In this document: piece after piece, positions 1 to 64,000 of the stretch
Numbering within the stretch: position 1 is the first letter of the stretch
Layout of the letters: each line of letters opens with the position of its first letter
Source of the DNA: Myxococcales bacterium
GTDB taxonomy: Bacteria > Myxococcota_A > Bradymonadia > REDH01
Direction: 5' to 3'
DNA length: 64,000 nucleotides
Assembly (NCBI GenBank): GCA_947496715.1
Contig: CANMDT010000003.1
Coordinates: 13,112-77,111 of the forward strand
Program-made: the position numbers and the translations under genes
Notes under the pieces: generated by a model
Database searches by the model: none
What the model was told of the DNA's origin: nothing
What the model saw: only the letters and a program-made list of their open reading frames with translations

Positions 1-699
1 CCCCAGGAAGTCGCCGCCGCGCCCCTCTGCCTGCCGAACCAAATCGCCCTGCGTCTGCGTACCCTCTCCGATCGCCGGCAGCTGCGCGGTGATGGCAGGA
101 AAGACGAGCAACTCATGGCCCGCGAACACCGGCAGCGACTTCTCAAAGAAGCCGAAGGGAAAGCGGGTCGTCAGGTCGTATCCGTCGAACCGGTAGATGC
201 CGCGGCGGGGAAAGCGATACTGCGCAACCGCCACGCTACTCGCCTCCGCGGCAACCCGAATCGCGAGCGCCCGCGGACTCCCCGGATCGCCCTCCGCCTC
301 CCGCTCCTTCGCACCCCGCGGTGGCTCGCTCGGCAGCCCCAGCGCCCGCCGCCGACGCCCGCGGCTCTCACGCTCCTCGTGCTCCACCACAACCAGACCA
401 TACGAGGCCAGGAAGGCCTTCCGGTTTGTCAGTGTGTAGGTGAGCGAGCTCTCCGCACCCGCGTAGAGATCGCCCGAGCCGAGCCGGGTCACCTCCACCT
501 TCTGCAAGACCCACTCACTCAGAATGCCGCTCACAATGATGAGCCCGAGCATCATACCCAGCAGCAGAAAGAGCAGGTTGTTGCTCGTGTTCACAGCGCC
601 GAAACCGACCATGATCGTCATGCCGACAAACCACTTCCCCTCGCGGGTAAAGGTGAGCTTGCGCGGCGCGCGCATCAGTTTGCGAAGGCGTGTGGCCAT
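1..699 (-). CDS. DUF58-family protein (MoxR-associated), truncated by window edge
   Basis: Not in ORF track. Minus strand from ATG at 699 reads MATRLRKLMRAPRKLTFTREGKWFVGMTIMVGFGAVNTSNNLLFLLLGMMLGLIIVSGILSE, a typical DUF58 N-terminal TM pattern; directly downstream of moxR. Confidence 0.75.
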   Translation of the reverse strand, partial: MATRLRKLMRAPRKLTFTREGKWFVGMTIMVGFGAVNTSNNLLFLLLGMMLGLIIVSGILSEWVLQKVEVTRLGSGDLYAGAESSLTYTLTNRKAFLASYGLVVVEHEERESRGRRRRALGLPSEPPRGAKEREAEGDPGSPRALAIRVAAEASSVAVAQYRFPRRGIYRFDGYDLTTRFPFGFFEKSLPVFAGHELLVFPAITAQLPAIGEGTQTQGDLVRQAEGRGGDFLG

Positions 700-727
700 G
701 GTTCAACCCTGCTGCCTGAAACGGCCG

Positions 728-1681
728 CTAGAGCGGCACTTCGATGCGCGACACCAGCTCCGCAATGACCGCCTCGGCGGCCGCACGGCTCGAACCCACC
801 ACCGACTCGCCGGTGCCCATCGATACACGATGCGACAGCACCGGACCGCACAGCTCCTTGATGTCCGACGGCAGCACATGTGACCTTCCGGCAACCAGCG
901 CTGCGGCCTTCGCCGCGCGCGTCAGCGCCAGCGCGCCGCGCGTCGAGACACCCACGGAGAGCCGCGCGCTCGTCCGCGTCGCCTGCACGATCGCAAGCAG
1001 GTAGTCGGCCAGCGAGTCATCGAACCGAACCTCGTCCACCGCTGCCATCAGGTCAGCGAGCTGCTCTGCACTCACCACCGCGCCGATGCGGAGCGTCGGA
1101 TCCGACGAGGTCCTCGCGAGCAGCAGCGCCCGCTCCACGGAGGTCGGCGGATAGCCCACCGTGACCCGCATCAGGAACCGGTCGAGCTGCGATTCCGGCA
1201 GCGGATAGGTGCCGTGCGACTCGAGCGGATTCTGCGTCGCGATCACCCAGAAAGGCGAGGGCAGATCCCGCGTCACATCGTCGGTCGAAACACGCCGCTC
1301 CGCCATCGCCTCCAGCAGGCTCGACTGCGTGCGGGGCGCGGTCCGGTTGATCTCATCTGCCAGCACCAGGTTGGCAAAAATCGGACCAGGCTTGAAGCGA
1401 AACTCTCCGCTCTTCTGGTCAAAGACGGTGACGCCGAGGATGTCGGTCGGAAGCAGATCGCTCGTGAACTGGATGCGCGAAAACTTGAGGCCGACCGAGA
1501 TCGCGAGCGCCTGCGCCAGCAGCGTCTTGCCAACGCCGGGCACATCCTCCACCAGCAGATGCCCTCCGGCCAGCAGGCAGATAACCGCCTTGCGTACCAC
1601 CGCCTCTTTGCCCTCGAACACCTTCAGCACATTCTGCTCGAGTGCCCTGATCCGAGCCACCCGCTGCTCCAAATCCTTCAT
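728..1681 (-). CDS. moxR: MoxR-family AAA+ ATPase
   Basis: Walker A EDVPGVGKT, RIQFTSDLLPTDI, LADEINR, ATQNPLE, YPLPESQLDRF motifs. Confidence 0.93.
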   Translation of the reverse strand: MKDLEQRVARIRALEQNVLKVFEGKEAVVRKAVICLLAGGHLLVEDVPGVGKTLLAQALAISVGLKFSRIQFTSDLLPTDILGVTVFDQKSGEFRFKPGPIFANLVLADEINRTAPRTQSSLLEAMAERRVSTDDVTRDLPSPFWVIATQNPLESHGTYPLPESQLDRFLMRVTVGYPPTSVERALLLARTSSDPTLRIGAVVSAEQLADLMAAVDEVRFDDSLADYLLAIVQATRTSARLSVGVSTRGALALTRAAKAAALVAGRSHVLPSDIKELCGPVLSHRVSMGTGESVVGSSRAAAEAVIAELVSRIEVPL

Positions 1682-1808
1682 CCGCTGCTCCTGTTCCGGC
1701 GACTGCGATGCAGACTCTAAGCCTTCTTCACAGCCCCGACAACCGCTTGCGATGCTTGCAGCATCAACCTGTTACGCATTACGCCAAGGGGAGCGTTCGC
1801 GGAGCCCA

Positions 1809-2948
1809 ATGACCACCTGTCCCACCAGAAGCCTGCTGCTCCAGACCCTCGCGCCGGGCCCCGTCGACGCAACGCAGCTCCAGGCGCTGCTCCGAAGCGC
1901 CGACCTCGACACCTTCGCCACCCTGGCCGCCGCCCATGCTGTCGCTCCGGCCGCGGCCGCCTCCCTCCACGCCAGCGCATCCCAGCTGCCTCCAGACTGG
2001 GCTGAATGGGCCGAGACCTGCCTCTTCGAGACCACTGCCCGCAACGGCTGGATCCTCCACCACCTCGCCGTCGTTACCGCCGCACTGCAAGATGCCGGCC
2101 TCCGCTTCTTCGCCCTCAAAGGCTGCGACCTCCTCCTCACAACCTACGAGCAGGTCGGCGCACGCCACCTCGACGACATCGACCTCCTCTTCCACCCCGA
2201 CGACCTCGCCGCTGCCTCCGCCGCCCTCCTCGCCGCCGGCTACCCGCTCCAGTCCGCCGGCACCGAGGTCCCCTTCGTCGATGGCACCTCCTACGCCGAC
2301 TATGTCGCCTCCCAGGCCGCCGACAAAATCCACCCCGCCGTCCATGAGAGCACCGACGGACTCTCCATCGAGCTCCACCGCATGCTCCCGGAGTCCGAGC
2401 AGCCTGCCGCAGACTTCGACCGGCTCTGGGAGAGCCGCATTACCAACGAGCGAGACGGCCTCCTCATCCCGCTCCTGCCGCGCGAAGAGCTCACCCGACA
2501 CCTCTGCATTCACGCCTTCGTGCAGCATCACGGCGACTGGCGCATCCTCGCCCGCCACCTTGCCGATGCGCTCCGGCTCCACCGCGCCGGTTGGCTCAGC
2601 GACACCGACGCTCCGGCTCAAACATCCCTCCCGCTCCGACTCACCAAAGGACTCGTAGCGCTCCACGCCAGCGCGGCGCCACCGGCCGCTGCCACGCTGA
2701 CGCGACTCGTCTTCCCGGGACCCCACGCGCAGCGGCTCTGGGACCAGTCCATCTTCCAGCGGCTCCTCCTGCAGCGCATCGCGCACGACGCCCTGCATCA
2801 GCCCCAGATGCTCCTCCGCAAGCTGCTGCCGAGCGACGACTACCTCGCCTATCACTACGGCGACGAGGCGCTCGCAGCAGGCCGCAAACGGCTCCTGCTC
2901 AAGCGGCTCGCCATGCTCCCCTTCCGGCCCTTCACAGGCGCCCGATGA
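1809..2948 (+). CDS. Nucleotidyltransferase family protein (type found beside lasso/PqqD loci)
   Basis: FFALKGCDL...Y...GARHLDDIDLL and IELH motifs; start moved to ATG 1809 because the ORF-track extension runs antisense over moxR. Confidence 0.8.
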   Translation: MTTCPTRSLLLQTLAPGPVDATQLQALLRSADLDTFATLAAAHAVAPAAAASLHASASQLPPDWAEWAETCLFETTARNGWILHHLAVVTAALQDAGLRFFALKGCDLLLTTYEQVGARHLDDIDLLFHPDDLAAASAALLAAGYPLQSAGTEVPFVDGTSYADYVASQAADKIHPAVHESTDGLSIELHRMLPESEQPAADFDRLWESRITNERDGLLIPLLPREELTRHLCIHAFVQHHGDWRILARHLADALRLHRAGWLSDTDAPAQTSLPLRLTKGLVALHASAAPPAAATLTRLVFPGPHAQRLWDQSIFQRLLLQRIAHDALHQPQMLLRKLLPSDDYLAYHYGDEALAAGRKRLLLKRLAMLPFRPFTGAR

Positions 2949-3928
2949 GCGGCCTGCGTCGCGCACAGCTCGCGGGGATCGACATCGTCTGGCGCCCGTG
3001 GCCCGACTCCGACCCGCTCTCTGCCATCCTCGACTGCCTCGGCGAAACGGAGGCCGCGCCAACCGCCACGCTGCACGTCTCGCTCCGGCATGCCGACGGG
3101 CCGCCTGCGCCGCTCCCCGATGCCAGCCATCGACCCCTCTTCTTCCACGGTCGCACCCGCGTCTTTGCCGCCGATGACCGCATCCTCCTCTGGGACGGCG
3201 CCAGCCTGCTCTCCCTCTCAGGAGACGGCAGCGAACTGAACGGCGAGGTCCACCCCGACTCGCTCGACGACGGCCACACCTTCAGCAGCGCCACCCTCCT
3301 CATCGCGCTCGCCGTCGCGCTCCGCCTCTGCCGCCGCTTCCACCTCCACGCCGGCCTCGTCGCGCTCGATGGCCTCGGCACCCTCCTCGTCGCCGGCGAC
3401 GCGGCGCACGGAAAGACCACAACCACCCTCTCCTTGCTCCGGCGCGGCGGCCTCCTCGCGGGCGACGACACCCTCTACATCGACCCCGCAGGCCGCTGCA
3501 TTTGGGGACTCCCCAAGCCCCTCAACCTCTCGCCAAAGACCGCGCAGGCCTTCGCCGGACTCACCGCGCGCCACCCCAACCCGACAGCCGCCGAGAGCGG
3601 CAAGAGCAGCTACCCGGCCGCCCTGCTCTTCCCCAGCGCAATCCGCGCCTCGCTCGGCTACCCCGACTGGCTTCTCTTCCCACGCATCACGGGCGAGTCC
3701 ACAACCCGCCTCAAGGCGCTCGCGCCTACCGACGCGCTCGGCAACCTCATGACCGCCTCCGCGCTTGTTGCAGTCGACGGCCTCGCACATGCCGAAGAAC
3801 ACCTCGCGGCCCTGCTCGCCCTTGTCTCCCACGGACGCTCCTACGAGCTCCTGCTGGGCCTCGACGCGCTTGAGCGGCCGGACTGCATCATCGACCTGCT
3901 CACCGCCGAGGCGAACAGCCCGCGCTAG
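2945..3928 (+). CDS. HPr kinase-like P-loop kinase
   Basis: FHLHAGLV...LLVAGDAAHGKTTTTL...LAGDDTLY (LHA motif, P-loop, DD pair); ATGA overlap with the nucleotidyltransferase stop. Confidence 0.78.
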   Translation: MSGLRRAQLAGIDIVWRPWPDSDPLSAILDCLGETEAAPTATLHVSLRHADGPPAPLPDASHRPLFFHGRTRVFAADDRILLWDGASLLSLSGDGSELNGEVHPDSLDDGHTFSSATLLIALAVALRLCRRFHLHAGLVALDGLGTLLVAGDAAHGKTTTTLSLLRRGGLLAGDDTLYIDPAGRCIWGLPKPLNLSPKTAQAFAGLTARHPNPTAAESGKSSYPAALLFPSAIRASLGYPDWLLFPRITGESTTRLKALAPTDALGNLMTASALVAVDGLAHAEEHLAALLALVSHGRSYELLLGLDALERPDCIIDLLTAEANSPR

Positions 3929-4212
3929 GCCAGCGCGACGACGACCAGCTTGTCTGCAGCCAGCGACGCGACCATCTCCGCGAGGTCTTCCGCCGCGACT
4001 GCGCCCGTCACCTCGAACTCCTCGACCAGCGCTGCGACGAGTTCTGACGCCAATTTCGAGCGACCGCCGAACCGCTTCCAGATGAAGACGCCGGTCACAT
4101 TCAGCTCGTAGTAAAACTTCGTGTCCATATCGAGCAGCACCCCCTTTCCGTCGGGCATCTCGGTGAGGATGACGCGGGCGCTGGGGGTGATGCGGGTGGT
4201 TTCGAGATCCAA
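3925..4212 (-). CDS. PqqD-family RiPP recognition element (RRE, lasso B1-like)
   Basis: 95 aa, VLLDMDTKFYYELNVTGVFIW...LVEEFEV...AAEDL...LAADKLV is the PqqD winged-helix pattern. Confidence 0.88.
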   Translation of the reverse strand: MDLETTRITPSARVILTEMPDGKGVLLDMDTKFYYELNVTGVFIWKRFGGRSKLASELVAALVEEFEVTGAVAAEDLAEMVASLAADKLVVVALA

Positions 4213-4219
4213 GGCAGAC

Positions 4220-4660
4220 TCACGCGGCAGAGGGTGGATAGACGAAGGTCACCTGATAGTCGGTGGACTCCCTCTCAAGCACAGGTTGCCCCCGAAGTTC
4301 AATCCAAGCATGCCCCTCCATCACGCCTTCGCGCTCGCGGAGCCCCATCTTGAAGACCACCTCCACGCCCCGCTCGCGCAGGCAGCGATACCGGATCAGG
4401 CTCCGCAGCAGGCAGGTTGTCCGCGTGACCCGCACGCGCCGCAGCACGAGTTCGGTCGCCCGCTCTACCGCCTCCAACGCCTCGGCCTCGCTGCGCCCCG
4501 CAAAGCGGGCCGTCGCGGGCGTCAGACCGCGGAAGAGGCGGTCCATGGGGAGCCTCTCGAGGGCAACAGGAAGCAGGCCCCGCAGCAGCACCACCTCTGC
4601 TACCAGAGCAGGCGCCGCTGCCACCTCCTGAAGGAGGCTAGGCAATCTTCTTCGGGCCAC
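4220..4660 (-). CDS. Lasso peptide B2-type leader peptidase (transglutaminase-like)
   Basis: TCLLRSL (Cys), F-x-MG, GHAWIE (His, Glu) catalytic pattern; directly upstream of the RRE. GTG start overlapping the rSAM stop, exact start uncertain. Confidence 0.85.
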   Translation of the reverse strand: MARRRLPSLLQEVAAAPALVAEVVLLRGLLPVALERLPMDRLFRGLTPATARFAGRSEAEALEAVERATELVLRRVRVTRTTCLLRSLIRYRCLRERGVEVVFKMGLREREGVMEGHAWIELRGQPVLERESTDYQVTFVYPPSAA

Positions 4661-5717
4661 CGCCGCAGCCGGTCACCTTCTCTGCATCGACCGCCCACTT
4701 GCCGCGCCAGCGCTCGCGCTTGGCCTCTACACCGCCGCGACCCTCGTCGGTCCAGTAGGGCTTCTTGAAGAGCTTCATGCAGAAGTTGCAGGGGAAGAGG
4801 TCCCACTCCGAGAGCGTGCCCTCTTTGATCGCCTTGTTCTTCTCGGTCTGCGCGTAGTGAATGACGTCGAGCATTTTCTGGTGCGCGTCTGCGAGGCTCA
4901 CCTCGTGCAGGTTGCCCAGCACATCTGCAGGCGCCCCTTCGGTCGGCACGCCAGAGTGCTGGCAGCAGAGCGTCAAGTTGCCCTTCGGATCCACGTGGAG
5001 GATCTCCGAGCGGAAGGGCTGACAGACGAAGAAGGGCTCTTCGCGGTAGAAGCTGTCCGTGAAGGAGACGGGCATGTGCAGGCTGCCCTGCAGCCGCGTG
5101 ATGGTGTCGAGCACCGTCCGCCACTCCGCCGTCGAGAGGAACATCTCCTCGTCGAGGTAGGTACCCGTCGGCTGGGTCATGCCAAACGACATTCGGCCAG
5201 AACCCAGGTGGCTCGCCATCATTGCCATCTGCTCAATCTGATGCGCGTTGTAGGCGTTGACCGTCATCTGCATGATGAAGGGAATCTTCCGCATCGTGCA
5301 GATGGCCACCGCCTGCATGACGTTCCGGAAGCTGCCGGGGCCGCGCACCTTGTCGTGCACCTCCTCCGTCGCGCCATCAATCGAGAAGTTCATGGCGGTG
5401 CAGGTCGAAAGCCGCTCGGGCTTTTCGTCGAGTTTTGCCACCATCCTCGAGAACTTCTCCGAGTTGGTCACCACATGCCACGTGTAGCCGCGGGCCACGA
5501 TGGCATCGATGATCTCGTAGAACTGCGGGTGCAGCGAGGGCTCGCCACCCGTCAGTCCAACATGCTTGCAGCGGTAGAGCTGCCAGGCCTCGTCCAGCAC
5601 ATTGCAGATGAGGTCGAGCGAGAGGTCCTGCGACTTAATCTCGGGGTCCCGGAGGCAGTGCTTGCAGTTAAGCTGGCACCGGTCGGTGATGTGAAAGACA
5701 ACCCAAGTTGGATTCAT
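4638..5717 (-). CDS. Radical SAM protein with C-terminal SPASM/twitch-like Cys region
   Basis: CQLNCKHC (CX3CX2C), LTGGEPSLHP, NFSIDG, C-terminal CQPF...HVDPKGNLTLCC...CNFC; AGAGG RBS upstream. Confidence 0.92.
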   Translation of the reverse strand: MNPTWVVFHITDRCQLNCKHCLRDPEIKSQDLSLDLICNVLDEAWQLYRCKHVGLTGGEPSLHPQFYEIIDAIVARGYTWHVVTNSEKFSRMVAKLDEKPERLSTCTAMNFSIDGATEEVHDKVRGPGSFRNVMQAVAICTMRKIPFIMQMTVNAYNAHQIEQMAMMASHLGSGRMSFGMTQPTGTYLDEEMFLSTAEWRTVLDTITRLQGSLHMPVSFTDSFYREEPFFVCQPFRSEILHVDPKGNLTLCCQHSGVPTEGAPADVLGNLHEVSLADAHQKMLDVIHYAQTEKNKAIKEGTLSEWDLFPCNFCMKLFKKPYWTDEGRGGVEAKRERWRGKWAVDAEKVTGCGGGPKKIA

Positions 5718-5735
5718 AGGACCTCTGAGCGGACG

Positions 5736-7406
5736 CTAGCGCGCGATCGCCGGATTGAGAGTGGTGGCTTCGATGAGACCCGGGCGGGGACCACCATCGA
5801 GGACCTCGTTGGTGGTGATGCGGGTGGTGAGACCGGAGGTGACATTGATCACCATGATCTCGGTCTGAACAACGCTGGCCGAGGCAAAGATGCGCTCGGT
5901 CACGACCAGGTTCCCGTTGGGGAAGAAGGCGGGCGAGCTGTCGTTGGTCGAGCCCGAGACGGGCGTCGGCGTACCCGAGGTGCGGTGCGTCGTGCAGTTG
6001 AATGCGTTGCTGTAGAGCTGCGTCGCGCCGCCGCCGAGGTCCTTCGTCCAGATCGCCGAGGTGCCGGCCGGGCTGATAGCGGGCGCACCGAGGTAGCCGG
6101 TGAGGCTCGCGGTGCCATTGCCGGCGCCGTCAACACCGACCGAGAAGAGCGTCACAGAGCCGCCAGCAGCCTGCTTGGTGTAGATGACCGTGGCCGGGTC
6201 GCACTCGGCGATCGCAGGGTCGGCTTCGCCGTTGCCGCCGTTATCGACGAGCACGGTGCAGGCGGCACCGCTCGCGTCGAGGGGCTGGGTGAAGAGGCCG
6301 AAGTCGCCGCTGTAGAAGTTGGTGAAGACGATTGCCGACTCATCGGGAACCACCGTGAAGCCGCCGCTGAGGAGGCCGGTCGGGTCGGGGTTGCCCTGAT
6401 AGGCGAGCTCGGGGCAGACCGGGGTGAGCTGCTCGATGGCGCCCGTCTCAATGGCGAGCTTGTAGATGCCAACGTTGGTGTTCGCGGGCGCCGAGCAATC
6501 GGTCACCTTCATCGAGAAGTAGACGGAGCGGCCGTCGGGCGACCAACGAGCGGCAAGCTTCTGACCAGGAAGGTTCGTCACGCGGCGCTCATCTGTGCCG
6601 TCGGCGCGGATGACGTAGAGCTGCGAATCCTGCTGCTCAGCACAGGCCGAGCCGGGCGTACGCACGAAGAGGATCCAGGGGTCCGCGGTCACGGGGACTG
6701 CAACGCACACGCCGCCGTCGCAGTTGGTGCCGGTGGGGCAGGCCGTCTCGGTCTCTGCGTCGCGGCACTCACAGCTGGTGCCGATGTCGTAGGCGGTGCG
6801 GGCCGTCTCGACCCGGTCGTTACCGCGGCAGAAGGGGGCAGGCGCCGCGTCGCAGATGGTCGCGTCGCAGATGCAGGTGCCGGCTTGGTCGACGAACGTG
6901 TCGAGGCAGTCGCCGCAGGAGTCGGGGCCGGCCACAACATCGCAGGCGCGGTTGTCGGGCTCGCAGTCGCGGGCGTTCAGGGTGTCGCACTCCAAGCAGG
7001 CCGCGTTGTTCGCACAATCCGAGTCGGCGCAGTCGGCGTTGCCGTCGCCATCGTCGTCCGTGCCGTTGCCGCAGCTCTCTTGGATGCCGCCGGTGTCGGT
7101 TCCGGTGTCGACCGTCGTGTCCTCGACTGCGGTGTCGACCTCGGTGTCCTCGATGTTGGTGTCTTCCTCGATCGTGTCGGCCGTGCCCGTATCCGTGGAG
7201 GTGTCCGCGGTGGTGTCGGGCGCGGTATCCTCGCAGCCCTCACCGGTGAAGAGGTTGCACGAGGTGCCCGTATCCTCGGTCTTCTCCGACGTTTCGTCTC
7301 CGCAGGCAACGAGTGCGAGCGAGGCGACGAGGGTCGCGGCCGTGAGGGTCGAAGGCCCGCGAAGCAGGGCGAGCAGAGAGGTCGAATTCAGCGTCGTGCG
7401 GGCCAT
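5736..7406 (-). CDS. Lipoprotein with Asp/Thr-rich linker, Cys-rich modules and TolB/PD40-like beta-propeller
   Basis: Lipobox LVAC; DT-rich linker; CGNGTDDDGDGNADCADSDC; QLYVIRADG, RWSPDGRS, PAISPAG, PAFFPNG propeller repeats. Start set to ATG 7406. Confidence 0.75.
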   Translation of the reverse strand: MARTTLNSTSLLALLRGPSTLTAATLVASLALVACGDETSEKTEDTGTSCNLFTGEGCEDTAPDTTADTSTDTGTADTIEEDTNIEDTEVDTAVEDTTVDTGTDTGGIQESCGNGTDDDGDGNADCADSDCANNAACLECDTLNARDCEPDNRACDVVAGPDSCGDCLDTFVDQAGTCICDATICDAAPAPFCRGNDRVETARTAYDIGTSCECRDAETETACPTGTNCDGGVCVAVPVTADPWILFVRTPGSACAEQQDSQLYVIRADGTDERRVTNLPGQKLAARWSPDGRSVYFSMKVTDCSAPANTNVGIYKLAIETGAIEQLTPVCPELAYQGNPDPTGLLSGGFTVVPDESAIVFTNFYSGDFGLFTQPLDASGAACTVLVDNGGNGEADPAIAECDPATVIYTKQAAGGSVTLFSVGVDGAGNGTASLTGYLGAPAISPAGTSAIWTKDLGGGATQLYSNAFNCTTHRTSGTPTPVSGSTNDSSPAFFPNGNLVVTERIFASASVVQTEIMVINVTSGLTTRITTNEVLDGGPRPGLIEATTLNPAIAR

Positions 7407-7607
7407 GACAATCTCCAGCGAAAAACGAGGTCCAAGAGGGGTGCGCAGCGCGCGAGGTTTACGTTTGACTCCCGCGTAGCACAGCGGCAGAGATGAGATC
7501 AAAAGAAGATCTGATGCGACAGCCCGCTACGTATGACAGAATTTGTCACCACGAGCCGCCCAGACTGTCTCTTTCCGTCACCGAAGCGACGGGGAAACGA
7601 TGACACG

Positions 7608-7648
7608 AAAAAGGGCCGACAGGTCTCTCGCGAGACTTGTTCGGCCCT
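7608..7648 (-). terminator. Rho-independent terminator downstream of the precursor peptide gene
   Basis: Plus strand AAAAA-GGGCCGACAGGTCTC-tcgc-GAGACTTGTTCGGCCCT: long hairpin followed by a T5 tract on the minus strand, 29 bp after the precursor stop. Confidence 0.75.
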
Positions 7649-7676
7649 GTCAGGCGAACCGAGGTACGAGGTCCGA

Positions 7677-7877
7677 CTAGCCGGAAGCCGTGAGGCCGCC
7701 AGCCGAAACGCCGCCGCCCGAGAAGAGCGTAACGCGCGCCACAGAGCGCTTCTTCGCGAGGCTCGGGGCCTCGTAAGCGCGACGACCCATCGATACAGCC
7801 TCTTCGAGGCCGACCGACTCAGCGACCACATCCGTGGTCGAATCCTGTTGCTTTGGCATTGGCCGTTGCTTGCTCAT
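7677..7877 (-). CDS. Putative RiPP precursor peptide, 66 aa (lasso-type leader, Gly/Ser/Ala-rich core)
   Basis: AAGGAG RBS before ATG 7877; MSKQRPMPKQQDSTTDVVAESVGLEEAVSMGRRAYEAPSLAKKRSVARVTL-FSGGGVSAGGLTASG; YxxPxL and penultimate Thr; followed by a terminator; lies within an RRE/peptidase/rSAM locus. Confidence 0.8.
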   Translation of the reverse strand: MSKQRPMPKQQDSTTDVVAESVGLEEAVSMGRRAYEAPSLAKKRSVARVTLFSGGGVSAGGLTASG

Positions 7878-7954
7878 GTCTCGGCTCCTTCGAAGGGGTC
7901 GTGACCCCGATGGGTGTTTGCGAATCGTCTCGTCAATCCGACGTGAGTAGACAA

Positions 7955-7971
7955 TGCATGAATCAAGCCAA
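7955..7971 (-). promoter_or_regulatory. Possible sigma54-type (-24/-12) promoter for the precursor gene
   Basis: Minus strand TTGGCTTGATTCATGCA has GG-N10-GC spacing, in an AT-richer intergenic stretch about 80 bp upstream of the ATG; match to the consensus is imperfect. Confidence 0.3.
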
Positions 7972-7994
7972 CAATGCAACATGTTCGATCGCAG

Positions 7995-8795
7995 TTAGTA
8001 ATGCGCCAACGATCCTTCCTTGAGAACCGTCCGGACTGCCGCTCGAACCGAAAACAGCGCCACCGTTGACGCAACAGCTACCAAGACTCCTAGCCGAATC
8101 GCAACCGGCGCCAACTCGGCCCAACTGCTGCCAGCCAGCGCCAGCCGAACCCCGTCCACCACCGGTGCGATAGGAACCCATGCCCCGACGGCGCCCACCG
8201 CGGCCGGCAGCTCCGTCCGCGGCATAAACACACCTCCCGTTACCACCGCCGAGATGTGCATGGCCCGGTTCAACGGATCTCCGGCCTTGTAACGGAGTAG
8301 CAGCGCCGCCGAGATCAGACCGACCGCGAGGAAGAGGAGCATTCCGCCGACGCCGAAGAAGGCCGCGTAGACCCAGGCGACCGGAGAGGGTGCAGGCGCC
8401 ATGAACAGGCTCGCCAGCACAACAATCGCGCTCGACCGCATCACGCTCACCGACAGATCGAAGGTCGGCATCGCCGTCATCAGCGCGGGCAACGAGTGGC
8501 CCGTCATCAGGCAGGCCTCGAGCATGCCCGTCGTCTGGTGGCGACGCAGTTTGCTCGTAAAGGCGCCCAGCGAGGTCCACATGAGGTCCATCGCCGCAAA
8601 ACCGCAGGCGAGAAACGGCAAGATGCCCAACTGGCCCGCCCCCATCCCTTCGCCCACCAGCTTGGAGAGCCCGTGCAGCAGAAAGAACATCAGTCCCAGA
8701 CCGACAACTCGGTTGAAGTGAACCAGCGGATAGCTTTGCGCTTCGCGGAAATCATGGAGCCAGAAGGCACGAAGGAGCTTCCATTGCGCCCTCAT
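7995..8795 (-). CDS. ABC-2 type exporter permease
   Basis: Six hydrophobic segments, TGMLEACLMT and GVFMP...LP...WVP ABC-2 pattern; overlaps the ATPase stop (ATGA). Confidence 0.85.
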   Translation of the reverse strand: MRAQWKLLRAFWLHDFREAQSYPLVHFNRVVGLGLMFFLLHGLSKLVGEGMGAGQLGILPFLACGFAAMDLMWTSLGAFTSKLRRHQTTGMLEACLMTGHSLPALMTAMPTFDLSVSVMRSSAIVVLASLFMAPAPSPVAWVYAAFFGVGGMLLFLAVGLISAALLLRYKAGDPLNRAMHISAVVTGGVFMPRTELPAAVGAVGAWVPIAPVVDGVRLALAGSSWAELAPVAIRLGVLVAVASTVALFSVRAAVRTVLKEGSLAHY

Positions 8796-9610
8796 GCCTC
8801 TTCCTCCGCCTGCTCACGCTCAAAGACAGCATCGGCCGCGGCTGCAACCGCAGCGAAGCCGCCGGACGCCACCACGCGACCGCCGTCGAGGAGATGGACC
8901 GTGTCGCAGAGCGCCTCCAACTCTGCCATGTCGTGAGAGGCAATGAGAATGGCCTTCCCCTGCTCTTTGGCGAGCTGCAGACAGAGCCGCTTGAACGATT
9001 CACGACGGCCGGGATCGAGCCCCGTACTTGCCTCGTCGAGCAGCAGCAGCACCGGGTCGGCGATCAGCGCGCGGCCCATCGACAGCCGCTGTCGCATGCC
9101 CGATGAGTAGGTCCGGAAGGGACGATCGGCCTGCCGCGTAAGACCGACGCGGGCCAACGCATCGGCAACCGCTTCGGCCCGCGACCCACCATCCTTTTGC
9201 GCCAGTTCCGCGAAGAAGGCGAGGTTCTCACGGCCTGTCAGCCGCAGGTTGAAGGAGCGGTCCTCACGCGAGACCCAGCCGATACGCCGACGCTGCGTGC
9301 CACCCCCGGCGGTCGGCGCCGAACCATCCACAAGGAGCTCCCCCGAGGTCGGCATCACAAGGCCTGCAACGCAGCGCATGAGCGTACTTTTGCCGGCCCC
9401 GTTGGGCCCGATAAGCCCCACAATCTGCCCTGCCCCGATCTCGAACGAGATGCCATGAAGCACCTCGACCGGCGGCGGCCGGCGAAAGCGCAGAAGCTCC
9501 CTCACGCGAGGCGTGACCGTGAAGGTCTTGCAGACCTCGTGTAACCGCAGCACCGGACGCGCCCCTGCGGGAGAGAGCGCCCCTGGCTGCAACTCCCCCG
9601 CCTGAAGCAC
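8792..9610 (-). CDS. ABC exporter ATP-binding protein
   Basis: GPNGAGKST, YSSGMRQR, LLLLDE, SH switch; GTG start overlaps the mrp stop by 1 nt. Confidence 0.92.
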   Translation of the reverse strand: MLQAGELQPGALSPAGARPVLRLHEVCKTFTVTPRVRELLRFRRPPPVEVLHGISFEIGAGQIVGLIGPNGAGKSTLMRCVAGLVMPTSGELLVDGSAPTAGGGTQRRRIGWVSREDRSFNLRLTGRENLAFFAELAQKDGGSRAEAVADALARVGLTRQADRPFRTYSSGMRQRLSMGRALIADPVLLLLDEASTGLDPGRRESFKRLCLQLAKEQGKAILIASHDMAELEALCDTVHLLDGGRVVASGGFAAVAAAADAVFEREQAEEEA

Positions 9611-10839
9611 TACGAGCGCTTGAACGAGAAGAGTCCCGGCTTGGGCGCGCTTCCCGGCGAGGCAAGCGGCTTGGCATCCGTGACCCGCTGCGCGAGCTCG
9701 AGGAAGGCCTTCGTCACTGCACTGTCGGGGCTGCCGACGACAACGGGGCGACCCTCGTCACCCATCTTCCGCACGGCGCCATCGAGCGGGATTTCGCCGA
9801 GCATTGTCGTGCCGAGGCGAGCCGCCTCGCGCGTGCCGCCGCCCTGCCCGAAGATGTAGGTGCGCTCCTCGTCGGAGACGATTTTGTCGAGCGCCGCGGC
9901 GCTCTGCTCGTCGCCCTTGGCGCGCAGGCTCGCAGCAAGGTTGCGGGCCTCAGCTGCACCGGGCCAGAGGTAATAGGACATGTTCTCGACCATGCCGAGC
10001 ACATCCACATTGAGCTGGGTAAACATGCGGAGGCCGCGCGCTGCATCGATGAGCGCGAGGTCGCTGGGGGTGGTCACGATAATCGCCCCATCGACAGGCA
10101 CCGTCTGCGCAAGACTCAGCTGCGCATCGCCCGTGCCGGGAGGCATGTCGACGATGAGGTAGTCGATGCCGCGCCAGTCCACATCCTGCAGAAACTGACG
10201 GATGATGCCGGTGACGATGGGCCCGCGCCAGATGACCGGCGCATCGTCGTCCATGAGGAAGCCGAGCGACATGAGCTTGAGACCGTGGGCCTCGACCGGG
10301 ATGATGCGCTTCTCGCGCACTGCCGGACGCACATTGATACCGAGCAGCGTGGGAACGCTCGGACCGTAGATATCGACATCGAGCAGGCCAACGTGGAAGC
10401 CAAGACGCGCGAGTGCGAGCGCAAGGTTCACAGCCACCGTCGACTTGCCGACACCGCCCTTGCCCGAGGCGACCGCGATGACGCGACCAACGCCCTCGAG
10501 CGCCTTGGGTGCCTGCGATGCGCCCTTGGCAGCGGCTGGTGCAGCAGCCGCCTCGGGAGCCGGGGCCGCGCTGGCCTGATAGCCTTCTACGAAGCTCGTG
10601 ACCCGAGCCTCCTTCACGCCGTCAACCTTCTCGGCTGCCGTCGCAACTGCATCCTCAAGCGCCCAGCGCTGCTCCTTGGTGTGCTCCGCTTTGAACTTGA
10701 GAACCACGGAGGCGATGCCGCCCGCGACATCGACCTTTTCGAGGATGTGGGCCTCCAGCAGTCCTTCACCCGTGAGCGGGTCAACGACGGCAGAAACCTG
10801 ATCAATCACTTCGCCCTTGAGCGCAAAATCGTCGGCCAT
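9610..10839 (-). CDS. mrp: Mrp/ApbC (NBP35-family) P-loop ATPase, cysteine-free variant
   Basis: SGKGGVGKST, DVDIYGPS, VIWRGP, DMPPGTGD, VTTP, ENMS motifs with N-terminal DUF59-like domain. Confidence 0.88.
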   Translation of the reverse strand: MADDFALKGEVIDQVSAVVDPLTGEGLLEAHILEKVDVAGGIASVVLKFKAEHTKEQRWALEDAVATAAEKVDGVKEARVTSFVEGYQASAAPAPEAAAAPAAAKGASQAPKALEGVGRVIAVASGKGGVGKSTVAVNLALALARLGFHVGLLDVDIYGPSVPTLLGINVRPAVREKRIIPVEAHGLKLMSLGFLMDDDAPVIWRGPIVTGIIRQFLQDVDWRGIDYLIVDMPPGTGDAQLSLAQTVPVDGAIIVTTPSDLALIDAARGLRMFTQLNVDVLGMVENMSYYLWPGAAEARNLAASLRAKGDEQSAAALDKIVSDEERTYIFGQGGGTREAARLGTTMLGEIPLDGAVRKMGDEGRPVVVGSPDSAVTKAFLELAQRVTDAKPLASPGSAPKPGLFSFKRS

Positions 10840-10908
10840 GATGCGTATCCAAACTATCGAAAGAGGGAGCGCGGAGCCTAGGCTGCCACCGCTCCCCGCC
10901 GCAAGGGG

Positions 10909-12177
10909 TTAGACCGCGGCGTTGTTGCGCAGAATCGTGACGACGGCGGTGCGGTCGTCGCCGCCCATGTTTGCCGCGATGCCATGCTTGATGTCGTGGC
11001 CGACCTGGTAGTCTCCGCACCGCTTCTGCATCTGGCGGGCCACCTCGAGCACCTGCTTGATACCGGTCGCGCCGACTGGGTGGCCGAAGGCGAGAAGGCC
11101 GCCGCCCGTGTTCACTGGGATGTCGCCGCCAATCGCCGTGCGGCCCTCGCGGGCGAGCGCGCCGCCCTGCCCGTGGGCTGCGAAGCCGAGCGCCTCGGTC
11201 ATGAGCAGTTCGGTGATGGCAAAGCAGTCGTGAACCTCGGCAACCTTCATGTCGCCCGCCGTCAGCCCGGTGTCTGCATAGGCCTCGGCGGCCGCACGCT
11301 CGGTGACGCCCATCCGGGTGAAGTCGGAGACCTGCCCGAGCGCGCCGTTCGACTGCGCGTAGGAGAGCACCTCAACGGCATCGTCCGGCGAGAGGCCGAG
11401 CGCGCGCAGACCCGCTTCGGAGGCCAGAATCATGGCTGCCGCACCATCGGAGACCTGCGAGCAGTCGCTGATCTTCAAGAAGGGCGAGAGCTCCGGGTTC
11501 TTGAGGAAGGTGGGGTTGCGATCGTTTGCGGTCGCTGCCTGCTCGAAGGTCATCGGAACGGCCTTCATATGGGCGTTCGGGTTCTTCACCGCGTTGGCGT
11601 AGGCCTTCACAACCACATGGGCGACATCCTCCTCGGTCACGCCGGTCTCTGCACGACAATGCATCGTGCGACGGGCGAACATGGCGGGGAAGGTAAAGTC
11701 GTCGAGGCCGCGCTCGGTCTCGTAGTGCGAGGCGCGGGCGAGGAAGTCTGCGCCCTCGCGTGCCGACACGGTGGTCTGGGCCTCGGCGCCGATGGCGAGG
11801 GTGATGTTTCGGCCGGCCTGGATGGCCTCAATGGCGCCAATCACGGCGAGCGCGCCGGAGGCACAGGCGCCCTCCACGCGGGTGAAGGGGACGCCCTCAA
11901 GACGGCTCTCCACGCGGGCGAGCATCGAGCCGAGGTGGCCCTGCTTGTTGAAGAGTTCGCCGGCGAAGTTGCCGACATAGCCCTTCTCGATGCGGGCAGG
12001 TTCGAGGCCCGTCTCGGCAAACAGCGTGGCGAGGACCTGCGCGAAGTACTGCTCAAGCGTCGGGTTCTCGCGCTTGCCGAAGTCGGCGTGGCCCTTCCAG
12101 ATGAAGTCGGGATGCGACTTGCCGATGAAGGGGGTGAGCGCACCGCCCACAAGGAAAACGCGACGAAGAGGCTTCAT
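10909..12177 (-). CDS. Thiolase, SCP2/HDCF type
   Basis: VEGACASG, EVHDCF, GHPVGATG, NMGG fingerprints; start set to ATG 12177. Confidence 0.88.
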   Translation of the reverse strand: MKPLRRVFLVGGALTPFIGKSHPDFIWKGHADFGKRENPTLEQYFAQVLATLFAETGLEPARIEKGYVGNFAGELFNKQGHLGSMLARVESRLEGVPFTRVEGACASGALAVIGAIEAIQAGRNITLAIGAEAQTTVSAREGADFLARASHYETERGLDDFTFPAMFARRTMHCRAETGVTEEDVAHVVVKAYANAVKNPNAHMKAVPMTFEQAATANDRNPTFLKNPELSPFLKISDCSQVSDGAAAMILASEAGLRALGLSPDDAVEVLSYAQSNGALGQVSDFTRMGVTERAAAEAYADTGLTAGDMKVAEVHDCFAITELLMTEALGFAAHGQGGALAREGRTAIGGDIPVNTGGGLLAFGHPVGATGIKQVLEVARQMQKRCGDYQVGHDIKHGIAANMGGDDRTAVVTILRNNAAV

Positions 12178-12285
12178 GAAGATGCTCCAGCAGAGTGAAT
12201 GTAGGCCGAGCGGCACGGGCCTGCCGGCGCCGCGCACCTAGTCAGTCTTGGGCGGTTTGGCCACACCTCGCGCGAACGCGGCGCG

Positions 12286-13524
12286 TCAATCGGGCAGCCT
12301 CTCGAGCGTCCCTGCGGTGCCGGTTTCATCGAGCAGCACCATGTCGTCGCGATGGATGACCGCATCGCCATTGGAGTATCCGAGCGTCTCGGTGATCTGC
12401 TCGCTGCGGAGACCCTGGAGGCGTCGAATCTCCGATGCCGAGTAGGCTACCAACCCTCGCGCGAAGGTATTGCCCGCCTCGTTCTGAAGGTCGACCGCAG
12501 CGCCGGGCCCGAAGTCGCCGCTCACGCCGAGCAGACCGCTCGGCAGGAGCGACTTGCCCATCTCGCGGAGGGCGCGCGAGGCGCCAGCATCGACAGAGAT
12601 GACACCGCTCGGACGGGCTCCAAACTTGATCCAGCTCTTGCGGGCACCGAGCTGCTGATCGCGCGGAACAAGCAGTGTGCCGAAGCCAGGCCCGCCGCTC
12701 AGTGCCGCACCCAGACCACTCAGCTCGCGGCCTGGCCCGATGATGGTCGGAACGCCATAACCGGCAGCGATACGCGCCGCCCGGATCTTGGAGGCCATAC
12801 CGCCCGTGCCCGGGCCCTCCTGACTCGCCGGCCCCGCGATGGAGAGCAGCCCCGGGTCGTCGGCAAAGGCCACAGCGATGGGGTTGGCGTTGTTGTCGCG
12901 GGTCGGGTCGGCGTCGAAGACGGCGCTAACGTCGGAGAGGATGATCAGGAGGTCGGCGCCGACGACGCTGGTGAGTAGTCCGGCGAGCTGGTCGTTGTCG
13001 CCAAAGCGGAGCTCCTCGGTGGCCACCGTATCGTTCTCGTTCACGATGGGGATGATGGAGGGCACAAGCTCCATCTCGCGGAAGGTGATGCGGGCGTTGA
13101 GGAACCGCTCCCGGTTGGCGATGTCGTCGCGTGTGAGAAGCACCTGCGCGACCTGCTTGCCATAGAAGGCGAACTCTTCGCCGTAGAGGTGCATGAGGCG
13201 CGGCTGACCGATGGCTGCAAGCGCCTGCTTGGCCGACAGCGTATCGGCGCGCCCCTCATCGGCGCGCCGGAGCGAAGCGATGGTGCGACGCCCCACCGCC
13301 ACGGCGCCCGAGGTCACCAGGACGATGTGGCGGCCGGGCACGTCGGCAAGGCGCGCAATGGTCTCTACAATGGCGCAGAAATTGTGCCGGTCGATCAGGT
13401 TGGCGTAGCCACCGACCAAGACGTTCGAGCCAACCTTGATAACAATCCGTTTGGCCCGCGCGAGGCGGGCACGGGTCTCTGCTTCGGTCGCCGGGGCGAC
13501 CCGCTCAACTTGAATTCTCGACAC
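12286..13524 (-). CDS. proB: Glutamate 5-kinase with PUA domain
   Basis: IVIKVGS, LVTSGAV, AAIGQ, IVNENDTV, FGDND, GTGGMASKI, C-terminal PUA (KSLLPSG...IHRDDMV). Confidence 0.96.
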   Translation of the reverse strand: MSRIQVERVAPATEAETRARLARAKRIVIKVGSNVLVGGYANLIDRHNFCAIVETIARLADVPGRHIVLVTSGAVAVGRRTIASLRRADEGRADTLSAKQALAAIGQPRLMHLYGEEFAFYGKQVAQVLLTRDDIANRERFLNARITFREMELVPSIIPIVNENDTVATEELRFGDNDQLAGLLTSVVGADLLIILSDVSAVFDADPTRDNNANPIAVAFADDPGLLSIAGPASQEGPGTGGMASKIRAARIAAGYGVPTIIGPGRELSGLGAALSGGPGFGTLLVPRDQQLGARKSWIKFGARPSGVISVDAGASRALREMGKSLLPSGLLGVSGDFGPGAAVDLQNEAGNTFARGLVAYSASEIRRLQGLRSEQITETLGYSNGDAVIHRDDMVLLDETGTAGTLERLPD

Positions 13525-13603
13525 GGAGCAGACTCGGTTAGGGTTGACGGGCGGGCATCTTCAGGGCTTGAAGCGCCTATCGGCTACCACGCGAGGCCTC
13601 GTC

Positions 13604-15553
13604 GTGACAACGCGCTCCAACCATAACGCGACCACCGCCCTCTGGGTAGCGAGTTGGATTGTCGCGGCGGTATGCGTGTGGAACGGCTCGCCGGGTCTTG
13701 GCTGGCTCGATGCAGGCGACTTTGCCAGCGCCGGCTTCTCACTCGGAGTGCCCCACCCCTCGGGATTTCCACTCCTCACGCAGCTCACCAACCTCGCTGG
13801 GCTCCTGCCCGCAGGCAGCCTCGGCGGGCGTTCCGCCTGGCTGTCAGGCGCTGCGACCGCCGCCGCCATCGGGCTTCTCGTCGCAGCCCTCTTCCGCGCA
13901 CGGGCCTCGAAAGCGCTAGGCTTCGTCGTGGCAGTCGCGGCACTCCATGGCATCGCGACGCTGAGCATCCATGCTCGCACCACCGAGGTCTACGGGCTCA
14001 CGCTCCTGCTTGGCGCCGCCATCATCTGGCTGCTCGCGCGGGCCGACGTGCGACGCGACGCGCCCGACCTCCGACTCTCACTGCTGCTCGGCCTGCTGCT
14101 CGGTCTCGGCTTCGCCCATCACGCTCTCTTCCGACTCTGGGCGCCCGCGGTGGTAGTGCTCCATCTGCTTCAGCTACCGCGACAGCACCGGAACCGCGCA
14201 CTCCTGCTTGGCGCATCAGGTGCCGTCGTGGGAGGTCTCACCAACCTCTATCTGGTTGCGGCCGCGCTACGAGGAGGACCCCACAACTGGGGCGACCCAT
14301 CAACGCTGCCGGCGCTGCTCCGGGTGCTCGGAGGGGCTGAGATTCGTGAGGCATTCACGGGCGAAATGGGGAGCCTTACCCACGCCTCCGAACACCTGCT
14401 CGAGGCGGTGCGGCAGCTGGGAGGCTTTGCGCCCATCCTTGCAGCCTGCCTGATGATGCTGTTCGGCCTGCTGCGTTGGCGAACAGGCAGCGAAAGGGCT
14501 CCATCAGCGCTCACCGCGGTGGCCACGATGATTGCAATCGAGGTCGTCTACGCCATCTTCCTCAACCCCATGGGGCTCCGCGATCTGCAGAACCTGCAGT
14601 GGACTGCACTCCTGCTCCCGCTGCTTGGCATCGCCTGGCTCGAGCGCGCTGAAGTCCCCGATTCCGGTAAGCGTTGGCTCCTTCCTGCCGCTGCGCTCGC
14701 CCTCGCCCTGCTGCTCCGGGCACCCACCGACGCACGCGCTGTGGGCCTCGCCAATGACTGGAGCGCTGAAGACCTCGCCGCCATGGCGCTCGCCGCGGCG
14801 CCACCCGAGGCCGTTGTCCTCCCCGCGAGCGACAGCCTCATCGCCGGCACCCTCTTCCTGCAGGTCGCCGGCGACGCGCGCCCCGACCTCTACCTGCTCG
14901 GTCGGTCGCAGGCCTCGCGCGAGGCGGCGCTGCGTTACCTCGACGCTCGCCAGCCCTTCACGCTGCTCGGCGAACCGACAGAGAGGGGCGACGTCGCAGA
15001 CCTCCGCCCCCGGTTTGACCGACTGCTCGCGCGGGCCGCCGCGGCGGGACACCCGGTGCTCTGGGAGCGCCTCACGCGCGACACAGATCTACCCGCAGCA
15101 ACTGTGCTGACGGACTGCTGGCCTCTCGCCTTCGCCACGCCGGGTGGCAGCTGTCCAGTGGAGCGGCGCATCGGAACCGGCTCGCTCGACGTCGGCTTCG
15201 GCCAGTCAGCCAGAGCGAACTCAGGCGCAGCGCTCCCAGCCTACCGGAGTTGGCTCGCGGAGCAGCACGGAGCGCGAGGCTCCGACGCAGCGCGAGCGAG
15301 CGACTGGGCGCGTGCACTGCCCGCTTTTGCCGGCGCGGCGACGCTCGAGCCCTCCTCCAGCCGGCTCTCCAACCTGGCCGTGACGCTCGCCAACCTCGGG
15401 CGCTCCGACGAGGCCTTCGCTGCGCTCGAGTCGGCCTGGCCACTTTATCCGCAGAGCACGAAACTCTGCAGCAACGCGGCCGCCTTCCCCAACACGAACC
15501 CCGAAGTCAGGGCCCGCTGGGCAGCTCGATGCCCAACTCAGCCCTCGGAATAG
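13604..15553 (+). CDS. DUF2723-family (TMEM260-like) GT-C membrane protein with TPR-like tail
   Basis: DAGDF...LGVPHPSGFPL, EVYGL, HH in TM, NWGDP; many TM segments. Start uncertain (GTG 13604 chosen). Confidence 0.72.
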   Translation: MTTRSNHNATTALWVASWIVAAVCVWNGSPGLGWLDAGDFASAGFSLGVPHPSGFPLLTQLTNLAGLLPAGSLGGRSAWLSGAATAAAIGLLVAALFRARASKALGFVVAVAALHGIATLSIHARTTEVYGLTLLLGAAIIWLLARADVRRDAPDLRLSLLLGLLLGLGFAHHALFRLWAPAVVVLHLLQLPRQHRNRALLLGASGAVVGGLTNLYLVAAALRGGPHNWGDPSTLPALLRVLGGAEIREAFTGEMGSLTHASEHLLEAVRQLGGFAPILAACLMMLFGLLRWRTGSERAPSALTAVATMIAIEVVYAIFLNPMGLRDLQNLQWTALLLPLLGIAWLERAEVPDSGKRWLLPAAALALALLLRAPTDARAVGLANDWSAEDLAAMALAAAPPEAVVLPASDSLIAGTLFLQVAGDARPDLYLLGRSQASREAALRYLDARQPFTLLGEPTERGDVADLRPRFDRLLARAAAAGHPVLWERLTRDTDLPAATVLTDCWPLAFATPGGSCPVERRIGTGSLDVGFGQSARANSGAALPAYRSWLAEQHGARGSDAARASDWARALPAFAGAATLEPSSSRLSNLAVTLANLGRSDEAFAALESAWPLYPQSTKLCSNAAAFPNTNPEVRARWAARCPTQPSE

Positions 15554-16683
15554 AAGTTGGCGACAGAGGCGACAACATAGTCCTGCTGCGCCTCTGTCAG
15601 CCCCGGGAAGATGGGCAGCGCGAGCGAGTCGCGCGTCGCAGCCTCCGCGTTCGGGAACGACGCTCCCTCCGGCACGAAGGCGGCCAGCGAGGGCTGCTGC
15701 GCCAGCGTCTTGGGGTAGTAGACCGCGCTGCCGATGGAGCGCTTGTCGAGGTAGGCCGCAAGCTCATCGCGGCGCGGCGCACGCACGACGAACTGGTTGT
15801 AGACATGGTAGAAGCGACGGTCTGCGCCGTCGTCGGACGGCAGCGCGAAGGCTTCAGGCAGCGAGGCCGCCGCGAAGAGGGCACGGTAGCGAGCTGCATT
15901 GGCGCGCCGCTCCTCTTCCACCGCGTGTAGGTCGGGCAGCTTGGCGCGGAGGATGGCGGCCTGCATGCCATCGAGGCGCGCGTTGTAGCCAAGCACGACG
16001 CTGTTGTACTTCGCCGCGAAGCCATGCTGGCGCACCATGCGGAGCTGCTGGACCTCTGCCTCGGTGCGGACGAAAGCCATGCCGCCGTCGCCGTAGGCGC
16101 CCAGGTTCTTGGCGGGGAAGAAGGAGACACAGCCAACATCGCCGAGCGTGCAAACAGGCTGGCCGTCAAGACGCGCGCCGAGGCCCTGCGCTGCATCTTC
16201 GATGATGCGCACATCGCTGCGACCAGCCTCCGCAAGCGCCGCACGAAGCGCGACAACATCGGCTGCCCGACCAAAGAGGTGCACGGCGATGACCGCGCGT
16301 GTCTTCGTCGTGAGCGCTCCGACCATGGCCTCCGGCGTCAGGTTGAGCGTCTGCGGATCCACGTCGGCGAAGACGGGGCGGGCGCCCACGAGCGCGACCG
16401 TGCTCGCGGTCGACATGAAGGAATAGGCGGGCACCACGACCTCGTCGTCGGCCTGGAGTTCGAGCAGCCGGAGGGCGAGCATCAGCGCCGCCGTTCCCGA
16501 GCTGGTTCCAACGCCGCGCCAACCCGGAACTTCGAGCCATGCCGCCAGCTCCTCTTCGAACGCTGCTGCTTCGGGACCCAGGATAAACTGCTGGTGGTCG
16601 AGGCAGCGGGCAACCGCCTGCTCAATCTCCGGCTTGCGGCGAAGGTGGAGCAACTTCATGTCGAGCAGGGGGACCGTCATCAT
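15538..16683 (-). CDS. DegT/DnrJ/EryC1/StrS sugar aminotransferase (WbpE-like)
   Basis: SSGTAAL, IEDAAQGLG, SFFPAKNLGAYGDGG (PLP Lys), NARLDGMQAA, HVYNQF, SLALPIFP. Confidence 0.92.
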   Translation of the reverse strand: MMTVPLLDMKLLHLRRKPEIEQAVARCLDHQQFILGPEAAAFEEELAAWLEVPGWRGVGTSSGTAALMLALRLLELQADDEVVVPAYSFMSTASTVALVGARPVFADVDPQTLNLTPEAMVGALTTKTRAVIAVHLFGRAADVVALRAALAEAGRSDVRIIEDAAQGLGARLDGQPVCTLGDVGCVSFFPAKNLGAYGDGGMAFVRTEAEVQQLRMVRQHGFAAKYNSVVLGYNARLDGMQAAILRAKLPDLHAVEEERRANAARYRALFAAASLPEAFALPSDDGADRRFYHVYNQFVVRAPRRDELAAYLDKRSIGSAVYYPKTLAQQPSLAAFVPEGASFPNAEAATRDSLALPIFPGLTEAQQDYVVASVANFYSEG

Positions 16684-18506
16684 CGCGTGAGCCGTCGTCG
16701 GAAGGTTGGGGCAGGGGTAGGACGCAGGGCGTCGGCGCGGTGTCTGCAACCTTCGGCTCTGTCGCCCATGCCGATCGCCGAAAAGGCCGACGCGAGCTGT
16801 TCCCACGGCCGGACATAGTCCTGTGCGACCAACCCGGCCCAGCTACCGACGACCGCCGGATACTCGGGCAGCCAGTAGTGGTCGAATAGCTCTGCATTCA
16901 ACCGCTCGACCTCGAGCGGATGCGGCGGCGAGGAGCCCCGAGGCAGTACGCGGTAGAGCAGGCCTGCAGGGTAGGTGGCGAAGTTCTTCGGGATGCCTGA
17001 AGAGAAGATATTGGTAACGAACAGGGGCCTACCCGCGCTCAAGACCGCGTCAGCAATCGCGACGGTGCTGACGGTTTCACCCTCGGGCTCCGGCAGCGTA
17101 AGACCGGTGCGCTCCGCCATGCGATGGCGGTACCAATCGTAGTGCATCATCGTCGGGTCGAGGTACTGCACATCGGCCCGCTCACCGAGTGCGGCCTGAT
17201 GGTAGAGGAAGCCGAAGAGCCGGTGATCCTCGGTGCCCATGATGACCGCCCGTGCAGGTACAGAGACCAGCACATTCTCCACATAGCGGGAGACATCGGG
17301 GCGATGGTGTTCGCGCACCTGCTGAAACGACATCGCTGCGCACAGCGTGATGAGAGCACCGAGGATTGAAAACTGCACATCGTTTCGCAACTCGAGCCGC
17401 CGAAACCAACCCTCAAATCCGAGCGCGACAAAGACAGAGCCGATCGTCAGCGGCAGCAGATAGAACCGCTCCACGACGCGCGCTGCAACACCCACAGGCG
17501 ACAAGTTCAGCCGCGAAACAAAGAGCGGCCCCACACACACCAGCGTGACGACGAGGAAAACGACGGCGCGGCGCGGCGGCATCTGCGCGAAACGGTTCCG
17601 CGCCGACAGCAGCCAGACTGTGCCTCCCAAAAATGCGATGAACCCGATCCAGTAGGTCTGCTCCATGAGGGCGATGGTGAGCGCGCCCACCTGGGTCCAG
17701 GCGTCAACCTTGTCTGCACGGATGCCGAGTTGCAGCGTCCCGAAGTCGGCGCGCAGGATGTGGTGTGCCAGCCCCTCCAGCGCCGTGAAGTCACCCCATA
17801 CCCAGAGCGCTTCCGGGCTGGCAGCCTGGCTTGCAAGAAGCGCGTAGGGGAGCAGTCCAGCCAGAGCTGCGCCGAGCGCAACCCCCAGCGCACGGAGCGG
17901 CGCGACCGACTCTCGGATGCCGACCACAAGCCCGTAGAAGCCGATCGGGGCCATCAGTACAGCAGAGTGATGGTTGGAGAGCGCCAGCCCGGCCAGCAGG
18001 CCGAGCAGGCCTGCACGGAGGGTGCCTCGATGGGGCGAGAGGGGGCCAGCAACTGCGACCATGCAAACGCAGAGTGCTGCGTTGAGTACAAAGACCTCGG
18101 GGCTGGTCGACAGCGACCAGGTGAGCGGAGCGAAGGCCCAGATCACCACCGCAACGCCCGCCGCCAGCGGCTCGGCACCCCAGGCGATAGCAGCACGAAA
18201 GAGCGCCACGGCAGCCCCCATCCCCATCACTGCCGTAAGGAACGAGGCCCGCGCAGCGGGCGATGCAATGGGCACAAAGTCCATCAGCCGAAGCAGCATC
18301 GTGTAGAGCGGATAGCCGGGCGGATGCGCCACGCCCGGACCACCCGCCAGCGTCGCAAACTCGCCGGCGTCGCCACCCAGCACCTCGGTGGAGAGCGTCG
18401 CTCCATACACCACAGCGATGCAGCCGAAGAGCAGCAGCATCAGCCCCTTGGGCCCCACCAGCCAGGCGAGGGTCTCGTGGCGCCCGCCCTGGCCCTCGCT
18501 AAGCAA
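16680..18506 (-). CDS. DUF2723-family (TMEM260-like) GT-C membrane protein
   Basis: GDAGEF...GVAHPPGYPLY, EVFVLN, LSNHH, WGD motifs; many TM segments. Confidence 0.78.
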   Translation of the reverse strand: MLSEGQGGRHETLAWLVGPKGLMLLLFGCIAVVYGATLSTEVLGGDAGEFATLAGGPGVAHPPGYPLYTMLLRLMDFVPIASPAARASFLTAVMGMGAAVALFRAAIAWGAEPLAAGVAVVIWAFAPLTWSLSTSPEVFVLNAALCVCMVAVAGPLSPHRGTLRAGLLGLLAGLALSNHHSAVLMAPIGFYGLVVGIRESVAPLRALGVALGAALAGLLPYALLASQAASPEALWVWGDFTALEGLAHHILRADFGTLQLGIRADKVDAWTQVGALTIALMEQTYWIGFIAFLGGTVWLLSARNRFAQMPPRRAVVFLVVTLVCVGPLFVSRLNLSPVGVAARVVERFYLLPLTIGSVFVALGFEGWFRRLELRNDVQFSILGALITLCAAMSFQQVREHHRPDVSRYVENVLVSVPARAVIMGTEDHRLFGFLYHQAALGERADVQYLDPTMMHYDWYRHRMAERTGLTLPEPEGETVSTVAIADAVLSAGRPLFVTNIFSSGIPKNFATYPAGLLYRVLPRGSSPPHPLEVERLNAELFDHYWLPEYPAVVGSWAGLVAQDYVRPWEQLASAFSAIGMGDRAEGCRHRADALRPTPAPTFRRRLTR

Positions 18507-19179
18507 ACCGCACCAGCGTCAGCCAGAGGCAGAAGAGCACCAGTGCTGTGCCAGCCCAACCCCAGGCGCGCTGCCAGACAAAGCTGCCGTCGGCGCGGAG
18601 GCCAAACCAGGCAAACCCGGCCACCGCGCCCAGCCAGCCCACGAAGCCGAGCGACCCTGCGAGCGCGAGCCAAGGATTGGGGCGGCGAGCCTCGTAGCCA
18701 TCGAGCTGCGCAAGATAGCGCGCCTGATCGTCCGGCTTCGCCTTGCCCGAGAGGCGCCGCTCCGCCGCCATCCGCGCGGCGATCTCGGCGTGCAGCCGGG
18801 GCAACCGCTCCGCGTGCGGTGTGTAGAGACCGCGGGTGAGCATGATGGAGGTGCGCGCGCTCCGGAGCGCAACGAGCGCCAGGTCACCCTGTCCGGTGGC
18901 GTCAGCCTTGGCGGCAACCTCATCGAGCAGGCTCAGACCGGCCTCGGAGCAGCTGTCGAGCGGAACATACCACTCCGCCGCGTGCCGAGCCGAGAGCACC
19001 GCCGATGCCAGGTCACCCGCTGCGAAAAATCCCTCTGCAGCATGCAGTTCTCGGCGGCACGAGACGGCGGCCCTACCGGCCGCTACTGCGAAGAGGCCCA
19101 CAAGCAGCAGCGCCACCAAACCCAGCCCTCTGGCGATCTTCCCCGGGCCCCACGGCCGCTCATCACGCGGTTCGACCAT
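18499..19179 (-). CDS. Hypothetical membrane protein in the pil operon
   Basis: 226 aa, N-terminal and C-terminal TM segments, tightly packed between the ABC permease and DUF2723 gene. Confidence 0.6.
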   Translation of the reverse strand: MVEPRDERPWGPGKIARGLGLVALLLVGLFAVAAGRAAVSCRRELHAAEGFFAAGDLASAVLSARHAAEWYVPLDSCSEAGLSLLDEVAAKADATGQGDLALVALRSARTSIMLTRGLYTPHAERLPRLHAEIAARMAAERRLSGKAKPDDQARYLAQLDGYEARRPNPWLALAGSLGFVGWLGAVAGFAWFGLRADGSFVWQRAWGWAGTALVLFCLWLTLVRFA

Positions 19180-19185
19180 GAAGCC

Positions 19186-19953
19186 TCAGATGAAGTCGCG
19201 GCGACGGAAGATGAAGATGGCAGCACCCATCGCAACCACGATGTAACCCAGGCCATAGAGCGTGACAGCGCCGAAGTAGGCCAGCCCGACGGGGTAGCCG
19301 TAGGTCAGCTGCGTCGTGATGGTGAAGAAATTGAGATCCGGCGCCAGCGCCACAATCCCCTGCAGCAGGTGGCGCGAAGCGGGCTCCTCCACCTTGTCGA
19401 GGAAGGCTGCCAGCTCCTGCACCAGCCGGCCGATGAGCCAGACGCCAAGCGTGATGAAACCCGACACATAGGGCGTCGAGAAGGAGCCACAGAAGAGCGC
19501 AAACGAAGCGATCATGACCGACTCAACATAGGTCAGCCAGAAGGCGCCCAGCAGCTGCAGGTCGACCGACCCGCCGCGCAGTAGCAGGGTCGCAGAGAGC
19601 GCGGCCGCCATGAGCAGCAGCTGCACCGCAAGCGTCATCGCGATGCCGCCGAACTTGCCGAGGAAGTAGGTGGCCCGATCGATGGGCTTGGAGAGCACAT
19701 TGTAGAGCGTCTTGCGCTCGATCTCCTGGAAGACCGAGGTGATGCCGAGGAAGATGGCGATGATGTCGCCGAAGAGGTTGATGGAGAACAGGCCGATGTC
19801 GAGCAGGAACCGGCTGTCTTGATGCACCGATGCCGAGCCGAGCACCACCGACAGCAGGATGAGCAGGATGGCGAAGAAGAGGATGGAGTAGAGGATCTTG
19901 TTCCTCACTGCCTCGCGGAAGGAGTAGAGCGCGATGGCCGCAACGGTCTTCAT
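19186..19953 (-). CDS. ABC transporter permease, Myxococcus PilI-like
   Basis: IALYSFREAVRNK, EIERKTLYNVLSKPIDR..YFLGKF; position matches the myxobacterial pilG-pilH-pilI order. Confidence 0.82.
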   Translation of the reverse strand: MKTVAAIALYSFREAVRNKILYSILFFAILLILLSVVLGSASVHQDSRFLLDIGLFSINLFGDIIAIFLGITSVFQEIERKTLYNVLSKPIDRATYFLGKFGGIAMTLAVQLLLMAAALSATLLLRGGSVDLQLLGAFWLTYVESVMIASFALFCGSFSTPYVSGFITLGVWLIGRLVQELAAFLDKVEEPASRHLLQGIVALAPDLNFFTITTQLTYGYPVGLAYFGAVTLYGLGYIVVAMGAAIFIFRRRDFI

Positions 19954-20900
19954 GGTGCCTCCTTCCGAGCAGCCTCGAGGAGGAAGATATCTTCGAGCCG
20001 CTGGCGGTGCGGCGCGACGGAGAGCACCGATCCGCCGGCAGTCAACACCGCCTGCAGGAAGCCGTCCAGGGAGGCCTCTGGCGCGAGCAGGTAGCGGGTG
20101 GTCCCGAGCGGCTCACGCGTGGTCCGGGTGGCCAGCGCCGCCAGCCCCGCCAGCCCTGCCTCGCCGCCGCGCACGACAACCTCCACATCACGCAGCGAGC
20201 CGTCCACCAGCTCGTCCAAGCGGCCCACTTTGCGCACCGTGCCGCCCACCATCATCGCCACCCGATCGCAGATCTGCTCCACGTCGGGCAGGATATGGCT
20301 CGAGAAGAGCACCGTCTTGCCCTCATCACGGAGCGACTCGATGATCTGGCGCACATCGCGCCGACCCATCGGATCGAGCCCCGACTGCGGCTCATCCAGA
20401 ATCACAAGCTCGGCGTCCGGCAGCAGCGCCTGGGCCAGCCCAACCCGCTGCAGCATGCCCTTGCTGAACTTGCGCAGCTGCTTGTCGCCCACCTGCCCCA
20501 GCCCCACACGGTCGAGGAGCTCGGGGATGCGCCGCGCCGCTGCCTTGCTGTCCATGCCATAGAGGTGGGCAAAGTAGGTGAGCAGCTCGTCGGCGCGGAG
20601 GTAGTCGTAGAAGTGGGGCGTCTCGGGGAGGAAGCCAACTTTGGCGCGCGATGCGGCCTGCGAGGCATCGATGCCGAAGATGGTCGCGCTGCCGGCATCG
20701 GGCTTGATGAGCCCCATCAGGATCTTCAGCGTCGTCGTCTTGCCCGCGCCGTTGGGTCCGATGAGGCCGAAGATCTCGCCCCGCTGCACCGAAAACGAGG
20801 CGTGCCGTACCGCAGCCACCTGCTTGCGCCAGAAGCCGATGCGGAAGGTCTTCTCCAGCCCGGAGATCTCGACCACCGTCTCTGCCGAAACACTACCCAT
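19950..20900 (-). CDS. ABC transporter ATPase, Myxococcus PilH-like
   Basis: GPNGAGKTT, FSKGMLQR, ILDEP, SSH; upstream of the PilI-like permease. Confidence 0.88.
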   Translation of the reverse strand: MGSVSAETVVEISGLEKTFRIGFWRKQVAAVRHASFSVQRGEIFGLIGPNGAGKTTTLKILMGLIKPDAGSATIFGIDASQAASRAKVGFLPETPHFYDYLRADELLTYFAHLYGMDSKAAARRIPELLDRVGLGQVGDKQLRKFSKGMLQRVGLAQALLPDAELVILDEPQSGLDPMGRRDVRQIIESLRDEGKTVLFSSHILPDVEQICDRVAMMVGGTVRKVGRLDELVDGSLRDVEVVVRGGEAGLAGLAALATRTTREPLGTTRYLLAPEASLDGFLQAVLTAGGSVLSVAPHRQRLEDIFLLEAARKEAP

Positions 20901-22020
20901 GAAGCCCCTCCAGCCACTCGCTCTCCACCAGACGCAACGCAGCTACCACGGTCTCCACCTCCGACATCTCCATCTTCGGATGCAGCGGCAGCGAAAGCAA
21001 CTCTGACGCGCCGGCTGTCGCAACGGGGTAGGCCTCGGGAAGCGAGCCGAGATGCTCGCGGTAGAAGGGCTGCGACGCACAGCTGTAGGTCCCCATCGTG
21101 GTCTCGACGCCAAGCTCCCGCATGCGTGCGACGACCCTCGGACGAGGCGTCTGCCCGCGCCACCAGACCACGAAGGCCTGAAAGACGGCACCCGGGTCTC
21201 GCCAGCCTGCGGGAATCTCAACGAGCGGCTCCTCCTGCAGCACCTCCAGGTAGCGCTCGCCGAGGCTCCTGCGCGCCGCGATGATGCCCTCCAGCCGCTC
21301 CATCTGACCCACACCGAGCGCGCCACCCAGCTCCGAGAGCCGGTAGTTCAGTCCCGCATCCAGAAAGGTCATCCCCTCGCCGCCGGGCTCCATGCCATGA
21401 TTGCGCAACCGACGGAGCCGGCGGGCCAGTGCCGCGTCTCTGGTCACCAGCAGACCGCCCTCCCCTGTCGTCACAATCTTACGCGGATGCAGGCTCACGC
21501 AACCCACCCAGCCGATGCTTCCGGCCATCGCTCCGCCAACCCGCGTCCCAATCGCGCAGGCCGCATCTTCGATCAGCCGCACCGACGGCGCGCGCTGCTC
21601 GAGCATCGCAGCCATCTCGACCACAGGCGCAGCCAGACCAAACAGATGCACCGCGATGACGGCCCGTGTCGCCGGCGACAGCGCAGCCTCCACCTCCGCT
21701 ACGCCCGGCGAGAGCGTTGCGGGGTCCATGTCGACAAACACCGGCGTTGCACCCTCACGCACCACGCAGTTTGCCACGGAGGGCCAGGTGAAGGTTGGCA
21801 GGATAACCTCGTCACCGGGCCGCAGGTCGAGCGCCATCAACGCCAGGTGGACCGCCGCCGTACCGCTCGAGCAGGCCACTACCTCAGCGCCGAGGAAGGC
21901 CGCCGCAAGCGCCTCCGTCTCGGCCACCATCTTGCCCTGAATCAGCATCCCCGAAGCAAGCACCTCGGCGATGCGCTCCAGATCGCGCGGCTCAAAGCTG
22001 GGGTGGCTGAGCCGGATCAT
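20893..22020 (-). CDS. DegT/ArnB-like sugar aminotransferase
   Basis: SSGTAAVHL, IEDAACAIG, SLHPRKIVTTGEGG, NYRLSE, SLPLHP. Confidence 0.9.
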   Translation of the reverse strand: MIRLSHPSFEPRDLERIAEVLASGMLIQGKMVAETEALAAAFLGAEVVACSSGTAAVHLALMALDLRPGDEVILPTFTWPSVANCVVREGATPVFVDMDPATLSPGVAEVEAALSPATRAVIAVHLFGLAAPVVEMAAMLEQRAPSVRLIEDAACAIGTRVGGAMAGSIGWVGCVSLHPRKIVTTGEGGLLVTRDAALARRLRRLRNHGMEPGGEGMTFLDAGLNYRLSELGGALGVGQMERLEGIIAARRSLGERYLEVLQEEPLVEIPAGWRDPGAVFQAFVVWWRGQTPRPRVVARMRELGVETTMGTYSCASQPFYREHLGSLPEAYPVATAGASELLSLPLHPKMEMSEVETVVAALRLVESEWLEGLHG

Positions 22021-22985
22021 GCCCCCGTCCTGTACCAGGCTACCGTCCGCTCGATGCCGGCGCGAAGGTCGATCTCAGGCGCAAAGCCGAGCAGTGCGCG
22101 GGCCCGGTCGATGCTCGGGATGCGGACCTCGATGTCGGGATAGTCCCGCGACTCTGAGACGATGGGCGACGATGAGCCCGAAACTTCAACAATGAGCTCG
22201 GCCAGTTCGCGCACCGAGACGGTCGCCTCCGGGTTGCCCAGGTTGAAGGCCTGACCGACTGCCTCGTCGCGCTCCATGGTCGCGATGGTGCCAGTGACCA
22301 TGTCGTCGACGAAGAGCCAGGAGCGGAGCTGCGCGCCGTCGTTATGAACCACCAGCGGCTCTCCAAGCAGCGCCTTGCGCACAAAGTGGTGAATGGCGCC
22401 CTCCCCTACTTGGCGCGGGCCGTAGACATTGAAGGGACGCACGGTCGCAACCTGCAGACCATGTTCGCGCCCGAAGGCGTGAGCGAGGTGCTCCACGGCG
22501 AGTTTGGCCGAGGCGTAGGTCCAGCGGCTCTGCGACACGGGCCCCACGGCGGTGTCATCGGACTCCGACACATTGCGCGCCTGGCGGCCGTAGACCTCCG
22601 AGGTGGAGAAGACCACGACCCTCGGAGGAACGGGCTGCGCGATGGCTGCATCGAGCACCGCGAAGGTGCCCTGAATCGCCACCCGCATGGTTCGGACGGG
22701 GTGGTTGAGCACCGTGGCCACGCCGGCGATGGAGGCGAGGTGGTAGACATGGTCCACGCCCTGCATCGCCGCTGCGACGCCGGCGCCATCGAGCACATCC
22801 CCGCGCAGGAGTGTGACGGCAGGATGGGCATGGAGGCCGGTTCCGGCGAGGGCGTTGCGGGCGAAGGTATCGAGGATGCGTATATCGCAACGGTCTGCGA
22901 GGCGGAGCGCGAGCGTGCTCCCGATGAAGCCCGCACCCCCGGTGATGAGGGCAACAGGCCGGCGCGTTGTGGAGCTGCTTATCAC
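22017..22985 (-). CDS. NAD-dependent epimerase/dehydratase, UDP-glucuronate decarboxylase/ArnA-C-like
   Basis: ITGGAGFIGS, FSTSEVYG, RWTYASAK (YxxxK), RPFNVYGPR, RSWLFVDD. Confidence 0.85.
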   Translation of the reverse strand: MISSSTTRRPVALITGGAGFIGSTLALRLADRCDIRILDTFARNALAGTGLHAHPAVTLLRGDVLDGAGVAAAMQGVDHVYHLASIAGVATVLNHPVRTMRVAIQGTFAVLDAAIAQPVPPRVVVFSTSEVYGRQARNVSESDDTAVGPVSQSRWTYASAKLAVEHLAHAFGREHGLQVATVRPFNVYGPRQVGEGAIHHFVRKALLGEPLVVHNDGAQLRSWLFVDDMVTGTIATMERDEAVGQAFNLGNPEATVSVRELAELIVEVSGSSSPIVSESRDYPDIEVRIPSIDRARALLGFAPEIDLRAGIERTVAWYRTGA

Positions 22986-23956
22986 TCTGCCTCGTCGATG
23001 GTCGGTATGGCCAGTTCAGAGGCCGAAAAGAGGAGTCGCGGCTCGGGATGAAGTTGCAGCGACGTTTCGGCCGCGAGCGCTCCCCAAAGGAGCTCGTTGC
23101 GGAGCGCGACAAGCACCTGCCGCTCCTGCAGCAGCGCGTGCAACTCGGGCCCGCGAAGCGCCCCTCCCAGCTGGGTGCGGAGCGAACGCACCTGATCTGC
23201 GCCGTCGTCGGCAAGGAGTCCTGCGCGGGCAGTAGCGAAGGCCTCCGCGCGGCTGCCGGACTTGCGCGCGATCGTGGCGGCTGCGAGCCGGATGGTGGAT
23301 GATGCCTCGGGCGTACTAGCGGCCGCGATGAGTGCCTGCCGACCGAGCCGCTGTGCACGCTCTTTGTCTGCGGCGTTCACGTGCTGGTACTCAAACAGGT
23401 AGTTAACCGCGAGCATGGAGAGCAGCACCGAGTCGCCGGGAAATCGCTCCAATCCCCGCTCAAGGTGGCGATTGGAGGCATTGACGGAGTCGTTGTTGAT
23501 CAGGGAACCATACATGACGATGGTGCCCGCCCACTCGTAGACGATGCGGTAACGAGGGTCGACGCCGACGACGGCGTCGATGTGCTGGTCCATCCAGTGC
23601 GGGTCGCGTGCGAGCCCGTAGGTCTGCGCGAACTGTGAGAGCGCATTGAGCCAGAGCAGGTCGGCGGCGGCCTCGTAGTGCCCTAACGAGAGCAGCCGCC
23701 ACGCGGTCGCGGAGGAGGCGGGCGACGTAGCGACGCTCCGCGAAGGGATGGGCTCGCCGGCCCGGAGCAGCGTCGCACTGAGCTTGGCCTGCGCGATGAA
23801 GGCAGCGCCCACAAGACAGGCGACCGCGGGCAGCAGCGAGGCGATCCGGGCGGGTTTCGATGTCGCGAGGAGTTGCACGGTTCGACCAGCGAGACGGGAG
23901 CGGCAGAGGCCTGCCGCAACTTTGGAACCGTTAGGCGAAACCGGCGCCGCTGTCAT
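22982..23956 (-). CDS. Pilin accessory protein, Myxococcus PilG-like
   Basis: N-terminal TM, ADLLWLNALSQF...VDPRYRIVYEWAG...LERGLERFP helical pattern; immediately downstream of the pilins. Confidence 0.6.
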   Translation of the reverse strand: MTAAPVSPNGSKVAAGLCRSRLAGRTVQLLATSKPARIASLLPAVACLVGAAFIAQAKLSATLLRAGEPIPSRSVATSPASSATAWRLLSLGHYEAAADLLWLNALSQFAQTYGLARDPHWMDQHIDAVVGVDPRYRIVYEWAGTIVMYGSLINNDSVNASNRHLERGLERFPGDSVLLSMLAVNYLFEYQHVNAADKERAQRLGRQALIAAASTPEASSTIRLAAATIARKSGSRAEAFATARAGLLADDGADQVRSLRTQLGGALRGPELHALLQERQVLVALRNELLWGALAAETSLQLHPEPRLLFSASELAIPTIDEAE

Positions 23957-23991
23957 GATCAGGTCGACGGGAAAGTGCGGCAGGAGGCGAC

Positions 23992-24024
23992 AAAAACGAA
24001 GAGAGCCAGCCCGGGGGCTGGCTC
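23992..24024 (-). terminator. Probable terminator/attenuator hairpin after the second major pilin
   Basis: GAGCCAGCC-cggg-GGCTGGCTC 9-bp stem followed on the minus strand by TCTTCGTTTTT. Confidence 0.6.
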
Positions 24025-24044
24025 GTCATCCTACACGGATTCGA

Positions 24045-24575
24045 TTACTCGATTTCCTTGTCGATGTAGAGGCCGGCACCGCCCTTGATCTCCATCGCGA
24101 TGACGGAGGCGACGCGGGTGAAGGTGGCGAATTCGGCGTCACCGTCGAGGTTACCATAGGCTGTTGCCGTGAACTTGGCCTGGTTGGTGGTCGAACCGTT
24201 CGAGTTGTACTGGTAGGCGTAGTAGCTCGGGTCGGAGACGGCGAACTGCAGTGCGTTCCAGGTGGGCACTCCGTCCCACGAGGAGGGCGCCGTGGTGACC
24301 TTCACATCGCCGATGGTGGCGAGCAGCGGGAGGGGACCGGCGGTGTCGGGGAAGCTGGCGGCAAGGATGCCGCCGCCCGTGCCGGCGTGCTCGGAGGCGA
24401 AGTAGGTGACGGAGGCATCGAAGAGCTTCCGGACGTTCATCGTGGCTTCGGCCGTCTTGGCGCGCTTGATGTACTTGAGGAAGGCCGGAATCGCGACGGC
24501 GGCAAGGATGCCGAGGATGGCGACGACGATCATGAGCTCAATGAGGGTGAATCCCTTGCGGTTACGGACGGACAT
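24045..24575 (-). CDS. pilA: Type IVa major pilin, paralog 2 (176 aa)
   Basis: [27 protein letters not shown] class III signal peptide with Glu5; DxDGD motif near the C-terminus. Confidence 0.88.
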
Positions 24576-24619
24576 GGTGCCTCGATGTCTTTTGGGGGGA
24601 GAGAGTCAGGTAGAGGTGA

Positions 24620-24635
24620 TGCACAAGTTGGGCCA
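24620..24635 (-). promoter_or_regulatory. Possible sigma54 promoter of pilin paralog 2
   Basis: Minus strand TGGCCCAACTTGTGCA, GG-N10-GC spacing, 45 bp upstream of the ATG. Confidence 0.4.
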
Positions 24636-24791
24636 TTGTGACGATCTTCACTCGCACAGGCAAACAAATTGTGCATCGCAAGGAAAGACAAGGCCTCGCG
24701 AGATACGAGGAGCCCGGAGAGCTGCCGTGCAGGGCGCATCGTCGTCCAGCCAAAGGCGACAAAAGTTGTCAGACGGTCTGGGTGGCGGACG

Positions 24792-24829
24792 AAAAACGCC
24801 GAACGGCCAGCCAAAAACGCCGAACGGCC
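24792..24829. repeat. 17-bp direct repeat (AAAAACGCCGAACGGCC x2, 21-bp period)
   Basis: Exact copies at 24792-24808 and 24813-24829 between the two pilins. Confidence 0.8.
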
Positions 24830-24878
24830 GGCGATGAATTCGCCGACCGCCCGGGGTGACCGAATGGGTCGGGATCGA

Positions 24879-25409
24879 TTACTCGATCTCCTTGTCGATG
24901 TAGAGACCGGCGCCGCCCTTGACTTCCATGTCAATGACCGAGCCGACGCGGGTGAACGTCGAGAAGATGGCATCGCCATCAAGGTTGCCGAAGGCGGTGG
25001 CGGTGAACTTCGAGTCGTTGGTCACGCCAACCGAGTCGTACTGGTAGGCGAAGTAGGACGGGTCGGAGACCGAGAACTGGAGGGAGTTCCAGGTGTCGTC
25101 CGCGTCCCACGACGAGGGCAGCGTGGTGATCTTGACGTCGCCGATCGTGGCAAGCGTGGGAAGGGTCGCCGTGGTGGCCGAGAACTGGGCCTGGATGATG
25201 GCGCCAGCGGGCGAGGTGTGCTCACCAGCGAAGTAGGTGACCGACGAGTCGTACAGCTTGCGGACGTTCATCGTCGCCTCGGTCGTCTTCGAGCGCTTGA
25301 TGTACTTGAGGAAGGCCGGGATGGCGACCGCGGCGAGGATGCCGAGGATCGCGACAACGATCATGAGCTCGATGAGCGTGAAACCCTTGCGATTGTTGAT
25401 GCTGTTCAT
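24879..25409 (-). CDS. pilA: Type IVa major pilin, paralog 1 (176 aa)
   Basis: [33 protein letters not shown]; GAGGAG RBS; start moved to ATG 25409. Confidence 0.92.
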
Positions 25410-25467
25410 TGCTTCTCTCCTCAAATGTGGTGGCGGAATTGCCACCGGGGTTGGATGTCTGTTTGGA

Positions 25468-25484
25468 TGCGACCTTCGTGCCAA
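25468..25484 (-). promoter_or_regulatory. Sigma54 promoter of pilA
   Basis: Minus strand TTGGCACGAAGGTCGCA (TGGCACG-N4-TCGCA), preceded by an AT-rich tract at about 25515-25570; PilR-type activator encoded upstream. Confidence 0.72.
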
Positions 25485-25702
25485 GTCTGAAGAGCGAAAA
25501 GATCAAGGGGCCTAGTATTGAACTATATACATGAACTTAAACGAAAAAATCTACATAACTGTTTTTTCGAAACTGGCTGGCAGTGACCGCGTGCGACAAC
25601 TCTCTTTCCGTTTACTCACGCATACCTGAAGGGCTGCCCGATACCTGTGCCCAATTTTGTCAGCCGCGTGCGCTCGCCCGTCTGTTTTTGGTCAGATCCG
25701 AC

Positions 25703-26248
25703 TTACTCCGCCGAATTCACAACCACTGGCACACCCTCTGTCATGCCACTGGTGAGCACAAACCGCGCGTTGGTGCCGTCGCCGTCCTGATCGCTCACCG
25801 CAAAGAGCTGCCAGTAAAACGAGCCAGCAGCCACAGAATCACAGGCCTCCGCCGAGCTGAAGCTCGCACCACTGATCGCAGGGGGCGTGCCACAGGTGTC
25901 TGCAGGTGTTCCCGACTGAACATAGAAGGCGAACCGGCTCTGCGACGGCACATTGATGCCAAGTGCCGAGAACACGCCATCGACGGGGGTGAAGGGGGCG
26001 TCGACACTCTGCGGCACCGCCGTGGGCGACCAGGCTGATGCTCCTGCATACTGGCCCCGTGAGCTGCGGTAGGTCTCCTGCGCCGTTGCAAGGGAGGCGA
26101 AGAGCTGGTTGACCTTCACCTCGCGGCCCTTGCGGACCTGCTTGCCCCAGGCGACGGCAGCGAGGGAGGCGAGGACGCCAATGATCGAGACAACGATCAT
26201 CAACTCCACGAGAGAGAAGCCGCGGCGAGAAGAGGCGGGGTTTGGCAT
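25703..26248 (-). CDS. Type IV pilin-like protein (minor pilin)
   Basis: SRRG-FSLVELMIVVSIIGVLASLA prepilin motif; two Cys; DQDGD motif. Confidence 0.82.
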   Translation of the reverse strand: MPNPASSRRGFSLVELMIVVSIIGVLASLAAVAWGKQVRKGREVKVNQLFASLATAQETYRSSRGQYAGASAWSPTAVPQSVDAPFTPVDGVFSALGINVPSQSRFAFYVQSGTPADTCGTPPAISGASFSSAEACDSVAAGSFYWQLFAVSDQDGDGTNARFVLTSGMTEGVPVVVNSAE

Positions 26249-26269
26249 AAGCGTGTTCTCCTTGGAGGG

Positions 26270-27664
26270 TTATGAGGGGTCGTCGATGTCGCCGCCGTCG
26301 ATGCCATACTTCTGCAAGCGGTAGCGGAGGGAGCGGAAGCTGATCTTCAGCAGGCCGGCGGCCTCGGTGCGAACGCCCGATGCGCGCTTGAGCGCCTTTG
26401 AGATGAGGGTGCGTTCGAGCTGCTCCACGATGGCCTCGAGGTCGACGCCCTCCGCGGTCACTTCGAGCGAGCCGCCGATCTCGCTGGAGCGGACGGCCTC
26501 CTGCATCCCCTGCGGGAGTGAGTCGCGGGTGATGATCTCTCCGAGTTCGAGCGTGACGGCGCGCTCAACGATATTCTCCAGCTCACGGACATTGCCCTGA
26601 TAGGGGTGGCCGAGCAGACACTGCATCGCGTCCTTCTCCACGCCGCGGATGGTCTTGCCGAGCTCGACCGCATACTTTGCGATGAAGTGGTGAATGAGGA
26701 GCGGGATGTCGTCGCGCCGCTCGCGCAGCGGAGGCAGGTGAAGTTCGATGACATTGAGGCGGTAGAAGAGATCTTCGCGGAAGGTTCCTGCCTTGACCAT
26801 GTCTCGGAGGTCGCGGTTGGTTGCGGCGACCACGCGGGCATCAACGTTCTCTTCGGTTGCCGAGCCGACCCGCTTGATCTTGCGCTCCTGAAGTACACGG
26901 AGCAGTTTTACCTGCATGGGGAGCGGGAGTTCTCCGATCTCGTCGAGGAAGATGGTGCCGCCCTCGGCGGCCGAGAAGAGACCTTTTTTGTCACCGGTGG
27001 CGCCCGTGAAGGCACCCTTGGTGTGGCCGAAGAGTTCGCTCTCGATGAGGCTCTCGGGGATCGCACCACAGTTGATGGGGATGAAGGCCCGCGAGGAGCG
27101 GTCGCTCTGGGCGTGGATGGAGCGGGCGAACATCTCCTTTCCCGTGCCGCTCTCGCCGGTGATGAGCACGGTGGTTTTGGCAGGCGCGACGCGAGCCACC
27201 ATCTCGTTCACGCGGCGCATGGCCTCGCTCGTCCCCACAAGCCCTACCCCCTTTCGGGTGGTGGCAAGCTGTTTCTTGAGGAAAATGTTCTCGCGCTCGA
27301 GCTGCCGGACATCGAGAGCCTTGGCGACCTGAACGGTGAGTTCGTCGATCTTGAAGGGCTTGGTAATGTAGTCGGCCGCCCCCTCTTTCATGGCTGCGAT
27401 TGCGGTGTCGGTGCTGGCGAAGGCGGTCATGAGGATGACCTGTGTGCTACGGTCGGCAGCCTTGGCCGCCAGCAGGACCTCCATGCCGGACTTTCCGGGC
27501 ATCTTGAGGTCGGTGACGACGAGGTCAAAGTTGTCTTGCGCGAGGCGGATGCAGGCGATGTCGCCCGACTCGCAGAGCTCAACCTCGTGGCCCTCCTTCT
27601 TGAGGACAATCGCCGCGAGCTCGCGGATGCTGCGCTCGTCATCGACGACAAGGATCTTTGCCAT
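26270..27664 (-). CDS. pilR: Sigma54-dependent response regulator PilR
   Basis: REC (LVVDD, D..MP, K), GESGTGKE, ESELFGH, GAFTGA, FLDEIGE, YRLNV, GNVRELEN, Fis-type HTH; next to pilS. Confidence 0.9.
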   Translation of the reverse strand: MAKILVVDDERSIRELAAIVLKKEGHEVELCESGDIACIRLAQDNFDLVVTDLKMPGKSGMEVLLAAKAADRSTQVILMTAFASTDTAIAAMKEGAADYITKPFKIDELTVQVAKALDVRQLERENIFLKKQLATTRKGVGLVGTSEAMRRVNEMVARVAPAKTTVLITGESGTGKEMFARSIHAQSDRSSRAFIPINCGAIPESLIESELFGHTKGAFTGATGDKKGLFSAAEGGTIFLDEIGELPLPMQVKLLRVLQERKIKRVGSATEENVDARVVAATNRDLRDMVKAGTFREDLFYRLNVIELHLPPLRERRDDIPLLIHHFIAKYAVELGKTIRGVEKDAMQCLLGHPYQGNVRELENIVERAVTLELGEIITRDSLPQGMQEAVRSSEIGGSLEVTAEGVDLEAIVEQLERTLISKALKRASGVRTEAAGLLKISFRSLRYRLQKYGIDGGDIDDPS

Positions 27665-27665
27665 A

Positions 27666-29474
27666 TTAGGACCTGGTGGGGAGTGCGGACGGCGAAACGG
27701 GATGAGCTGCTGTGCTGATGGCCGAGGCCCGCACGGCCCCTCTTACCCGCTCCGAGGCTACCGGCGCTACCTCCACGGGAAGGTCGGACGAAGAGACCAC
27801 GGGCATCATGAGAACAAAGCGTGCGCCGCCGCCTGGGGCGTTGTCTGCGAGCAGCACGCCGCCAAGCTCGCTGACGATGCGGTAGCTGGTGGCGAGTCCG
27901 AGTCCCGTCCCCGACTGTTTGGTGGTGAAGAAGGGCTCGAAGAGGTTCTGTCGCACCTCCTCTGAGAGGCCCGGGCCCGTGTCGTCGACCTGGACGGCGA
28001 CATAGGGGCTTCCGCCGGAACCGAAGGCCATGCGGGAGGTCGTGACGCGCAACCTGCCGCCCCGCTCCATGGCCTGGCAGCCGTTTCGGACGAGGTTGAC
28101 CAGTACCTGGCGGATCCGCTGGGGATCGGAGTCGAGAATGATTTCGCCGGAGGCGTGGTGCATCATCTCGATGACGATGCCTTCGGAGATGCGGACGTCG
28201 ATGTTGGCCATCTGCACCACCTCTGCCACCAGTTCGGTAAGCGAAAAGCGGCGGCGGCTCACCTGGATGGGGCGGGCATACTCAAGAAAGTCCTCGACGA
28301 GCCCGTTGAGGCGGTCGACCTCTCGAACGACGATGTCTGTGAGCTGACGCTCTTCTGCCCCGTCGGGGGTACGCTTTGCGAGCAGCTCCACACAGCCGGA
28401 GATGGAGGCGAGCGGGTTGCGGATCTCGTGGGCGATGGCGGCGGAGAGTTTTCCGATGGCGGCGAGGTGGTCTCTGCGCTGCACCTCGACCTCCATCGAC
28501 TTGAGCGCGGTCAGGTCCTGAAAGGTGAGGACGTAGCCGTTGGGGAGACCGCGCGGATCGCGCAGGAGGGCTACCGACAGCCCCACCACGAGGTCGTCGC
28601 CGTTCGGCCGCGTGAGGGTGCCCTCCACCCGACCGTCCGGCAGGGTTGCATCTCGGGTGGCCTCAGCGAGCAGGTCTGCCAGTTCGGGCAGGATGGTGGC
28701 GAGGGGCTGAAACCTGGCAGACTCTTCGGAGATCCCGGTGAGTTGGGCGGCGGCAGGATTGAAGAAGGAGACGCGCCCGTCGAGGTCGAGGGTGACGAGG
28801 CCCGCCGAGAGGGAGCGGACGATGTTGTCGTTGAGCGCGCGGAGCTGCCGGATGTCGAGCTGTCTGCGCTCGAGTTCGGAGCCCACCTGGCCGATACGCT
28901 CGGCGAGGTAGCCGGCACCGAACCCGACGGCATAGAAGGCGGCGACATGGACGACGACGTTGTCGAAGGGGAGCTGCTGCGAGGCGGTGGCCTCAGCAAA
29001 GAAGAGTGCGGGGACGGAGCCGAAGGAGCTGAATTGAACGACGAAGATCACCAGATAGCTGAGCGCGGCGATGGTGGCTGTAAAGAGCGCGCCCTGGCGG
29101 CCGCGGAGAATCGCGCCGGTGAAGATGGTGAAGAAGAAGAGGAAGGTGAAGATGGACTCGATGCCTCCCGTCATGAGTACGAGCGAGGTGGCAAGGAAGG
29201 CGTCGCCGAGGATCTGGACGGGGACGAGGAGGTCGAGCTGGGCCGCGCGTCGGAGCCAGAGAGCGAGTCCGATGGTACCGAGATAGGTGACGATGATGAT
29301 GGCTGCGACGGCGATGTAGGTCGGGTCGGAGAAGCCGGCAGGGTCGTCGAGGTTGGCAATGACGGCGGAGCCCAAAAGGAGCGAAGCCACCACCACCCGG
29401 AAGAGCATGAGCCATTCGAGCCGCTCGCGGAGCGACGCGTTCGGGAGGCTCGCTGCGCCCGTGTTGGGGTTCAA
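27666..29474 (-). CDS. pilS: Sensor histidine kinase PilS
   Basis: Six N-terminal TM segments, PAS, AHEIRNPL, NLVRN, DTGPG, FFTTKQSGTGLGL. Confidence 0.88.
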   Translation of the reverse strand: MNPNTGAASLPNASLRERLEWLMLFRVVVASLLLGSAVIANLDDPAGFSDPTYIAVAAIIIVTYLGTIGLALWLRRAAQLDLLVPVQILGDAFLATSLVLMTGGIESIFTFLFFFTIFTGAILRGRQGALFTATIAALSYLVIFVVQFSSFGSVPALFFAEATASQQLPFDNVVVHVAAFYAVGFGAGYLAERIGQVGSELERRQLDIRQLRALNDNIVRSLSAGLVTLDLDGRVSFFNPAAAQLTGISEESARFQPLATILPELADLLAEATRDATLPDGRVEGTLTRPNGDDLVVGLSVALLRDPRGLPNGYVLTFQDLTALKSMEVEVQRRDHLAAIGKLSAAIAHEIRNPLASISGCVELLAKRTPDGAEERQLTDIVVREVDRLNGLVEDFLEYARPIQVSRRRFSLTELVAEVVQMANIDVRISEGIVIEMMHHASGEIILDSDPQRIRQVLVNLVRNGCQAMERGGRLRVTTSRMAFGSGGSPYVAVQVDDTGPGLSEEVRQNLFEPFFTTKQSGTGLGLATSYRIVSELGGVLLADNAPGGGARFVLMMPVVSSSDLPVEVAPVASERVRGAVRASAISTAAHPVSPSALPTRS

Positions 29475-29498
29475 GGAGGCCCCCCGGCAGGTCGACTG

Positions 29499-30704
29499 CT
29501 AGCCAACATTGTCGGCCATGGTGAAGATGGGGAGATACATGGCGATGAGCATGCCACCGACGACGCCGCCGATGAAGATCATCATGACCGGCTCCAGGAG
29601 TGCGGTGAGCGCGTCGACCGCGACGTCGACTTCGTCTTCGTAGAAGTCGGCAATCTTGTTGAGCATGGTGTCCATGGCGCCGGTGGCCTCACCAACGCCG
29701 ATCATCTGTACGACCATCTTGGGGAAGATGCCGGTCTCGGCGAGGGGCTCAGCCATGGTGCGGCCTTCGGAGATCTTCTCGCGGACGCGCAAGATGGCCT
29801 TTTCGATCACCTTGTTTCCAGCGGTGCGCGAGACGATCTCGAGTCCATCGAGGATGGGCACGCCGGCAGAGACGAGGGTACCGAGCGTGCGGGTGAACTT
29901 TGCGACGGCCGACTTACGGATGAGTGTTCCGAAGACGGGCGTGCGGAGCATGAAGGAGTCGAAGAGGTATCGGCCTTTCGGGTTGGCGACCATGGTTCGG
30001 AAGCCGGAGATGGCTCCGAAGATACCGCCGATGTAGATGTACCAGTTGCTGGCGAAGTTGTCGGAGAGGTCGATAACGAACTGGGTGGGGGCGGGGAGCG
30101 CCTTCTTTCCCATGGATTGGAACATGCCCTGGAAGGTCGGGATGACCTTCCAGAGGAGGACGATGACGACGACGAGAGCGATGGCCGCGATTGACAACGG
30201 GTAGGTGAAGGCGCCCGCAACCTTTCGGTTCAGCTTCACCGACTTTTCGATGTAGATGGCGAGCCGGTTGAGGATGGTGTCGAGAATACCGCCGACCTCG
30301 CCGGCGGCGACGAGATTGACGTAGAGTTCGTCGAAGACTTTGGGGTGCTTGTTCAGCGCGGTGGCGAAGGTGGAGCCTGTCTCGACGTCGTTTTTGACCG
30401 AGAGGATGATCTTGGCGAAGTTCTTGTTGGGTTCGCCGTTGCCGAGGATCTCGAGGCACTGCACGAGGGGCAGACCTGCATCAATCATGGTGGCGAACTG
30501 GCGGGTGAAAATGACCAACTCTTTGTTGGTGACGCCGCCGCCCAAGGAGGGAATCGCGATGCCGGCAGACTTCTTCTTGATCTTTCCGGGCTGGATGTTC
30601 TGAGCTCGGAGCCGGTTGATGACATCGGACTCCTGGTCGGCCTGCATCTCGCCGGAGCTCTCTTCGCCGGTGCGTGTTCGTCCTTCCCAGAGATAGGTAG
30701 CCAT
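29499..30704 (-). CDS. pilC: Type IV pilus platform protein PilC
   Basis: FTRQFATMIDAGLPL, GEVGGILD, AFTYP, FTRTLGTLVSAGVP, GEATGAMD, LEP..MYLPIF. Confidence 0.96.
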   Translation of the reverse strand: MATYLWEGRTRTGEESSGEMQADQESDVINRLRAQNIQPGKIKKKSAGIAIPSLGGGVTNKELVIFTRQFATMIDAGLPLVQCLEILGNGEPNKNFAKIILSVKNDVETGSTFATALNKHPKVFDELYVNLVAAGEVGGILDTILNRLAIYIEKSVKLNRKVAGAFTYPLSIAAIALVVVIVLLWKVIPTFQGMFQSMGKKALPAPTQFVIDLSDNFASNWYIYIGGIFGAISGFRTMVANPKGRYLFDSFMLRTPVFGTLIRKSAVAKFTRTLGTLVSAGVPILDGLEIVSRTAGNKVIEKAILRVREKISEGRTMAEPLAETGIFPKMVVQMIGVGEATGAMDTMLNKIADFYEDEVDVAVDALTALLEPVMMIFIGGVVGGMLIAMYLPIFTMADNVG

Positions 30705-30722
30705 GGTGGTTGCTCGGGTCTG

Positions 30723-31811
30723 TTAGGAGGAGTGAGGGCGGACTCCGCCGCCGTGGCCGCTGAGCATGCTTTTGAGCTCATCGACATCGGTGGAGCGGTT
30801 GATCGCCTCTTCGACGGTAATCTGCTTACGCTGCAAAAGCGAAAACAGGGACTGGTTCATGGTCTGCATGCCAAACTTCCCGCCGGTCTGCATCTGGCTG
30901 TAGATCTGGTGAAGTTTGTCTTCGCGGATGAGGTTCCGGATGGCCGGGGTGATGACGAGCACCTCGAGGCACATGGAGCGGCCGGGGCCGTGGGCTTTGG
31001 GAGCAAGCTGCTGGCTGACGACCCCTTCGAGGACGAAGGAGAGTTGGGCGCGCACCTGGTCCTGCTGGTGGGAGGGGAAGACATCGACGATGCGGTTGAT
31101 GGTGGCGATGGCTCCGTTGGTGTGGAGCGTGGCGAGCGCAAGGTGGCCTGTCTCGGCGACCTGGAGGGCGGCCTCGATGGTCTCGAGGTCTCGGAGTTCG
31201 CCGACAAGGACCACATCGGGATCCTGTCGCAGGACGTAGCGGAGCGCGGTCTTGAAGCCGCTGGTGTCGGAGCCGACCTCACGCTGGTTGACGATAGAGT
31301 TCTTGTGGGGGTGGAGGAACTCGATCGGGTCTTCGATGGTGAGGATGTGGTGATGCTTTTCCTCGTTGATCTTGTCGATCATGGCGGCGAGCGTGGTCGA
31401 TTTTCCGGAGCCGGTGGGGCCCGTGACCAGGACGAGCCCGCGCTTTTTGTTTGCGAGTTCGCCGAGCGCAGGGGGCAGCGAGAGCTCGTCGAAGGAGCGG
31501 ATCTTGAAGGGGATCTGGCGGAAGACACCGGCGACGGCGCCGCGCTGCATGAAGATGTTGGCGCGGAAGCGGGCGAGCGCTTTGACACCGAAGGAGAGGT
31601 CGAGCTCGTTGCTCTCTTCGAACTTCTGCCGCTGGCTGTCGGTGAGGACGGAGTAGCAGAGCTGGCGTGTCTCGACGCTTGTCAGCGCGGGGAGGTTGAG
31701 CGGCTGCAGGTGGCCGTCGACGCGGACGCGGGGTGGGCTTCCGACGGTGATGTGAAGGTCGGAGGCACCCTGTTCGTGCATGACCTTGAGAAGCTGATGA
31801 AGATTGGCCAC
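30723..31811 (-). CDS. pilT: Type IV pilus retraction ATPase PilT
   Basis: GASDLHI, GPTGSGKSTT, TIEDPIE, LRQDPDVVLVGELRD, TGHL...TLH, AIRNLIRE motif. Confidence 0.96.
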   Translation of the reverse strand: MANLHQLLKVMHEQGASDLHITVGSPPRVRVDGHLQPLNLPALTSVETRQLCYSVLTDSQRQKFEESNELDLSFGVKALARFRANIFMQRGAVAGVFRQIPFKIRSFDELSLPPALGELANKKRGLVLVTGPTGSGKSTTLAAMIDKINEEKHHHILTIEDPIEFLHPHKNSIVNQREVGSDTSGFKTALRYVLRQDPDVVLVGELRDLETIEAALQVAETGHLALATLHTNGAIATINRIVDVFPSHQQDQVRAQLSFVLEGVVSQQLAPKAHGPGRSMCLEVLVITPAIRNLIREDKLHQIYSQMQTGGKFGMQTMNQSLFSLLQRKQITVEEAINRSTDVDELKSMLSGHGGGVRPHSS

Positions 31812-31836
31812 AACAGAGCCTTGCGCCGGAGTTCGA

Positions 31837-33558
31837 CTAGTCGGGGGCGGAGCAGCGGACGACCTCTGGGATGGTCGTCACGCCCTCAAGAAGTTTGGTG
31901 ATGGCGGCCTGGCGGAGCGTCTTCATGCCGAGGCGAATGGCCTCGTTCTTGAGTTCGGCGGCCGAGAATCCCTGCAAGATGCACTCTTTGAGTCCGTCGT
32001 TGATGACAAGGACCTCGTAGAGCGCGACGCGGCCCTTGTAGCCCGTGCCGTTGCAGCGGGTGCAGCCTGTACCGCGCCCCTTGTAGAGTTTGGTCATGGG
32101 GATGAGCTCTTCGGGGACCTGGACCTCGCGGAGACCCGCCTCATCGAGGGGGATTTCCTCTTTGCACTCACCGCAGACGCGTCGTGCGAGACGTTGGGCC
32201 ACGATGACATTGAGGGCTGCTGTGACGAGGAAGGGCTCGATGCCCATGTTCAGCAGACGGGAGATGGTCGACGGGGCGTCGTTGGTGTGCAGGGTCGAGA
32301 TGACCATGTGACCGGTGAGCGCGGCCTTGATGGCAATTTCTGCGGTTTCGAAGTCGCGGATCTCACCGACCATGATGATATCGGGGTCCTGCCGGAGGAA
32401 GGAGCGGAGCGCCGCGGCGAAGTTGAAGCCGATGGACTCTGCCATCTGGCACTGGTTGATGCCGGGGAGATTGAACTCGACGGGGTCTTCGGCGGTCGAG
32501 ATGTTCTCGCTCGACTTGTTGAGTTCGGCGAGCGCGGAATAGAGCGTGGTAGTCTTTCCGGAGCCTGTCGGGCCAGTAACCAGGCACATGCCGTAGGGGC
32601 GATGGATGCAGTCCTTGAAGGCGCGGAGCGGCTCGGCCTCGAAGCCGAGCTTGGTCATGTCGAGCTGAAGGTTGCCCTTGTCGAGCAGACGCATGACGAT
32701 TTTTTCGCCGAAGAGCGTGGGGCAGACGGAGACGCGGTAGTCCATCTCCTTGTCTTTGCCGAGCTTGAGCTTGATACGACCGTCCTGCGGGAGGCGGCGC
32801 TCGGCGATGTCGAGCCGCGCCATGATCTTCATACGCGAGGTCATGGCGTTCTTGAGCTTGAGTGGCGGCTTCATGACCTCGTAGAGGACGCCGTCGATGC
32901 GGTATCGCACGCGCATCTCTTTCTCGTAGGGCTCGACATGGATGTCGGAGGCGTTGCGCTTGATGGCGTCGACAAGGATGAGGTTGCAAAGCCGGACGAC
33001 GGGTGCGTCGTCGGCGCTCTTGGCGAGGTCGGAGAGGTCGATGGCCGCGCTTCCGCCGCCGTCGCCGTCACCATCGCCATCGGCGTCGTCGAAGTTGAGG
33101 TCGCGCCAGAGGCCCTCCACATCGACGCCCTTCTCGTAGTACTTGGTGATGGCCTCGCGGATGGCCGCCTCGGAGGCTACGACGACCTCGATGTTGTAGG
33201 AGGTGAGGAACTTGAGGTCGTCGATGGCCGTCAGGTTGGACGGGTCGGCCATGGCGACGATGAGGGTTCCGCCGGCGCGGTTGACGGGGATGCAGAGGTG
33301 GCGCGTGGCTACCTCCTTGGGCACGAGATCGATGACCTCGCGCTTAATGTCGAAGTCGGCCAGCGAGATGGAGGGGACTCCATAGGCCTTGGAGAGGAAC
33401 TGGGTGAGCTCCGTCTCGTCGATGAAGCCTAGCTTGGTGAGCGTGTAGCCAAGCCGCTCCCCTGACTGGCGCTGCTCGTCGTGGGCCCGCTGGAGCTGGG
33501 CAAGCGAGATGAGGTTCTCGCGGACTAGAAGTTCTCCGAGGCGACCACCTGACGACAT
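31837..33558 (-). CDS. pilB: Type IV pilus assembly ATPase PilB
   Basis: MshEN-like N-terminus, ASDIHVEP, ERRLPQDGRI, GPTGSGKTT, LRQDPDIIMVGEIRD, two CxxC zinc motifs. Confidence 0.96.
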   Translation of the reverse strand: MSSGGRLGELLVRENLISLAQLQRAHDEQRQSGERLGYTLTKLGFIDETELTQFLSKAYGVPSISLADFDIKREVIDLVPKEVATRHLCIPVNRAGGTLIVAMADPSNLTAIDDLKFLTSYNIEVVVASEAAIREAITKYYEKGVDVEGLWRDLNFDDADGDGDGDGGGSAAIDLSDLAKSADDAPVVRLCNLILVDAIKRNASDIHVEPYEKEMRVRYRIDGVLYEVMKPPLKLKNAMTSRMKIMARLDIAERRLPQDGRIKLKLGKDKEMDYRVSVCPTLFGEKIVMRLLDKGNLQLDMTKLGFEAEPLRAFKDCIHRPYGMCLVTGPTGSGKTTTLYSALAELNKSSENISTAEDPVEFNLPGINQCQMAESIGFNFAAALRSFLRQDPDIIMVGEIRDFETAEIAIKAALTGHMVISTLHTNDAPSTISRLLNMGIEPFLVTAALNVIVAQRLARRVCGECKEEIPLDEAGLREVQVPEELIPMTKLYKGRGTGCTRCNGTGYKGRVALYEVLVINDGLKECILQGFSAAELKNEAIRLGMKTLRQAAITKLLEGVTTIPEVVRCSAPD

Positions 33559-33683
33559 GAAATAACCTCCGCTGCGCGCGTGGACTTCTGCTCACGCGAC
33601 GAACTAGGTAACAAGTGGAGATCGGAGGTGTCAACGAAGCCGAGCGGCTCCGACAGCTCCGAACGATCCCCCTACCCTGGTCG

Positions 33684-35087
33684 ATGATGTCTGACGCAAC
33701 GCCCAAGAAGCGCGCTACCTCGGCGGCGAAGCCCGCTCCTGCCCCCCCATCACCAGCTTCAAAGACAGCGCCCGCCGCAAAGGCCGCTGCAAGGGCCGCA
33801 CCGAAGAGCGAGCCCAAGCCGGCGCCTAAGGCTGCAGCCAAGCCCAAGCCGGCTGCAAAGGCCGCACCGAAGAGCGAGCCCACGCCGGCTGCAAAGGCCG
33901 CACCGAAGGCGGCCGCGAAGGCTAAGCCCAAGCCGACGGTGGCTCCGAAGGCGGCTCCGAAGGCGGCCGCGAAGGCTAAGCCCAAGCCGACGGTGGCTCC
34001 GAAGGCTGCGCCGAAGGCGGCCGCGAAGGCTAAGCCCAAGCCGACGGTGGCTCCGAAGGCTGCGCCAATCTCTAAGCCAGCGGCGAAGCGTCTTCTCGTG
34101 ACGGGTGCGACCGGCTTTCTGGGACGGCATGTCGTGGCGGCTGCGAAGGCCGCGGGCTGGATCGTACGGGTGCTGGCACGCCCCACCTCGAATCTGGGTC
34201 CAATCGCCGGCCTCTACGACGAGGTCCACACGGGCGATGTGACGGATGCGGCCTCGCTCCGCGGTTCGTGCGAAGGTGTGACGGCAGTGGTGCACTGCGC
34301 CTGTGCGGTTGCCTCGACCTTTGACGCTGGCCGCGCGGCCGACGCGGCCTTCATGGCGGTGAACGCCGAGGGGACTGCGAACCTTGCCGACGAGGTGATG
34401 AAGGTACCCGGGCTGCGCTTTGTGCAGGTCTCGAGCACCGCGGCGATGGGCGCGCCGCAGACCGCGGTGGTCGGGCCAGACAGCCCCTGCCAGCCCAAGA
34501 CCCCCTACCAGCGGTCGAAGCGGGCGGCGGAGCTGCTGCTGCTCGAGCGGGCGGAGCGGGGCCTCAATGTGGTCATCGTCCGCACCTGCGTCATCGCCGG
34601 TCCGGGCAAAGAGCGGAGCGAACTGCTCAAGATGTTCAAGCTGGTGAAGGCTGGCCTCTTTCCCTTCCTGGGCAACAATCTGGATATCCAGAAGCCGCTC
34701 ATCGATGTGGATGATGTGGTGCAGGCGCTGCTGCTGGCGACCGAGCGTGGCACGGGCGGCGGCATCTATCTGGTGACCTCCGGTGGCCGCCACACCATGC
34801 GCGAGATCCTGGAGGTAGCGCAGTCGCTGACAGGTGGCCCGCGGACCCACGTCGCCATTCCGGTGGCCGCGGCGCGACTTGCAGCGCGCGCCTTTAAGCA
34901 GGCCGGCAGGTTCCTGCCGGACTGGAATGTGCCCATCACCGATGAGCGCATCGACCTGTTTCTGGCCGACCGCCAGATAGACATTTCGCGCGCGGAGCGC
35001 GAACTCGGCTATGCGCCGAAACACCAGAGCGTCGAAGAGATGCTGGGTGCGACCTACCGGTACTATCGGCAGCGAGGGATGATATGA
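33684..35087 (+). CDS. NAD-dependent epimerase/dehydratase with N-terminal Ala/Lys/Pro-rich repeat extension
   Basis: LVTGATGFLG, VSSTAA, YQRSK; about 130-aa AKP-rich N-terminus. Start ATG 33684 or 33687. Confidence 0.8.
   Translation: MMSDATPKKRATSAAKPAPAPPSPASKTAPAAKAAARAAPKSEPKPAPKAAAKPKPAAKAAPKSEPTPAAKAAPKAAAKAKPKPTVAPKAAPKAAAKAKPKPTVAPKAAPKAAAKAKPKPTVAPKAAPISKPAAKRLLVTGATGFLGRHVVAAAKAAGWIVRVLARPTSNLGPIAGLYDEVHTGDVTDAASLRGSCEGVTAVVHCACAVASTFDAGRAADAAFMAVNAEGTANLADEVMKVPGLRFVQVSSTAAMGAPQTAVVGPDSPCQPKTPYQRSKRAAELLLLERAERGLNVVIVRTCVIAGPGKERSELLKMFKLVKAGLFPFLGNNLDIQKPLIDVDDVVQALLLATERGTGGGIYLVTSGGRHTMREILEVAQSLTGGPRTHVAIPVAAARLAARAFKQAGRFLPDWNVPITDERIDLFLADRQIDISRAERELGYAPKHQSVEEMLGATYRYYRQRGMI
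33903..34064 (+). repeat. Three tandem 54-bp coding repeats (PKAAAKAKPKPTVAPKAA)
   Basis: Units at 33903-33956, 33957-34010, 34011-34064, near-identical at DNA level. Confidence 0.9.
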
Positions 35088-35905
35088 GCCAGACGAAGCA
35101 TGATGGCGCTGCGCGACAGCGCGAGACGGAGCCGCTTGGCATCACCTATGACCGGCTCCGGCTGGACGCGCTGCTGACGCGGCTGGTGCGCGAGCGGGGG
35201 ATCAAGACGGCGTTGGAACTTCCGGCCGACGGGGCGAAGGCGATGCCGAGCATCTACAGTCTGGCGCTTGCGCGGGCAGGGGTGCATGTGACGCTGTATC
35301 GCCCTGAGGAGCAGGGGCTCGAGGTGTGGCGCCGGCTTGGGCTCATCGACAAGGTGACTGCTGTCTATGAGGGGACGCCCGCTGCCACAGGGCTGCCGGA
35401 TCGGTCGTTCGACCTGGTCTGGAACTTCGTCTCGGTGGGTTTCCGCCCCGACTTCGGTGACATCATCGGTGAGATGGCGCGGCTGTCGAACCGGCATGTT
35501 TTGACGGTGCACTGCAACGGTTTCAACTGGGGCTATCCGTGGCACAAGCTGTTGCACGCCGCCTTCCGGCTGCCGTGGACGCATGGTGAGACGGCCTACT
35601 TCTTCCCCAACCGGGTGCGCGATGTCTACCGCGGTCGCGGCCTGCATCCTGCAGAGTTCGGCCACCTCGACATGCCATGGTGGCCCGATCCGCCGGGCTT
35701 CCGGGATGTGCGTCTGCACCTTTCGGGTGGCGATCGGGTTGAGGACCTGGAGTGGACGGCGCCCATCGAGGCCATCTACGCGGGCGGCGAGGTGCCGAAG
35801 CTGGTGCAGCGGCTGGCGAAGATTGAAGAGAGTGAGATCCCGACGCCTGTGCGAACGATCTTCAGCCATCTCTTCTACCAGCTCGGTGAGAGGACCAGCG
35901 CGTGA
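35084..35905 (+). CDS. Class I SAM methyltransferase-like protein (degenerate motif I)
   Basis: TALELPADG, LPDRSFDLVWN; ATGA overlap with the upstream gene. Confidence 0.5.
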   Translation: MSQTKHDGAARQRETEPLGITYDRLRLDALLTRLVRERGIKTALELPADGAKAMPSIYSLALARAGVHVTLYRPEEQGLEVWRRLGLIDKVTAVYEGTPAATGLPDRSFDLVWNFVSVGFRPDFGDIIGEMARLSNRHVLTVHCNGFNWGYPWHKLLHAAFRLPWTHGETAYFFPNRVRDVYRGRGLHPAEFGHLDMPWWPDPPGFRDVRLHLSGGDRVEDLEWTAPIEAIYAGGEVPKLVQRLAKIEESEIPTPVRTIFSHLFYQLGERTSA

Positions 35906-37788
35906 AGGTTGTCGTCGAGAGGTCGGGAGCAGCCCGGGCAGACGACGAGGCTGACGAAGAGGTTGCGCCGCGGGAGAATCCGTTTGAGCCGCACGCGGTC
36001 TGGTACTGGCCGGTGGCTGTGTTGCTCTGCCTGCTCGCGCTGGCGGTCATCTGGGTGCCGGCCTTTGTGCCGGGCCAAGACACGCCGGTGCATGCCTTCT
36101 TCGCGCGGGTTTTGCGTGAGCGGGGGCTGTTCGAGGGGCTTCTGGAGGGGCGGTTCGCGCCGACCTCGCAGCTGTCGGTCTATCTGAGTGTCCCGTTCGC
36201 TTCGCTGGAGCCGGCACTGGTGGGCAAGCTCACGCGGACGTTCGCGGGTGGCCTGCTGCTGGCAGCGATGCTGCTGTGCGGTCGTGAAACGGGTGAGCGT
36301 CGGCCCATCGGGTTTCTGCTGGCGCCGGCGCTGACCTGCGCCTTTCCGCAGGCGATGGGGTTCGATAACTTCGCGCTAGGCATGGCGCTCGGGGTGCTCA
36401 CCATCGCGGCAACGCTGCGCGCCATGTCGGGGCGCAAGATTTGGTATCTGCTGGGTTTGATGGTGGCGGGACTGCTCTTGGCGGTCGCCCACGCAGTGGC
36501 GTTCGGGTTGACCGCGGTGGTGGCAGGGATGCTGGCGCTGCTGCTGGCGACCGATCGGATGAGCACCAGGTTTGCGCGCGTTGGTCTCACGATGATCGGC
36601 TTTCTGCCCGGCGGATTCTACGCCATCTGGGCGACGTTGGTCGTGACAGCGACGCAGGCGACGAACGGTGTGTCAGAGGGGCTCGGCGTGCAGCGGCTTG
36701 CGCTGCAGGAGCAGTTCACAAACCTGTGGGATGTGTCGTTCGGTGGCTTCTCGTCGTTTGGACTGCTGCCAGTCACGGTGGCCTTCGCGGCGTTCTTGCT
36801 GCACCTGCGTGGGCGTTCGGAGGGCGGGCGACGCACGCGGCTCTTCGTGGGCGTAACGACCGTGGCACTGCTCGGGCTCTACTTCGCGGTTCCGTTTCAC
36901 ATCCCGGGCTGGGCCTACGCGCAGCCACGGGTGCTGGCGGCGCTTTTCACGCTGCTGCTGCCCTTCGCCGCTTGGGGCGGCAGGTGGCGGTTCTTTCTGC
37001 CGGCCTACAGCGGGCTCATCGCGGTCTTCCTCGGCGCCAATCTGGTGGGGGCAACAGCGATGGGCGAAGAGGTGCGCATTGAGGCAACGCGGCTCGGTCG
37101 CACCGGGCCGGGCTTGGTAATGCCTGCTGTCGTTTCGGCCGGTCGCTCATCGAAGAACCCCTATGTTTCTCCGCTGCAGAACGCGGCCTACTACGCCTTG
37201 TGGGATGGCGGCGCGCTACCGGAGATGTGGGTCAGCAACCCTGCGATTCATGCTGTGTATGGCGTTGCCGGCGTGCAGACGCCGCCGGCTCCACCGGCCT
37301 TCTTCGCGCGTTCGTTGGCCTGCGACGGTGCAAAGGCCTGCGAGGCTGCGCGGCGGCGGTTTGTGGATCGCGTCGCAACGCAGGGCGTGCGATTCGGGCG
37401 GACGCTGCTGGTGGGGGCGGATGAGGCCATGCTGGCGCAGTTCGCTGCGCGAGGATTCGGGCCGGTCGCGCCTGCGCAGTTCAGATCCCATCCTGGTTCG
37501 GCGCGGGTTCGATTCCGGATTCCCGCTGACGCCGTCACGCGAGCCGTCTCGATCAGGTTGGGCTACACTGGATCAATCGGCTGGTTCGCCGGCATGACAC
37601 GCCCGCCGGGGCAGATCCCAGCCGACGGGATGGCCGAAGTTCGGTTCGACGGGCTACCGGCAGGTGTCACGCAGCTGATGGTGACGCTCGACGCGTCGAA
37701 GGAGGCTGCTGCGCATTCCCTCTATCAGGTGGAGTGGGAACAGGGCGTGGGCCGAGAGCAGGTGGTGACGCTCGGGGTCGAGCCCTAG
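35902..37788 (+). CDS. Polytopic membrane protein, possible GT-C glycosyltransferase
   Basis: First loop QDTPVH, about 10-11 TM segments, soluble C-terminal domain. Confidence 0.55.
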   Translation: MKVVVERSGAARADDEADEEVAPRENPFEPHAVWYWPVAVLLCLLALAVIWVPAFVPGQDTPVHAFFARVLRERGLFEGLLEGRFAPTSQLSVYLSVPFASLEPALVGKLTRTFAGGLLLAAMLLCGRETGERRPIGFLLAPALTCAFPQAMGFDNFALGMALGVLTIAATLRAMSGRKIWYLLGLMVAGLLLAVAHAVAFGLTAVVAGMLALLLATDRMSTRFARVGLTMIGFLPGGFYAIWATLVVTATQATNGVSEGLGVQRLALQEQFTNLWDVSFGGFSSFGLLPVTVAFAAFLLHLRGRSEGGRRTRLFVGVTTVALLGLYFAVPFHIPGWAYAQPRVLAALFTLLLPFAAWGGRWRFFLPAYSGLIAVFLGANLVGATAMGEEVRIEATRLGRTGPGLVMPAVVSAGRSSKNPYVSPLQNAAYYALWDGGALPEMWVSNPAIHAVYGVAGVQTPPAPPAFFARSLACDGAKACEAARRRFVDRVATQGVRFGRTLLVGADEAMLAQFAARGFGPVAPAQFRSHPGSARVRFRIPADAVTRAVSIRLGYTGSIGWFAGMTRPPGQIPADGMAEVRFDGLPAGVTQLMVTLDASKEAAAHSLYQVEWEQGVGREQVVTLGVEP

Positions 37789-39632
37789 TCGAGGCCGAGG
37801 TTGAGGCGGCGGGCCAGTTCGCGGACCGCAGGATGGTCGGGGGCGCGCCGGCGGAGCTGGCTCCAGTAGGCGTCTCGCTGCTCTACAGCGGCGGGGCCGA
37901 GAGAGCCGTAGAAGAGGACGAGGAGGCTGTTGCTCTGCACGCCATCGGGTGACGCACCATGCATGCGCACGAGTTCGTCTTCGATGGCGGCGAGCTGTTT
38001 GGGATCGCCTGCGGCAGCTCGCAGCGCAGCACCAAGCGAAGCAACGGGGTCGGAGGGACGGATGAAGCGGAGCGCCTTCTCTTCGAGCGCCGGGTAGCGG
38101 CCACGGCGGGCGTAGATGGTGGCCGGTTCTGACCAGAAGAGGGGGATGAAGTCGGGGTCGCGGTCGAGGAAGCCGAAGGCGGGGCTCACGCCGGGGTTGG
38201 CCGCCAAGATCCAGTCGCTCGGGAGCCGTTGCTCGAGGTCGCGGAAGAGGGTCGAGTCGTCTTCAGCGGTCACGCATTCGAGGAAGAATTTTGCACCGAA
38301 GACCATGTCGTTGCGGCCATCGACAAGCGTCTGGAATCCTGGGGCGCCCGCCCAGATGAGGTAGCCGCCGAAGTGAAAGGCGTTGTGGACGCGAGGCCCG
38401 AGTTGATGGTCACGCGCAAAGGCGATGGCGGCTGCCGGCATCTGCGGTGATTCACCCACACCGAGTTGGTGTGGAGAGGCGAGGTGAATGAGTGCGGCAC
38501 CCATCGCAGCGGCGGAGGGAAGCGCCAGAGAGCGCCGCAACGCCGGCATAGGGAGCGGGCGACGCTCGGCGAACCAGACAAGGAGCAGGAGCGCCGCGGC
38601 CGCAAGATAGGGGAGCCAGCGGACAGACCCAGGCGCCTGCGCAAGGAAAAGCAGGAGGACAGCTGCCGGCCAGGCGATGCCCGAGAAGGCAGCGTCTCCC
38701 TGCGCGAGCCGGCGCAACGCGACCGCCGCAGAGCAGAGCGCCGCCACCGCAAGGAGGACAAGCACCGGGAAGTGCTGCCAGGCATCGTGCAGCGAGATGG
38801 GCTGAAATTCGGAGACGTGCTGCCGGTAGATTTCGGTGTTCATGACACCGAAGGTGGAGGTGAGGAGCGCCATGCCCGCAGGGTGCAGCAGGGCTGCGAC
38901 GAGGGGCGCGAGGGTGAGGAGTGCCGCAGCGAAGAGCCCGCGGCGATCGGGGGGTGGCCCGAAGATCAGACGCGCTGTGCTCCAGCGCGCGAGGAGGCGT
39001 GCAGTCGCGAGATAGAGGAACAGCCCGACGAGGAGCGGAGCGATGGCAAGACCACCGCGGTGGAGCTGGAGCCAGGTGACCACGAGCATCGCGGCGGCCC
39101 CGAACCAGATGGCGAGTTCACGGCTGGCGGCGCGGCGCTGCGCGGCGGCGCGTGCCTGCTCGATGAGCACCAGCGCGAGCGGAAAGAGCGCGAGGGTGAA
39201 GAGGCGAGGCCGCGGTGTGGCGCTCATGGAGACGGCAGCAAGGTAGGCCGCAGAGAGCAGTACCGGCACAACGGCACTGCGGCGCGGCGCGAGCGACTGG
39301 AGCGCGGCCGGCAACGGGAGGAAGAAGAGCGCGCCGAGGAGGGCAACGCCTGCGTAGCTGGCGACGGCGAAGGCCCCCCAGAGGAGGAGGTCACCGCCGA
39401 GGTCCTTTACGCGCCAAGGCTGCCCGAAGTGGGAGAAAGAGAAGGTGTCCGTAGGGAGCGTGGAGCCGGTCGCGGCGGAGAGCCTCCCCGATGCGAGGTG
39501 CCAGAAGGCATCGGGGTCGCCTGTGATGCGCCAGGTGGTGACGAGCCCCAGCAGCAGTCCTGCGACGAGCAGCACCCAGAGGCCACCAAAGGAGGCCAGC
39601 CTAGGAGCGGGCTGAGGCGTGTTTCCTTCCAT
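37785..39632 (-). CDS. Polytopic membrane protein, possible GT-C glycosyltransferase
   Basis: DPDAFWHLASGR, DTFSF, PRPRLFT, QLHRGG, SEFQP, FGGYLIW, VDGRND pattern; start set to ATG 39632. Confidence 0.6.
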   Translation of the reverse strand: MEGNTPQPAPRLASFGGLWVLLVAGLLLGLVTTWRITGDPDAFWHLASGRLSAATGSTLPTDTFSFSHFGQPWRVKDLGGDLLLWGAFAVASYAGVALLGALFFLPLPAALQSLAPRRSAVVPVLLSAAYLAAVSMSATPRPRLFTLALFPLALVLIEQARAAAQRRAASRELAIWFGAAAMLVVTWLQLHRGGLAIAPLLVGLFLYLATARLLARWSTARLIFGPPPDRRGLFAAALLTLAPLVAALLHPAGMALLTSTFGVMNTEIYRQHVSEFQPISLHDAWQHFPVLVLLAVAALCSAAVALRRLAQGDAAFSGIAWPAAVLLLFLAQAPGSVRWLPYLAAAALLLLVWFAERRPLPMPALRRSLALPSAAAMGAALIHLASPHQLGVGESPQMPAAAIAFARDHQLGPRVHNAFHFGGYLIWAGAPGFQTLVDGRNDMVFGAKFFLECVTAEDDSTLFRDLEQRLPSDWILAANPGVSPAFGFLDRDPDFIPLFWSEPATIYARRGRYPALEEKALRFIRPSDPVASLGAALRAAAGDPKQLAAIEDELVRMHGASPDGVQSNSLLVLFYGSLGPAAVEQRDAYWSQLRRRAPDHPAVRELARRLNLGLD

Positions 39633-39768
39633 GTTTCCTGCGTCAGAGAGACAGGGTGCTGCTACCGAGTGGCTGCGGTGTTTCGCAAGCCCAATGCCGC
39701 GGCGTGGGTGGAGTTTGGCTGCTGCCCCTGCTAGCCGAACCAGGAGAAGTTGTCGTCTGGAGGCACCG

Positions 39769-40533
39769 TTGCAACGCGAACAATTTGAGCTGCATGCTGC
39801 GTTGGAATCGCGCCACTGGTGGTTTGTGGGCCGCCAACGCGTGCTGCGGGCCATCGTGGAGCGGCTCGGCGTTCCCGTCGCCGGAGCCGAGATGTTCGAA
39901 TTCGGCTGCGGTACGGGTGGTACGCTGGCCGCGATTGGTGGCGGCTACCGGTGTGCGGGAGTGGACCCGGACGAAGCGGGGATAGCTGCCGCGCAGCAGC
40001 GCTTTCCGGAGCATAGTTTTACGGTCTGGCAGCCTGGCGAGCCTCTTCCTGCAGCACTCGGCCGGGCCGAGGTGGTGCTGATGCTCGATGTGTTGGAGCA
40101 CATTGAGCGGTCGAGAGAGGCGCTGGGCGCGGTCATCATGGCGATGAAGCCGGGCGCCCATCTACTCATCACGGTGCCTGCCGACATGAGCATCTGGAGC
40201 GGGCACGATGAGCACTTTGGACACTATCGCCGGTATGACGCGGAGATGCTGCGCTGGGAGTGGAGCGGCCGGCCTGTGGAGGTGCGCCTGCTGAGCCACT
40301 TCAATGCGCTGCTGCATCCGGTTGTGTCTGCGATACGACGGTTGAATCGGCTTCGCGGGAGGTCGTCCGGCGCCGCCGGCACCGATCTGTCGATGCCTCC
40401 CGAGGCCGCGAATGGCCTGCTCACGCGGCTCTTCGCGGGGGAGCGCCGTGCGCTGGTCGCGGCCATCGACACGGGTGAGCCCGCCTACGCGCGGGGCGTG
40501 AGCCTGGTGGCTTTGCTGCGGAAGAATCCTTGA
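39769..40533 (+). CDS. Class I SAM-dependent methyltransferase
   Basis: HWWF..R, EFGCGTG, LDVLEH, LITVPA...WSGHDEHFGHYRRY; TTG start with GGAGG RBS chosen. Confidence 0.82.
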   Translation: MQREQFELHAALESRHWWFVGRQRVLRAIVERLGVPVAGAEMFEFGCGTGGTLAAIGGGYRCAGVDPDEAGIAAAQQRFPEHSFTVWQPGEPLPAALGRAEVVLMLDVLEHIERSREALGAVIMAMKPGAHLLITVPADMSIWSGHDEHFGHYRRYDAEMLRWEWSGRPVEVRLLSHFNALLHPVVSAIRRLNRLRGRSSGAAGTDLSMPPEAANGLLTRLFAGERRALVAAIDTGEPAYARGVSLVALLRKNP

Positions 40534-41291
40534 AGCCGGCGATGCTCGAGGCGTTGACGCTCGTTGTGCCCTGCTACAACGAGGCGAAGCGGTTCGACGC
40601 GGCCAAGTTTTCGGAGGCGCTCGCGCGCTTTCCGGGGCTGCAGCTGCTGCTGGTGAACGACGGGAGCAGCGACGCGACAGCGTCGGTGATCGAGGCCTTC
40701 GCGTCCATCTCTGCGGGGCGGGTCCGGACGCTGTCGCTGGCGCAGAATCGGGGGAAGGCGGAGGCGGTTCGCCGTGGTCTGCAGGCTGCGATGGACGGTG
40801 GAGCGGCCTGGGTTGGATTCTGGGACGCCGACCTCGCGACGCCGCTCGGCGCGCTGACGGAATTTTCGGCTGCAGCCTCGCGGCATGATGGCGCGCGGGC
40901 GTTGATTGGGTCGCGTGTGCGGCTGCTTGGCAGAGAGATTGACCGCAACCCGGTCCGCCATCTGCTCGGGCGGATCTTCGCTACGGCGGCCTCGGTGACG
41001 CTCGACCTGCCCGTCTACGACACGCAGTGCGGCGCGAAGATTTTTCTCGCAGACGAGACCCTCCGCGGCGCGCTGCAGGAACCGTTCGGGAGCCGCTGGA
41101 TCTTCGACGTGGAGCTGCTGCAACGCCTCGACGCGGGCTGGTTGCGGACGACGGGGCGGCGGGCAACGGCCTATCTGGTCGAGGTGCCGCTGCTCGCCTG
41201 GCAGGATGTGAAGGGGAGCAGCGTACGCGTGGGCGATTTTGTGCGCGCGGGTGCCGAATTGGCCGTGATCCGGAGTCGGCGCTCGCGCTAG
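40530..41291 (+). CDS. GT2 polyprenol/dolichyl-phosphate glycosyltransferase
   Basis: VVPCYNEA, VNDGSSDAT, NRGKAEAV, FWDADLATP, GSR, DTQCGAK, WIFDVELL. Confidence 0.88.
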   Translation: MKPAMLEALTLVVPCYNEAKRFDAAKFSEALARFPGLQLLLVNDGSSDATASVIEAFASISAGRVRTLSLAQNRGKAEAVRRGLQAAMDGGAAWVGFWDADLATPLGALTEFSAAASRHDGARALIGSRVRLLGREIDRNPVRHLLGRIFATAASVTLDLPVYDTQCGAKIFLADETLRGALQEPFGSRWIFDVELLQRLDAGWLRTTGRRATAYLVEVPLLAWQDVKGSSVRVGDFVRAGAELAVIRSRRSR

Positions 41292-43327
41292 GGAGCGCGC
41301 CGCTTCACCGGCTTGCGTTTGACGGCGGGGGATGGCGCGGGAGGCGCTGCGGGAGGCTGCTTCGCCGGTGCTACGGCGCCGCTGCCCTCGGGGCGAGCGA
41401 CCTCGACCTCCATGTCGGGGTGGTTCTTCTGCGCAAGTTCCGGACGGAGCCGCAGCGCCTCTTGGGCAAGCGCGTTTGCGACCTGAACGCGACCCATTTT
41501 GCCTTCGACGTAGGCGAGGCGAATCATCGCGACGGCGTCGGTAGGGTTGAAGAAGAGGACCCGCTCGAAGCGGGCCTTGGCCTTGGGCAGGTTTCCGAGC
41601 CGCATCGCGATGATGCCGGACTGGAAGAGCGCGTAGTTGTTTTCGGCATCGCGCGAGAGCGCCTGTTCGGCGAAGGTTTCGGCTTCGGCGTAACGGCCGA
41701 GCCGGATGAGCGTGATCGCAGTATCGAGCGGGACCTGGGCACCGAGACCAGGGACGGTGCAGAGATGTTTGAGGATGTCGACGACCTCCTCGCCGCGTCC
41801 CTGCTCGACGCGGATCAGCGCGAGGACGCGGAGGGCCTCGGGATGGTTCGGGAAGGGCTTGAGGATCTGGCGGAGATGCTCTTCTGCGAGGTCGAACTTC
41901 TTGAGCAGCGCATAGCTGTTGGCGAGGTTCATGTGGGCGACATAGAAGCTGTCTTCGCCCGACTTGGCGAGGCTCAGCACCTGGCCAAGCACGCGGATGG
42001 CCTCATCGAGCTGGTTGCGGCTTCGGTACTCCATCGCCAGTTGCAGGCGGGCGCGCTGCGAGGTGGGAAAGGCTTCGAGAACGCGGGCGGCGAAGGCGAC
42101 AGGGTCGGCAAAATCCTTATTGCGGGCCTGCACGCGGGCGCCGTAGCCACCCGCCACGAGCGCCGAGATGGTCAGGGCGATGAGGGCTCGCCGAGGGGTT
42201 GCCGCAAAGGCGAGTTCGAGGCCGCGGGCTACGATGAGGGCGAGCCCGATCAGTGGCAGGTAGAGGTAGTGCTCCGCGAGCAGTTCGTGGTGGGGAATGA
42301 TGTGGCTGACCGGGAGCATGGTCACGCCGAAGAAGAGCAGTCCGAAGGCGACGATGGGCGCGCGGGAGACGGCGAGGAGTCCGCCCAGCCAGACGAGGCC
42401 AACAAAGGCGGAGCCGAGAATTGCGCGTGGGTCTGAGAAGCCAGTCGCGTTGGGGAAGGCGCTGTAGTCACCGACGAGTCGCGCGGGGTAGACGATGAGC
42501 TCCGCATAGCGACCATAGGCAGCCATCACGGTCGCAACATGGGTGTGAAGGCTATTGCCTCGGATGTTCTGGGAGATCTGGGTGACGTGGCCCACCTTCA
42601 CGGCCCAGAGGACAAAGATGATGCTTGCGCCGGTAACGATGACGATGGGGATGAAGAAGCGGTAGACCGCGGAGAGGATGGGCCGCCAAGGGCTTGGAAA
42701 GGCGATTCCGTTGCTGGCTGCGGTCATCATCGGGGCGAGCGCGACCATGAGCAGGAGGGTTGCTGGTACGGTCGCCGCCATCTCCTTGCTGAACATGCCG
42801 AGCAGGAAACAGCAGGCAGCGACGAGCCCACCGAACCACTTTCGCGCGGTGCCCTGCGAGGGCTGCGGTGCCGCGAGCAACGCTGCGACGTAGAAGAGGG
42901 TAACGAGGAGATCTCGCCGCCCGGACATGTAGGTGACGGTGTCGGTGTGGACGGGGTGAATGGCCCAGAGGATGGTGCCGATGGCGGCGGCTCGCGGGTC
43001 GCGGATGACACGGCGGATGAGGTTGTAGACGAGGAAGGTGGTGAGGCCGTGGAGGAGCAGGTTGGTGAGGTGGTATCCGTAGATCTCGCGTCCCCAGATG
43101 CGATAGTCGACGGCGAGGGACATGTAGCGGACGGGCCGGTAGGAGCAGGCGTTGATGTTTGGGAGCGAGAGGATTTCGCCCCAGGTGTCGACCCGCCAGC
43201 AGGAGGTATCTCGCCAGAAGATGAGGTCGTCGAAGGCAAGTCCGGCATCGAGCGCTGACTGAAAGGTCAGCACCGCGAGGAAGGCGGCGAGAATGCCGGC
43301 CAGAAGCGGAATGCGTGAAGACTGCAT
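41288..43327 (-). CDS. TMTC-like GT-C membrane protein with C-terminal TPRs
   Basis: FDD in first loop, YRPV, YHLTNLLLH, WAIHPVHTDTVTYMSGR.DLL, SKE, EHYLYLP, TPR repeats. Confidence 0.82.
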   Translation of the reverse strand: MQSSRIPLLAGILAAFLAVLTFQSALDAGLAFDDLIFWRDTSCWRVDTWGEILSLPNINACSYRPVRYMSLAVDYRIWGREIYGYHLTNLLLHGLTTFLVYNLIRRVIRDPRAAAIGTILWAIHPVHTDTVTYMSGRRDLLVTLFYVAALLAAPQPSQGTARKWFGGLVAACCFLLGMFSKEMAATVPATLLLMVALAPMMTAASNGIAFPSPWRPILSAVYRFFIPIVIVTGASIIFVLWAVKVGHVTQISQNIRGNSLHTHVATVMAAYGRYAELIVYPARLVGDYSAFPNATGFSDPRAILGSAFVGLVWLGGLLAVSRAPIVAFGLLFFGVTMLPVSHIIPHHELLAEHYLYLPLIGLALIVARGLELAFAATPRRALIALTISALVAGGYGARVQARNKDFADPVAFAARVLEAFPTSQRARLQLAMEYRSRNQLDEAIRVLGQVLSLAKSGEDSFYVAHMNLANSYALLKKFDLAEEHLRQILKPFPNHPEALRVLALIRVEQGRGEEVVDILKHLCTVPGLGAQVPLDTAITLIRLGRYAEAETFAEQALSRDAENNYALFQSGIIAMRLGNLPKAKARFERVLFFNPTDAVAMIRLAYVEGKMGRVQVANALAQEALRLRPELAQKNHPDMEVEVARPEGSGAVAPAKQPPAAPPAPSPAVKRKPVKRRAP

Positions 43328-43502
43328 GGAACCGGCGCGGACGAGACGAGTGACGAGCCGACGGGGCGACTACGGTGTTGCGTGTCGTAGCGGAAAGGCA
43401 GCGAAAGGGATAAGAGAAAGCGGAGGCTTGGCGGTCGCGACAGTGCGCCCGATTGGCCGCCGCACCACCCGGGATGTCTGCTTGTACGCCTTTCGATTCG
43501 AC

Positions 43503-45329
43503 ATGGCCCGTCGCGCTCTGGCATCTGCAGCGTGGGTGAGCTTCGACCTCTTCGACACGCTGCTTCGACGGGTGAAGGGGCCCGACGAAGTTGCGGCAGA
43601 GGCGGCGGAGGGCCTCGTCGCGTTGGGGCTGTCGCATTGGACGAGCGTAGAGGTTCTCAGCCACCGACGAGCATGGACGATTTCGCGCGAGGCTGGCTAC
43701 CCGCAGTCGGAGGCGGAGTGGAGCATCGCCGACTGGTATGAGGCGCTGGCGATCGCCATGGGCGTCGATAACGCAACGGTCCGCGCGGCTGGCTGCCGGT
43801 GCGAGCTGGCTGCGGAGATCGCGGGGACGGTGGTCCGTCCGACGGGACTTGCGCTGCTGCTTGAAGCGCGACGACTCGGCAGACGCCACTTCGTTCTGAG
43901 CGATACGACCCTGACCGCAGAACTGATCGGGGCGCTGCTCGAAGCGCACGGAATCTTCGGACTGGAGGTGGTGGCCTCGTCGGAGTGGCAGCGGTCGAAG
44001 CGGCGCGGGACCATCTTCTCCGAGGTCGAGGCGCGGATGGGACTCGAGGGGCTGCGCGGCCTGCACCTCGGTGACAACCTGAAGTCGGACTTCGTGCGGC
44101 CGCTCCAAGCAGGCTGGCGTGCAGCACACCTGCCTCTGACCGATCCAGACGGCGAGTTTGACGCGGCGGCCCGGACGGTGCTGCGACATATTGCGCCGGC
44201 GACTCGGCCGCAGGAGCCGCTGGCCGGAGATGCAGCCCACTTCGTGCTCGCGACCGCCGCCTGGGTCTGCCAGCAGGAGCGGCAGCTCGGGTCCGAGGCG
44301 ACGCTCTTTCTCGCGCGGGACGCAGAGCCGATCTTGGTAGCCTGCGACGCGCTGCACCCAGCGCCTGGGCAGCGGCACTACCTGCGCCTGTCTCGGCGGT
44401 CGGTCCTGCTGGCCCATCCCGGCAACCTTCTCTTGCGTGTGACACTGTCGGGCAAGATCGGGAAGCGGTCGATGCGGGCGTTCGTAGCAGGGTTTGAACT
44501 TCCCGACGGTGTTGCCGAGCGCTGGCTCTCGGAGCTTGGCAGCGATGCAGATGCGCCGCTGAGCGAAGCAACCATCGTAGCATGGCAAGAGGTGCTCCGG
44601 CGCAACGGCGCGGAGTATGAGGCGCTGCGGCAGGAGCAGCGAGCCCTTCTCCAAGATTACATAGGACCCTTGATCGGCGAGCGCCGCAAGCTGCTGGTGG
44701 TCGACCTGGGTTGGGCTGGGACCATCCAAGATGCGCTCGCTGCGGTACTGCCCGAATGTGAGGTGCACGGCCGCTACGCGGGTGTCACGCGGGGCGGTGA
44801 GCCGTCGTCGCCGCAGGCGACCAAGCGGGGGCTTGTGTTCGACATCCCGGCGGGCAGAGGGGCGCCGCTGCTCGGCACGAGTGCCGGCGTGATGCGGCTG
44901 TGGGAGCTGCTGCTCCGCGAGCCGACCGGCTCTGTGCGACGGCTCGTGCGAGACGCCGCTGGCACCGTGACGGCGGAGCTGGATGCACCTCCTCCTCTGA
45001 CCGAAGCAGCGCTCGCGTTGGCCGAGGAGGCGCGGGCGCTGTTGCTGGCCACGGCGGACTGCGCCGGAGCGTCCTACCGGCAGCTGCTGGCCCTGCAGGA
45101 CGAGGTGTGCAGCCGGTTACTGGAGCGCATCGCAAGGCGCGCGTGGGAGGGACTCACGCTGATGCCTGATGGGGCGTTTGCGCGGCGTATCCTTGAGCTG
45201 GAGATGGACGAAGGCGCGAGCCGTGGCGTGATGACGACGCTGGGTATCGGCGGGCTGCGGTCTGGCGTGAGTTGGTGGCCGGGGCTGGTGGCAGGCTCGC
45301 TGGCTCGGCGGGGCAGGAGCCGCTCATGA
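43503..45329 (+). CDS. HAD-superfamily hydrolase fused to a C-terminal domain (polysaccharide-locus type)
   Basis: SFDLFDTLL, LSD, SK, HLGDN..SD; FLARD and VVDLGWAGTIQ in the C-terminal half. Start set to ATG 43503. Confidence 0.72.
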   Translation: MARRALASAAWVSFDLFDTLLRRVKGPDEVAAEAAEGLVALGLSHWTSVEVLSHRRAWTISREAGYPQSEAEWSIADWYEALAIAMGVDNATVRAAGCRCELAAEIAGTVVRPTGLALLLEARRLGRRHFVLSDTTLTAELIGALLEAHGIFGLEVVASSEWQRSKRRGTIFSEVEARMGLEGLRGLHLGDNLKSDFVRPLQAGWRAAHLPLTDPDGEFDAAARTVLRHIAPATRPQEPLAGDAAHFVLATAAWVCQQERQLGSEATLFLARDAEPILVACDALHPAPGQRHYLRLSRRSVLLAHPGNLLLRVTLSGKIGKRSMRAFVAGFELPDGVAERWLSELGSDADAPLSEATIVAWQEVLRRNGAEYEALRQEQRALLQDYIGPLIGERRKLLVVDLGWAGTIQDALAAVLPECEVHGRYAGVTRGGEPSSPQATKRGLVFDIPAGRGAPLLGTSAGVMRLWELLLREPTGSVRRLVRDAAGTVTAELDAPPPLTEAALALAEEARALLLATADCAGASYRQLLALQDEVCSRLLERIARRAWEGLTLMPDGAFARRILELEMDEGASRGVMTTLGIGGLRSGVSWWPGLVAGSLARRGRSRS

Positions 45330-46549
45330 AGGTTGCGATCCTCTCACGCAGCGATGCTTCCGGCGGCGGTGCGGGCCGCGTTGCGGACGAGCTGACGGCG
45401 GGGCTCCGCGGCGCGGGTCACAGCGTCCTCCGCGTCTACCGCAAGGGCGAGCCGGCGAGCGGGCGCGACACCGTGCTCATGCCCGCACTCCGCGGCGAGC
45501 AGGGCCTGCGCCAGACGCTCGGCCTAGATCTCTCGTCTGCGCCGCTGCTCCTGCTTCTGGCGCATCGCGGGGTTGAATTGGTCCACTTTCACGACCACCA
45601 GATGGCCTTCGGGTTGCGCGCCGCGCAGGCTGTCGCGGCGCGGCTTCCGACCTGCTTCACCTTCCACGATTACACGGGCTTCACGGGCGGCTGCCTCTAC
45701 CCCGGAGCCTGTTCGCGGTATGAGCTCGGCTGCGGGCGTTGCCCCGAGACGGGGCGCGGCGCACAGCCCGCAGGACTCGATCGGTCGGCCGCGACGTGGG
45801 ATGCCAATCGCCGATTCGGCGCGACCGCCGGCGTCGTCGGTATCTCGCCATCGGCTCACTTCGCTGCGCTTGCAGAGCGGGGCGCCTGGTCGGGTCGAGC
45901 AGTCGAGGTCATCCCAAACGGCGTCGATACCGTGACCTTCGCGCCCGAACTCCGATCGGCTTCACGGGCGGCGGAAGGGGTAGCGCCATCGGAACGGATT
46001 CTGCTTTTTGTTGCGGCGCAGTTGAGCGACCCTCGCAAAGGGCTCGCAGACCTCTGCAAGGCGCTGCAGCCCAGGTTCGACAACGACCCGACGCTCACGC
46101 TCTGGCTGGTCGGCGGAGAGGAAAAGCTCCCGCCGGAGCTTGCCTTGTTGGGCGGCCGAACGCACCGTTTTGGGCGCATCGGGAGCAAGTCGCGGCTCGC
46201 TCAGATCTACGCGGCGGCCGACCTCTTTCTCCTACCGAGCCGCGAAGACAACCTGCCCTGCACGGCGGTGGAGGCTCTCTCCTGTGGTACGCCCGTCGTG
46301 GGTCGCCCCGTAGGTGGGATCGCGGAGATTTTTGAGCATGGCCGCAGTGGCGTGCTTGCACGGGACCAGACGGTGGAGGCGCTCGGCTGGGCCATCGATC
46401 AGGGCCTTTCGCAGCTGACCGGGGAGCAGAGTCGGAGGGCGGCGCGGAGCTTCGCCGAACATCGGTTCGGTATGGCCACCTTCGTGGCGCGCCACGAGTC
46501 AGTCTACGGGCGGGCCGCTACGGAACAGGCAGGGAGGACCGGGCGATGA
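45326..46549 (+). CDS. GT4 glycosyltransferase (WcaC-like)
   Basis: GGAGR, TFHDYTGFTGGCLY..C..Y...C..CP, IPNGVD, SREDNLPCTAVEALSCGTPVV. Confidence 0.88.
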   Translation: MKVAILSRSDASGGGAGRVADELTAGLRGAGHSVLRVYRKGEPASGRDTVLMPALRGEQGLRQTLGLDLSSAPLLLLLAHRGVELVHFHDHQMAFGLRAAQAVAARLPTCFTFHDYTGFTGGCLYPGACSRYELGCGRCPETGRGAQPAGLDRSAATWDANRRFGATAGVVGISPSAHFAALAERGAWSGRAVEVIPNGVDTVTFAPELRSASRAAEGVAPSERILLFVAAQLSDPRKGLADLCKALQPRFDNDPTLTLWLVGGEEKLPPELALLGGRTHRFGRIGSKSRLAQIYAAADLFLLPSREDNLPCTAVEALSCGTPVVGRPVGGIAEIFEHGRSGVLARDQTVEALGWAIDQGLSQLTGEQSRRAARSFAEHRFGMATFVARHESVYGRAATEQAGRTGR

Positions 46550-48408
46550 GCGAACTGCCGGCAGAGAAAGCGTCGTCGGAGCGGTGGCCCTCTGTCGCCT
46601 TCGGTGTCGTCGCCGCGCTGCTGCTGCTCGCGCGCCTGCTGCGGCTCTCGAGCGAGGGGCTCTCCGCCAGCTTCGACTCGGCGATCTACATCCGAAACCT
46701 CTGGGGCATCGCGCAGAGCGACTGGCATAACCCGTTGGTGAACGACCACCTCTTCGGTGTGCATGGTAACTGGGTGCTCTTCCTTCTGGCGCCGCTCGTG
46801 AGGTGGGTCGATCCGGCACTGCTCCTGACGCTCGCACAGAGTCTGGCGCTCGGCGCGACGGCAGGCCTGTTGCACTTCGGATTTCTGGAGGCGCTCGGCC
46901 AGCGCGCGAGCCGCGGCAGGCGGCTGGCTGTATCGACGCTGCTCTGCGCAGGGCTCATGGCGGGGCCGGTGGCAATCAATCCGTTCCTCTTCGACCTGCG
47001 CCCCGACATGCTCGGACTTCCGCTCTTGCTGGCAGGGCTTCTCCGCGCGCGGCGTCGGGGCTTTGACGGCGCGGCGCTGGCATGGATGGGGGCCGCACTC
47101 CTGGTTCGCGAGGACTTCGGCATGGTCATCATCGGCGCGATGGCGACCGCGCCCTTCGGCCGGTCGTTGCTCCCCGAATGGCGGCGGCGATGCGGCGTGA
47201 TCGCGGCTGCGCTGGCCTTCTTCGCCCTCTACTGGTTCGGCGTTCGCGGCTGGGTGTCGCCGCAGAGCGTCGCCCGCGCGAGCAGCGTCGCGACGCAGAT
47301 GCTCGACAACGCGAGCCCGCTCCCGCTGCAGCAGGTCGTCGCCTACAAGGCCGAGATTCTGGCGGCGGTGCTGCTCGGCGCGGGGCTCCTTCCGCTCTTC
47401 GGCTGGCGCTGGCTGGGCGTCGCCATGCCGGGCCTCGCCTTCCTGCTGATTCAGTCACGCATGCAGGCCGACCTGCTCGACTTTCACTATGCGATCTTCG
47501 CCCTGCCCGGCTTGGCGATCGCCTCGGTAGATGGCTTGGAACGGCTCGTCTCGCGACCGCGCCACGCACCGCTGCTGCTGGCCTCGGCCGCCATCATAAT
47601 CGCGCTTTTTGCGACATCGAGCGCGCTGCCGGGCGGAGGACGCCACTTCGCATCGCGCGAGTCGGCCATCAACAGCGACGGCTCCCTTCGCCTCACCGCT
47701 GACGGTGTTCCACTCTACGAGGCCATGAATACCCTGGTGGCGGCGCTGCCCCCCAACGATGGGGTCGCTGTGCCGTTCGCACTCTCTGCGGGTGCCGCCG
47801 CACGGTCCACCATCGTGACGACCGAGCAGGTGAAGCAGTGGGTCTCCAAGGGCGAGAAGTTTCCGCCTGAACTCCACTGGGTGGTGCTGTTCGGCAAAGA
47901 CTTTGAGGGGCTCGGCAGCCGGCTTGTGAGCGAGCACGGGCTCCATCTTGTGACGACCGTCGATCAATCGCTCGCGGTACTCACCGATCGCCCTGTGCCG
48001 ACAAACTGGGAGGCCTTCAGCCTTCCCGCGACGGGGTGCGCGGCGTTGGCGGATTGGCCAACTGCGGGCGTTCGCCTCTGCGCGACCGATGCGGCGCGCC
48101 CTGGCTGGTGGGTGGAGCGGACAGCGGGTGTCGCGCTGCCTGCCCCAGCCGATCTCTTTCTCGAGCAGGCCGGCGCAGCTCCCACGCTCTTCCGAGGCGT
48201 GTCGGGCCTTGTTGAACTTTCGTCACTTCCGGTCGGTCGTGCGCTTCCTGTTCGCGGTGCAGCCGGTTCGGGTGTATCGTTCATTGCAGCCGTACTCGCG
48301 GCGCAAGGTCGCACAATCTCGTGCCGCTCCTCGGACGGGGCCAGCGGACCACGCTGCGATCTCCGCTCCACGCATCCAACCCAGCCCGCACAAGGCGAAT
48401 ACCCATGA
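46546..48408 (+). CDS. DUF2079-like membrane protein (possible GT-C)
   Basis: FDSAIY..NLW....HLFGVH...LLAPL, FDLRPD, VRED, FHY motifs; many TM segments. Confidence 0.68.
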   Translation: MSELPAEKASSERWPSVAFGVVAALLLLARLLRLSSEGLSASFDSAIYIRNLWGIAQSDWHNPLVNDHLFGVHGNWVLFLLAPLVRWVDPALLLTLAQSLALGATAGLLHFGFLEALGQRASRGRRLAVSTLLCAGLMAGPVAINPFLFDLRPDMLGLPLLLAGLLRARRRGFDGAALAWMGAALLVREDFGMVIIGAMATAPFGRSLLPEWRRRCGVIAAALAFFALYWFGVRGWVSPQSVARASSVATQMLDNASPLPLQQVVAYKAEILAAVLLGAGLLPLFGWRWLGVAMPGLAFLLIQSRMQADLLDFHYAIFALPGLAIASVDGLERLVSRPRHAPLLLASAAIIIALFATSSALPGGGRHFASRESAINSDGSLRLTADGVPLYEAMNTLVAALPPNDGVAVPFALSAGAAARSTIVTTEQVKQWVSKGEKFPPELHWVVLFGKDFEGLGSRLVSEHGLHLVTTVDQSLAVLTDRPVPTNWEAFSLPATGCAALADWPTAGVRLCATDAARPGWWVERTAGVALPAPADLFLEQAGAAPTLFRGVSGLVELSSLPVGRALPVRGAAGSGVSFIAAVLAAQGRTISCRSSDGASGPRCDLRSTHPTQPAQGEYP

Positions 48409-49865
48409 AGTTCAAAACGGTTCGAAGCCTCTTCCGCCCCGCGCTCCTCGCCGGCCTTGCGCTTGGCACCTTTGCCATGCCCTCCGCCGTCTCCTCGCAC
48501 GGCATCATGGGTCACATGCACGTGACGGGATGGGCCATCGAGAACCTCCCGCCCGGCGAGCTTCGCGACATGCTGAATGATCCCGAGGTGATGAACGCTG
48601 CCATCTTCGGCTCCGCCTACACCGACTCCGGCTACTTTCCGAAGGGCTCTGTGGAGTCGCAGGCCCGAGCCTATGGCGAGCACACGCACTGGGAGCCATT
48701 CATTCAGGACTTCGTCACCTGGATCCGGGTGAATGACCCGCCGCCGTGGACCTCCCTCGAGTCCAAGAAGCGGTTCGCATTCATGCTCGGCTGCGCATCG
48801 CACGGCCTGCAGGATGAGATCTTCGACTCCATCTTCCTCGACCAGGTCGACTACCACGACAGCGGGAATCAGGACATCGCTGACCCGGCGACCGACGGCT
48901 TCCTCTCCATCGACGGCCATCTTCGGTTCATGCCGACGGAGTACTATCCAAAGGAGACGGTTCTAGAACTCTACCAGACGCTCAACATGGGTATCTCGGA
49001 GGAGACCGTTCGCTACGGCCTCGACGCGATGGAGACGCTCTATGTGAATCCCCGAAGCGGCTACGCCGTGGCGGCCGGCTTCGGGCGTCAGCACGGAGCC
49101 AAGCTCGGCTGGACGCGCGCCCACTACTTCGACGCAGATGTGCCGGGTAGCATCCGCAGCGAAATCCTCCCGACCATGCGCTACATGATCGCGCTCTGGG
49201 AGCGGGTGCAGGGGCAAAACTCCGCCGACAACCCGGTGCTCTTTCAGTACCCCGACGACGGTCGGTTCCTGCGCTCGCTCGACCCCGCAGACCCCGCCTC
49301 ATGGGTGACCATCGTGACTGCTGCTGCGGCGAAGGCAGATTTTGTTATGCCCGACTGGAAGCTCGATGACGGCACTCCCATCCCCTTCACCAAGCGGGGC
49401 ACGCATTGGGGCGGTACCGACCAGTTCGCGCGGGTCATGCAGCTGCGCCCGCTGGAGCAGCTCCCCGCCGGCCGGGCGTCCACCGTCAGCTGGAACTTCA
49501 ACGGGCCCCTCATCAACGGCGAGGTCTCGACTGCATCGGTGGCGCTGCCAGTTCAGACCACCTGCAGCGAAGGCAGCGGTGCCTGCCCCATCGGCTGCGA
49601 GGCGCGCACCGGCATCACCGCCCCAGAAGAGGTCGGCACTGCGATGGGCCGCCCTGCCTCCTGCGTTCCCGCCGAGGAGGGGAGCGGAAGCGGTGCAGAG
49701 GGAAGCGCTACGGAAGGCGCAGAGGCCAAGAAGGGCGATAGCGGTGGCTGCCATACGAGCCGGCCCGGCTCCGCCTGGAGTGCTCTCTGGTTCGCCGTTG
49801 CGCTGCTCGGTCTGAGGTCAGCGCGGTCGACGCGCCGCCACCAAGATGCTGCCGCCAAAGGCTAG
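48405..49865 (+). CDS. Secreted zinc-dependent phospholipase C/GPI-PLD-like protein with MYXO-CTERM-like tail
   Basis: Signal peptide then HGIMGH, GSAYTDSGY, HTHW, SHGLQD; C-terminus SGGC...WSALWFAVALLGLRSARSTRR. Start ATG 48405. Confidence 0.65.
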   Translation: MKFKTVRSLFRPALLAGLALGTFAMPSAVSSHGIMGHMHVTGWAIENLPPGELRDMLNDPEVMNAAIFGSAYTDSGYFPKGSVESQARAYGEHTHWEPFIQDFVTWIRVNDPPPWTSLESKKRFAFMLGCASHGLQDEIFDSIFLDQVDYHDSGNQDIADPATDGFLSIDGHLRFMPTEYYPKETVLELYQTLNMGISEETVRYGLDAMETLYVNPRSGYAVAAGFGRQHGAKLGWTRAHYFDADVPGSIRSEILPTMRYMIALWERVQGQNSADNPVLFQYPDDGRFLRSLDPADPASWVTIVTAAAAKADFVMPDWKLDDGTPIPFTKRGTHWGGTDQFARVMQLRPLEQLPAGRASTVSWNFNGPLINGEVSTASVALPVQTTCSEGSGACPIGCEARTGITAPEEVGTAMGRPASCVPAEEGSGSGAEGSATEGAEAKKGDSGGCHTSRPGSAWSALWFAVALLGLRSARSTRRHQDAAAKG

Positions 49866-50663
49866 CTCTTCGCCCCGAGCAACAGCTGCGACTTCGCCGG
49901 TGAGCATCGCTCGGATGGCGCGGTCTGCGAGGCCGGGCTTGTGGTCGCGCGCTACAGACGCTGCGGTCGGGGCGGCAGGTGCGAGCCCCATACGATAGGG
50001 TAGCGCGCGCAACAGGCCAATAAGGGGCGGCAGGGGGCGGAAGAAGTGGCCGAGGTAGCGCTTCTCGAAGCCGGCATCTTCGATCAGGCGCGACATCGAG
50101 GCTGCTGTGTAGCGGCGTTGGTGACCTGCGGCGGCGTCTTCGTGTGACCAGAGCAGCGGGTAGGCTGGTACTGCGATGAAGAGGAGCCCGCCCGGGCGGA
50201 GCGCGCGACGGGTCTCTCGCAAGAACCCGACATCGTCGGCAATGTGCTCGACCACATCGAACATCCCCGCGCCGGCGAGGCAGCCATCGCGAAAGCGGCA
50301 GCTGTCGAGCGTCCCTTCCACGACGGAGGAGAGTCCGCGCGCGTGGGCGCGAGCGGCGCCCTGCGGTCCCGGTTCCACGAGCAATGTCGGAAGGCCAAGG
50401 GCCTGGACAGCGAGCGCCACGAAGCCGTTACCACCACCGATATCGGCGAACGGTGCGCCTTCGAGTTCATCCAGGTAGCGCCCTATCAGCGCGGCAATGA
50501 CTGCGTTGCGGTGCGCGAACCAGAAGGAGTTTTCCTCGACAGCGAAGCAGGCGTCGTTTCCGTCGGCAGGATAGGAGATGGCCTCCACCTCCGGCGGGCG
50601 CCAGACGCCGTCGACTCCGAGCACGATGGCCGATGCGAACTGTGTGAGGTCGAGGGGTTCCAC
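49818..50663 (-). CDS. Class I SAM-dependent methyltransferase
   Basis: SFWFAHRN, DIGGGNG, FDVVEH, IAVPAY..LWSHED...HQRRY; start trimmed to GTG 50663 (uncertain). Confidence 0.78.
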   Translation of the reverse strand: MEPLDLTQFASAIVLGVDGVWRPPEVEAISYPADGNDACFAVEENSFWFAHRNAVIAALIGRYLDELEGAPFADIGGGNGFVALAVQALGLPTLLVEPGPQGAARAHARGLSSVVEGTLDSCRFRDGCLAGAGMFDVVEHIADDVGFLRETRRALRPGGLLFIAVPAYPLLWSHEDAAAGHQRRYTAASMSRLIEDAGFEKRYLGHFFRPLPPLIGLLRALPYRMGLAPAAPTAASVARDHKPGLADRAIRAMLTGEVAAVARGEELAFGGSILVAARRPR

Positions 50664-50759
50664 GCTGTCGAGGTACCACCCGACATCTGCGAAGGCAACC
50701 TGCGCGCCCGTCCTGCTGCGCGGCTTGCACCTGCATTCCGAAGGCAGTAGCCTTGCGTG

Positions 50760-50920
50760 TGATTTGGTTCCTTCCCTGTTCTGAGGGCGGGCCAAGCGGG
50801 AATCTGGTGAGACTCCAGAACTGACGCGCAGCGGTGTGAGCGATACCCCCTCACCACGACACTGGGAAACCGGGAAGTCGAGGGGGCCGAGAGCTCGAGT
50901 CCGAAGACCGGCCAGATCCT
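50760..50920 (+). ncRNA. Cobalamin (B12) riboswitch
   Basis: GGTTCC...AAGCGGGAATCTGGTGAGACTCCAGAACTGACGCGCAGCGGT...CACTGGGAAACCGGGAAG...AGTCCGAAGACCGGCC B12-box; directly upstream of a TonB-dependent receptor. Confidence 0.9.
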
Positions 50921-50980
50921 CCGTAAAAACGGAGTGTAGGACCTCCCTCGCGTTCGGGGACATCGCTTCAGGACACCGAC

Positions 50981-53080
50981 TTGTTCCCCCTCTTTGCCGA
51001 TGCGCTTTGCGCAGCCGTTCTCCGTGCCGCCGTGGCATCGGGCGACCCGCAGGGCGTGCAGCCAGAGCCTGTCGTATCGGCAGAGGAAGAGGCCGAGGGG
51101 TCGGGCGTTCCAGCACCGACACAGGCACCTCCTCCAACTGCGCTCATCCCCCACACCCGTACCGACGGCGCACCCTTCGCCTACCATCTCGGCTGGAGCG
51201 GGCAGGAGGCCTCGAGAAGTTCGCTCACCACCGCGCGTACCACCTTCTCCGACCTCGGCAGGGAGCTCGAGCGGATGCCCAGCCTGCGGCTTCGCGAGAC
51301 CGGACTTCCAGGGTCGAGCAGCTTTATCTCTATCCGCGGTTCGGCGCCTGCGCAGGTTGCGGTGGTGCTCGACGGACTGCCCCTGACCTCCGGCTTTGCC
51401 GCAGCCTTCGACTGGTCGCTGCTACCGCCCGATACGGTCCAATCGGCCCGCGTCTACCGCGAGGCCGCGCCGCTGGGGGCCGGCACCATGGGCGGCGGTG
51501 GGCTGATCGAACTTACCGCGGGCGACACAGAGTCGGAGGGCTTCTGGGCCGCTGCGAGCGCTGGCTCGTGGGCCACACAGCGGCTCTCAGGAGGCGTCAG
51601 TCTGCGGACCGACGACCACTGGTTCGGGCTCTCTGCCTCCCACCGCGCCACTGATGGCGACTATCGCTTCTTCGACAACGGCGGAACACCGTCGAATGAG
51701 ACCGACGACGGCTACGGGCACCGCTCCAACAACCAACGGTCGCAGTGGGCGACGCTAGGCGCGTGGCGCTGGTTCGGTGACGACCAGACCGTCGCCGTCA
51801 CAGCGCTCGCGACGGGCCTCGACCAGCAGATCCCGGGCTACGAGCAGGCGCCCAACCAGGCACTGAGCCAACGGCACAACAGGCTCTTGGGAGCGCTCCG
51901 TCACGAGTGGCGCCACGATACCTTCAGCATGCAAACAAGCCTTGGCGGAGATGCTGTCGCGCTGGAGCTCGATGACCCGCTCGGCGAGCGCTCCGCCTTC
52001 GGAGGACAGAGCGCATCGACGGACCGGCGGGTGGTCGCGCAGATTCAGCCCGCCATCAAACTGCCGGCGTCGCTACGGCTCTCGACGCAGGCGGAGTTCA
52101 CCGGAGAGTGGCTTGACGGGGGCAGCGGAGGCGCAACCGAGCGCATCGCGCGCAGGCTCAGTCGCGCTGTAGGCGCTGAGCTCAGTGGCGACCTCTTCGG
52201 CGGCCGTTGGCTGCTCATCCATCGGGTAACTGACAGTGGAGACAGCGCCGGTGGAGACGAGGATAGTTCATCGCTGGCGTCGAGCGCGCTGATGGTTCGC
52301 GCGCCCCTTGTCAGACTGCCCGATTTCACCCTCACAGCCCGTTGGAATGCGGCCTCCGCCGAGCGACTCCCGACCTTTCTGGAGCGGTTCGGCGGGACCG
52401 ACAATGTGGTGGCCAATCCGATGCTGCGAGCGGAGTCGCGTATCGGCAGCGACGGCAGTCTGGAGGTCACAACGCACTTCGTCCACACCCAGATCGATGC
52501 GGTCTGGAGCAGCTTTGTTCGAAGTACCGACAACCTCATCGTCATGCTCCCCAACAGCCAGCAGGCAACGCGGGCCGAGAACATCGGAGCGACGCTCGCG
52601 CTCGGCCACGAGTTAAGCCTGTGGCTACGCTGGAGCAGCGGCGCGGAGTTCGCCTTCGCCGGAGCCTACTCCGACGCGGTCGACGCAACGCAGGACAGCG
52701 TCAGGCGCGGCAAACAGATCCCGTTGCACCCGTCCTGGACCGGCGCGGGCGAACTGTCGCAGCGGGTCGAAACGGCGGTCGGAGCGCTCACCCTCGCCGC
52801 GCCGTGGCGCGCCGCATCTTCCTTCTTCGTGGATGGCGCGAACCTCTCGGCGCGCCCCACCGTTACCGAGTTCGGCGCGCGGGTCGCCTTCGCTCCCGAG
52901 GCACTTCGCGGGCTGTCGGTGGAGGCGCGCGTCGAGAACATTGCAGACCGGATGCACGGCCAGGTGGAACAACTCTCCGCGGGCGAAACGACCTCTGTAC
53001 CGTGGGCCACCTCAGACTTCGTCGGCCACCCGTTGCCTGGCCGCGCCCTCTACCTCACCGTCAGCTACGCATCGCCATGA
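50981..53080 (+). CDS. TonB-dependent receptor, BtuB-like
   Basis: Plug motif ISIRGS...VAVVLDGLPL, GAGTMGGGGLI, barrel with NPMLRAE, C-terminal LPGRALYLTVSY; riboswitch upstream. Confidence 0.85.
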   Translation: MFPLFADALCAAVLRAAVASGDPQGVQPEPVVSAEEEAEGSGVPAPTQAPPPTALIPHTRTDGAPFAYHLGWSGQEASRSSLTTARTTFSDLGRELERMPSLRLRETGLPGSSSFISIRGSAPAQVAVVLDGLPLTSGFAAAFDWSLLPPDTVQSARVYREAAPLGAGTMGGGGLIELTAGDTESEGFWAAASAGSWATQRLSGGVSLRTDDHWFGLSASHRATDGDYRFFDNGGTPSNETDDGYGHRSNNQRSQWATLGAWRWFGDDQTVAVTALATGLDQQIPGYEQAPNQALSQRHNRLLGALRHEWRHDTFSMQTSLGGDAVALELDDPLGERSAFGGQSASTDRRVVAQIQPAIKLPASLRLSTQAEFTGEWLDGGSGGATERIARRLSRAVGAELSGDLFGGRWLLIHRVTDSGDSAGGDEDSSSLASSALMVRAPLVRLPDFTLTARWNAASAERLPTFLERFGGTDNVVANPMLRAESRIGSDGSLEVTTHFVHTQIDAVWSSFVRSTDNLIVMLPNSQQATRAENIGATLALGHELSLWLRWSSGAEFAFAGAYSDAVDATQDSVRRGKQIPLHPSWTGAGELSQRVETAVGALTLAAPWRAASSFFVDGANLSARPTVTEFGARVAFAPEALRGLSVEARVENIADRMHGQVEQLSAGETTSVPWATSDFVGHPLPGRALYLTVSYASP

Positions 53081-54282
53081 ACGCACCCTTCGCATCTCGC
53101 TTTTCCCTCGTTGCGGCAGGGCTCGTGCTCGCCTTCTCCTCCGCCTGCCAGGTGGAACTTGATCCAGCATCGGAAGCAGACACAGGGCCCGTCGAGGGCT
53201 CCGGGAGCGGAGACGGGCGTGAGCTCTGTGCCCTCGTGATGACCAGCGACTTTTCGCAGACCGCCGCGCTCCACACGGCGCGCTACCGTAGCGGCGAACT
53301 GAGGCTTTCGGAGCCGCTGACCTCCGTCAGCACAGACGCAGTCCTGCGCGGCAACGACCGCATCGTAGCCGTCCTCAATCGCTACCCCGCAGCCTACCTT
53401 CAGCGCATCGACCCCGCAGCCGGCTTCGCCACCGTCTGGGAGCGCGCCCTGCCGACGGGCAGCAACCCCTCGGACATATGGATTGCCGAGGACGGGCGTG
53501 CGGTCATATCGTTGTACGGTGCCGGCCGCCCCGTTGCAGGCGGAGAGCTGATAGAGGTCAACCTGCTCGCCGAATCGGAGGCGGACTGGATTGTAGGCCG
53601 CCGCTCGCTCGCTGCTTGGACGGAGGCAGACGGCAACCCGGAGGCGTCACAGCTCATCCCGTTCGGCGGCCTCCTCTTCGTCGTACTCCAACGCCTCGAT
53701 AACTATCCGGGATGCAGCGATGGCGGTCGAAGCGCCCTGCTCGCACTCGACGCCAATACGCTCGAGCCGGTCGGCCACTTCGGCGGAAACGCCACACTCA
53801 CCCTGGCCGGGTGCAACGCCTACGCCGCAGCGCTGCATGCCGACGGGCGGCTCATGGTAGCGCTCACCGGCCGCTACCAATGGAGCGGAGATCGGAGCAA
53901 CGACGGCGGCATCGAGGCCATTGACCTAGCGCGGGGCACCTCGCTGGGATGGCTGACCCGGGAAGGAGCGCAGGGCGGCGGCGACATCACCGAGGTGGCC
54001 GCCGCCAGCGATGGCAGCACGCTCTGGGTAGTCTCTTCGGCAGACTTCGCTGGCTCCATCTTCAGCGCAGCACGCGACGGCAACGTTTCGGGCCCTCTGT
54101 GGAGCGGCTCGAACCTCTTCGACATCACGGTGCAGGGGGATTCCATCTGGGTTGCTAACCGCCCGAGCCTCTCGGCTGCGGTCGTGCTGATCAACAGCGC
54201 AGGCCAGGAGCTCGGTCGTGCCATTCCACCCGCGCCGCCCATCGCCTTTCTGCCGCTTGAAGCAGCTACGCTTTGCCCGTAG
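53077..54282 (+). CDS. Beta-propeller lipoprotein co-transcribed with the BtuB-like receptor
   Basis: Lipobox SSAC, ATGA overlap with the receptor stop, repeated strand motifs (GSNPSDI, GNPEASQL, GDITEV). Start ATG 53077. Confidence 0.7.
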   Translation: MNAPFASRFSLVAAGLVLAFSSACQVELDPASEADTGPVEGSGSGDGRELCALVMTSDFSQTAALHTARYRSGELRLSEPLTSVSTDAVLRGNDRIVAVLNRYPAAYLQRIDPAAGFATVWERALPTGSNPSDIWIAEDGRAVISLYGAGRPVAGGELIEVNLLAESEADWIVGRRSLAAWTEADGNPEASQLIPFGGLLFVVLQRLDNYPGCSDGGRSALLALDANTLEPVGHFGGNATLTLAGCNAYAAALHADGRLMVALTGRYQWSGDRSNDGGIEAIDLARGTSLGWLTREGAQGGGDITEVAAASDGSTLWVVSSADFAGSIFSAARDGNVSGPLWSGSNLFDITVQGDSIWVANRPSLSAAVVLINSAGQELGRAIPPAPPIAFLPLEAATLCP

Positions 54283-54314
54283 TCGGGCTCTGTCTCCCTG
54301 CTGGCACACTTACA

Positions 54315-55703
54315 ATGCCCACGCTGCGCAAACTCCTTCTGCTCGCCTTGCTGGTGCCTCTGAGCGCGGCCTGCTCAGGCACGACAAGCAGCGCGGCCGC
54401 CGAGGGCTCCGCCGCGGGCAGCGGCTCCGGTTCGGGAGAGGGCTCCGGCCCAGACGCGGTCGCGGATACAGAGGCCATCGACACAACGCCCGCTGCCGAC
54501 ACCGGCGAGCTGCTCGGCTCGTCAGACACCGACGCCGACCCCGATGCAGAGGGCTCCGCGGAACCCGATACCGCACCCCCGTCCTGCGGGCTCGGCCGAC
54601 GCCCGGTAAGTTTCGGCGCCGACCTCGTCGTCGGCATGATCGATGCTCCGCTGCCACTGCCGCGATGTGCTGCTGCGGCCTTCGCGGCGGTGCTGTCGAG
54701 CGGCACCACCTGGCGAATCGAGGTCGCAGACCTGCCGGCAGATGCACGGCTCTTTGCCTACGGCCCTGCCTTCTTCGCCACGGCTGCGGCGGGCGATGCG
54801 CCGCCCCCACTCGCCTCCACCGACTTCGCCGGCTCCGCTTCGGCGCTCGCGTTCCTCGTACGACCCGCCTTCTCCGGCGAGGTGGTCGTGGTGGTGGAGC
54901 GCGACGACCTCGACGCATCTCAGACGGCAAAGGTCACGGTAACCTGTGTGGAGGGCTGCGACCTCGCCGCGACACGGTTCCCCGTGATGCTCGTGCACGG
55001 CTACTTCGGCACCGACACCTACTTCAGCCTGCTCGACTACTTCCACGATGTGCCCGACCGGCTCCGTGCGGCAGGGTTCGAGGTCCGCACGCCGACGACC
55101 GACGCATTTAACTGGTCGGAGATTCGCGGCGAGCAGCTGGCAGAACAGCTCGACGCACTCTTGGTCGAGACAGGCGCGCGCAAGGTCAACATGATCGCAC
55201 ATAGCCAGGGCGGCATGGATGCGCGGGTTGTTATCTCCGGTCTGGGATACGCCGAGCGGGTCGCCACGCTGACGACAGTCGCGACGCCTCACCACGGCAC
55301 GCCACTCCCGGTCGCCGACATTGCCTCCGTACAGGACTTCGGCCCCGACTACCTCGATGGCACCTTCAATCCCGCCTACCCTGATCGCGCGGAGGTGAAG
55401 TACTTCTCCTGGTCGGCGCGCACCTGCGGGCTCCTCCAGTTGGCCTGCCAGCGGGAGATGAACGGAGAGATCGCTGACGCGATTCTCGGGCTCTTCCAGA
55501 CCTCTCTCACGGTCCGCGTCGGCGACAACGACGGCTTCGTGCCCACCGACTCGATGGTCTGGGGCGAACTGCTCGGCAGGCTCTCCGCCGACCACATGGA
55601 TGAGGTCGGACAGATTGCCGATGGCTCGCCTAGAAACGACCCCTTCGACCACCGGGCCTTCTACCTGAGCGAGCTGCGCCGGCTCGCCGACGCCGGCTTC
55701 TGA
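54315..55703 (+). CDS. Lipoprotein alpha/beta-hydrolase lipase (family I-like)
   Basis: Lipobox SAAC, PVMLVHG, AHSQGG nucleophile elbow, NDGFV (Asp), DHMDEV (His). Start ATG 54315. Confidence 0.82.
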   Translation: MPTLRKLLLLALLVPLSAACSGTTSSAAAEGSAAGSGSGSGEGSGPDAVADTEAIDTTPAADTGELLGSSDTDADPDAEGSAEPDTAPPSCGLGRRPVSFGADLVVGMIDAPLPLPRCAAAAFAAVLSSGTTWRIEVADLPADARLFAYGPAFFATAAAGDAPPPLASTDFAGSASALAFLVRPAFSGEVVVVVERDDLDASQTAKVTVTCVEGCDLAATRFPVMLVHGYFGTDTYFSLLDYFHDVPDRLRAAGFEVRTPTTDAFNWSEIRGEQLAEQLDALLVETGARKVNMIAHSQGGMDARVVISGLGYAERVATLTTVATPHHGTPLPVADIASVQDFGPDYLDGTFNPAYPDRAEVKYFSWSARTCGLLQLACQREMNGEIADAILGLFQTSLTVRVGDNDGFVPTDSMVWGELLGRLSADHMDEVGQIADGSPRNDPFDHRAFYLSELRRLADAGF

Positions 55704-55892
55704 AGCGCCTCGCACGCGTGAGGCGCGGGGGTGCGCAGAGGTGTCTGCCCGCGTGCGCGGATGCTCGTGCGAGCGTGCATTATGCAGGCTCGCGTGCCCC
55801 CGCGTGAGGCCTCAACTCCGCTTGCAAATGAGGGTTTCTTGACTACCTATCCGCATCCCTAGCACCCTGCCCGCCCTTCTTCGGAGTGTCTG

Positions 55893-58619
55893 ATGTCCGT
55901 AGCCAAGACTGCCCTTGTGATTGTGGAGTCCCCAGCGAAAGCGCGCATCATCGGAGCAATCCTTGGCAGCGGCTATCGCGTTGAGGCTTCCCAGGGGCAC
56001 ATCCGCGACATCCCCGAACCGAAGGAGATGCCGGAGAAGTACAAGAAGACGGGATATGCGAAGACCGGCGTCGATATCGAGACGATGGACGCGCTCTACC
56101 TCGTGCCGGCCGAAAAGAAGAAGAAGATGGCCGAGCTCAAGGCCGCGCTCAAAGACGCCTCGGAACTCTACATCGCGACAGACGAAGACCGCGAGGGAGA
56201 GGCCATCGGGTGGCACCTGTTCGACGAGCTTGAGCCCAAGGTTCCGGTCAAGCGAATGGTCTTCCACGAGATCACGAAGGAGGCCATCCGGAGCGCCCTC
56301 ACCAACACGCGTCAGCTCGACATGAAGCGGGTCAACGCACAGGAGACGCGGCGCATCCTCGATCGGCTCGCCGGCTTCGAGGTGTCGCCGATTCTGTGGC
56401 GCAAGATTGGCAAGACCGCCAAGTCTGCCGGCCGTGTGCAGAGCGTTGCCGTTCGCCTCCTCGTCATGCGAGAGCGTGAGCGGCTCGACTTCAAGATGGC
56501 CTCCTACTGGGACCTCAAGGCGAAGCTTGAGCACGGTAAGATTGGCTTCGATGCCGACATTCACTCCGTCGATGGCAAGCGGGTCGCGTCGGGCAAGGAC
56601 TTCGACGAGAAGACGGGCCTGCTCTCTGCGAAGACCGCCCTGCTCCTCGATGGTACAGCAGCAAAGGCGCTCGCTGCGGCACTCAAGGGGGCACCTGTCG
56701 CCGTGAAGAGTGTGGAGCGGCGCGAGGCGAAGAACTCGCCCTACGCCCCCTTCACCACCAGCACGATGCAGCAGGAGGCCAACCGCAAGCTTGGCATGTC
56801 TGCGGCGAGCTCGATGTCGACCGCGCAGAAGCTCTACGAGAACGGTCACATCACCTACATGCGTACCGACTCGACCAACCTCTCCGAGCAGGCGGTCGGC
56901 GCGATCCGGGCCACCATCGTGGACCGGTACGGCGACAAGTATCTCTCACCCAAGCCCAAGCAGTTCGACACCAAGGCCAAGGGAGCCCAGGAGGCGCATG
57001 AGGCCATCAGGCCCGCTGGCACCCGCATGGCGACGGCAGAAGAGCTCCGGCTCTCGGGCGACGAGGCACGCCTCTACGACCTTATCTGGAAGCGTGCAGT
57101 CGCGACGCAGATGGCCGACGCGATCATCGCCTTCACCAACGTGGAGCTCGCCATCCGGGCCTCCGACGGCCGCGAGGCCATCTTCAAGACCTCCGGCCGC
57201 GTCGTCCTCTTCCCTGGCTTCCTCCGCGCCTACGTGGAGGGCACCGACGACCCGGATGCAGCGCTCGACGACCAGGACAAACTCCTGCCTGAGATGACGG
57301 TGGGCGACGCCCCGATCAACCGCGAGATTCTGCCGCTCGGCCATGAGACGCGGCCGCCTGCTCGCTTCACCGAGGCCACGCTGGTCAAGGCGCTCGAGAA
57401 GGATGGCATCGGCCGTCCCTCGACCTACGCCTCGATCATCAAGACCATCCTCGACCGCGGCTACAGCTTCATCAAGGCCAAGCAGCTTGTCCCCACCTTC
57501 ACCGCCTTTGCGGTCACAGCCCTGCTCGAGCGGACGATGAGCAAGATGGTCGACCTCGATTTCACGGCCAAGATGGAGGCCGAGCTCGACGAGATCAGCG
57601 ACCGCGACGAGAAGACCGCCTATCTCAAGCGCTTCTACAACGAGCAGATCCTGGTCGGCATCGGCGAGGCAACCAGCGTCGACCCCAAGGCCATCTGCAC
57701 CATCGAGCACGCCAAGTTCGGCCACTTCGCCATCCGCGTGGGCAAGTTCGGCCTCTACACCGAGGCGCCTGCAATCAACGACGAGACGCCCCTGCGGGCA
57801 AGCCTGCCGCCCGACACCGCGCCGAGCGAGGTGACGGAGGAGTGGCTCAAGCAGCTCATCGACCGCAGCGCCGCCAGCACCTCCGCAATGGGCATGCACC
57901 CCGACAGCGGGCTCCCGATCTACCTGCTTAACGGCCGATTCGGCGCCTACGTGCAGCTCGGCGAAACGAGCGACGAGAAGGACGCCGATAAGCCCAAGCG
58001 GGCAAGCCTGCCCAAGGGCAAGGTGCCCGAGAGCCTCACCTTCGAGGAGGCCGTCGAGCTGCTCCGGCTGCCGCGCGAGGTGGGAACCCACCCCGACACC
58101 GGCAAGCCGATCACCGCAGCCATTGGCCGGTTCGGCCCCTATGTGGAGCACGAGCGGGTCTTCGCATCGCTTACCGACTCCGACGATGTGTTCACGGTGG
58201 GCCTCACACGGGCACTCGAGCTCTTCGTTGCCAAGAGCGCCAAGGGTGGCCGCGCATCTGCCGCTGCCATCCGTGTTGTGGGCCAACACCCCACCGACAA
58301 CACAGAGATCGGCATCTTCGAGGGCAAGTATGGCCGCTACGTGAAGCATGGCGACATCAACGCCACGCTCCCCAAGGGCAGCAACTCCGACGACCTCACG
58401 CTGGATGAGGCGCTGGCGCTGCTCGCAGACAAGGCGTCACGCCCGCCCTCCGCAAAGGCAGGTCGCCGCGGTGCGCCCAAGGCAAGGGCCGTAGCCAAGC
58501 CAGCCGCAAAGGTTTCTGCCGCCAAGCCAGCCGCCAAGAAGGTGCCCGCCAAGAAGACCATCGCTGCAAAGGCGCCGTCCAAGACCGCCGCAGCCAAGGC
58601 TCCCAAGGGCAAGGGCTGA
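55893..58619 (+). CDS. topA: DNA topoisomerase I
   Basis: IVESPAKA, ATDEDREGE, SAGRVQS, ITYMRTDS, AHEAIRP, GIGRPSTY, C-terminal GRFGPY repeats and Lys/Ala tail. Confidence 0.97.
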   Translation: MSVAKTALVIVESPAKARIIGAILGSGYRVEASQGHIRDIPEPKEMPEKYKKTGYAKTGVDIETMDALYLVPAEKKKKMAELKAALKDASELYIATDEDREGEAIGWHLFDELEPKVPVKRMVFHEITKEAIRSALTNTRQLDMKRVNAQETRRILDRLAGFEVSPILWRKIGKTAKSAGRVQSVAVRLLVMRERERLDFKMASYWDLKAKLEHGKIGFDADIHSVDGKRVASGKDFDEKTGLLSAKTALLLDGTAAKALAAALKGAPVAVKSVERREAKNSPYAPFTTSTMQQEANRKLGMSAASSMSTAQKLYENGHITYMRTDSTNLSEQAVGAIRATIVDRYGDKYLSPKPKQFDTKAKGAQEAHEAIRPAGTRMATAEELRLSGDEARLYDLIWKRAVATQMADAIIAFTNVELAIRASDGREAIFKTSGRVVLFPGFLRAYVEGTDDPDAALDDQDKLLPEMTVGDAPINREILPLGHETRPPARFTEATLVKALEKDGIGRPSTYASIIKTILDRGYSFIKAKQLVPTFTAFAVTALLERTMSKMVDLDFTAKMEAELDEISDRDEKTAYLKRFYNEQILVGIGEATSVDPKAICTIEHAKFGHFAIRVGKFGLYTEAPAINDETPLRASLPPDTAPSEVTEEWLKQLIDRSAASTSAMGMHPDSGLPIYLLNGRFGAYVQLGETSDEKDADKPKRASLPKGKVPESLTFEEAVELLRLPREVGTHPDTGKPITAAIGRFGPYVEHERVFASLTDSDDVFTVGLTRALELFVAKSAKGGRASAAAIRVVGQHPTDNTEIGIFEGKYGRYVKHGDINATLPKGSNSDDLTLDEALALLADKASRPPSAKAGRRGAPKARAVAKPAAKVSAAKPAAKKVPAKKTIAAKAPSKTAAAKAPKGKG

Positions 58620-58663
58620 GTCGCACGCGCACCCCGCGGAGCGAGCGCTCAGGCGCCGCTGCG

Positions 58664-58692
58664 TTGACTTCCGCCAGTGCATCAAGCATAAG
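58664..58692 (+). promoter_or_regulatory. Possible sigma70-type promoter of infA
   Basis: TTGACT-N17-CATAAG upstream of infA; -10 is imperfect. Confidence 0.3.
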
Positions 58693-58737
58693 CGGCCACC
58701 GCTCGGGCAGTGAGCCCTCGCAAACACAAGAGTGAAA

Positions 58738-58956
58738 ATGCCGAAAGAAGAGTCCATTGAGGTTAGCGGAATCGTCAAAGAGCCGCTCAAGAACGCCATG
58801 TTCCTCGTCGAGCTCGAAAACGGTCACGAGGTGCTCGCCCATGTGTCCGGCAAGATGCGGCGCCACTTCATCCGCATTCTCCCTGGCGATACCGTGAAGA
58901 TGGAGCTCAGCCCCTACGACCTCACCCGCGGTCGTATCGTCTTCCGCGAAGCCTGA
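58738..58956 (+). CDS. infA: Translation initiation factor IF-1
   Basis: 72 aa, [11 protein letters not shown]...[35 protein letters not shown]. Confidence 0.97.
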
Positions 58957-59004
58957 GCGAACCTGCACGGCGGTCGCCGGCCTCTGCAGCCTGCTCTCCG
59001 CCGT

Positions 59005-59023
59005 CTTGAAATTGATTTTCAAT
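59005..59023. promoter_or_regulatory. Fur-box-like palindrome upstream of feoA
   Basis: TTGAAATT-G-ATTTTCAA (arms match 7/8), AT-rich island in GC-rich DNA, about 47 bp before feoA. Confidence 0.75.
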
Positions 59024-59069
59024 ATTGCTACCAACCTCCTCGTAACCGAAACTCGGTTCGGAGGTCATC

Positions 59070-59285
59070 ATGCATCCCACGCTCGCTCAGCTCCCCGCAG
59101 GCCGCATCGCACGCGTCACCGACCTCCGTGGCTGCGCTGAATCTTGCCAGCGGCTCATGGAGATGGGCTTCACGCGAGGCACCCTCGTCGAGGTCCTCCT
59201 CCGCGGCACGCCCTCGCTCATCCGGCTCCGGCATGGGCGCGTGACCCTCTCGTCCGAACTCGCCCACGCCGTGCTCGTTGGCTGA
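59070..59285 (+). CDS. feoA: Ferrous iron transport protein A
   Basis: 71 aa, RLMEMGFTRGTLVEV...GTP SH3-like pattern; GGAGG RBS. Confidence 0.88.
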   Translation: MHPTLAQLPAGRIARVTDLRGCAESCQRLMEMGFTRGTLVEVLLRGTPSLIRLRHGRVTLSSELAHAVLVG

Positions 59286-59310
59286 GGCCGACGCGCGCCG
59301 AGGAGGGCCG

Positions 59311-61533
59311 ATGCAGGACCAAATGCTGCGCGTAGCGGTCGCCGGCAACCCCAACGCCGGCAAGTCGACCCTCTTCAACACCCTCACCCACGGGCGCGAG
59401 AAGACGGGAAACTACCCGGGCATCACCACCGAGGCCAAACGGGGCGACTGGCACGACCGCTCGCTCTTCCCTGATGGCATGGCCCGCGTTGAATTGCTCG
59501 ACCTACCAGGCGCCTACTCGCTGCATGCGCACTCTCCGGAAGAGGCTGTCAGCTACCGAGTCCTCTCCGACGGCGCGCCTGGGAGCGAAGCACCGCAGGC
59601 GCTCATCGTCGTCGTCGATGTGATGAACCTGGAGCGCAACCTCTTCTACGCGCTCCAGCTCCTCGAACTCGGTCGACCCACCGTTGTGGCTCTGAGCATG
59701 ACCGACCGCCTCGCGGCGCAGGGCGGGACGCTCGAGCTCCAGCGGCTCGCTGAGGTGCTCGGTGTGCCCGTCGTCGATGCACGACGCGACGACCCGGCGA
59801 CGCCCAAGCGGCTCGCCGATGCGTTGGTGCAGGCGCTGGCTGCGCCGGGCGCTGAGCGACGCTGGATCTGGCCCGATGCGCCGCTCGAGGCTAGCTTTCG
59901 CGACCTCGCGGACAGGCTCGCAGCGGCAGCTGGGTCGGAGCGTCGCGGCGCCGATGGGACGCTCGGATGGTGGCTCTCCTCACAGGTCGATGCGGGCGAG
60001 CTGGCGCCGGCCTCTGCAACGCTCCGCTCGGAGCTCGATGCACTCGCTGAGCGCTACTTCGTTGGCGAGCCCGGCGTGCCAGCGCGGGACCAGATGGCAC
60101 GCGCCGCCATCGAGGCGCGCTACGCTTGGATTGACAGCAAGGTGGCGCCGCTGCTCGACCTGCCCGCAACGGCTGAGTCCCGCAGTGATCGCATCGACCG
60201 GTTCGTCACCCACCCGGTTGCAGGGCCGCTCCTCTTCCTTGCGACGATGGGGCTGCTCTTTCAGCTCATGTTCGTTGGCGCAGACCCGCTTATCTCGCGC
60301 ATCGAACAGGCCTTCGGAGCGCTTGGCAGATGGCTCGGCGGAGCGCTGCCGCAGGGGCCGCTGAACGACCTGCTCGTGAATGGCATCGTGGCCGGCGTGG
60401 GTTCGGTGGTGGTCTTCCTGCCCCAGATTGCAATCCTCTTTGCCCTGCTCGCCTTCCTCGACGGCTGCGGGTACCTGGCGCGCGCTGCCTTCCTGATGGA
60501 CCGGGTGATGGCGCGGGTGGGGCTGCACGGGAAGTCGTTTGTGCCGCTGCTCTCGAGCTTCGCCTGCGCCATCCCGGGCATCGCCTCCACGCGAACCATC
60601 GAGCGGGAGAACGACCGCTTCATCACCATCCTTGTCGCGCCGCTCATGACCTGCAGCGCGAGGCTCCCCGTCTACGCGCTGCTGCTTGCGACCTTCTTCT
60701 CCGATCGACCCGCCATCGGCGGCGTGTTCAACCAGGCTGCGCTGGGCCTCTTTCTCCTCTACTTTCTCGGAACAGCCGGCGCGCTCGCGATGGCTTGGCT
60801 GCTGCGGAAGACACTGCTTCCTGGCTCACGGCCGCCCCTGATTCTTGAACTTCCGCCCTACCGGCTGCCGCGCCTGCGGGACGTCTGGTACGAGGTGCGC
60901 GAGCGCTGCATCGGCTTCGCCAAAGATGCAGGCACCGTCATCCTCGCGACCACCATCCTGCTGTGGGCCGCGATGACCTATCCGCGCTCACCGGAGGTCG
61001 AGGCACGCTTTGATGCGCAGCTCTCCGCAATCCACGACAGCGCACCCGCGGCCGATGCGCCGCTTGCAGCCGTGGCGGCCCACCGCGTCGAGGTGCTCCG
61101 CCTGCAGCAGGAGCGGCACCATGCGGTGACCGAACGGACGGTCGCAGGTCGTGTCGGCCACTTCATCCTGCCCGTGCTCCAGCCGCTTGGATTCAACGAG
61201 CAGATCTCCATCGGGCTCATCGCCTCGCTCGCCGCGCGCGAGGTGCTCGTGAGCTCTCTCGGCGTGAGCTATGGCGTAGGCGACGACGAAGAGAGCCAGG
61301 GGCTGCGCATGGCGCTCCGCAACGACCCGCGCATGAACCGGGCCACAGCTATCTCCATTCTGGTCTGGTTCGTCTTCGCCTTTCAATGTTTCGCCACGGC
61401 CAGCGCCGTGCGGCGAGAGACCCGCTCTTGGAAGTGGCCCGCGCTGCTCGTCGGCTACCAGACGGTGCTCGCCTGGGTGGCGGCCTTTGTTGCCTACCGC
61501 GGCGCCCTCTGGCTCGGCCTGGGTGGCCCATGA
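59311..61533 (+). CDS. feoB: Ferrous iron transport protein B
   Basis: GNPNAGKST, TGNYPGIT, DLPGAYSL, NLERN, GLHGKSFVPLL..FACAIP, MTCSARLPVY, AAREV; AGGAGG RBS before ATG 59311. Confidence 0.95.
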   Translation: MQDQMLRVAVAGNPNAGKSTLFNTLTHGREKTGNYPGITTEAKRGDWHDRSLFPDGMARVELLDLPGAYSLHAHSPEEAVSYRVLSDGAPGSEAPQALIVVVDVMNLERNLFYALQLLELGRPTVVALSMTDRLAAQGGTLELQRLAEVLGVPVVDARRDDPATPKRLADALVQALAAPGAERRWIWPDAPLEASFRDLADRLAAAAGSERRGADGTLGWWLSSQVDAGELAPASATLRSELDALAERYFVGEPGVPARDQMARAAIEARYAWIDSKVAPLLDLPATAESRSDRIDRFVTHPVAGPLLFLATMGLLFQLMFVGADPLISRIEQAFGALGRWLGGALPQGPLNDLLVNGIVAGVGSVVVFLPQIAILFALLAFLDGCGYLARAAFLMDRVMARVGLHGKSFVPLLSSFACAIPGIASTRTIERENDRFITILVAPLMTCSARLPVYALLLATFFSDRPAIGGVFNQAALGLFLLYFLGTAGALAMAWLLRKTLLPGSRPPLILELPPYRLPRLRDVWYEVRERCIGFAKDAGTVILATTILLWAAMTYPRSPEVEARFDAQLSAIHDSAPAADAPLAAVAAHRVEVLRLQQERHHAVTERTVAGRVGHFILPVLQPLGFNEQISIGLIASLAAREVLVSSLGVSYGVGDDEESQGLRMALRNDPRMNRATAISILVWFVFAFQCFATASAVRRETRSWKWPALLVGYQTVLAWVAAFVAYRGALWLGLGGP

Positions 61534-61736
61534 CGGAGACCGTACAAAGCGCTCTGGTTGCCCTGCTCGTCGTCGGCGCAGCGGTCGCGAGCCTGCTGCG
61601 GCTGCGACGTCAGGGTGCAGGCAGTTCGAGCTGTTCCAAGTGCGGCGGTTGCGGAAGCGAAGACCCTGCCTGCGTGCGCGAACTCACCGCCAAGCTCCGC
61701 AGCAACGCTCCGCCTGCCGCTGAAAACCAACCCTAG
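61530..61736 (+). CDS. FeoB-associated Cys-rich small membrane protein
   Basis: 68 aa, one TM then CSKCGGC...C; ATGA overlap with feoB. Confidence 0.75.
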   Translation: MTETVQSALVALLVVGAAVASLLRLRRQGAGSSSCSKCGGCGSEDPACVRELTAKLRSNAPPAAENQP

Positions 61737-61744
61737 AGGCCACC

Positions 61745-62176
61745 ATGTTTATGACACTGCTGCTGGTAGCCTTCCTCCTCTCGAGCGCCGTCTCTTGGGG
61801 AATCTCACGGGCCTTCTCGCAGCCGATGGCAAGCATTCTCGCCCGCATCATCGCAGACCCGATTAGCGAAGCCTGGGTCCGCTATCTCAAGTTCGCCATC
61901 CTGGTGGTCGGCATCTCTTCTGGTGTTCGGATCAGCGAGATTGAGCGCTACATTTCGCCGAACAACTGGCAGGAGAAGCCGGAGATTCTGGCGCTGACGG
62001 GTGAGCGATGGGTGCTTGAGGTCTACCGCACCGTCATCGAGACGCTGCAGGGCGTGGCGATGATGCTGCTGGCCTTCTTCGTCATCTCGCTGGTGGCCTT
62101 TGTCGTCTTGCGTATCTCCGAGCTTCGCCAGGCGCGGAGCGCGACGCCTACCGAGAAGCGGCCGCCCGAAGCCTAG
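61745..62176 (+). CDS. Hypothetical membrane protein
   Basis: 143 aa, three hydrophobic segments, plausible codon usage and RBS. Confidence 0.7.
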   Translation: MFMTLLLVAFLLSSAVSWGISRAFSQPMASILARIIADPISEAWVRYLKFAILVVGISSGVRISEIERYISPNNWQEKPEILALTGERWVLEVYRTVIETLQGVAMMLLAFFVISLVAFVVLRISELRQARSATPTEKRPPEA

Positions 62177-63966
62177 CCCAAGAAGCCGAAGAGGCCGGCC
62201 TCGGCGAGCTCCGCCAGCCAGGCTTCGCCGCTTTCCGGCCAGGAGCCGTCATCGTGTGCCTCCAGCCAGCGTTCCAGGCGTGCAGCAGCATCGCCGGCCG
62301 AGACCGAGCCGCTGCGCGCATCGTTCCAGAGCGCGACCACAACGGCAGGCAGCGGTAAAATTGCGACCTGCCCGCGCACGCTCCCGACCATGAGTCCGCC
62401 ATACTCCTCGGCCGGCATGGTGGGCAGCTCGACTTCGGCGCCGTCGTCTTCGGCTCGTGCCAGAAGGAGCGTCCACGGGAGGTCGAGGCAGCGGAAGGCG
62501 GCGGAGCCGAGCAGCCGGCTGTTGTCGTCTGCGGGCGCGGTCTCGCAGAGGTGTTCGACATCGTCGTCGCGCTGGTCGATGGTGGCGATAACCACCTCGA
62601 GCGCGTGCCGCTCGCGAAGTGTCTCCGGCAGATCCTTGTCCTGCTTGAGCCAGGTGCCGAGGCGGGTCTGGAGCGGCTCGCGGGTGAGGAATGCGCCTCG
62701 TCGCCAGGCCTCGGTGAGGACAGCGGCGCCCTCTCCGCGACACCAGACGGAGATAGGTGGCGAGAGGCTCTCGAGCCCCTCCAGAAGTGTCTCAGATGGA
62801 CCGGCCTCAACGTCGCCCGTGGCGAGGAGTCGATGGTCGATCGCGCCGATTGCGGTCTCCAGCGCAGCCATGCCGGCCGCGGGATCGGCGAAGGCTTCGC
62901 GGAACGCGGGCAGGAGGCTACGGAACTGCTTCCAGCCTAGCGATGCGGCTCGGCTCGCGAGGTCCCAAACGCGGCGGCGGTCGCGCGCCGTGCGTGACGC
63001 AGCGGCATCTACGACAAGCTCTTCGCAGAGGAGCCGGTCGCCGACCGTCTCGAGATGGTCGATGTAGGCGGCTGCATCGCTGAAGTAGTCGCGGCCCGCC
63101 TCGAGGAGTTGTCCGAAGAGGATACCGTGCGACCGTTCGGTCAGCCTTGCGTAGTGGCCAACGACATAGGCGCGGGCGTCGCTCGACGGTGCAAGGAAGG
63201 GATGCGTTGTCTCGATGATGCGTCGCTCGTCAAGCTCGCGTCGGACGGTTTTGAACTCGGTCGCGGCGTGGTCAAGACCCCAGCGAAAGTTGGCGAGAGT
63301 CGCACTCACGCGTGCACGGAGGTCTGCCTCCGATTCGGTGAGCCAGATGGCCTCGGTGAGCTGCGCCTGCCGGCTGGCAGCGGTATTGGCACGGTCGAAG
63401 CCGGGGCTCTTCAATCGGCAACACTCGTCCCAGCCGTACCAGAGCGCGACGGGCAGCGTCTCGTTGATGCGGCTGGTTATGTAGAGCTCAAACCGGCTCA
63501 TGCCGTCGGCCCAGAAGAAGCCGCAGGCGCGATGGAGGAGCTCATGCGGCGCCCACTTCGCAACGTGGTTGGGGTTGTAGGTGGCGAAGGGTTCGTCCTG
63601 CTTGAAGGACTGGTACTTCCCGATGTGGAGCACGCCCGCATCCCAGACACCGTTGAGCAGGTTCTCGACCTCGTCTCCGCCACGCTGCGCCTCTTCCCAG
63701 GCGATGGGGGCACGCGCCTCATGATGGACGGTGGTCGCCCCCGATTGAAGCGCGAGGCAGACGGCGCGAAAGGCGGCCGGAGAGGCGACCACTTCGCCGA
63801 TGGGCAGGCCGGCCATGGCTGCAACGGAAGCGCCCTGCTCCAGCGCCACAGGGCGGAGCGCGAGCATCCACGACACCAGCGCATCGGAGAGCGACACATC
63901 GTCGAGCGCGCGCAGCGCCGCGAGCGAAGCGGGTAAGAGGCCGGGGACCGTGAATTGGAGGGTCAT
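62173..63966 (-). CDS. Hypothetical protein with HExxH motif
   Basis: About 597-aa ORF, WAPHELLHRACGFFW; start ATG 63966 (or 63981). Confidence 0.65.
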   Translation of the reverse strand: MTLQFTVPGLLPASLAALRALDDVSLSDALVSWMLALRPVALEQGASVAAMAGLPIGEVVASPAAFRAVCLALQSGATTVHHEARAPIAWEEAQRGGDEVENLLNGVWDAGVLHIGKYQSFKQDEPFATYNPNHVAKWAPHELLHRACGFFWADGMSRFELYITSRINETLPVALWYGWDECCRLKSPGFDRANTAASRQAQLTEAIWLTESEADLRARVSATLANFRWGLDHAATEFKTVRRELDERRIIETTHPFLAPSSDARAYVVGHYARLTERSHGILFGQLLEAGRDYFSDAAAYIDHLETVGDRLLCEELVVDAAASRTARDRRRVWDLASRAASLGWKQFRSLLPAFREAFADPAAGMAALETAIGAIDHRLLATGDVEAGPSETLLEGLESLSPPISVWCRGEGAAVLTEAWRRGAFLTREPLQTRLGTWLKQDKDLPETLRERHALEVVIATIDQRDDDVEHLCETAPADDNSRLLGSAAFRCLDLPWTLLLARAEDDGAEVELPTMPAEEYGGLMVGSVRGQVAILPLPAVVVALWNDARSGSVSAGDAAARLERWLEAHDDGSWPESGEAWLAELAEAGLFGFLG

Positions 63967-64000
63967 GTGGCAGCCGTGCATGCGTTGGCGTTGAGGTGGC

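What the first reader, a model, noticed from the sequence alone, without database searches (positions are those of the whole stretch)
1809..9610. Putative new RiPP class: lasso-type leader, RRE and peptidase driving a radical SAM enzyme, kinase and nucleotidyltransferase, with no lasso cyclase
Seen: a compact locus holding precursor, PqqD-type RRE, B2-type Cys peptidase, rSAM with SPASM-like tail, HPr-kinase-like protein, nucleotidyltransferase and ABC-2 exporter, flanked by unrelated genes (moxR; mrp/thiolase/proB). No asparagine-synthetase-like cyclase occurs anywhere in the 64 kb. Known: lasso clusters need that cyclase; paeninodin-type lasso clusters carry an HPr-kinase-like enzyme and some also a nucleotidyltransferase. 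Inference: the lasso recognition and cleavage machinery has been re-used to deliver a short linear core to an rSAM enzyme, giving a crosslinked or epimerised, possibly phosphorylated/nucleotidylated peptide. I cannot tell whether this exact architecture has been reported.
Basis: partly seen in the sequence, partly recalled or inferred. Interest (0 to 1): 0.92.

Follow-up and report, generated by a model that had tools for sequence, protein, structure and literature searches.

The report
Cyclase-free lasso-like radical-SAM peptide pathway
A conserved, transcribed gene set appears to make a small modified peptide with the leader-binding and leader-cutting proteins of lasso peptides, but with a radical SAM enzyme where the lasso-forming cyclase should be. 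I found no description of it, and the full set occurs in at least four bacterial phyla.

Summary
Window 1809-9610 encodes an NTP_transf_5 nucleotidyltransferase, an HPr-kinase-like P-loop kinase, a PqqD-type RRE (B1), a lasso-type B2 cysteine peptidase, a radical SAM enzyme, a 66-aa precursor and an ABC-2 exporter.

No asparagine-synthetase-like cyclase is present anywhere in the 64 kb.

The set is not a one-off. In 43 related loci with enough flank, the rSAM ortholog sits with:
- the RRE in 41
- the kinase in 39
- B2 in 34
- the nucleotidyltransferase in 34
- a recognisable precursor in 38
- an AsnB homolog in 1, and that one is a genuine glutamine-dependent enzyme 8.5 kb away

46 of 48 distinct precursors have the canonical lasso leader, [YFW]xxP-x11-T-x. 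The predicted cores of 8-18 aa, mostly starting with Phe, have no Cys. Only 2 of 46 have an acidic residue at position 7-9, so neither a lasso ring nor a thioether is possible.

Two freshwater metatranscriptomes hold RNA contigs over precursor-lipoprotein-rSAM-B2.

The chemistry (crosslink, epimerisation, phosphorylation) remains inference. No description was found in the searchable literature or in NCBIfam.

The parts
1809..2948 (+). Nucleotidyltransferase, family NTP_transf_5 (PF14907), the family the PsmN-type lasso tailoring enzyme is annotated as (not compared directly).
   Evidence: Pfam E=1.1e-29. The KG...R...D.D motif is conserved in 25 homologs. Present in 34 of 43 related loci. No RNA coverage in runs X11 and X13.
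2945..3928 (+). HPr-kinase-like P-loop kinase.
   Evidence: Pfam Hpr_kinase_C E=1.7e-5 (below gathering), NCBIfam HprK_rel_A E=1.7e-6. PDB HPr kinase 1ko7 E=4e-4. His, GxxxxGK[T] and DD are conserved in 48 homologs. This matches the His-Lys-Asp-Asp motif reported for PadeK/ThcoK (PMC9266682). Present in 39 of 43 loci.
3925..4212 (-). Discrete PqqD-type RiPP recognition element (B1).
   Evidence: Pfam PqqD 56.1 bits against a cut-off of 23.4. The best NCBIfam models are the two lasso PqqD chaperone models, both below cut-off. Present in 41 of 43 loci. Low-depth RNA contigs at 3819-4277.
4220..4660 (-). Lasso-type B2 leader peptidase (transglutaminase-like Cys protease).
   Evidence: NCBIfam NF033537 lasso_biosyn_B2, 55.1 bits against a cut-off of 33. 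Pfam Transglut_core3 E=1.7e-15. Cys, GHAW His and Glu are at least 90% conserved in 40 homologs. Present in 34 of 43 loci.
4638..5717 (-). Radical SAM peptide maturase with a twitch/SPASM-like C-terminal domain and no RRE of its own.
   Evidence: Pfam Radical_SAM E=9e-22. C14/C18/C21 and C232/C251/C252/C310/C313 are at least 97% conserved in 59 orthologs. AF2 pLDDT 88.7, with best Foldseek matches SuiB, SkfB, BlsE, PqqE and anSME. No NCBIfam family reaches its cut-off (best 79.6 bits against 265). Covered by an RNA contig.
5736..7502 (-). PD40/TolB-like beta-propeller protein with a lipoprotein-type signal (..LALVAC; likely start MARTT at about 7406). Accessory, role unknown.
   Evidence: Pfam PD40 E=1.4e-6; NCBIfam TolB propeller and acidic double-disulfide repeat. 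Its stop is 18 nt before the rSAM start, and it lies inside the RNA contig 4452-7919. PD40 relatives lie near the rSAM in only about 6 Myxococcota loci.
7608..7648 (-). Hairpin followed by UUUUU directly after the precursor gene. Probable intrinsic terminator or attenuator.
   Evidence: dG -28.8 kcal/mol, z=-4.1, and 0 of 200 shuffles fold as well. In run X13 contig depth is 43 over 7437-7882 and 14-17 downstream.
7677..7877 (-). Precursor peptide, 66 aa: MSKQRPMPKQQDSTTDVVAESVGLEEAVSMGRRAYEAPSLAKKRSVARVTL|FSGGGVSAGGLTASG. The recognition stretch Y35-L51 is 7725-7775. The predicted core F52-G66 is 7680-7724.
   Evidence: AGGAG lies 8 nt before the ATG at 7877. RNA contigs reach 7919 and 7882. 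Homologous precursors were found in 38 of 43 loci. YxxP-x11-T-x spacing holds in 46 of 48.
7995..8795 (-). ABC-2 type permease. Candidate exporter; membership uncertain.
   Evidence: Pfam ABC2_membrane E=3.3e-7. A homologous ATPase-permease pair directly follows the NTase in L027. No RNA coverage in X11 or X13.
8792..9610 (-). ABC transporter ATPase (DrrA-like). Candidate exporter; membership uncertain.
   Evidence: Pfam ABC_tran E=5.6e-31; NCBIfam drrA subfamily E=7e-51, below cut-off. ATPase homologs lie within 10 kb in about 11 related loci. No RNA coverage.

Best explanation
This is a self-contained pathway for a ribosomally made, post-translationally modified peptide. It uses the lasso leader system but not lasso chemistry.

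Proposed order of events:
1. The 66-aa precursor is bound through its YEAPSL motif by the discrete PqqD-type RRE (B1).
2. B1 presents the C-terminal 15-residue core (FSGGGVSAGGLTASG) to the radical SAM enzyme. That enzyme has no RRE of its own and one twitch-type auxiliary cluster. It abstracts a hydrogen from a core residue. The outcome is either an intramolecular carbon-based crosslink or an L-to-D epimerisation.
3. The HPr-kinase-like enzyme phosphorylates a Ser or Thr hydroxyl of the core, and the NTP_transf_5 enzyme extends that phosphate, as PsmK and PsmN do in pseudomycoidin.
4. B1 and B2 then cut after Thr50-Leu51 and release the modified core.
5. Where an ABC-2 exporter is present, it exports the product.

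Shown here:
- the gene content
- its conservation across phyla
- intact catalytic motifs
- the lasso-type leader with exact spacing
- absence of a cyclase
- absence of cyclisable acidic residues and of Cys in the core
- transcription in nature

Inferred: every chemical step, the order of steps, the cleavage site and export.
For: Conservation:
- The rSAM family has 510 database hits at E<=1e-10.
- It has 281 clusters at 50% identity with E<=1e-30 among 1.84 billion representatives.
- In 43 loci with at least 4 kb on both sides, the counts are RRE 41, kinase 39, B2 34, NTase 34, precursor 38 and AsnB-like 1.
- Compact operons exist in Polyangium aurulentum (L001) and Ca. Brocadia pituitae (L023: A-K-rSAM-B1-B2-N).

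Leader and core:
- 46 of 48 precursors have [YFW]xxP-x11-T-x.
- 33 of 46 predicted cores start with Phe.
- 0 of 46 contain Cys.
- 37 of 46 have no Asp or Glu.

Catalytic residues are intact in B2, the kinase, the NTase and the rSAM.

The rSAM fold resembles the peptide maturases SuiB, SkfB and PqqE.

B1 and B2 of paeninodin cleave without ATP and without the cyclase (PMC5067487), so a cyclase-free B1/B2 pair is biochemically plausible.

RNA contig 4452-7919 appears in a freshwater metatranscriptome, and a second run has its highest depth over the precursor. A terminator-like hairpin follows the precursor.
Against: - No product has been seen, so the rSAM reaction is unknown.
- The three precursor subfamilies share little in the core beyond Phe and small residues, so the chemistry may differ between them.
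- The characterised lasso kinases act on a strictly conserved C-terminal Ser. Only 3 of 46 cores here end in Ser.
- The kinase and NTase genes had almost no RNA coverage where the rSAM operon was covered, so they may not act under the same conditions.
- B2 is missing near the rSAM in 9 of 43 loci.
- The ABC exporter is not conserved across loci.
- Contig depth is a poor measure of expression, and DNA carry-over cannot be fully excluded.
Confidence: 0.72

Rival explanations
1. It is an ordinary tailored lasso peptide cluster of the paeninodin type. Its cyclase is encoded elsewhere in the genome, and the rSAM is only a secondary tailoring enzyme.
For: B1, B2, kinase, NTase and the leader are all of lasso type. 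The rest of the genome could not be searched.
Against: There is no cyclase in the 64 kb. None lies within 10 kb in 42 of 43 related loci from several phyla. The one AsnB homolog has the MCGIFG glutamine-amidotransferase N-terminus. The window core has no Asp or Glu, and only 2 of 46 cores have one at position 7-9, so the defining macrolactam cannot form.
Confidence: 0.03
2. The product is not an exported antibiotic. It is a peptide-derived cofactor or an intracellular or periplasmic signal, made in the manner of PQQ (PqqD/PqqE) or mycofactocin.
For: The pathway pairs a discrete PqqD with an rSAM that lacks an RRE, as in PQQ. PqqE is the best PDB sequence match. The core is almost invariant in Pyrinomonadaceae (FFQAxTSGATN in more than 15 loci). 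No exporter is conserved, and the ABC genes in the window were not covered by RNA.
Against: Cores are hypervariable within Myxococcota, as expected for specialised metabolites. ABC exporters recur next to the set. No partner dehydrogenase or other cofactor-using enzyme is conserved nearby. PqqE and MftC model scores are far below cut-off.
Confidence: 0.15
3. The kinase, not the rSAM, replaces the cyclase. It activates a carboxylate, for example the C-terminus, as an acyl phosphate. The N-terminal amine freed by B2 then attacks it, giving a head-to-tail or other macrolactam, and the rSAM only tailors.
For: The kinase is as tightly linked to the set as the RRE (39 of 43). It lies directly next to the rSAM in two of the three subfamilies. 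Core lengths of 8-18 residues and conserved C-terminal Gly or Asn are compatible with cyclisation.
Against: Characterised relatives phosphorylate a Ser hydroxyl, not a carboxylate (PMC9266682). The same His-Lys-Asp-Asp residues are kept. There was no RNA over the kinase where the rSAM operon was covered. I know of no precedent.
Confidence: 0.05
4. It is a decaying remnant of a lasso cluster with no current function.
For: In the window the NTase-kinase pair is inverted relative to the rSAM operon and had no RNA coverage. DNA contigs of run X1 are fragmented over 1.9-4.4 kb.
Against: The same set is conserved across phyla with all catalytic motifs intact. The ORFs are uninterrupted. Precursor, rSAM and B2 appear in RNA contigs from two independent metatranscriptomes.
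Confidence: 0.02

Closest known systems
Kinase-bearing lasso peptide clusters with split B protein (paeninodin padeCAKB1B2D; pseudomycoidin with PsmK/PsmN)
   Same: Discrete PqqD-type B1, transglutaminase-like B2, an HPr-kinase-like kinase with the His-Lys-Asp-Asp residues, and an NTP_transf_5 nucleotidyltransferase. The leader is YxxPxL with Thr at -2. An ABC exporter sometimes accompanies the set, and in Pyrinomonadaceae a sulfotransferase does too.
   Different: There is no asparagine-synthetase-like cyclase. The core lacks the ring-forming Asp/Glu and the conserved C-terminal Ser. A radical SAM enzyme is the constant partner instead.
PqqD/PqqE of pyrroloquinoline quinone biosynthesis
   Same: A small stand-alone PqqD-fold chaperone delivers a short peptide to an rSAM enzyme that has no RRE domain of its own. 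PqqE is the best sequence match among solved structures (E=1.8e-16).
   Different: PqqE scores 66.7 bits against a cut-off of 381. The precursor has no Glu-x3-Tyr. There are no pqqB or pqqC genes. Only one auxiliary cluster is predicted, against the full SPASM of PqqE. A dedicated Cys peptidase, a kinase and an NTase are present.
SynChlorMet (Scm) cassette of NCBIfam/TIGRFAMs (ScmC HPr-kinase-like, ScmD PqqD-like, ScmE and ScmF rSAM/SPASM)
   Same: The combination of an HPr-kinase-like protein, a PqqD homolog and rSAM maturase(s). The kinase homologs carry weak precomputed ScmC Pfam hits. NTP_transf_5 genes also sit next to Scm-like cassettes (L077, L079).
   Different: There is one rSAM, not two, and it scores 73 bits against a cut-off of 400 for ScmE and ScmF. 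A lasso B2 peptidase is present. A clear lasso-type precursor is present, whereas as I recall the family description no precursor has been identified for Scm.
Sactipeptides with a discrete RRE (streptosactin-type StsB/StsC)
   Same: An rSAM maturase served by a separately encoded RRE that recognises a W/Y/LxxP/L/I-type motif (PMC12710340).
   Different: The cores here contain no Cys, so no thioether can form. StsB scores 59 bits against a cut-off of 625. No B2 peptidase, kinase or NTase is described for those systems.

Membership tests
Lasso peptide biosynthetic cluster | Leader with YxxPxL-type recognition motif and Thr at position -2 | tested here: met
   The window has YEAPSL-x9-T50-L51. 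46 of 48 homologous precursors keep the P-to-T spacing of 12 residues.
Lasso peptide biosynthetic cluster | RRE (B1, or the N-terminal domain of B) of PqqD fold | tested here: met
   Pfam PqqD scores 56.1 bits against a cut-off of 23.4. The lasso-specific NCBIfam models are the best hits but fall below their cut-offs (41.6 against 70).
Lasso peptide biosynthetic cluster | B2 transglutaminase-like cysteine leader peptidase | tested here: met
   NF033537 scores 55.1 bits against a cut-off of 33. The Cys, His and acidic triad is conserved.
Lasso peptide biosynthetic cluster | Asparagine-synthetase-like lasso cyclase (PF00733, PP-loop SGGxDS) | tested here: not met
   No PP-loop motif in any of six frames, no AsnB phmmer hit, and no PF00733 in 20 large ORFs of the window. 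Absent within 10 kb in 42 of 43 related loci.
Lasso peptide biosynthetic cluster | Core with Asp or Glu at position 7-9 to close the macrolactam | tested here: not met
   The window core FSGGGVSAGGLTASG has no acidic residue. 37 of 46 cores have none, and 2 of 46 have one at position 7-9.
SPASM/twitch radical SAM peptide maturases | CxxxCxxC radical SAM cluster motif | tested here: met
   C14-x3-C18-x2-C21 is at least 97% conserved in 59 orthologs.
SPASM/twitch radical SAM peptide maturases | C-terminal Cys-rich domain binding auxiliary Fe-S cluster(s) | tested here: inconclusive
   C232-x13-G246-x4-C251 plus C310-x2-C313 are conserved. The fold matches SuiB, SkfB, PqqE and anSME. There is no Pfam SPASM hit, and the second half of the seven-Cys motif is absent. 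One cluster (twitch-like) is inferred, not shown.
Sactipeptides / ranthipeptides | Cys residues in the core as thioether donors | tested here: not met
   0 of 46 predicted cores contain Cys.
SynChlorMet cassette | Paired rSAM/SPASM proteins ScmE and ScmF reaching the NCBIfam cut-off | tested here: not met
   There is a single rSAM. It scores 73.5 and 73.6 bits against a cut-off of 400. Scm-like loci L077 and L079 score 351-392 bits.
Lasso-tailoring kinases (PadeK/ThcoK/PsmK) | Conserved His-Lys-Asp-Asp catalytic residues | tested here: met
   H, GK[T] and DD are at least 90% conserved in 48 homologs. The motif is as given in PMC9266682. No direct sequence comparison with PadeK was possible.
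Lasso-tailoring kinases (PadeK/ThcoK/PsmK) | Substrate precursor ends in a conserved C-terminal Ser | tested here: not met
   C-terminal residues of the predicted cores are Asn 18, Gly 11 and Ser 3 of 46. The window core ends in Gly.
PQQ biosynthesis (PqqD/PqqE) | PqqE and PqqD reaching their equivalog cut-offs | tested here: not met
   PqqE scores 66.7 bits against 381. PqqD scores 17 bits against 46.

The most novel reading that the evidence does not exclude
This is a new RiPP class in which the lasso B1/B2 leader-recognition and leader-cleavage module works as a portable cassette. A twitch-type radical SAM enzyme has taken the place of the lasso cyclase as the class-defining enzyme. The product would be a short Phe- and Gly-rich peptide carrying a carbon-based crosslink or D-residues, optionally phosphorylated and further decorated. 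The class would be found from Myxococcota to anammox bacteria, Nitrospira and Acidobacteriota.
Probability: 0.55. Interest if true: 0.82.

Novelty: new variant of a known kind. Interest (0 to 1): 0.74.

Why it matters
Transglutaminase-like B2 peptidases are treated in the 2023 review of RiPP leader proteases (PMC10885120) as particular to lasso peptides. The lasso cyclase is used as the marker for mining them.

A conserved, expressed family that keeps B1, B2, the kinase and the nucleotidyltransferase but swaps the cyclase for an rSAM enzyme would have three consequences:
- It would show that the leader module is exchangeable between RiPP chemistries.
- It would probably account for part of the roughly 300 'false positive' lasso-type RREs next to rSAM genes noted by RRE-Finder (PMC7470986).
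- It would give a defined enzyme, substrate and chaperone trio for finding a new rSAM reaction on Cys-free, acid-free cores.

The carriers are environmentally important and hard to culture (anammox bacteria, Nitrospira, soil Acidobacteria, freshwater Myxococcota). The product may therefore matter ecologically.

Tried and rejected
1. Lasso cyclase hidden in the window: rejected by the PP-loop motif scan, AsnB phmmer and Pfam on 20 ORFs.
2. The AsnB homolog in L060 as a cyclase: rejected. It has the MCGIFG amidotransferase N-terminus and lies 8.5 kb beyond the set.
3. Assignment of the rSAM to a curated family (mycofactocin MftC, ScmE/F, PqqE, WgkB, StsB, SkfB, SbtM, AhbD and others): all are far below cut-off and match only the N-terminal core.
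4. Sactipeptide or ranthipeptide chemistry: rejected, because the cores have no Cys.
5. The short start codon for the precursor (ATG at 7790, 37 aa): less likely than 7877. Homologs have 25-35 residues before the Tyr, AGGAG precedes 7877, and RNA contigs reach 7882 and 7919.
6. The consensus terminator scan missed the hairpin after the precursor because of bulges. Folding found it.
7. Ten literature searches on combinations of lasso, radical SAM, HPr kinase, nucleotidyltransferase, PF13471, PF14907, SynChlorMet and 'no lasso cyclase' found nothing describing this architecture. The library lacks most subscription-journal papers, and two key lasso papers were not held.

Full report
**What is in the window**

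The region 1809-9610 of this 66% G+C window holds the following genes, in map order:
- NTP_transf_5 nucleotidyltransferase, 1809-2948 (+), Pfam E=1e-29.
- HPr-kinase-like P-loop protein, 2945-3928 (+). The evidence is weak but consistent: Pfam E=1.7e-5 (below gathering), NCBIfam HprK-related kinase A E=1.7e-6, and PDB HPr kinases E=4e-4.
- PqqD-fold RRE, 3925-4212 (-).
- B2 peptidase, 4220-4660 (-). It passes NCBI's own threshold for 'lasso peptide biosynthesis B2 protein' (55 bits against 33).
- Radical SAM enzyme, 4638-5717 (-).
- 588-aa PD40/TolB-like lipoprotein, 5736-7502 (-).
- Small precursor ORF ending at 7677.
- ABC-2 permease, 7995-8795 (-), and ATPase, 8792-9610 (-).

**No cyclase**

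- The PP-loop motif SGGxDS is absent from all six frames of the 64 kb.
- E. coli AsnB finds nothing among all window ORFs by phmmer. It does find a real AsnB in locus L060, so the test works.
- Pfam scans of the twenty ORFs of 400 aa or more outside the locus show no Asn_synthase. They show type IV pilus genes, TopA, FeoB, glycosyltransferases and the like.

**The set is a conserved cassette, not a local accident**

- The rSAM has 510 database relatives at E<=1e-10. Many are about 50% identical and come from Polyangium, Minicystis and other Myxococcota.
- A full HMMER scan of 1.84 billion representatives gives 281 clusters at E<=1e-30.
- Contexts in Polyangium aurulentum and in metagenomic contigs show rSAM-B2-PqqD-(NTase)-kinase in one direction.
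- A scan of one genome per GTDB species returned 80 loci.
- Local phmmer and HMM searches identified 62 loci with an rSAM ortholog at E<1e-35.
- Of the 43 with at least 4 kb on both sides, 41 have the RRE, 39 the kinase, 34 the B2, 34 the NTase, 38 a recognisable precursor and 1 an AsnB homolog.
- That single AsnB homolog starts MCGIFG and lies 8.5 kb beyond the set. It is an ordinary glutamine-dependent enzyme.
- The full set occurs in Myxococcota, anammox Planctomycetota, Nitrospira and many Acidobacteriota (Pyrinomonadaceae and Blastocatellia). In Ca. Brocadia pituitae the order is precursor-kinase-rSAM-B1-B2-NTase.
- Partial sets occur in Competibacteraceae and Thermodesulfobacteriota.

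**The precursors**

Three subfamilies were found:
- Myxococcota: ..YEAPSLAKKRSVARVTL|FSGGGVSAGGLTASG
- Anammox and Nitrospira: ..FIEPKLTKHGDATEITG|GFFGSFAPYE
- Pyrinomonadaceae: ..FVEPAISVPVDVLEATT|FFQAATSGATN

In 46 of 48 distinct sequences the Pro of [YFW]xxP is followed after exactly eleven residues by Thr, then one residue, then the variable C-terminus. From memory, this is the spacing of the fusilassin leader (YTAPQLAKVGEFKEATG|W...). It also matches the 'invariant Thr at -2' stated in PMC10885120.

If cleavage follows Thr-x, the cores are 8-18 residues long:
- 33 of 46 begin with Phe.
- None contains Cys.
- 37 have no acidic residue.
- Only 2 have Asp or Glu at position 7-9.

So a lasso macrolactam and sacti- or ranthipeptide thioethers are excluded on chemical grounds, wherever a cyclase might be encoded.

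**The enzymes look active**

- In 40 B2 homologs the Cys, the His of GHAW and a Glu are conserved.
- In 48 kinase homologs a His, the Walker-A Lys and an Asp-Asp pair are conserved. These are the four residues reported as essential in PadeK/ThcoK (PMC9266682).
- The NTase keeps its D.D motif.
- In 59 rSAM orthologs from all subfamilies, C14/C18/C21 and C232, C251, C252, C310 and C313 are at least 97% conserved, and G246 at least 95%.
- C232-x13-G246-x4-C251 is the first half of the SPASM/twitch signature. With C310-x2-C313 it predicts one auxiliary cluster.
- The fifth invariant Cys (C252) is then free. From memory of YydG/EpeE, a free Cys of this kind can act as the hydrogen donor in an epimerase. 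This is a lead, not a result.
- The AF2 model is confident (pLDDT 88.7). Its best structural matches are SuiB, SkfB, BlsE, PqqE and anSME. PqqE is the best sequence match in the PDB.
- The protein starts directly with the rSAM core, so it has no RRE of its own. It presumably depends on B1, as PqqE depends on PqqD.

**Expression in nature**

- The locus is nearly identical (up to 99% of sampled words) in many lake and freshwater metagenomes, and it is also held in two metatranscriptomes.
- In run X11 one RNA contig spans 4452-7919, from just upstream of the precursor through the lipoprotein and rSAM into B2. Weaker contigs cover the RRE.
- In run X13 the deepest contig (43x) is 7437-7882, over the precursor.
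- Neither run covers the ABC genes or the NTase-kinase pair, while a DNA run covers everything evenly.
- A strong hairpin with a U-tract follows the precursor stop codon (dG -28.8 kcal/mol, z=-4.1). This is the usual arrangement for giving more precursor than enzyme.
- These data favour the ATG at 7877, giving a 66-aa precursor.
- Caveat: these are assembler contigs. Depth is only a rough measure of expression, and DNA carry-over cannot be excluded.

**Mechanism**

What follows from established knowledge:
- B1 proteins bind YxxPxL leaders and hand them to B2.
- In paeninodin this cleavage needs neither ATP nor the cyclase (PMC5067487).
- PadeK-type kinases act on the linear precursor (PMC9266682).
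- PqqD delivers PqqA to PqqE.

I therefore propose that B1 is the shared hub. It presents the precursor to the rSAM for the class-defining step, to the kinase and NTase for tailoring, and finally to B2 for leader removal after Thr50-Leu51.

The rSAM reaction itself is unknown. My rough split:
- about 45% for a carbon-based crosslink (the Phe-rich motifs FFGxF and FFQ resemble substrates of cyclophane-forming enzymes)
- about 30% for epimerisation (small hydrophobic cores and a spare invariant Cys)
- the remainder for something else

The kinase target cannot be the C-terminal Ser of the characterised systems, because most cores end in Gly or Asn. A Ser or Thr at core position 2 is conserved in Myxococcota.

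**Comparison with known systems**

- It works like a hybrid of a paeninodin-type lasso pathway (B1, B2, K, N and the leader) and PQQ-type chaperone-assisted rSAM chemistry.
- It is not a lasso cluster. Two defining features, the cyclase and the ring-forming acidic residue, were tested and not met.
- It is not a SynChlorMet cassette. It has a single rSAM scoring 73 bits against 400, whereas Scm-like loci in Chloroflexota score 351-392 bits.
- It is not PQQ, mycofactocin or a sactipeptide system.
- No NCBIfam model (release of June 2026) covers the rSAM or the precursor.
- RRE-Finder (PMC7470986) noted about 300 lasso-type discrete RREs next to rSAM enzymes and counted them as false positives of its lasso model. 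Some of these probably belong to this family, but I did not check that.
- Ten full-text searches found no description of the architecture. The library omits most subscription journals, so prior publication cannot be excluded. I put that at roughly 15-20%.

**Verdict**

The finding is best rated a new variant of a known kind: a RiPP pathway with an undescribed combination and probably a new class-defining modification. The lead is of high practical value because precursor, chaperone and enzyme are all defined.

Noticed in passing
window 5736-7502 (-): A 588-aa protein sits between the precursor and the rSAM, with its stop 18 nt before the rSAM start, and lies inside the same RNA contig. It has a lipoprotein-type signal (LALVAC), an acidic DT-rich region, a Cys-rich repeat and a PD40/TolB-like propeller. 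PD40, LTD or CHRD secreted proteins also sit next to the set in L002, L008, L011, L012 and L055. Its role is unknown.
   Followed up: partly
window 1500-4400: In DNA run X1 the contigs over the NTase-kinase-RRE region are short and run on into unrelated sequence. One contig joins 3243 to 3885, skipping 641 bases inside the kinase gene. This suggests strain-level variation or loss of the kinase in part of the population. The same region has almost no RNA coverage.
   Followed up: no
L055 11016-15362 (also other Pyrinomonadaceae loci): The acidobacterial version of the set carries extra genes between the rSAM and B2: a sulfotransferase-family protein, an HTTM-domain membrane protein and an LTD-domain protein. 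Sulfotransferases are also reported as accessories of some lasso clusters (PMC4289311).
   Followed up: partly
L064 8094-8679: Two tandem precursor genes with identical predicted cores (FFQAATSGATN) and different leader N-termini.
   Followed up: no
L023 8753-8962, L024 4782-4988, L025, L031, L035: Precursors of the anammox group carry the recognition motif twice in tandem (FAEPKLTFIEPKLT). Only the second copy has the canonical spacing to the Thr.
   Followed up: no
L027 6599-8065 and 6667-6933: In a Thermodesulfobacteriota locus, a second rSAM/SPASM enzyme (best NCBIfam matches TIGR04053, SbtM and ACGX-type, all below cut-off) overlaps an ORF in another reading frame that could encode a Cys/Gly-rich peptide (..GNGCGGGCGCGCGGGCGPFPAP). 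Both lie directly upstream of the kinase-rSAM-RRE-NTase-ABC set. This may be a second substrate or a hybrid pathway.
   Followed up: no
L077 7661-12266, L079 9645-19569: Chloroflexota loci with SynChlorMet-like ScmD, ScmE and ScmF (351-392 bits, just under the 400-bit cut-off) also have an NTP_transf_5 gene nearby. The nucleotidyltransferase therefore seems associated with PqqD-plus-rSAM cassettes more widely than with lasso clusters alone.
   Followed up: partly
L002 13777-14565: A Formyl_trans_N formyltransferase gene directly follows the kinase, in the same direction, in one Myxococcota version of the set.
   Followed up: no
window 13514-18518: Two paralogous TMEM260-like putative O-mannosyltransferases (13514-15553 +, 16680-18518 -) flank a DegT/DnrJ/EryC1 aminotransferase (15538-16842 -).
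   Followed up: no
window 35890-39944 and 62173-63999: Three large ORFs (632, 719 and 608 aa, all with high GC3) have no Pfam match at E<=0.001.
   Followed up: no

What the first reader, a model, noticed from the sequence alone, without database searches (positions are those of the whole stretch)
4638..5717. Radical SAM enzyme with reduced SPASM-like Cys set and no fused RRE
Seen: CX3CX2C plus C-terminal CQPF, the HVDPKGNLTLCC hairpin motif and CNFC, about five candidate auxiliary ligands rather than a full SPASM set; no N-terminal RRE, consistent with use of the stand-alone PqqD two genes downstream. Its gene overlaps the B2 peptidase start. Inference: it is the class-defining peptide-modifying enzyme and may represent an uncharacterised subfamily.
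Basis: partly seen in the sequence, partly recalled or inferred. Interest (0 to 1): 0.62.

Follow-up and report, generated by a model that had tools for sequence, protein, structure and literature searches.

The report
Twitch-type radical SAM peptide maturase
This is a real, expressed radical SAM enzyme with one extra iron-sulfur cluster site plus a spare invariant cysteine; it founds a large unstudied enzyme family that works with lasso-peptide leader-handling proteins to mature a small peptide by chemistry still unknown.

Summary
The 359-aa ORF (4638-5717, minus) has CX3CX2C at C14/C18/C21, no N-terminal domain, and five C-terminal Cys (C232, C251, C252, C310, C313). All five are invariant in 119 relatives and kept in at least 105 of 117 distant sequences. 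The tail is not a reduced SPASM domain. It is a BtrN/SkfB-type Twitch domain: Cys before a beta-hairpin, Cys after it, CxxC after helix alpha2', which makes one auxiliary cluster. The fifth Cys (C252) sits where the proven H-atom donor Cys223 of the epimerase EpeE/YydG sits, but only the motif is shared, not detectable homology. No curated family claims the protein. Synteny rSAM-B2-PqqD-HprK-like kinase holds in 18-19 of 21 informative loci. Forty-two distinct Cys-poor cores follow a lasso-type leader (Y-17, P-14, L-12, T-2). Distant relatives are natural rSAM-PqqD fusions, which supports use of the stand-alone RRE. Lake metatranscriptomes carry one contig spanning precursor, PD40 gene, rSAM and the B2 start. 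dN/dS is 0-0.15. The chemistry is unresolved. I favour Cys-dependent epimerization (about 0.3) over Ser/Thr-2 oxidation or cross-linking. Verdict: an uncharacterised family, a new variant of a known enzyme kind.

The parts
4638..5717 (-). Radical SAM enzyme gene, 359 aa
   Evidence: ORF. PF04055 scores 78.4 bits against a cut-off of 29.5. AF2 pLDDT 91.6. dN/dS 0-0.15 against L001/L002/L003/L005. Covered by RNA contigs.
5655..5678 (-). CX3CX2C motif (C14, C18, C21) for the SAM-cleaving [4Fe-4S] cluster
   Evidence: Read from the sequence. Invariant in 119 sequences.
5541..5549 (-). GGE SAM-binding motif (G57 G58 E59)
   Evidence: Invariant columns.
4734..5075 (-). Twitch-type auxiliary-cluster domain (about residues 215-328): hairpin 239-242/247-249, helix 275-299, helix 309-316
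   Evidence: AF2 secondary structure. Sub-threshold PF13186 match to its first half only, 17.8 bits against 21.5. Fold matches to SuiB, SkfB, BlsE, anSME and PqqE.
4962..5024 (-). C232-x13-G246-x4-C251-C252 hairpin motif. C232 and C251 are predicted Aux ligands; C252 is a predicted non-ligand catalytic Cys.
   Evidence: Invariant. In the PqqE alignment C251 pairs with the hairpin-end Cys and C252 pairs with His. The layout matches YydG C206...C222-C223.
4779..4790 (-). C310-N-F-C313, predicted Aux ligands after helix alpha2'
   Evidence: Invariant. Located at the N-terminus of helix 309-316. BtrN/SkfB place two Cys after alpha2' (PMC6231123).
4695..4733 (-). Conserved basic/aromatic tail G329...A332-x-R334-x-R336-W337-x-G339-x-W341, function unknown
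   Evidence: Invariant or nearly invariant columns, with lower pLDDT of 52-61.
4220..4660 (-). Lasso-type B2 leader peptidase (transglutaminase-like)
   Evidence: NF033537 scores 55.1 bits against a cut-off of 33; PF13471.
3925..4212 (-). Stand-alone PqqD-family RRE (B1)
   Evidence: PF05402 scores 56.1 bits; weak matches to lasso PqqD models.
7677..7877 (-). 66-aa precursor: leader Y-17/P-14/L-12/T-2, predicted core FSGGGVSAGGLTASG
   Evidence: 59 homologous precursor ORFs lie next to rSAM homologues.
5736..7502 (-). PD40 beta-propeller lipoprotein between the precursor and the rSAM (probable ATG at 7406)
   Evidence: PF07676 and a lipobox LVAC. PD40 recurs in L023, as a PqqD-PD40 fusion in L078, and in P0218.
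2945..3928 (+). HprK/ScmC-like P-loop protein, convergent with the operon
   Evidence: Weak PF07475/TIGR04352 matches. Conserved next to rSAM homologues, and immediately upstream of the rSAM in the distant branch.
1809..2948 (+). NTP_transf_5 nucleotidyltransferase-like protein
   Evidence: PF14907 scores 103 bits. Present in 11 of 21 informative loci.
4452..7919 (-). Stretch covered by a single metatranscriptome contig: precursor, PD40, rSAM and the B2 start
   Evidence: Run X12, 3471-nt contig with 15 mismatches. X14 contigs cover 4528-7882.

Best explanation
The gene encodes a two-cluster radical SAM peptide maturase. C14, C18 and C21 hold the SAM-cleaving [4Fe-4S] cluster. The C-terminal domain is a Twitch domain in which C232 (before the beta-hairpin), C251 (after it) and C310/C313 (after helix alpha2') hold one auxiliary cluster. 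The fifth invariant Cys, C252, is not a ligand but a catalytic residue beside that cluster. The enzyme has no RRE of its own and receives its substrate from the stand-alone PqqD protein. That protein binds the YxxP leader of the 66-aa precursor and also serves the B2 peptidase, which cuts after T-2/L-1. The rSAM acts on the N-terminal part of a short, Gly/Ser/Thr-rich and mostly Cys-free core. Shown here: the motifs and their invariance, the predicted fold, synteny, natural rSAM-PqqD fusions, co-transcription and purifying selection. Inferred: which Cys bind iron, and the chemistry. My preferred chemistry, at about 0.3, is as follows. 5'-deoxyadenosyl radical abstracts a C-alpha hydrogen. C252 then returns a hydrogen to the opposite face, giving a D-residue. 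The auxiliary cluster re-reduces the thiyl radical, as in EpeE/YydG.
For: All eight Cys are invariant. The AF2 model has pLDDT 91.6 and shows the hairpin and alpha2' topology, which matches the published Twitch definition and BtrN/SkfB ligand placement (PMC6231123; PMC9012708). The SPASM profile matches only its first half and stays below threshold. The best fold matches are peptide-modifying or Twitch/SPASM rSAMs: SuiB, SkfB, BlsE, anSME and PqqE. B2, PqqD and the HprK-like gene are each present in 18-19 of 21 loci with at least 2.5 kb downstream, against 0 of 8 loci with unrelated rSAMs. Precursor ORFs sit next to rSAM homologues 59 times. Relatives P0177, P0189 and P0200 carry the same Cys motif fused to a C-terminal PqqD domain. 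An RNA contig spans 4452-7919. dN/dS is 0-0.15, and L001 is 100% identical in protein at dS 0.30. For epimerization specifically: the alignment of YydG (PDB 8ai1) shows C206...G-x4-C222-C223...CxxC, so the proven H-donor Cys223 (PMC13012085; PMC8326336) is the second Cys of the same doublet. YydG also lacks an RRE and has a Twitch-type domain. The cores are hypervariable, with no conserved cross-link partners; only 7 of 42 contain Cys and none contains Trp. That suits a side-chain-independent reaction.
Against: No coordinates were available, so Cys-Cys distances in the model were not measured and the ligand assignment rests on topology. Homology to YydG is not detectable. TIGR04078 finds nothing in this genome, and hhalign of the family profile against the YydG C-terminal part gives probability 0.16. 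A CC doublet at this position also occurs in 2 of about 15 unrelated rSAMs. YydG's proton-relay Asp210 has no positional equivalent. The only conserved core residue is Ser/Thr at position 2 (39 of 42), which points at least as well to chemistry on that residue. There is no product mass or any biochemical data.
Confidence: 0.55

Rival explanations
1. The enzyme is a BtrN/anSME-like dehydrogenase. It abstracts a C-beta hydrogen from the conserved Ser/Thr at core position 2. The fully ligated auxiliary cluster takes the second electron, giving a formylglycine or beta-keto residue. After B2 frees the N-terminal amine, that residue could condense with it into an N-terminal heterocycle.
For: Ser/Thr at core position 2 in 39 of 42 cores is the only conserved core feature. 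The Cys spacing C-x18-C...C-x2-C fits a fully ligated Twitch cluster, and such clusters are thought to accept an electron in two-electron oxidations by BtrN, PqqE and SuiB (PMC9012708). anSME is among the fold matches.
Against: This model gives invariant C252 no role. Ser/Thr-2 could equally be the kinase target or a B2 specificity determinant. Three of 42 cores lack it. The heterocycle step is pure speculation.
Confidence: 0.22
2. The enzyme is a macrocyclase that replaces the lasso cyclase. It forms a C-C, C-O or C-S cross-link within the core, for example an ether from Ser/Thr-2 oxygen to a carbon of another residue.
For: The best fold match is the cross-linking enzyme SuiB, and SkfB is also high. 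The locus has the lasso leader machinery but no cyclase. One subfamily of cores carries two Cys, with the motif CVFDPPGSC.
Against: No pair of core residues is conserved. Cys occurs in only 7 of 42 cores, Trp in none and Tyr in one. Known cross-linkers usually carry full SPASM domains and need defined partner residues.
Confidence: 0.15
3. It is not a maturase of the small peptide. Either it is a cofactor or protein maturase, for example acting on the adjacent PD40 lipoprotein, or it binds two auxiliary clusters with non-Cys ligands as a degenerate SPASM enzyme.
For: The best NCBIfam scores are to cofactor maturases MftC, AhbD and PqqE. A PD40 gene lies between the precursor and the rSAM, and PD40 is fused with rSAM-PqqD in P0218. 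His241, His254 and His279 are nearly invariant within the close family.
Against: All those scores are 65-80 bits against cut-offs of 265-500 and cover only the core barrel. The PD40 gene is absent from most syntenic loci, whereas the precursor is nearly always adjacent. The His residues are not kept in the distant branch. PD40 in the window has a lipoprotein signal, so it is exported away from a cytoplasmic Fe-S enzyme.
Confidence: 0.06

Closest known systems
EpeE/YydG, the epipeptide radical SAM epimerase of Bacillus subtilis (PDB 8AI1-8AI6)
   Same: The RS motif is at residues 14-21 in YydG as I recall it (not checked here). There is no RRE and a single auxiliary cluster in a Twitch-type domain. 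The hairpin motif ends in a Cys-Cys doublet followed by CxxC, and the second Cys of the doublet (Cys223) is the H-atom donor.
   Different: No detectable homology: no TIGR04078 hit and hhalign probability 0.16. There is no equivalent of Asp210. EpeE is reported to be leader-independent, whereas this enzyme is tied to a PqqD RRE and a lasso-type leader. The hosts and substrates are different.
BtrN and SkfB (Twitch-domain radical SAM enzymes)
   Same: Beta-hairpin plus alpha2' topology, with one Cys before the hairpin, one after it, and two after alpha2'. SkfB is a RiPP maturase and a top fold match.
   Different: SkfB has an N-terminal RRE, a CXC rather than CxxC, and makes a thioether to a substrate Cys that most cores here lack. 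BtrN acts on a sugar. Sequence identity is 12-20%.
PqqE with PqqD (PQQ pathway)
   Same: An rSAM served in trans by a stand-alone PqqD peptide chaperone (PMC10906245, title and abstract). It is the best PDB sequence match, E 1e-17, with the alignment reaching the hairpin.
   Different: [quoted passage not shown] TIGR02109 scores 66.7 bits against a cut-off of 381. The substrate and product differ.
Lasso peptide clusters with split B1/B2 and an HprK-like kinase plus nucleotidyltransferase (paeninodin type)
   Same: A leader with Y-17, P-14, L-12 and T-2, together with PqqD B1, B2 peptidase, HprK-like kinase, NTP_transf_5 and an ABC exporter.
   Different: There is no Asn-synthetase-like cyclase in the locus or in its syntenic relatives. 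Most cores lack an Asp/Glu acceptor at positions 7-9. A radical SAM enzyme takes the cyclase's place.
SynChlorMet (SCM) cassette: ScmC, ScmD, ScmE, ScmF
   Same: It combines an HprK-like protein (neighbours hit PF27840 ScmC weakly), a PqqD-like protein (TIGR04248, 30 bits) and rSAM enzymes (ScmE/ScmF, about 73 bits).
   Different: All scores are far below the cut-offs of 100-400 bits. ScmE and ScmF are SPASM proteins. SCM has no B2 peptidase that I know of (own knowledge, not tested).

Membership tests
Radical SAM superfamily (PF04055) | CX3CX2C cluster motif and a Pfam score above the gathering threshold | tested here: met
   C14/C18/C21 are present. PF04055 scores 78.4 bits against 29.5. The GGE motif is invariant.
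SPASM domain (PF13186) | Seven-Cys motif CX9-15GX4C-gap-CX2CX5CX3C-gap-C binding two auxiliary clusters | tested here: not met
   The first half is present (C232-x13-G-x4-C251). The second half is only CX2C, with no X5CX3C and no conserved distal Cys. PF13186 scores 17.8 bits against 21.5, and only profile positions 4-44 of 67 match.
Twitch domain | Truncated SPASM fold: beta-hairpin then helix alpha2' | tested here: met
   The AF2 model has strands 239-242 and 247-249 and helix 275-299 at pLDDT above 90. The definition comes from PMC6231123.
Twitch domain | Exactly one auxiliary Fe-S cluster, with ligands before the hairpin, after the hairpin and after alpha2' | not testable with these tools
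   The positions of C232, C251/C252 and C310/C313 fit.
YydG/EpeE epimerase family (TIGR04078) | HMM score of at least 300 bits | tested here: not met
   No match at E<=0.001 anywhere in this genome. hhalign against the YydG C-terminal part gives probability 0.16.
YydG/EpeE epimerase family (TIGR04078) | Non-ligand H-donor Cys directly after the hairpin ligand Cys | tested here: met
   YydG C222-C223 compared with the window's C251-C252. This is a resemblance of motif only.
Cofactor maturases PqqE, MftC, AhbD, NirJ | Score above the NCBIfam equivalog cut-off | tested here: not met
   Scores are 79.6 against 265 (MftC), 66.7 against 381 (PqqE), 72.2 against 500 (AhbD) and 54.7 against 515 (NirJ).
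Lasso peptide biosynthetic system | B1 RRE and B2 peptidase | tested here: met
   NF033537 scores 55.1 bits against 33; PF05402 scores 56.1 bits.
Lasso peptide biosynthetic system | Asn-synthetase-like lasso cyclase in the cluster | tested here: not met
   PF00733 matches lie only on other contigs, C11 and C22. Syntenic loci L021-L024 have none.
Sactipeptide/ranthipeptide maturases | Cys donor residues in the core for a thioether | tested here: not met
   The window core has no Cys, and only 7 of 42 distinct cores contain Cys.

The most novel reading that the evidence does not exclude
The rSAM and its HprK-like partner form the conserved catalytic core of an undescribed RiPP class of several hundred clusters, in Myxococcota and beyond. 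In this class the lasso leader-recognition and cleavage machinery was recruited to radical chemistry in place of lasso cyclization. The rSAM would be a second, independently evolved Twitch-type, Cys-dependent peptide epimerase, or else it would perform new chemistry on the conserved N-terminal x-Ser/Thr-Gly of the core.
Probability: 0.35. Interest if true: 0.78.

Novelty: new variant of a known kind. Interest (0 to 1): 0.62.

Why it matters
Radical SAM enzymes with Twitch or SPASM domains are the main source of new RiPP chemistry, yet function cannot be read from sequence. This family has at least 540 relatives and no curated model. It is expressed in lakes. It combines parts previously seen apart: a lasso leader, B1 and B2; a Twitch rSAM; and an HprK-like P-loop protein. 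It gives a clean test of what a fifth, non-ligand Cys next to an auxiliary cluster does, and of whether one RRE can serve both a protease and a radical enzyme. Cultured Polyangium strains carry the cluster, so the product and reaction can be determined directly.

Tried and rejected
- **Full or degenerate SPASM domain:** rejected, because the second half of the motif is missing and Pfam scores below threshold.
- **Membership of a named rSAM family:** rejected for the query and for 10 distant relatives.
- **Homology to YydG:** a YydG-like protein was fetched (L106) and the PDB YydG alignment was read. The motif is shared, but the profile comparison is insignificant.
- **PDB sequence search with the C-terminal domain alone:** a single sequence and a 15-sequence profile both found nothing.
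- **Thioether chemistry:** rejected for most members, because the cores lack Cys.
- **Compositionally foreign gene:** Here GC3 is 0.867, like the neighbours. The low total GC of 0.614 comes from amino-acid content.
- **Literature searches:** no paper on the system, ScmC or SynChlorMet was found. The RRE-Finder paper only mentions about 300 lasso-type RREs that co-occur with rSAM enzymes and treats them as false positives.
- **Model coordinates:** they could not be read in the Python box, so no Cys distance check was made.
- **Papers not held:** PMC7398046 and PMC6485343. My recollection that anSME Asp277 follows its hairpin Cys could not be verified.

Full report
**Observation.** The minus-strand ORF 4638-5717 encodes 359 residues from an ATG. 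It begins MNPTWVVFHITDRC14QLNC18KHC21, so the radical SAM motif sits 13 residues from the N-terminus and leaves no room for an N-terminal RRE. Pfam finds only PF04055, at residues 10-165 with 78.4 bits. A sixth Cys, C351, lies in a variable, low-confidence tail. In 119 relatives of 48-81% identity, C14, C18, C21, C232, C251, C252, C310 and C313 are all invariant. In an alignment of the query with 116 more distant representatives (E<1e-30, about 25-50% identity), the five C-terminal Cys are kept in 105-114 of the 117 sequences. The B2 gene (4220-4660) overlaps the rSAM stop by 23 nt if GTG 4660 is the start and by 8 nt with TTG 4645. With GTG 4624 there is no overlap. Because the B2 profile match starts at residue 18, one of these three must be the start.

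**The gene is real and in use.** Against relatives from other lakes, dN/dS is 0.04 (L002, L003) and 0.15 (L005). L001 encodes an identical protein although about a quarter of synonymous sites differ, with dS 0.30. In a lake metatranscriptome (X12), one 3471-nt contig covers 4452-7919. That span runs from just upstream of the precursor through the PD40 gene and the whole rSAM into B2. A second run (X14) covers 4528-7882 in pieces. Neither run covers the ABC genes or the convergent kinase and nucleotidyltransferase genes, which argues against DNA carry-over. Contig depth is a poor measure of expression, however.

**The C-terminal domain.** The AlphaFold2 model has mean pLDDT 91.6. It places a beta-hairpin at 239-242/247-249, a long helix at 275-299 and a short helix at 309-316. 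C232 therefore precedes the hairpin, C251/C252 follow it, and C310/C313 follow the long helix. The SkfB structure paper defines the SPASM motif as CX9-15GX4C-gap-CX2CX5CX3C-gap-C. It defines the Twitch domain as the truncated form with one cluster, made of the hairpin followed by alpha2'. BtrN and SkfB use one Cys after the hairpin and two after alpha2', and BtrN also uses one before the hairpin.

The window protein has C232-x13-G246-x4-C251 and then only CxxC. The Pfam SPASM model matches only its first 44 of 67 positions and scores 17.8 bits against a threshold of 21.5. HMMER aligns C251 with the Cys that ends the PqqE hairpin motif, and aligns C252 with a His. Foldseek's best PDB matches are SuiB (E 5e-14, TM 0.62), SkfB, viperin, BlsE, DesII, anSME and PqqE, all at 12-20% identity. 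The C-terminal domain alone finds nothing in the PDB by sequence. I conclude that this is a Twitch domain with four ligands (C232, C251, C310, C313), not a reduced SPASM domain.

**The fifth cysteine.** EpeE/YydG is a radical SAM peptide epimerase with no RRE, one auxiliary cluster in an extended Twitch domain, and Cys223 as the H-atom donor that quenches the C-alpha radical. I fetched a YydG-like protein (L106) and used it to print the alignment of the PDB chain. After allowing for the 25-residue tag, YydG reads C206-PGYD210-IVYHHDG-EIYP-C222-C223 and later C-GV-C. The proven donor is therefore the second Cys of a Cys-Cys doublet at the end of the same hairpin motif, exactly as C252 is here.

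This is a resemblance, not membership. The YydG model TIGR04078 finds nothing in this genome. hhalign of the family profile against the YydG C-terminal part gives probability 0.16. A doublet at this place also occurs in 2 of about 15 unrelated rSAMs.

**Context.** No curated family claims the protein. The best NCBIfam hit is the mycofactocin maturase at 79.6 bits against a cut-off of 265, and the same holds for ten distant relatives. The family is large: 540 relatives at E<1e-5 in one search and 133 clusters (50% identity) at E<1e-30 in another. Named members come from Polyangium, Minicystis and Bradymonadia. A survey found the family in 11 of 401 genomes of the phylum, in single copy and patchily distributed.

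Gene order rSAM-B2-PqqD-(NTP_transf_5)-HprK/ScmC-like holds in Polyangium aurulentum and in metagenome contigs. Of 21 loci with at least 2.5 kb downstream, 18 have B2, 19 have PqqD and 18 have the HprK-like gene. None of 8 loci with unrelated rSAMs has any of them. In the 30-35% identity branch the HprK-like gene sits immediately upstream of the rSAM, with B2 and usually PqqD within about 5 kb. No Asn-synthetase-like cyclase lies on the window's contig or in the syntenic loci.

**Substrate.** A profile built from the first precursors finds 59 small ORFs next to rSAM homologues. The leader is [RK]xPYExPR[ILV]xKKRSVxRxTL, that is Y-17, P-14, L-12 and T-2, which is the lasso B1/B2 recognition pattern. 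The 42 distinct predicted cores are 13-20 residues long and rich in Gly, Ser, Thr, Ala, Pro and Met. Position 1 is usually Phe, Val or Leu. Position 2 is Ser or Thr in 39 of 42 cores, and position 3 is Gly in 25. Only 7 cores contain Cys, none contains Trp and one contains Tyr. This excludes thioether formation as the general reaction and gives no conserved pair for a cross-link.

**Use of the stand-alone RRE.** Five distant relatives (P0177, P0189, P0200, P0230, P0250) are natural fusions of this rSAM type with a C-terminal PqqD domain. P0218 reads PD40-rSAM-PqqD. Three of the fusions show the same C...G-x4-CC and CxxC motifs.

**Mechanism and odds.** I am fairly sure, at about 0.85, that this is a Twitch-type, two-cluster peptide maturase acting on this precursor with PqqD. 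The chemistry is open.
- **Epimerization with C252 as donor (about 0.3).** It explains the invariant fifth Cys and the tolerance of hypervariable cores.
- **Oxidation of Ser/Thr-2 (about 0.22).** It explains the one conserved core residue and a fully ligated electron-accepting cluster.
- **A cross-link (about 0.15).** It would fill the gap left by the missing cyclase but lacks conserved partner residues.
- **A non-peptide substrate or a second cluster with non-Cys ligands.** This is unlikely.

**Novelty.** The kind of enzyme, a Twitch rSAM RiPP maturase, is known. This family, its partner set and its substrate are uncharacterised. The only trace in the literature I found is the RRE-Finder remark that about 300 lasso-type discrete RREs co-occur with rSAM enzymes and were counted as false positives.

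Noticed in passing
window 5736-7502; L023 4988-6217; L078 6340-7488: PD40 beta-propeller proteins recur in these clusters. In the window it is a lipoprotein between the precursor and the rSAM. In L078 it is a PqqD-membrane segment-PD40 fusion. Representative P0218 reads PD40-rSAM-PqqD. The propeller may be a working part of the system.
   Followed up: partly
window 7600-7678 (-): A strong stem-loop followed by UUUUU sits directly after the precursor stop (-33.8 kcal/mol, z -2.96). RNA still reads through, and X14 depth is 43 on the precursor against 8-17 downstream. This looks like partial termination that sets precursor excess.
   Followed up: partly
window 1500-3700 and 8000-9900: Neither metatranscriptome run has contigs on the convergent NTP_transf_5 and HprK-like genes or on the ABC exporter genes, although the precursor-to-B2 stretch is covered.
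   Followed up: no
window 4695-4733 (-), rSAM residues 329-341: A nearly invariant basic/aromatic tail, G..A.R.RW.G.W (consensus GPxAxRERWRGAW), follows the Twitch domain with lower model confidence. It may be a docking motif for PqqD, B2 or the HprK-like protein.
   Followed up: no
L031, L061, L067, L071, L089, L095: A subfamily of precursors has cores ending in a two-Cys motif (for example VSGQECVFDPPGTC) instead of the common ...GLTxxG ending. These may carry a disulfide or a different modification.
   Followed up: no
L041 and L042 (rSAM at L041 4172-5224): This is an exception to the synteny. A 51%-identical rSAM has no B2, PqqD or precursor detected within 4-6 kb. It sits divergent from an AsnB-like gene starting MCG and next to an ABC transporter.
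   Followed up: partly
L001 8001-9077 vs window 4638-5717: The rSAM proteins are 100% identical although about 25% of synonymous sites differ (dS 0.30). This is unusually strong constraint on every residue.
   Followed up: yes
L075-L103 (30-35% identity branch): The HprK-like P-loop gene lies immediately upstream of the rSAM in many loci of other, lower-GC organisms. The rSAM and HprK-like pair is therefore conserved more deeply than the link to NTP_transf_5.
   Followed up: partly
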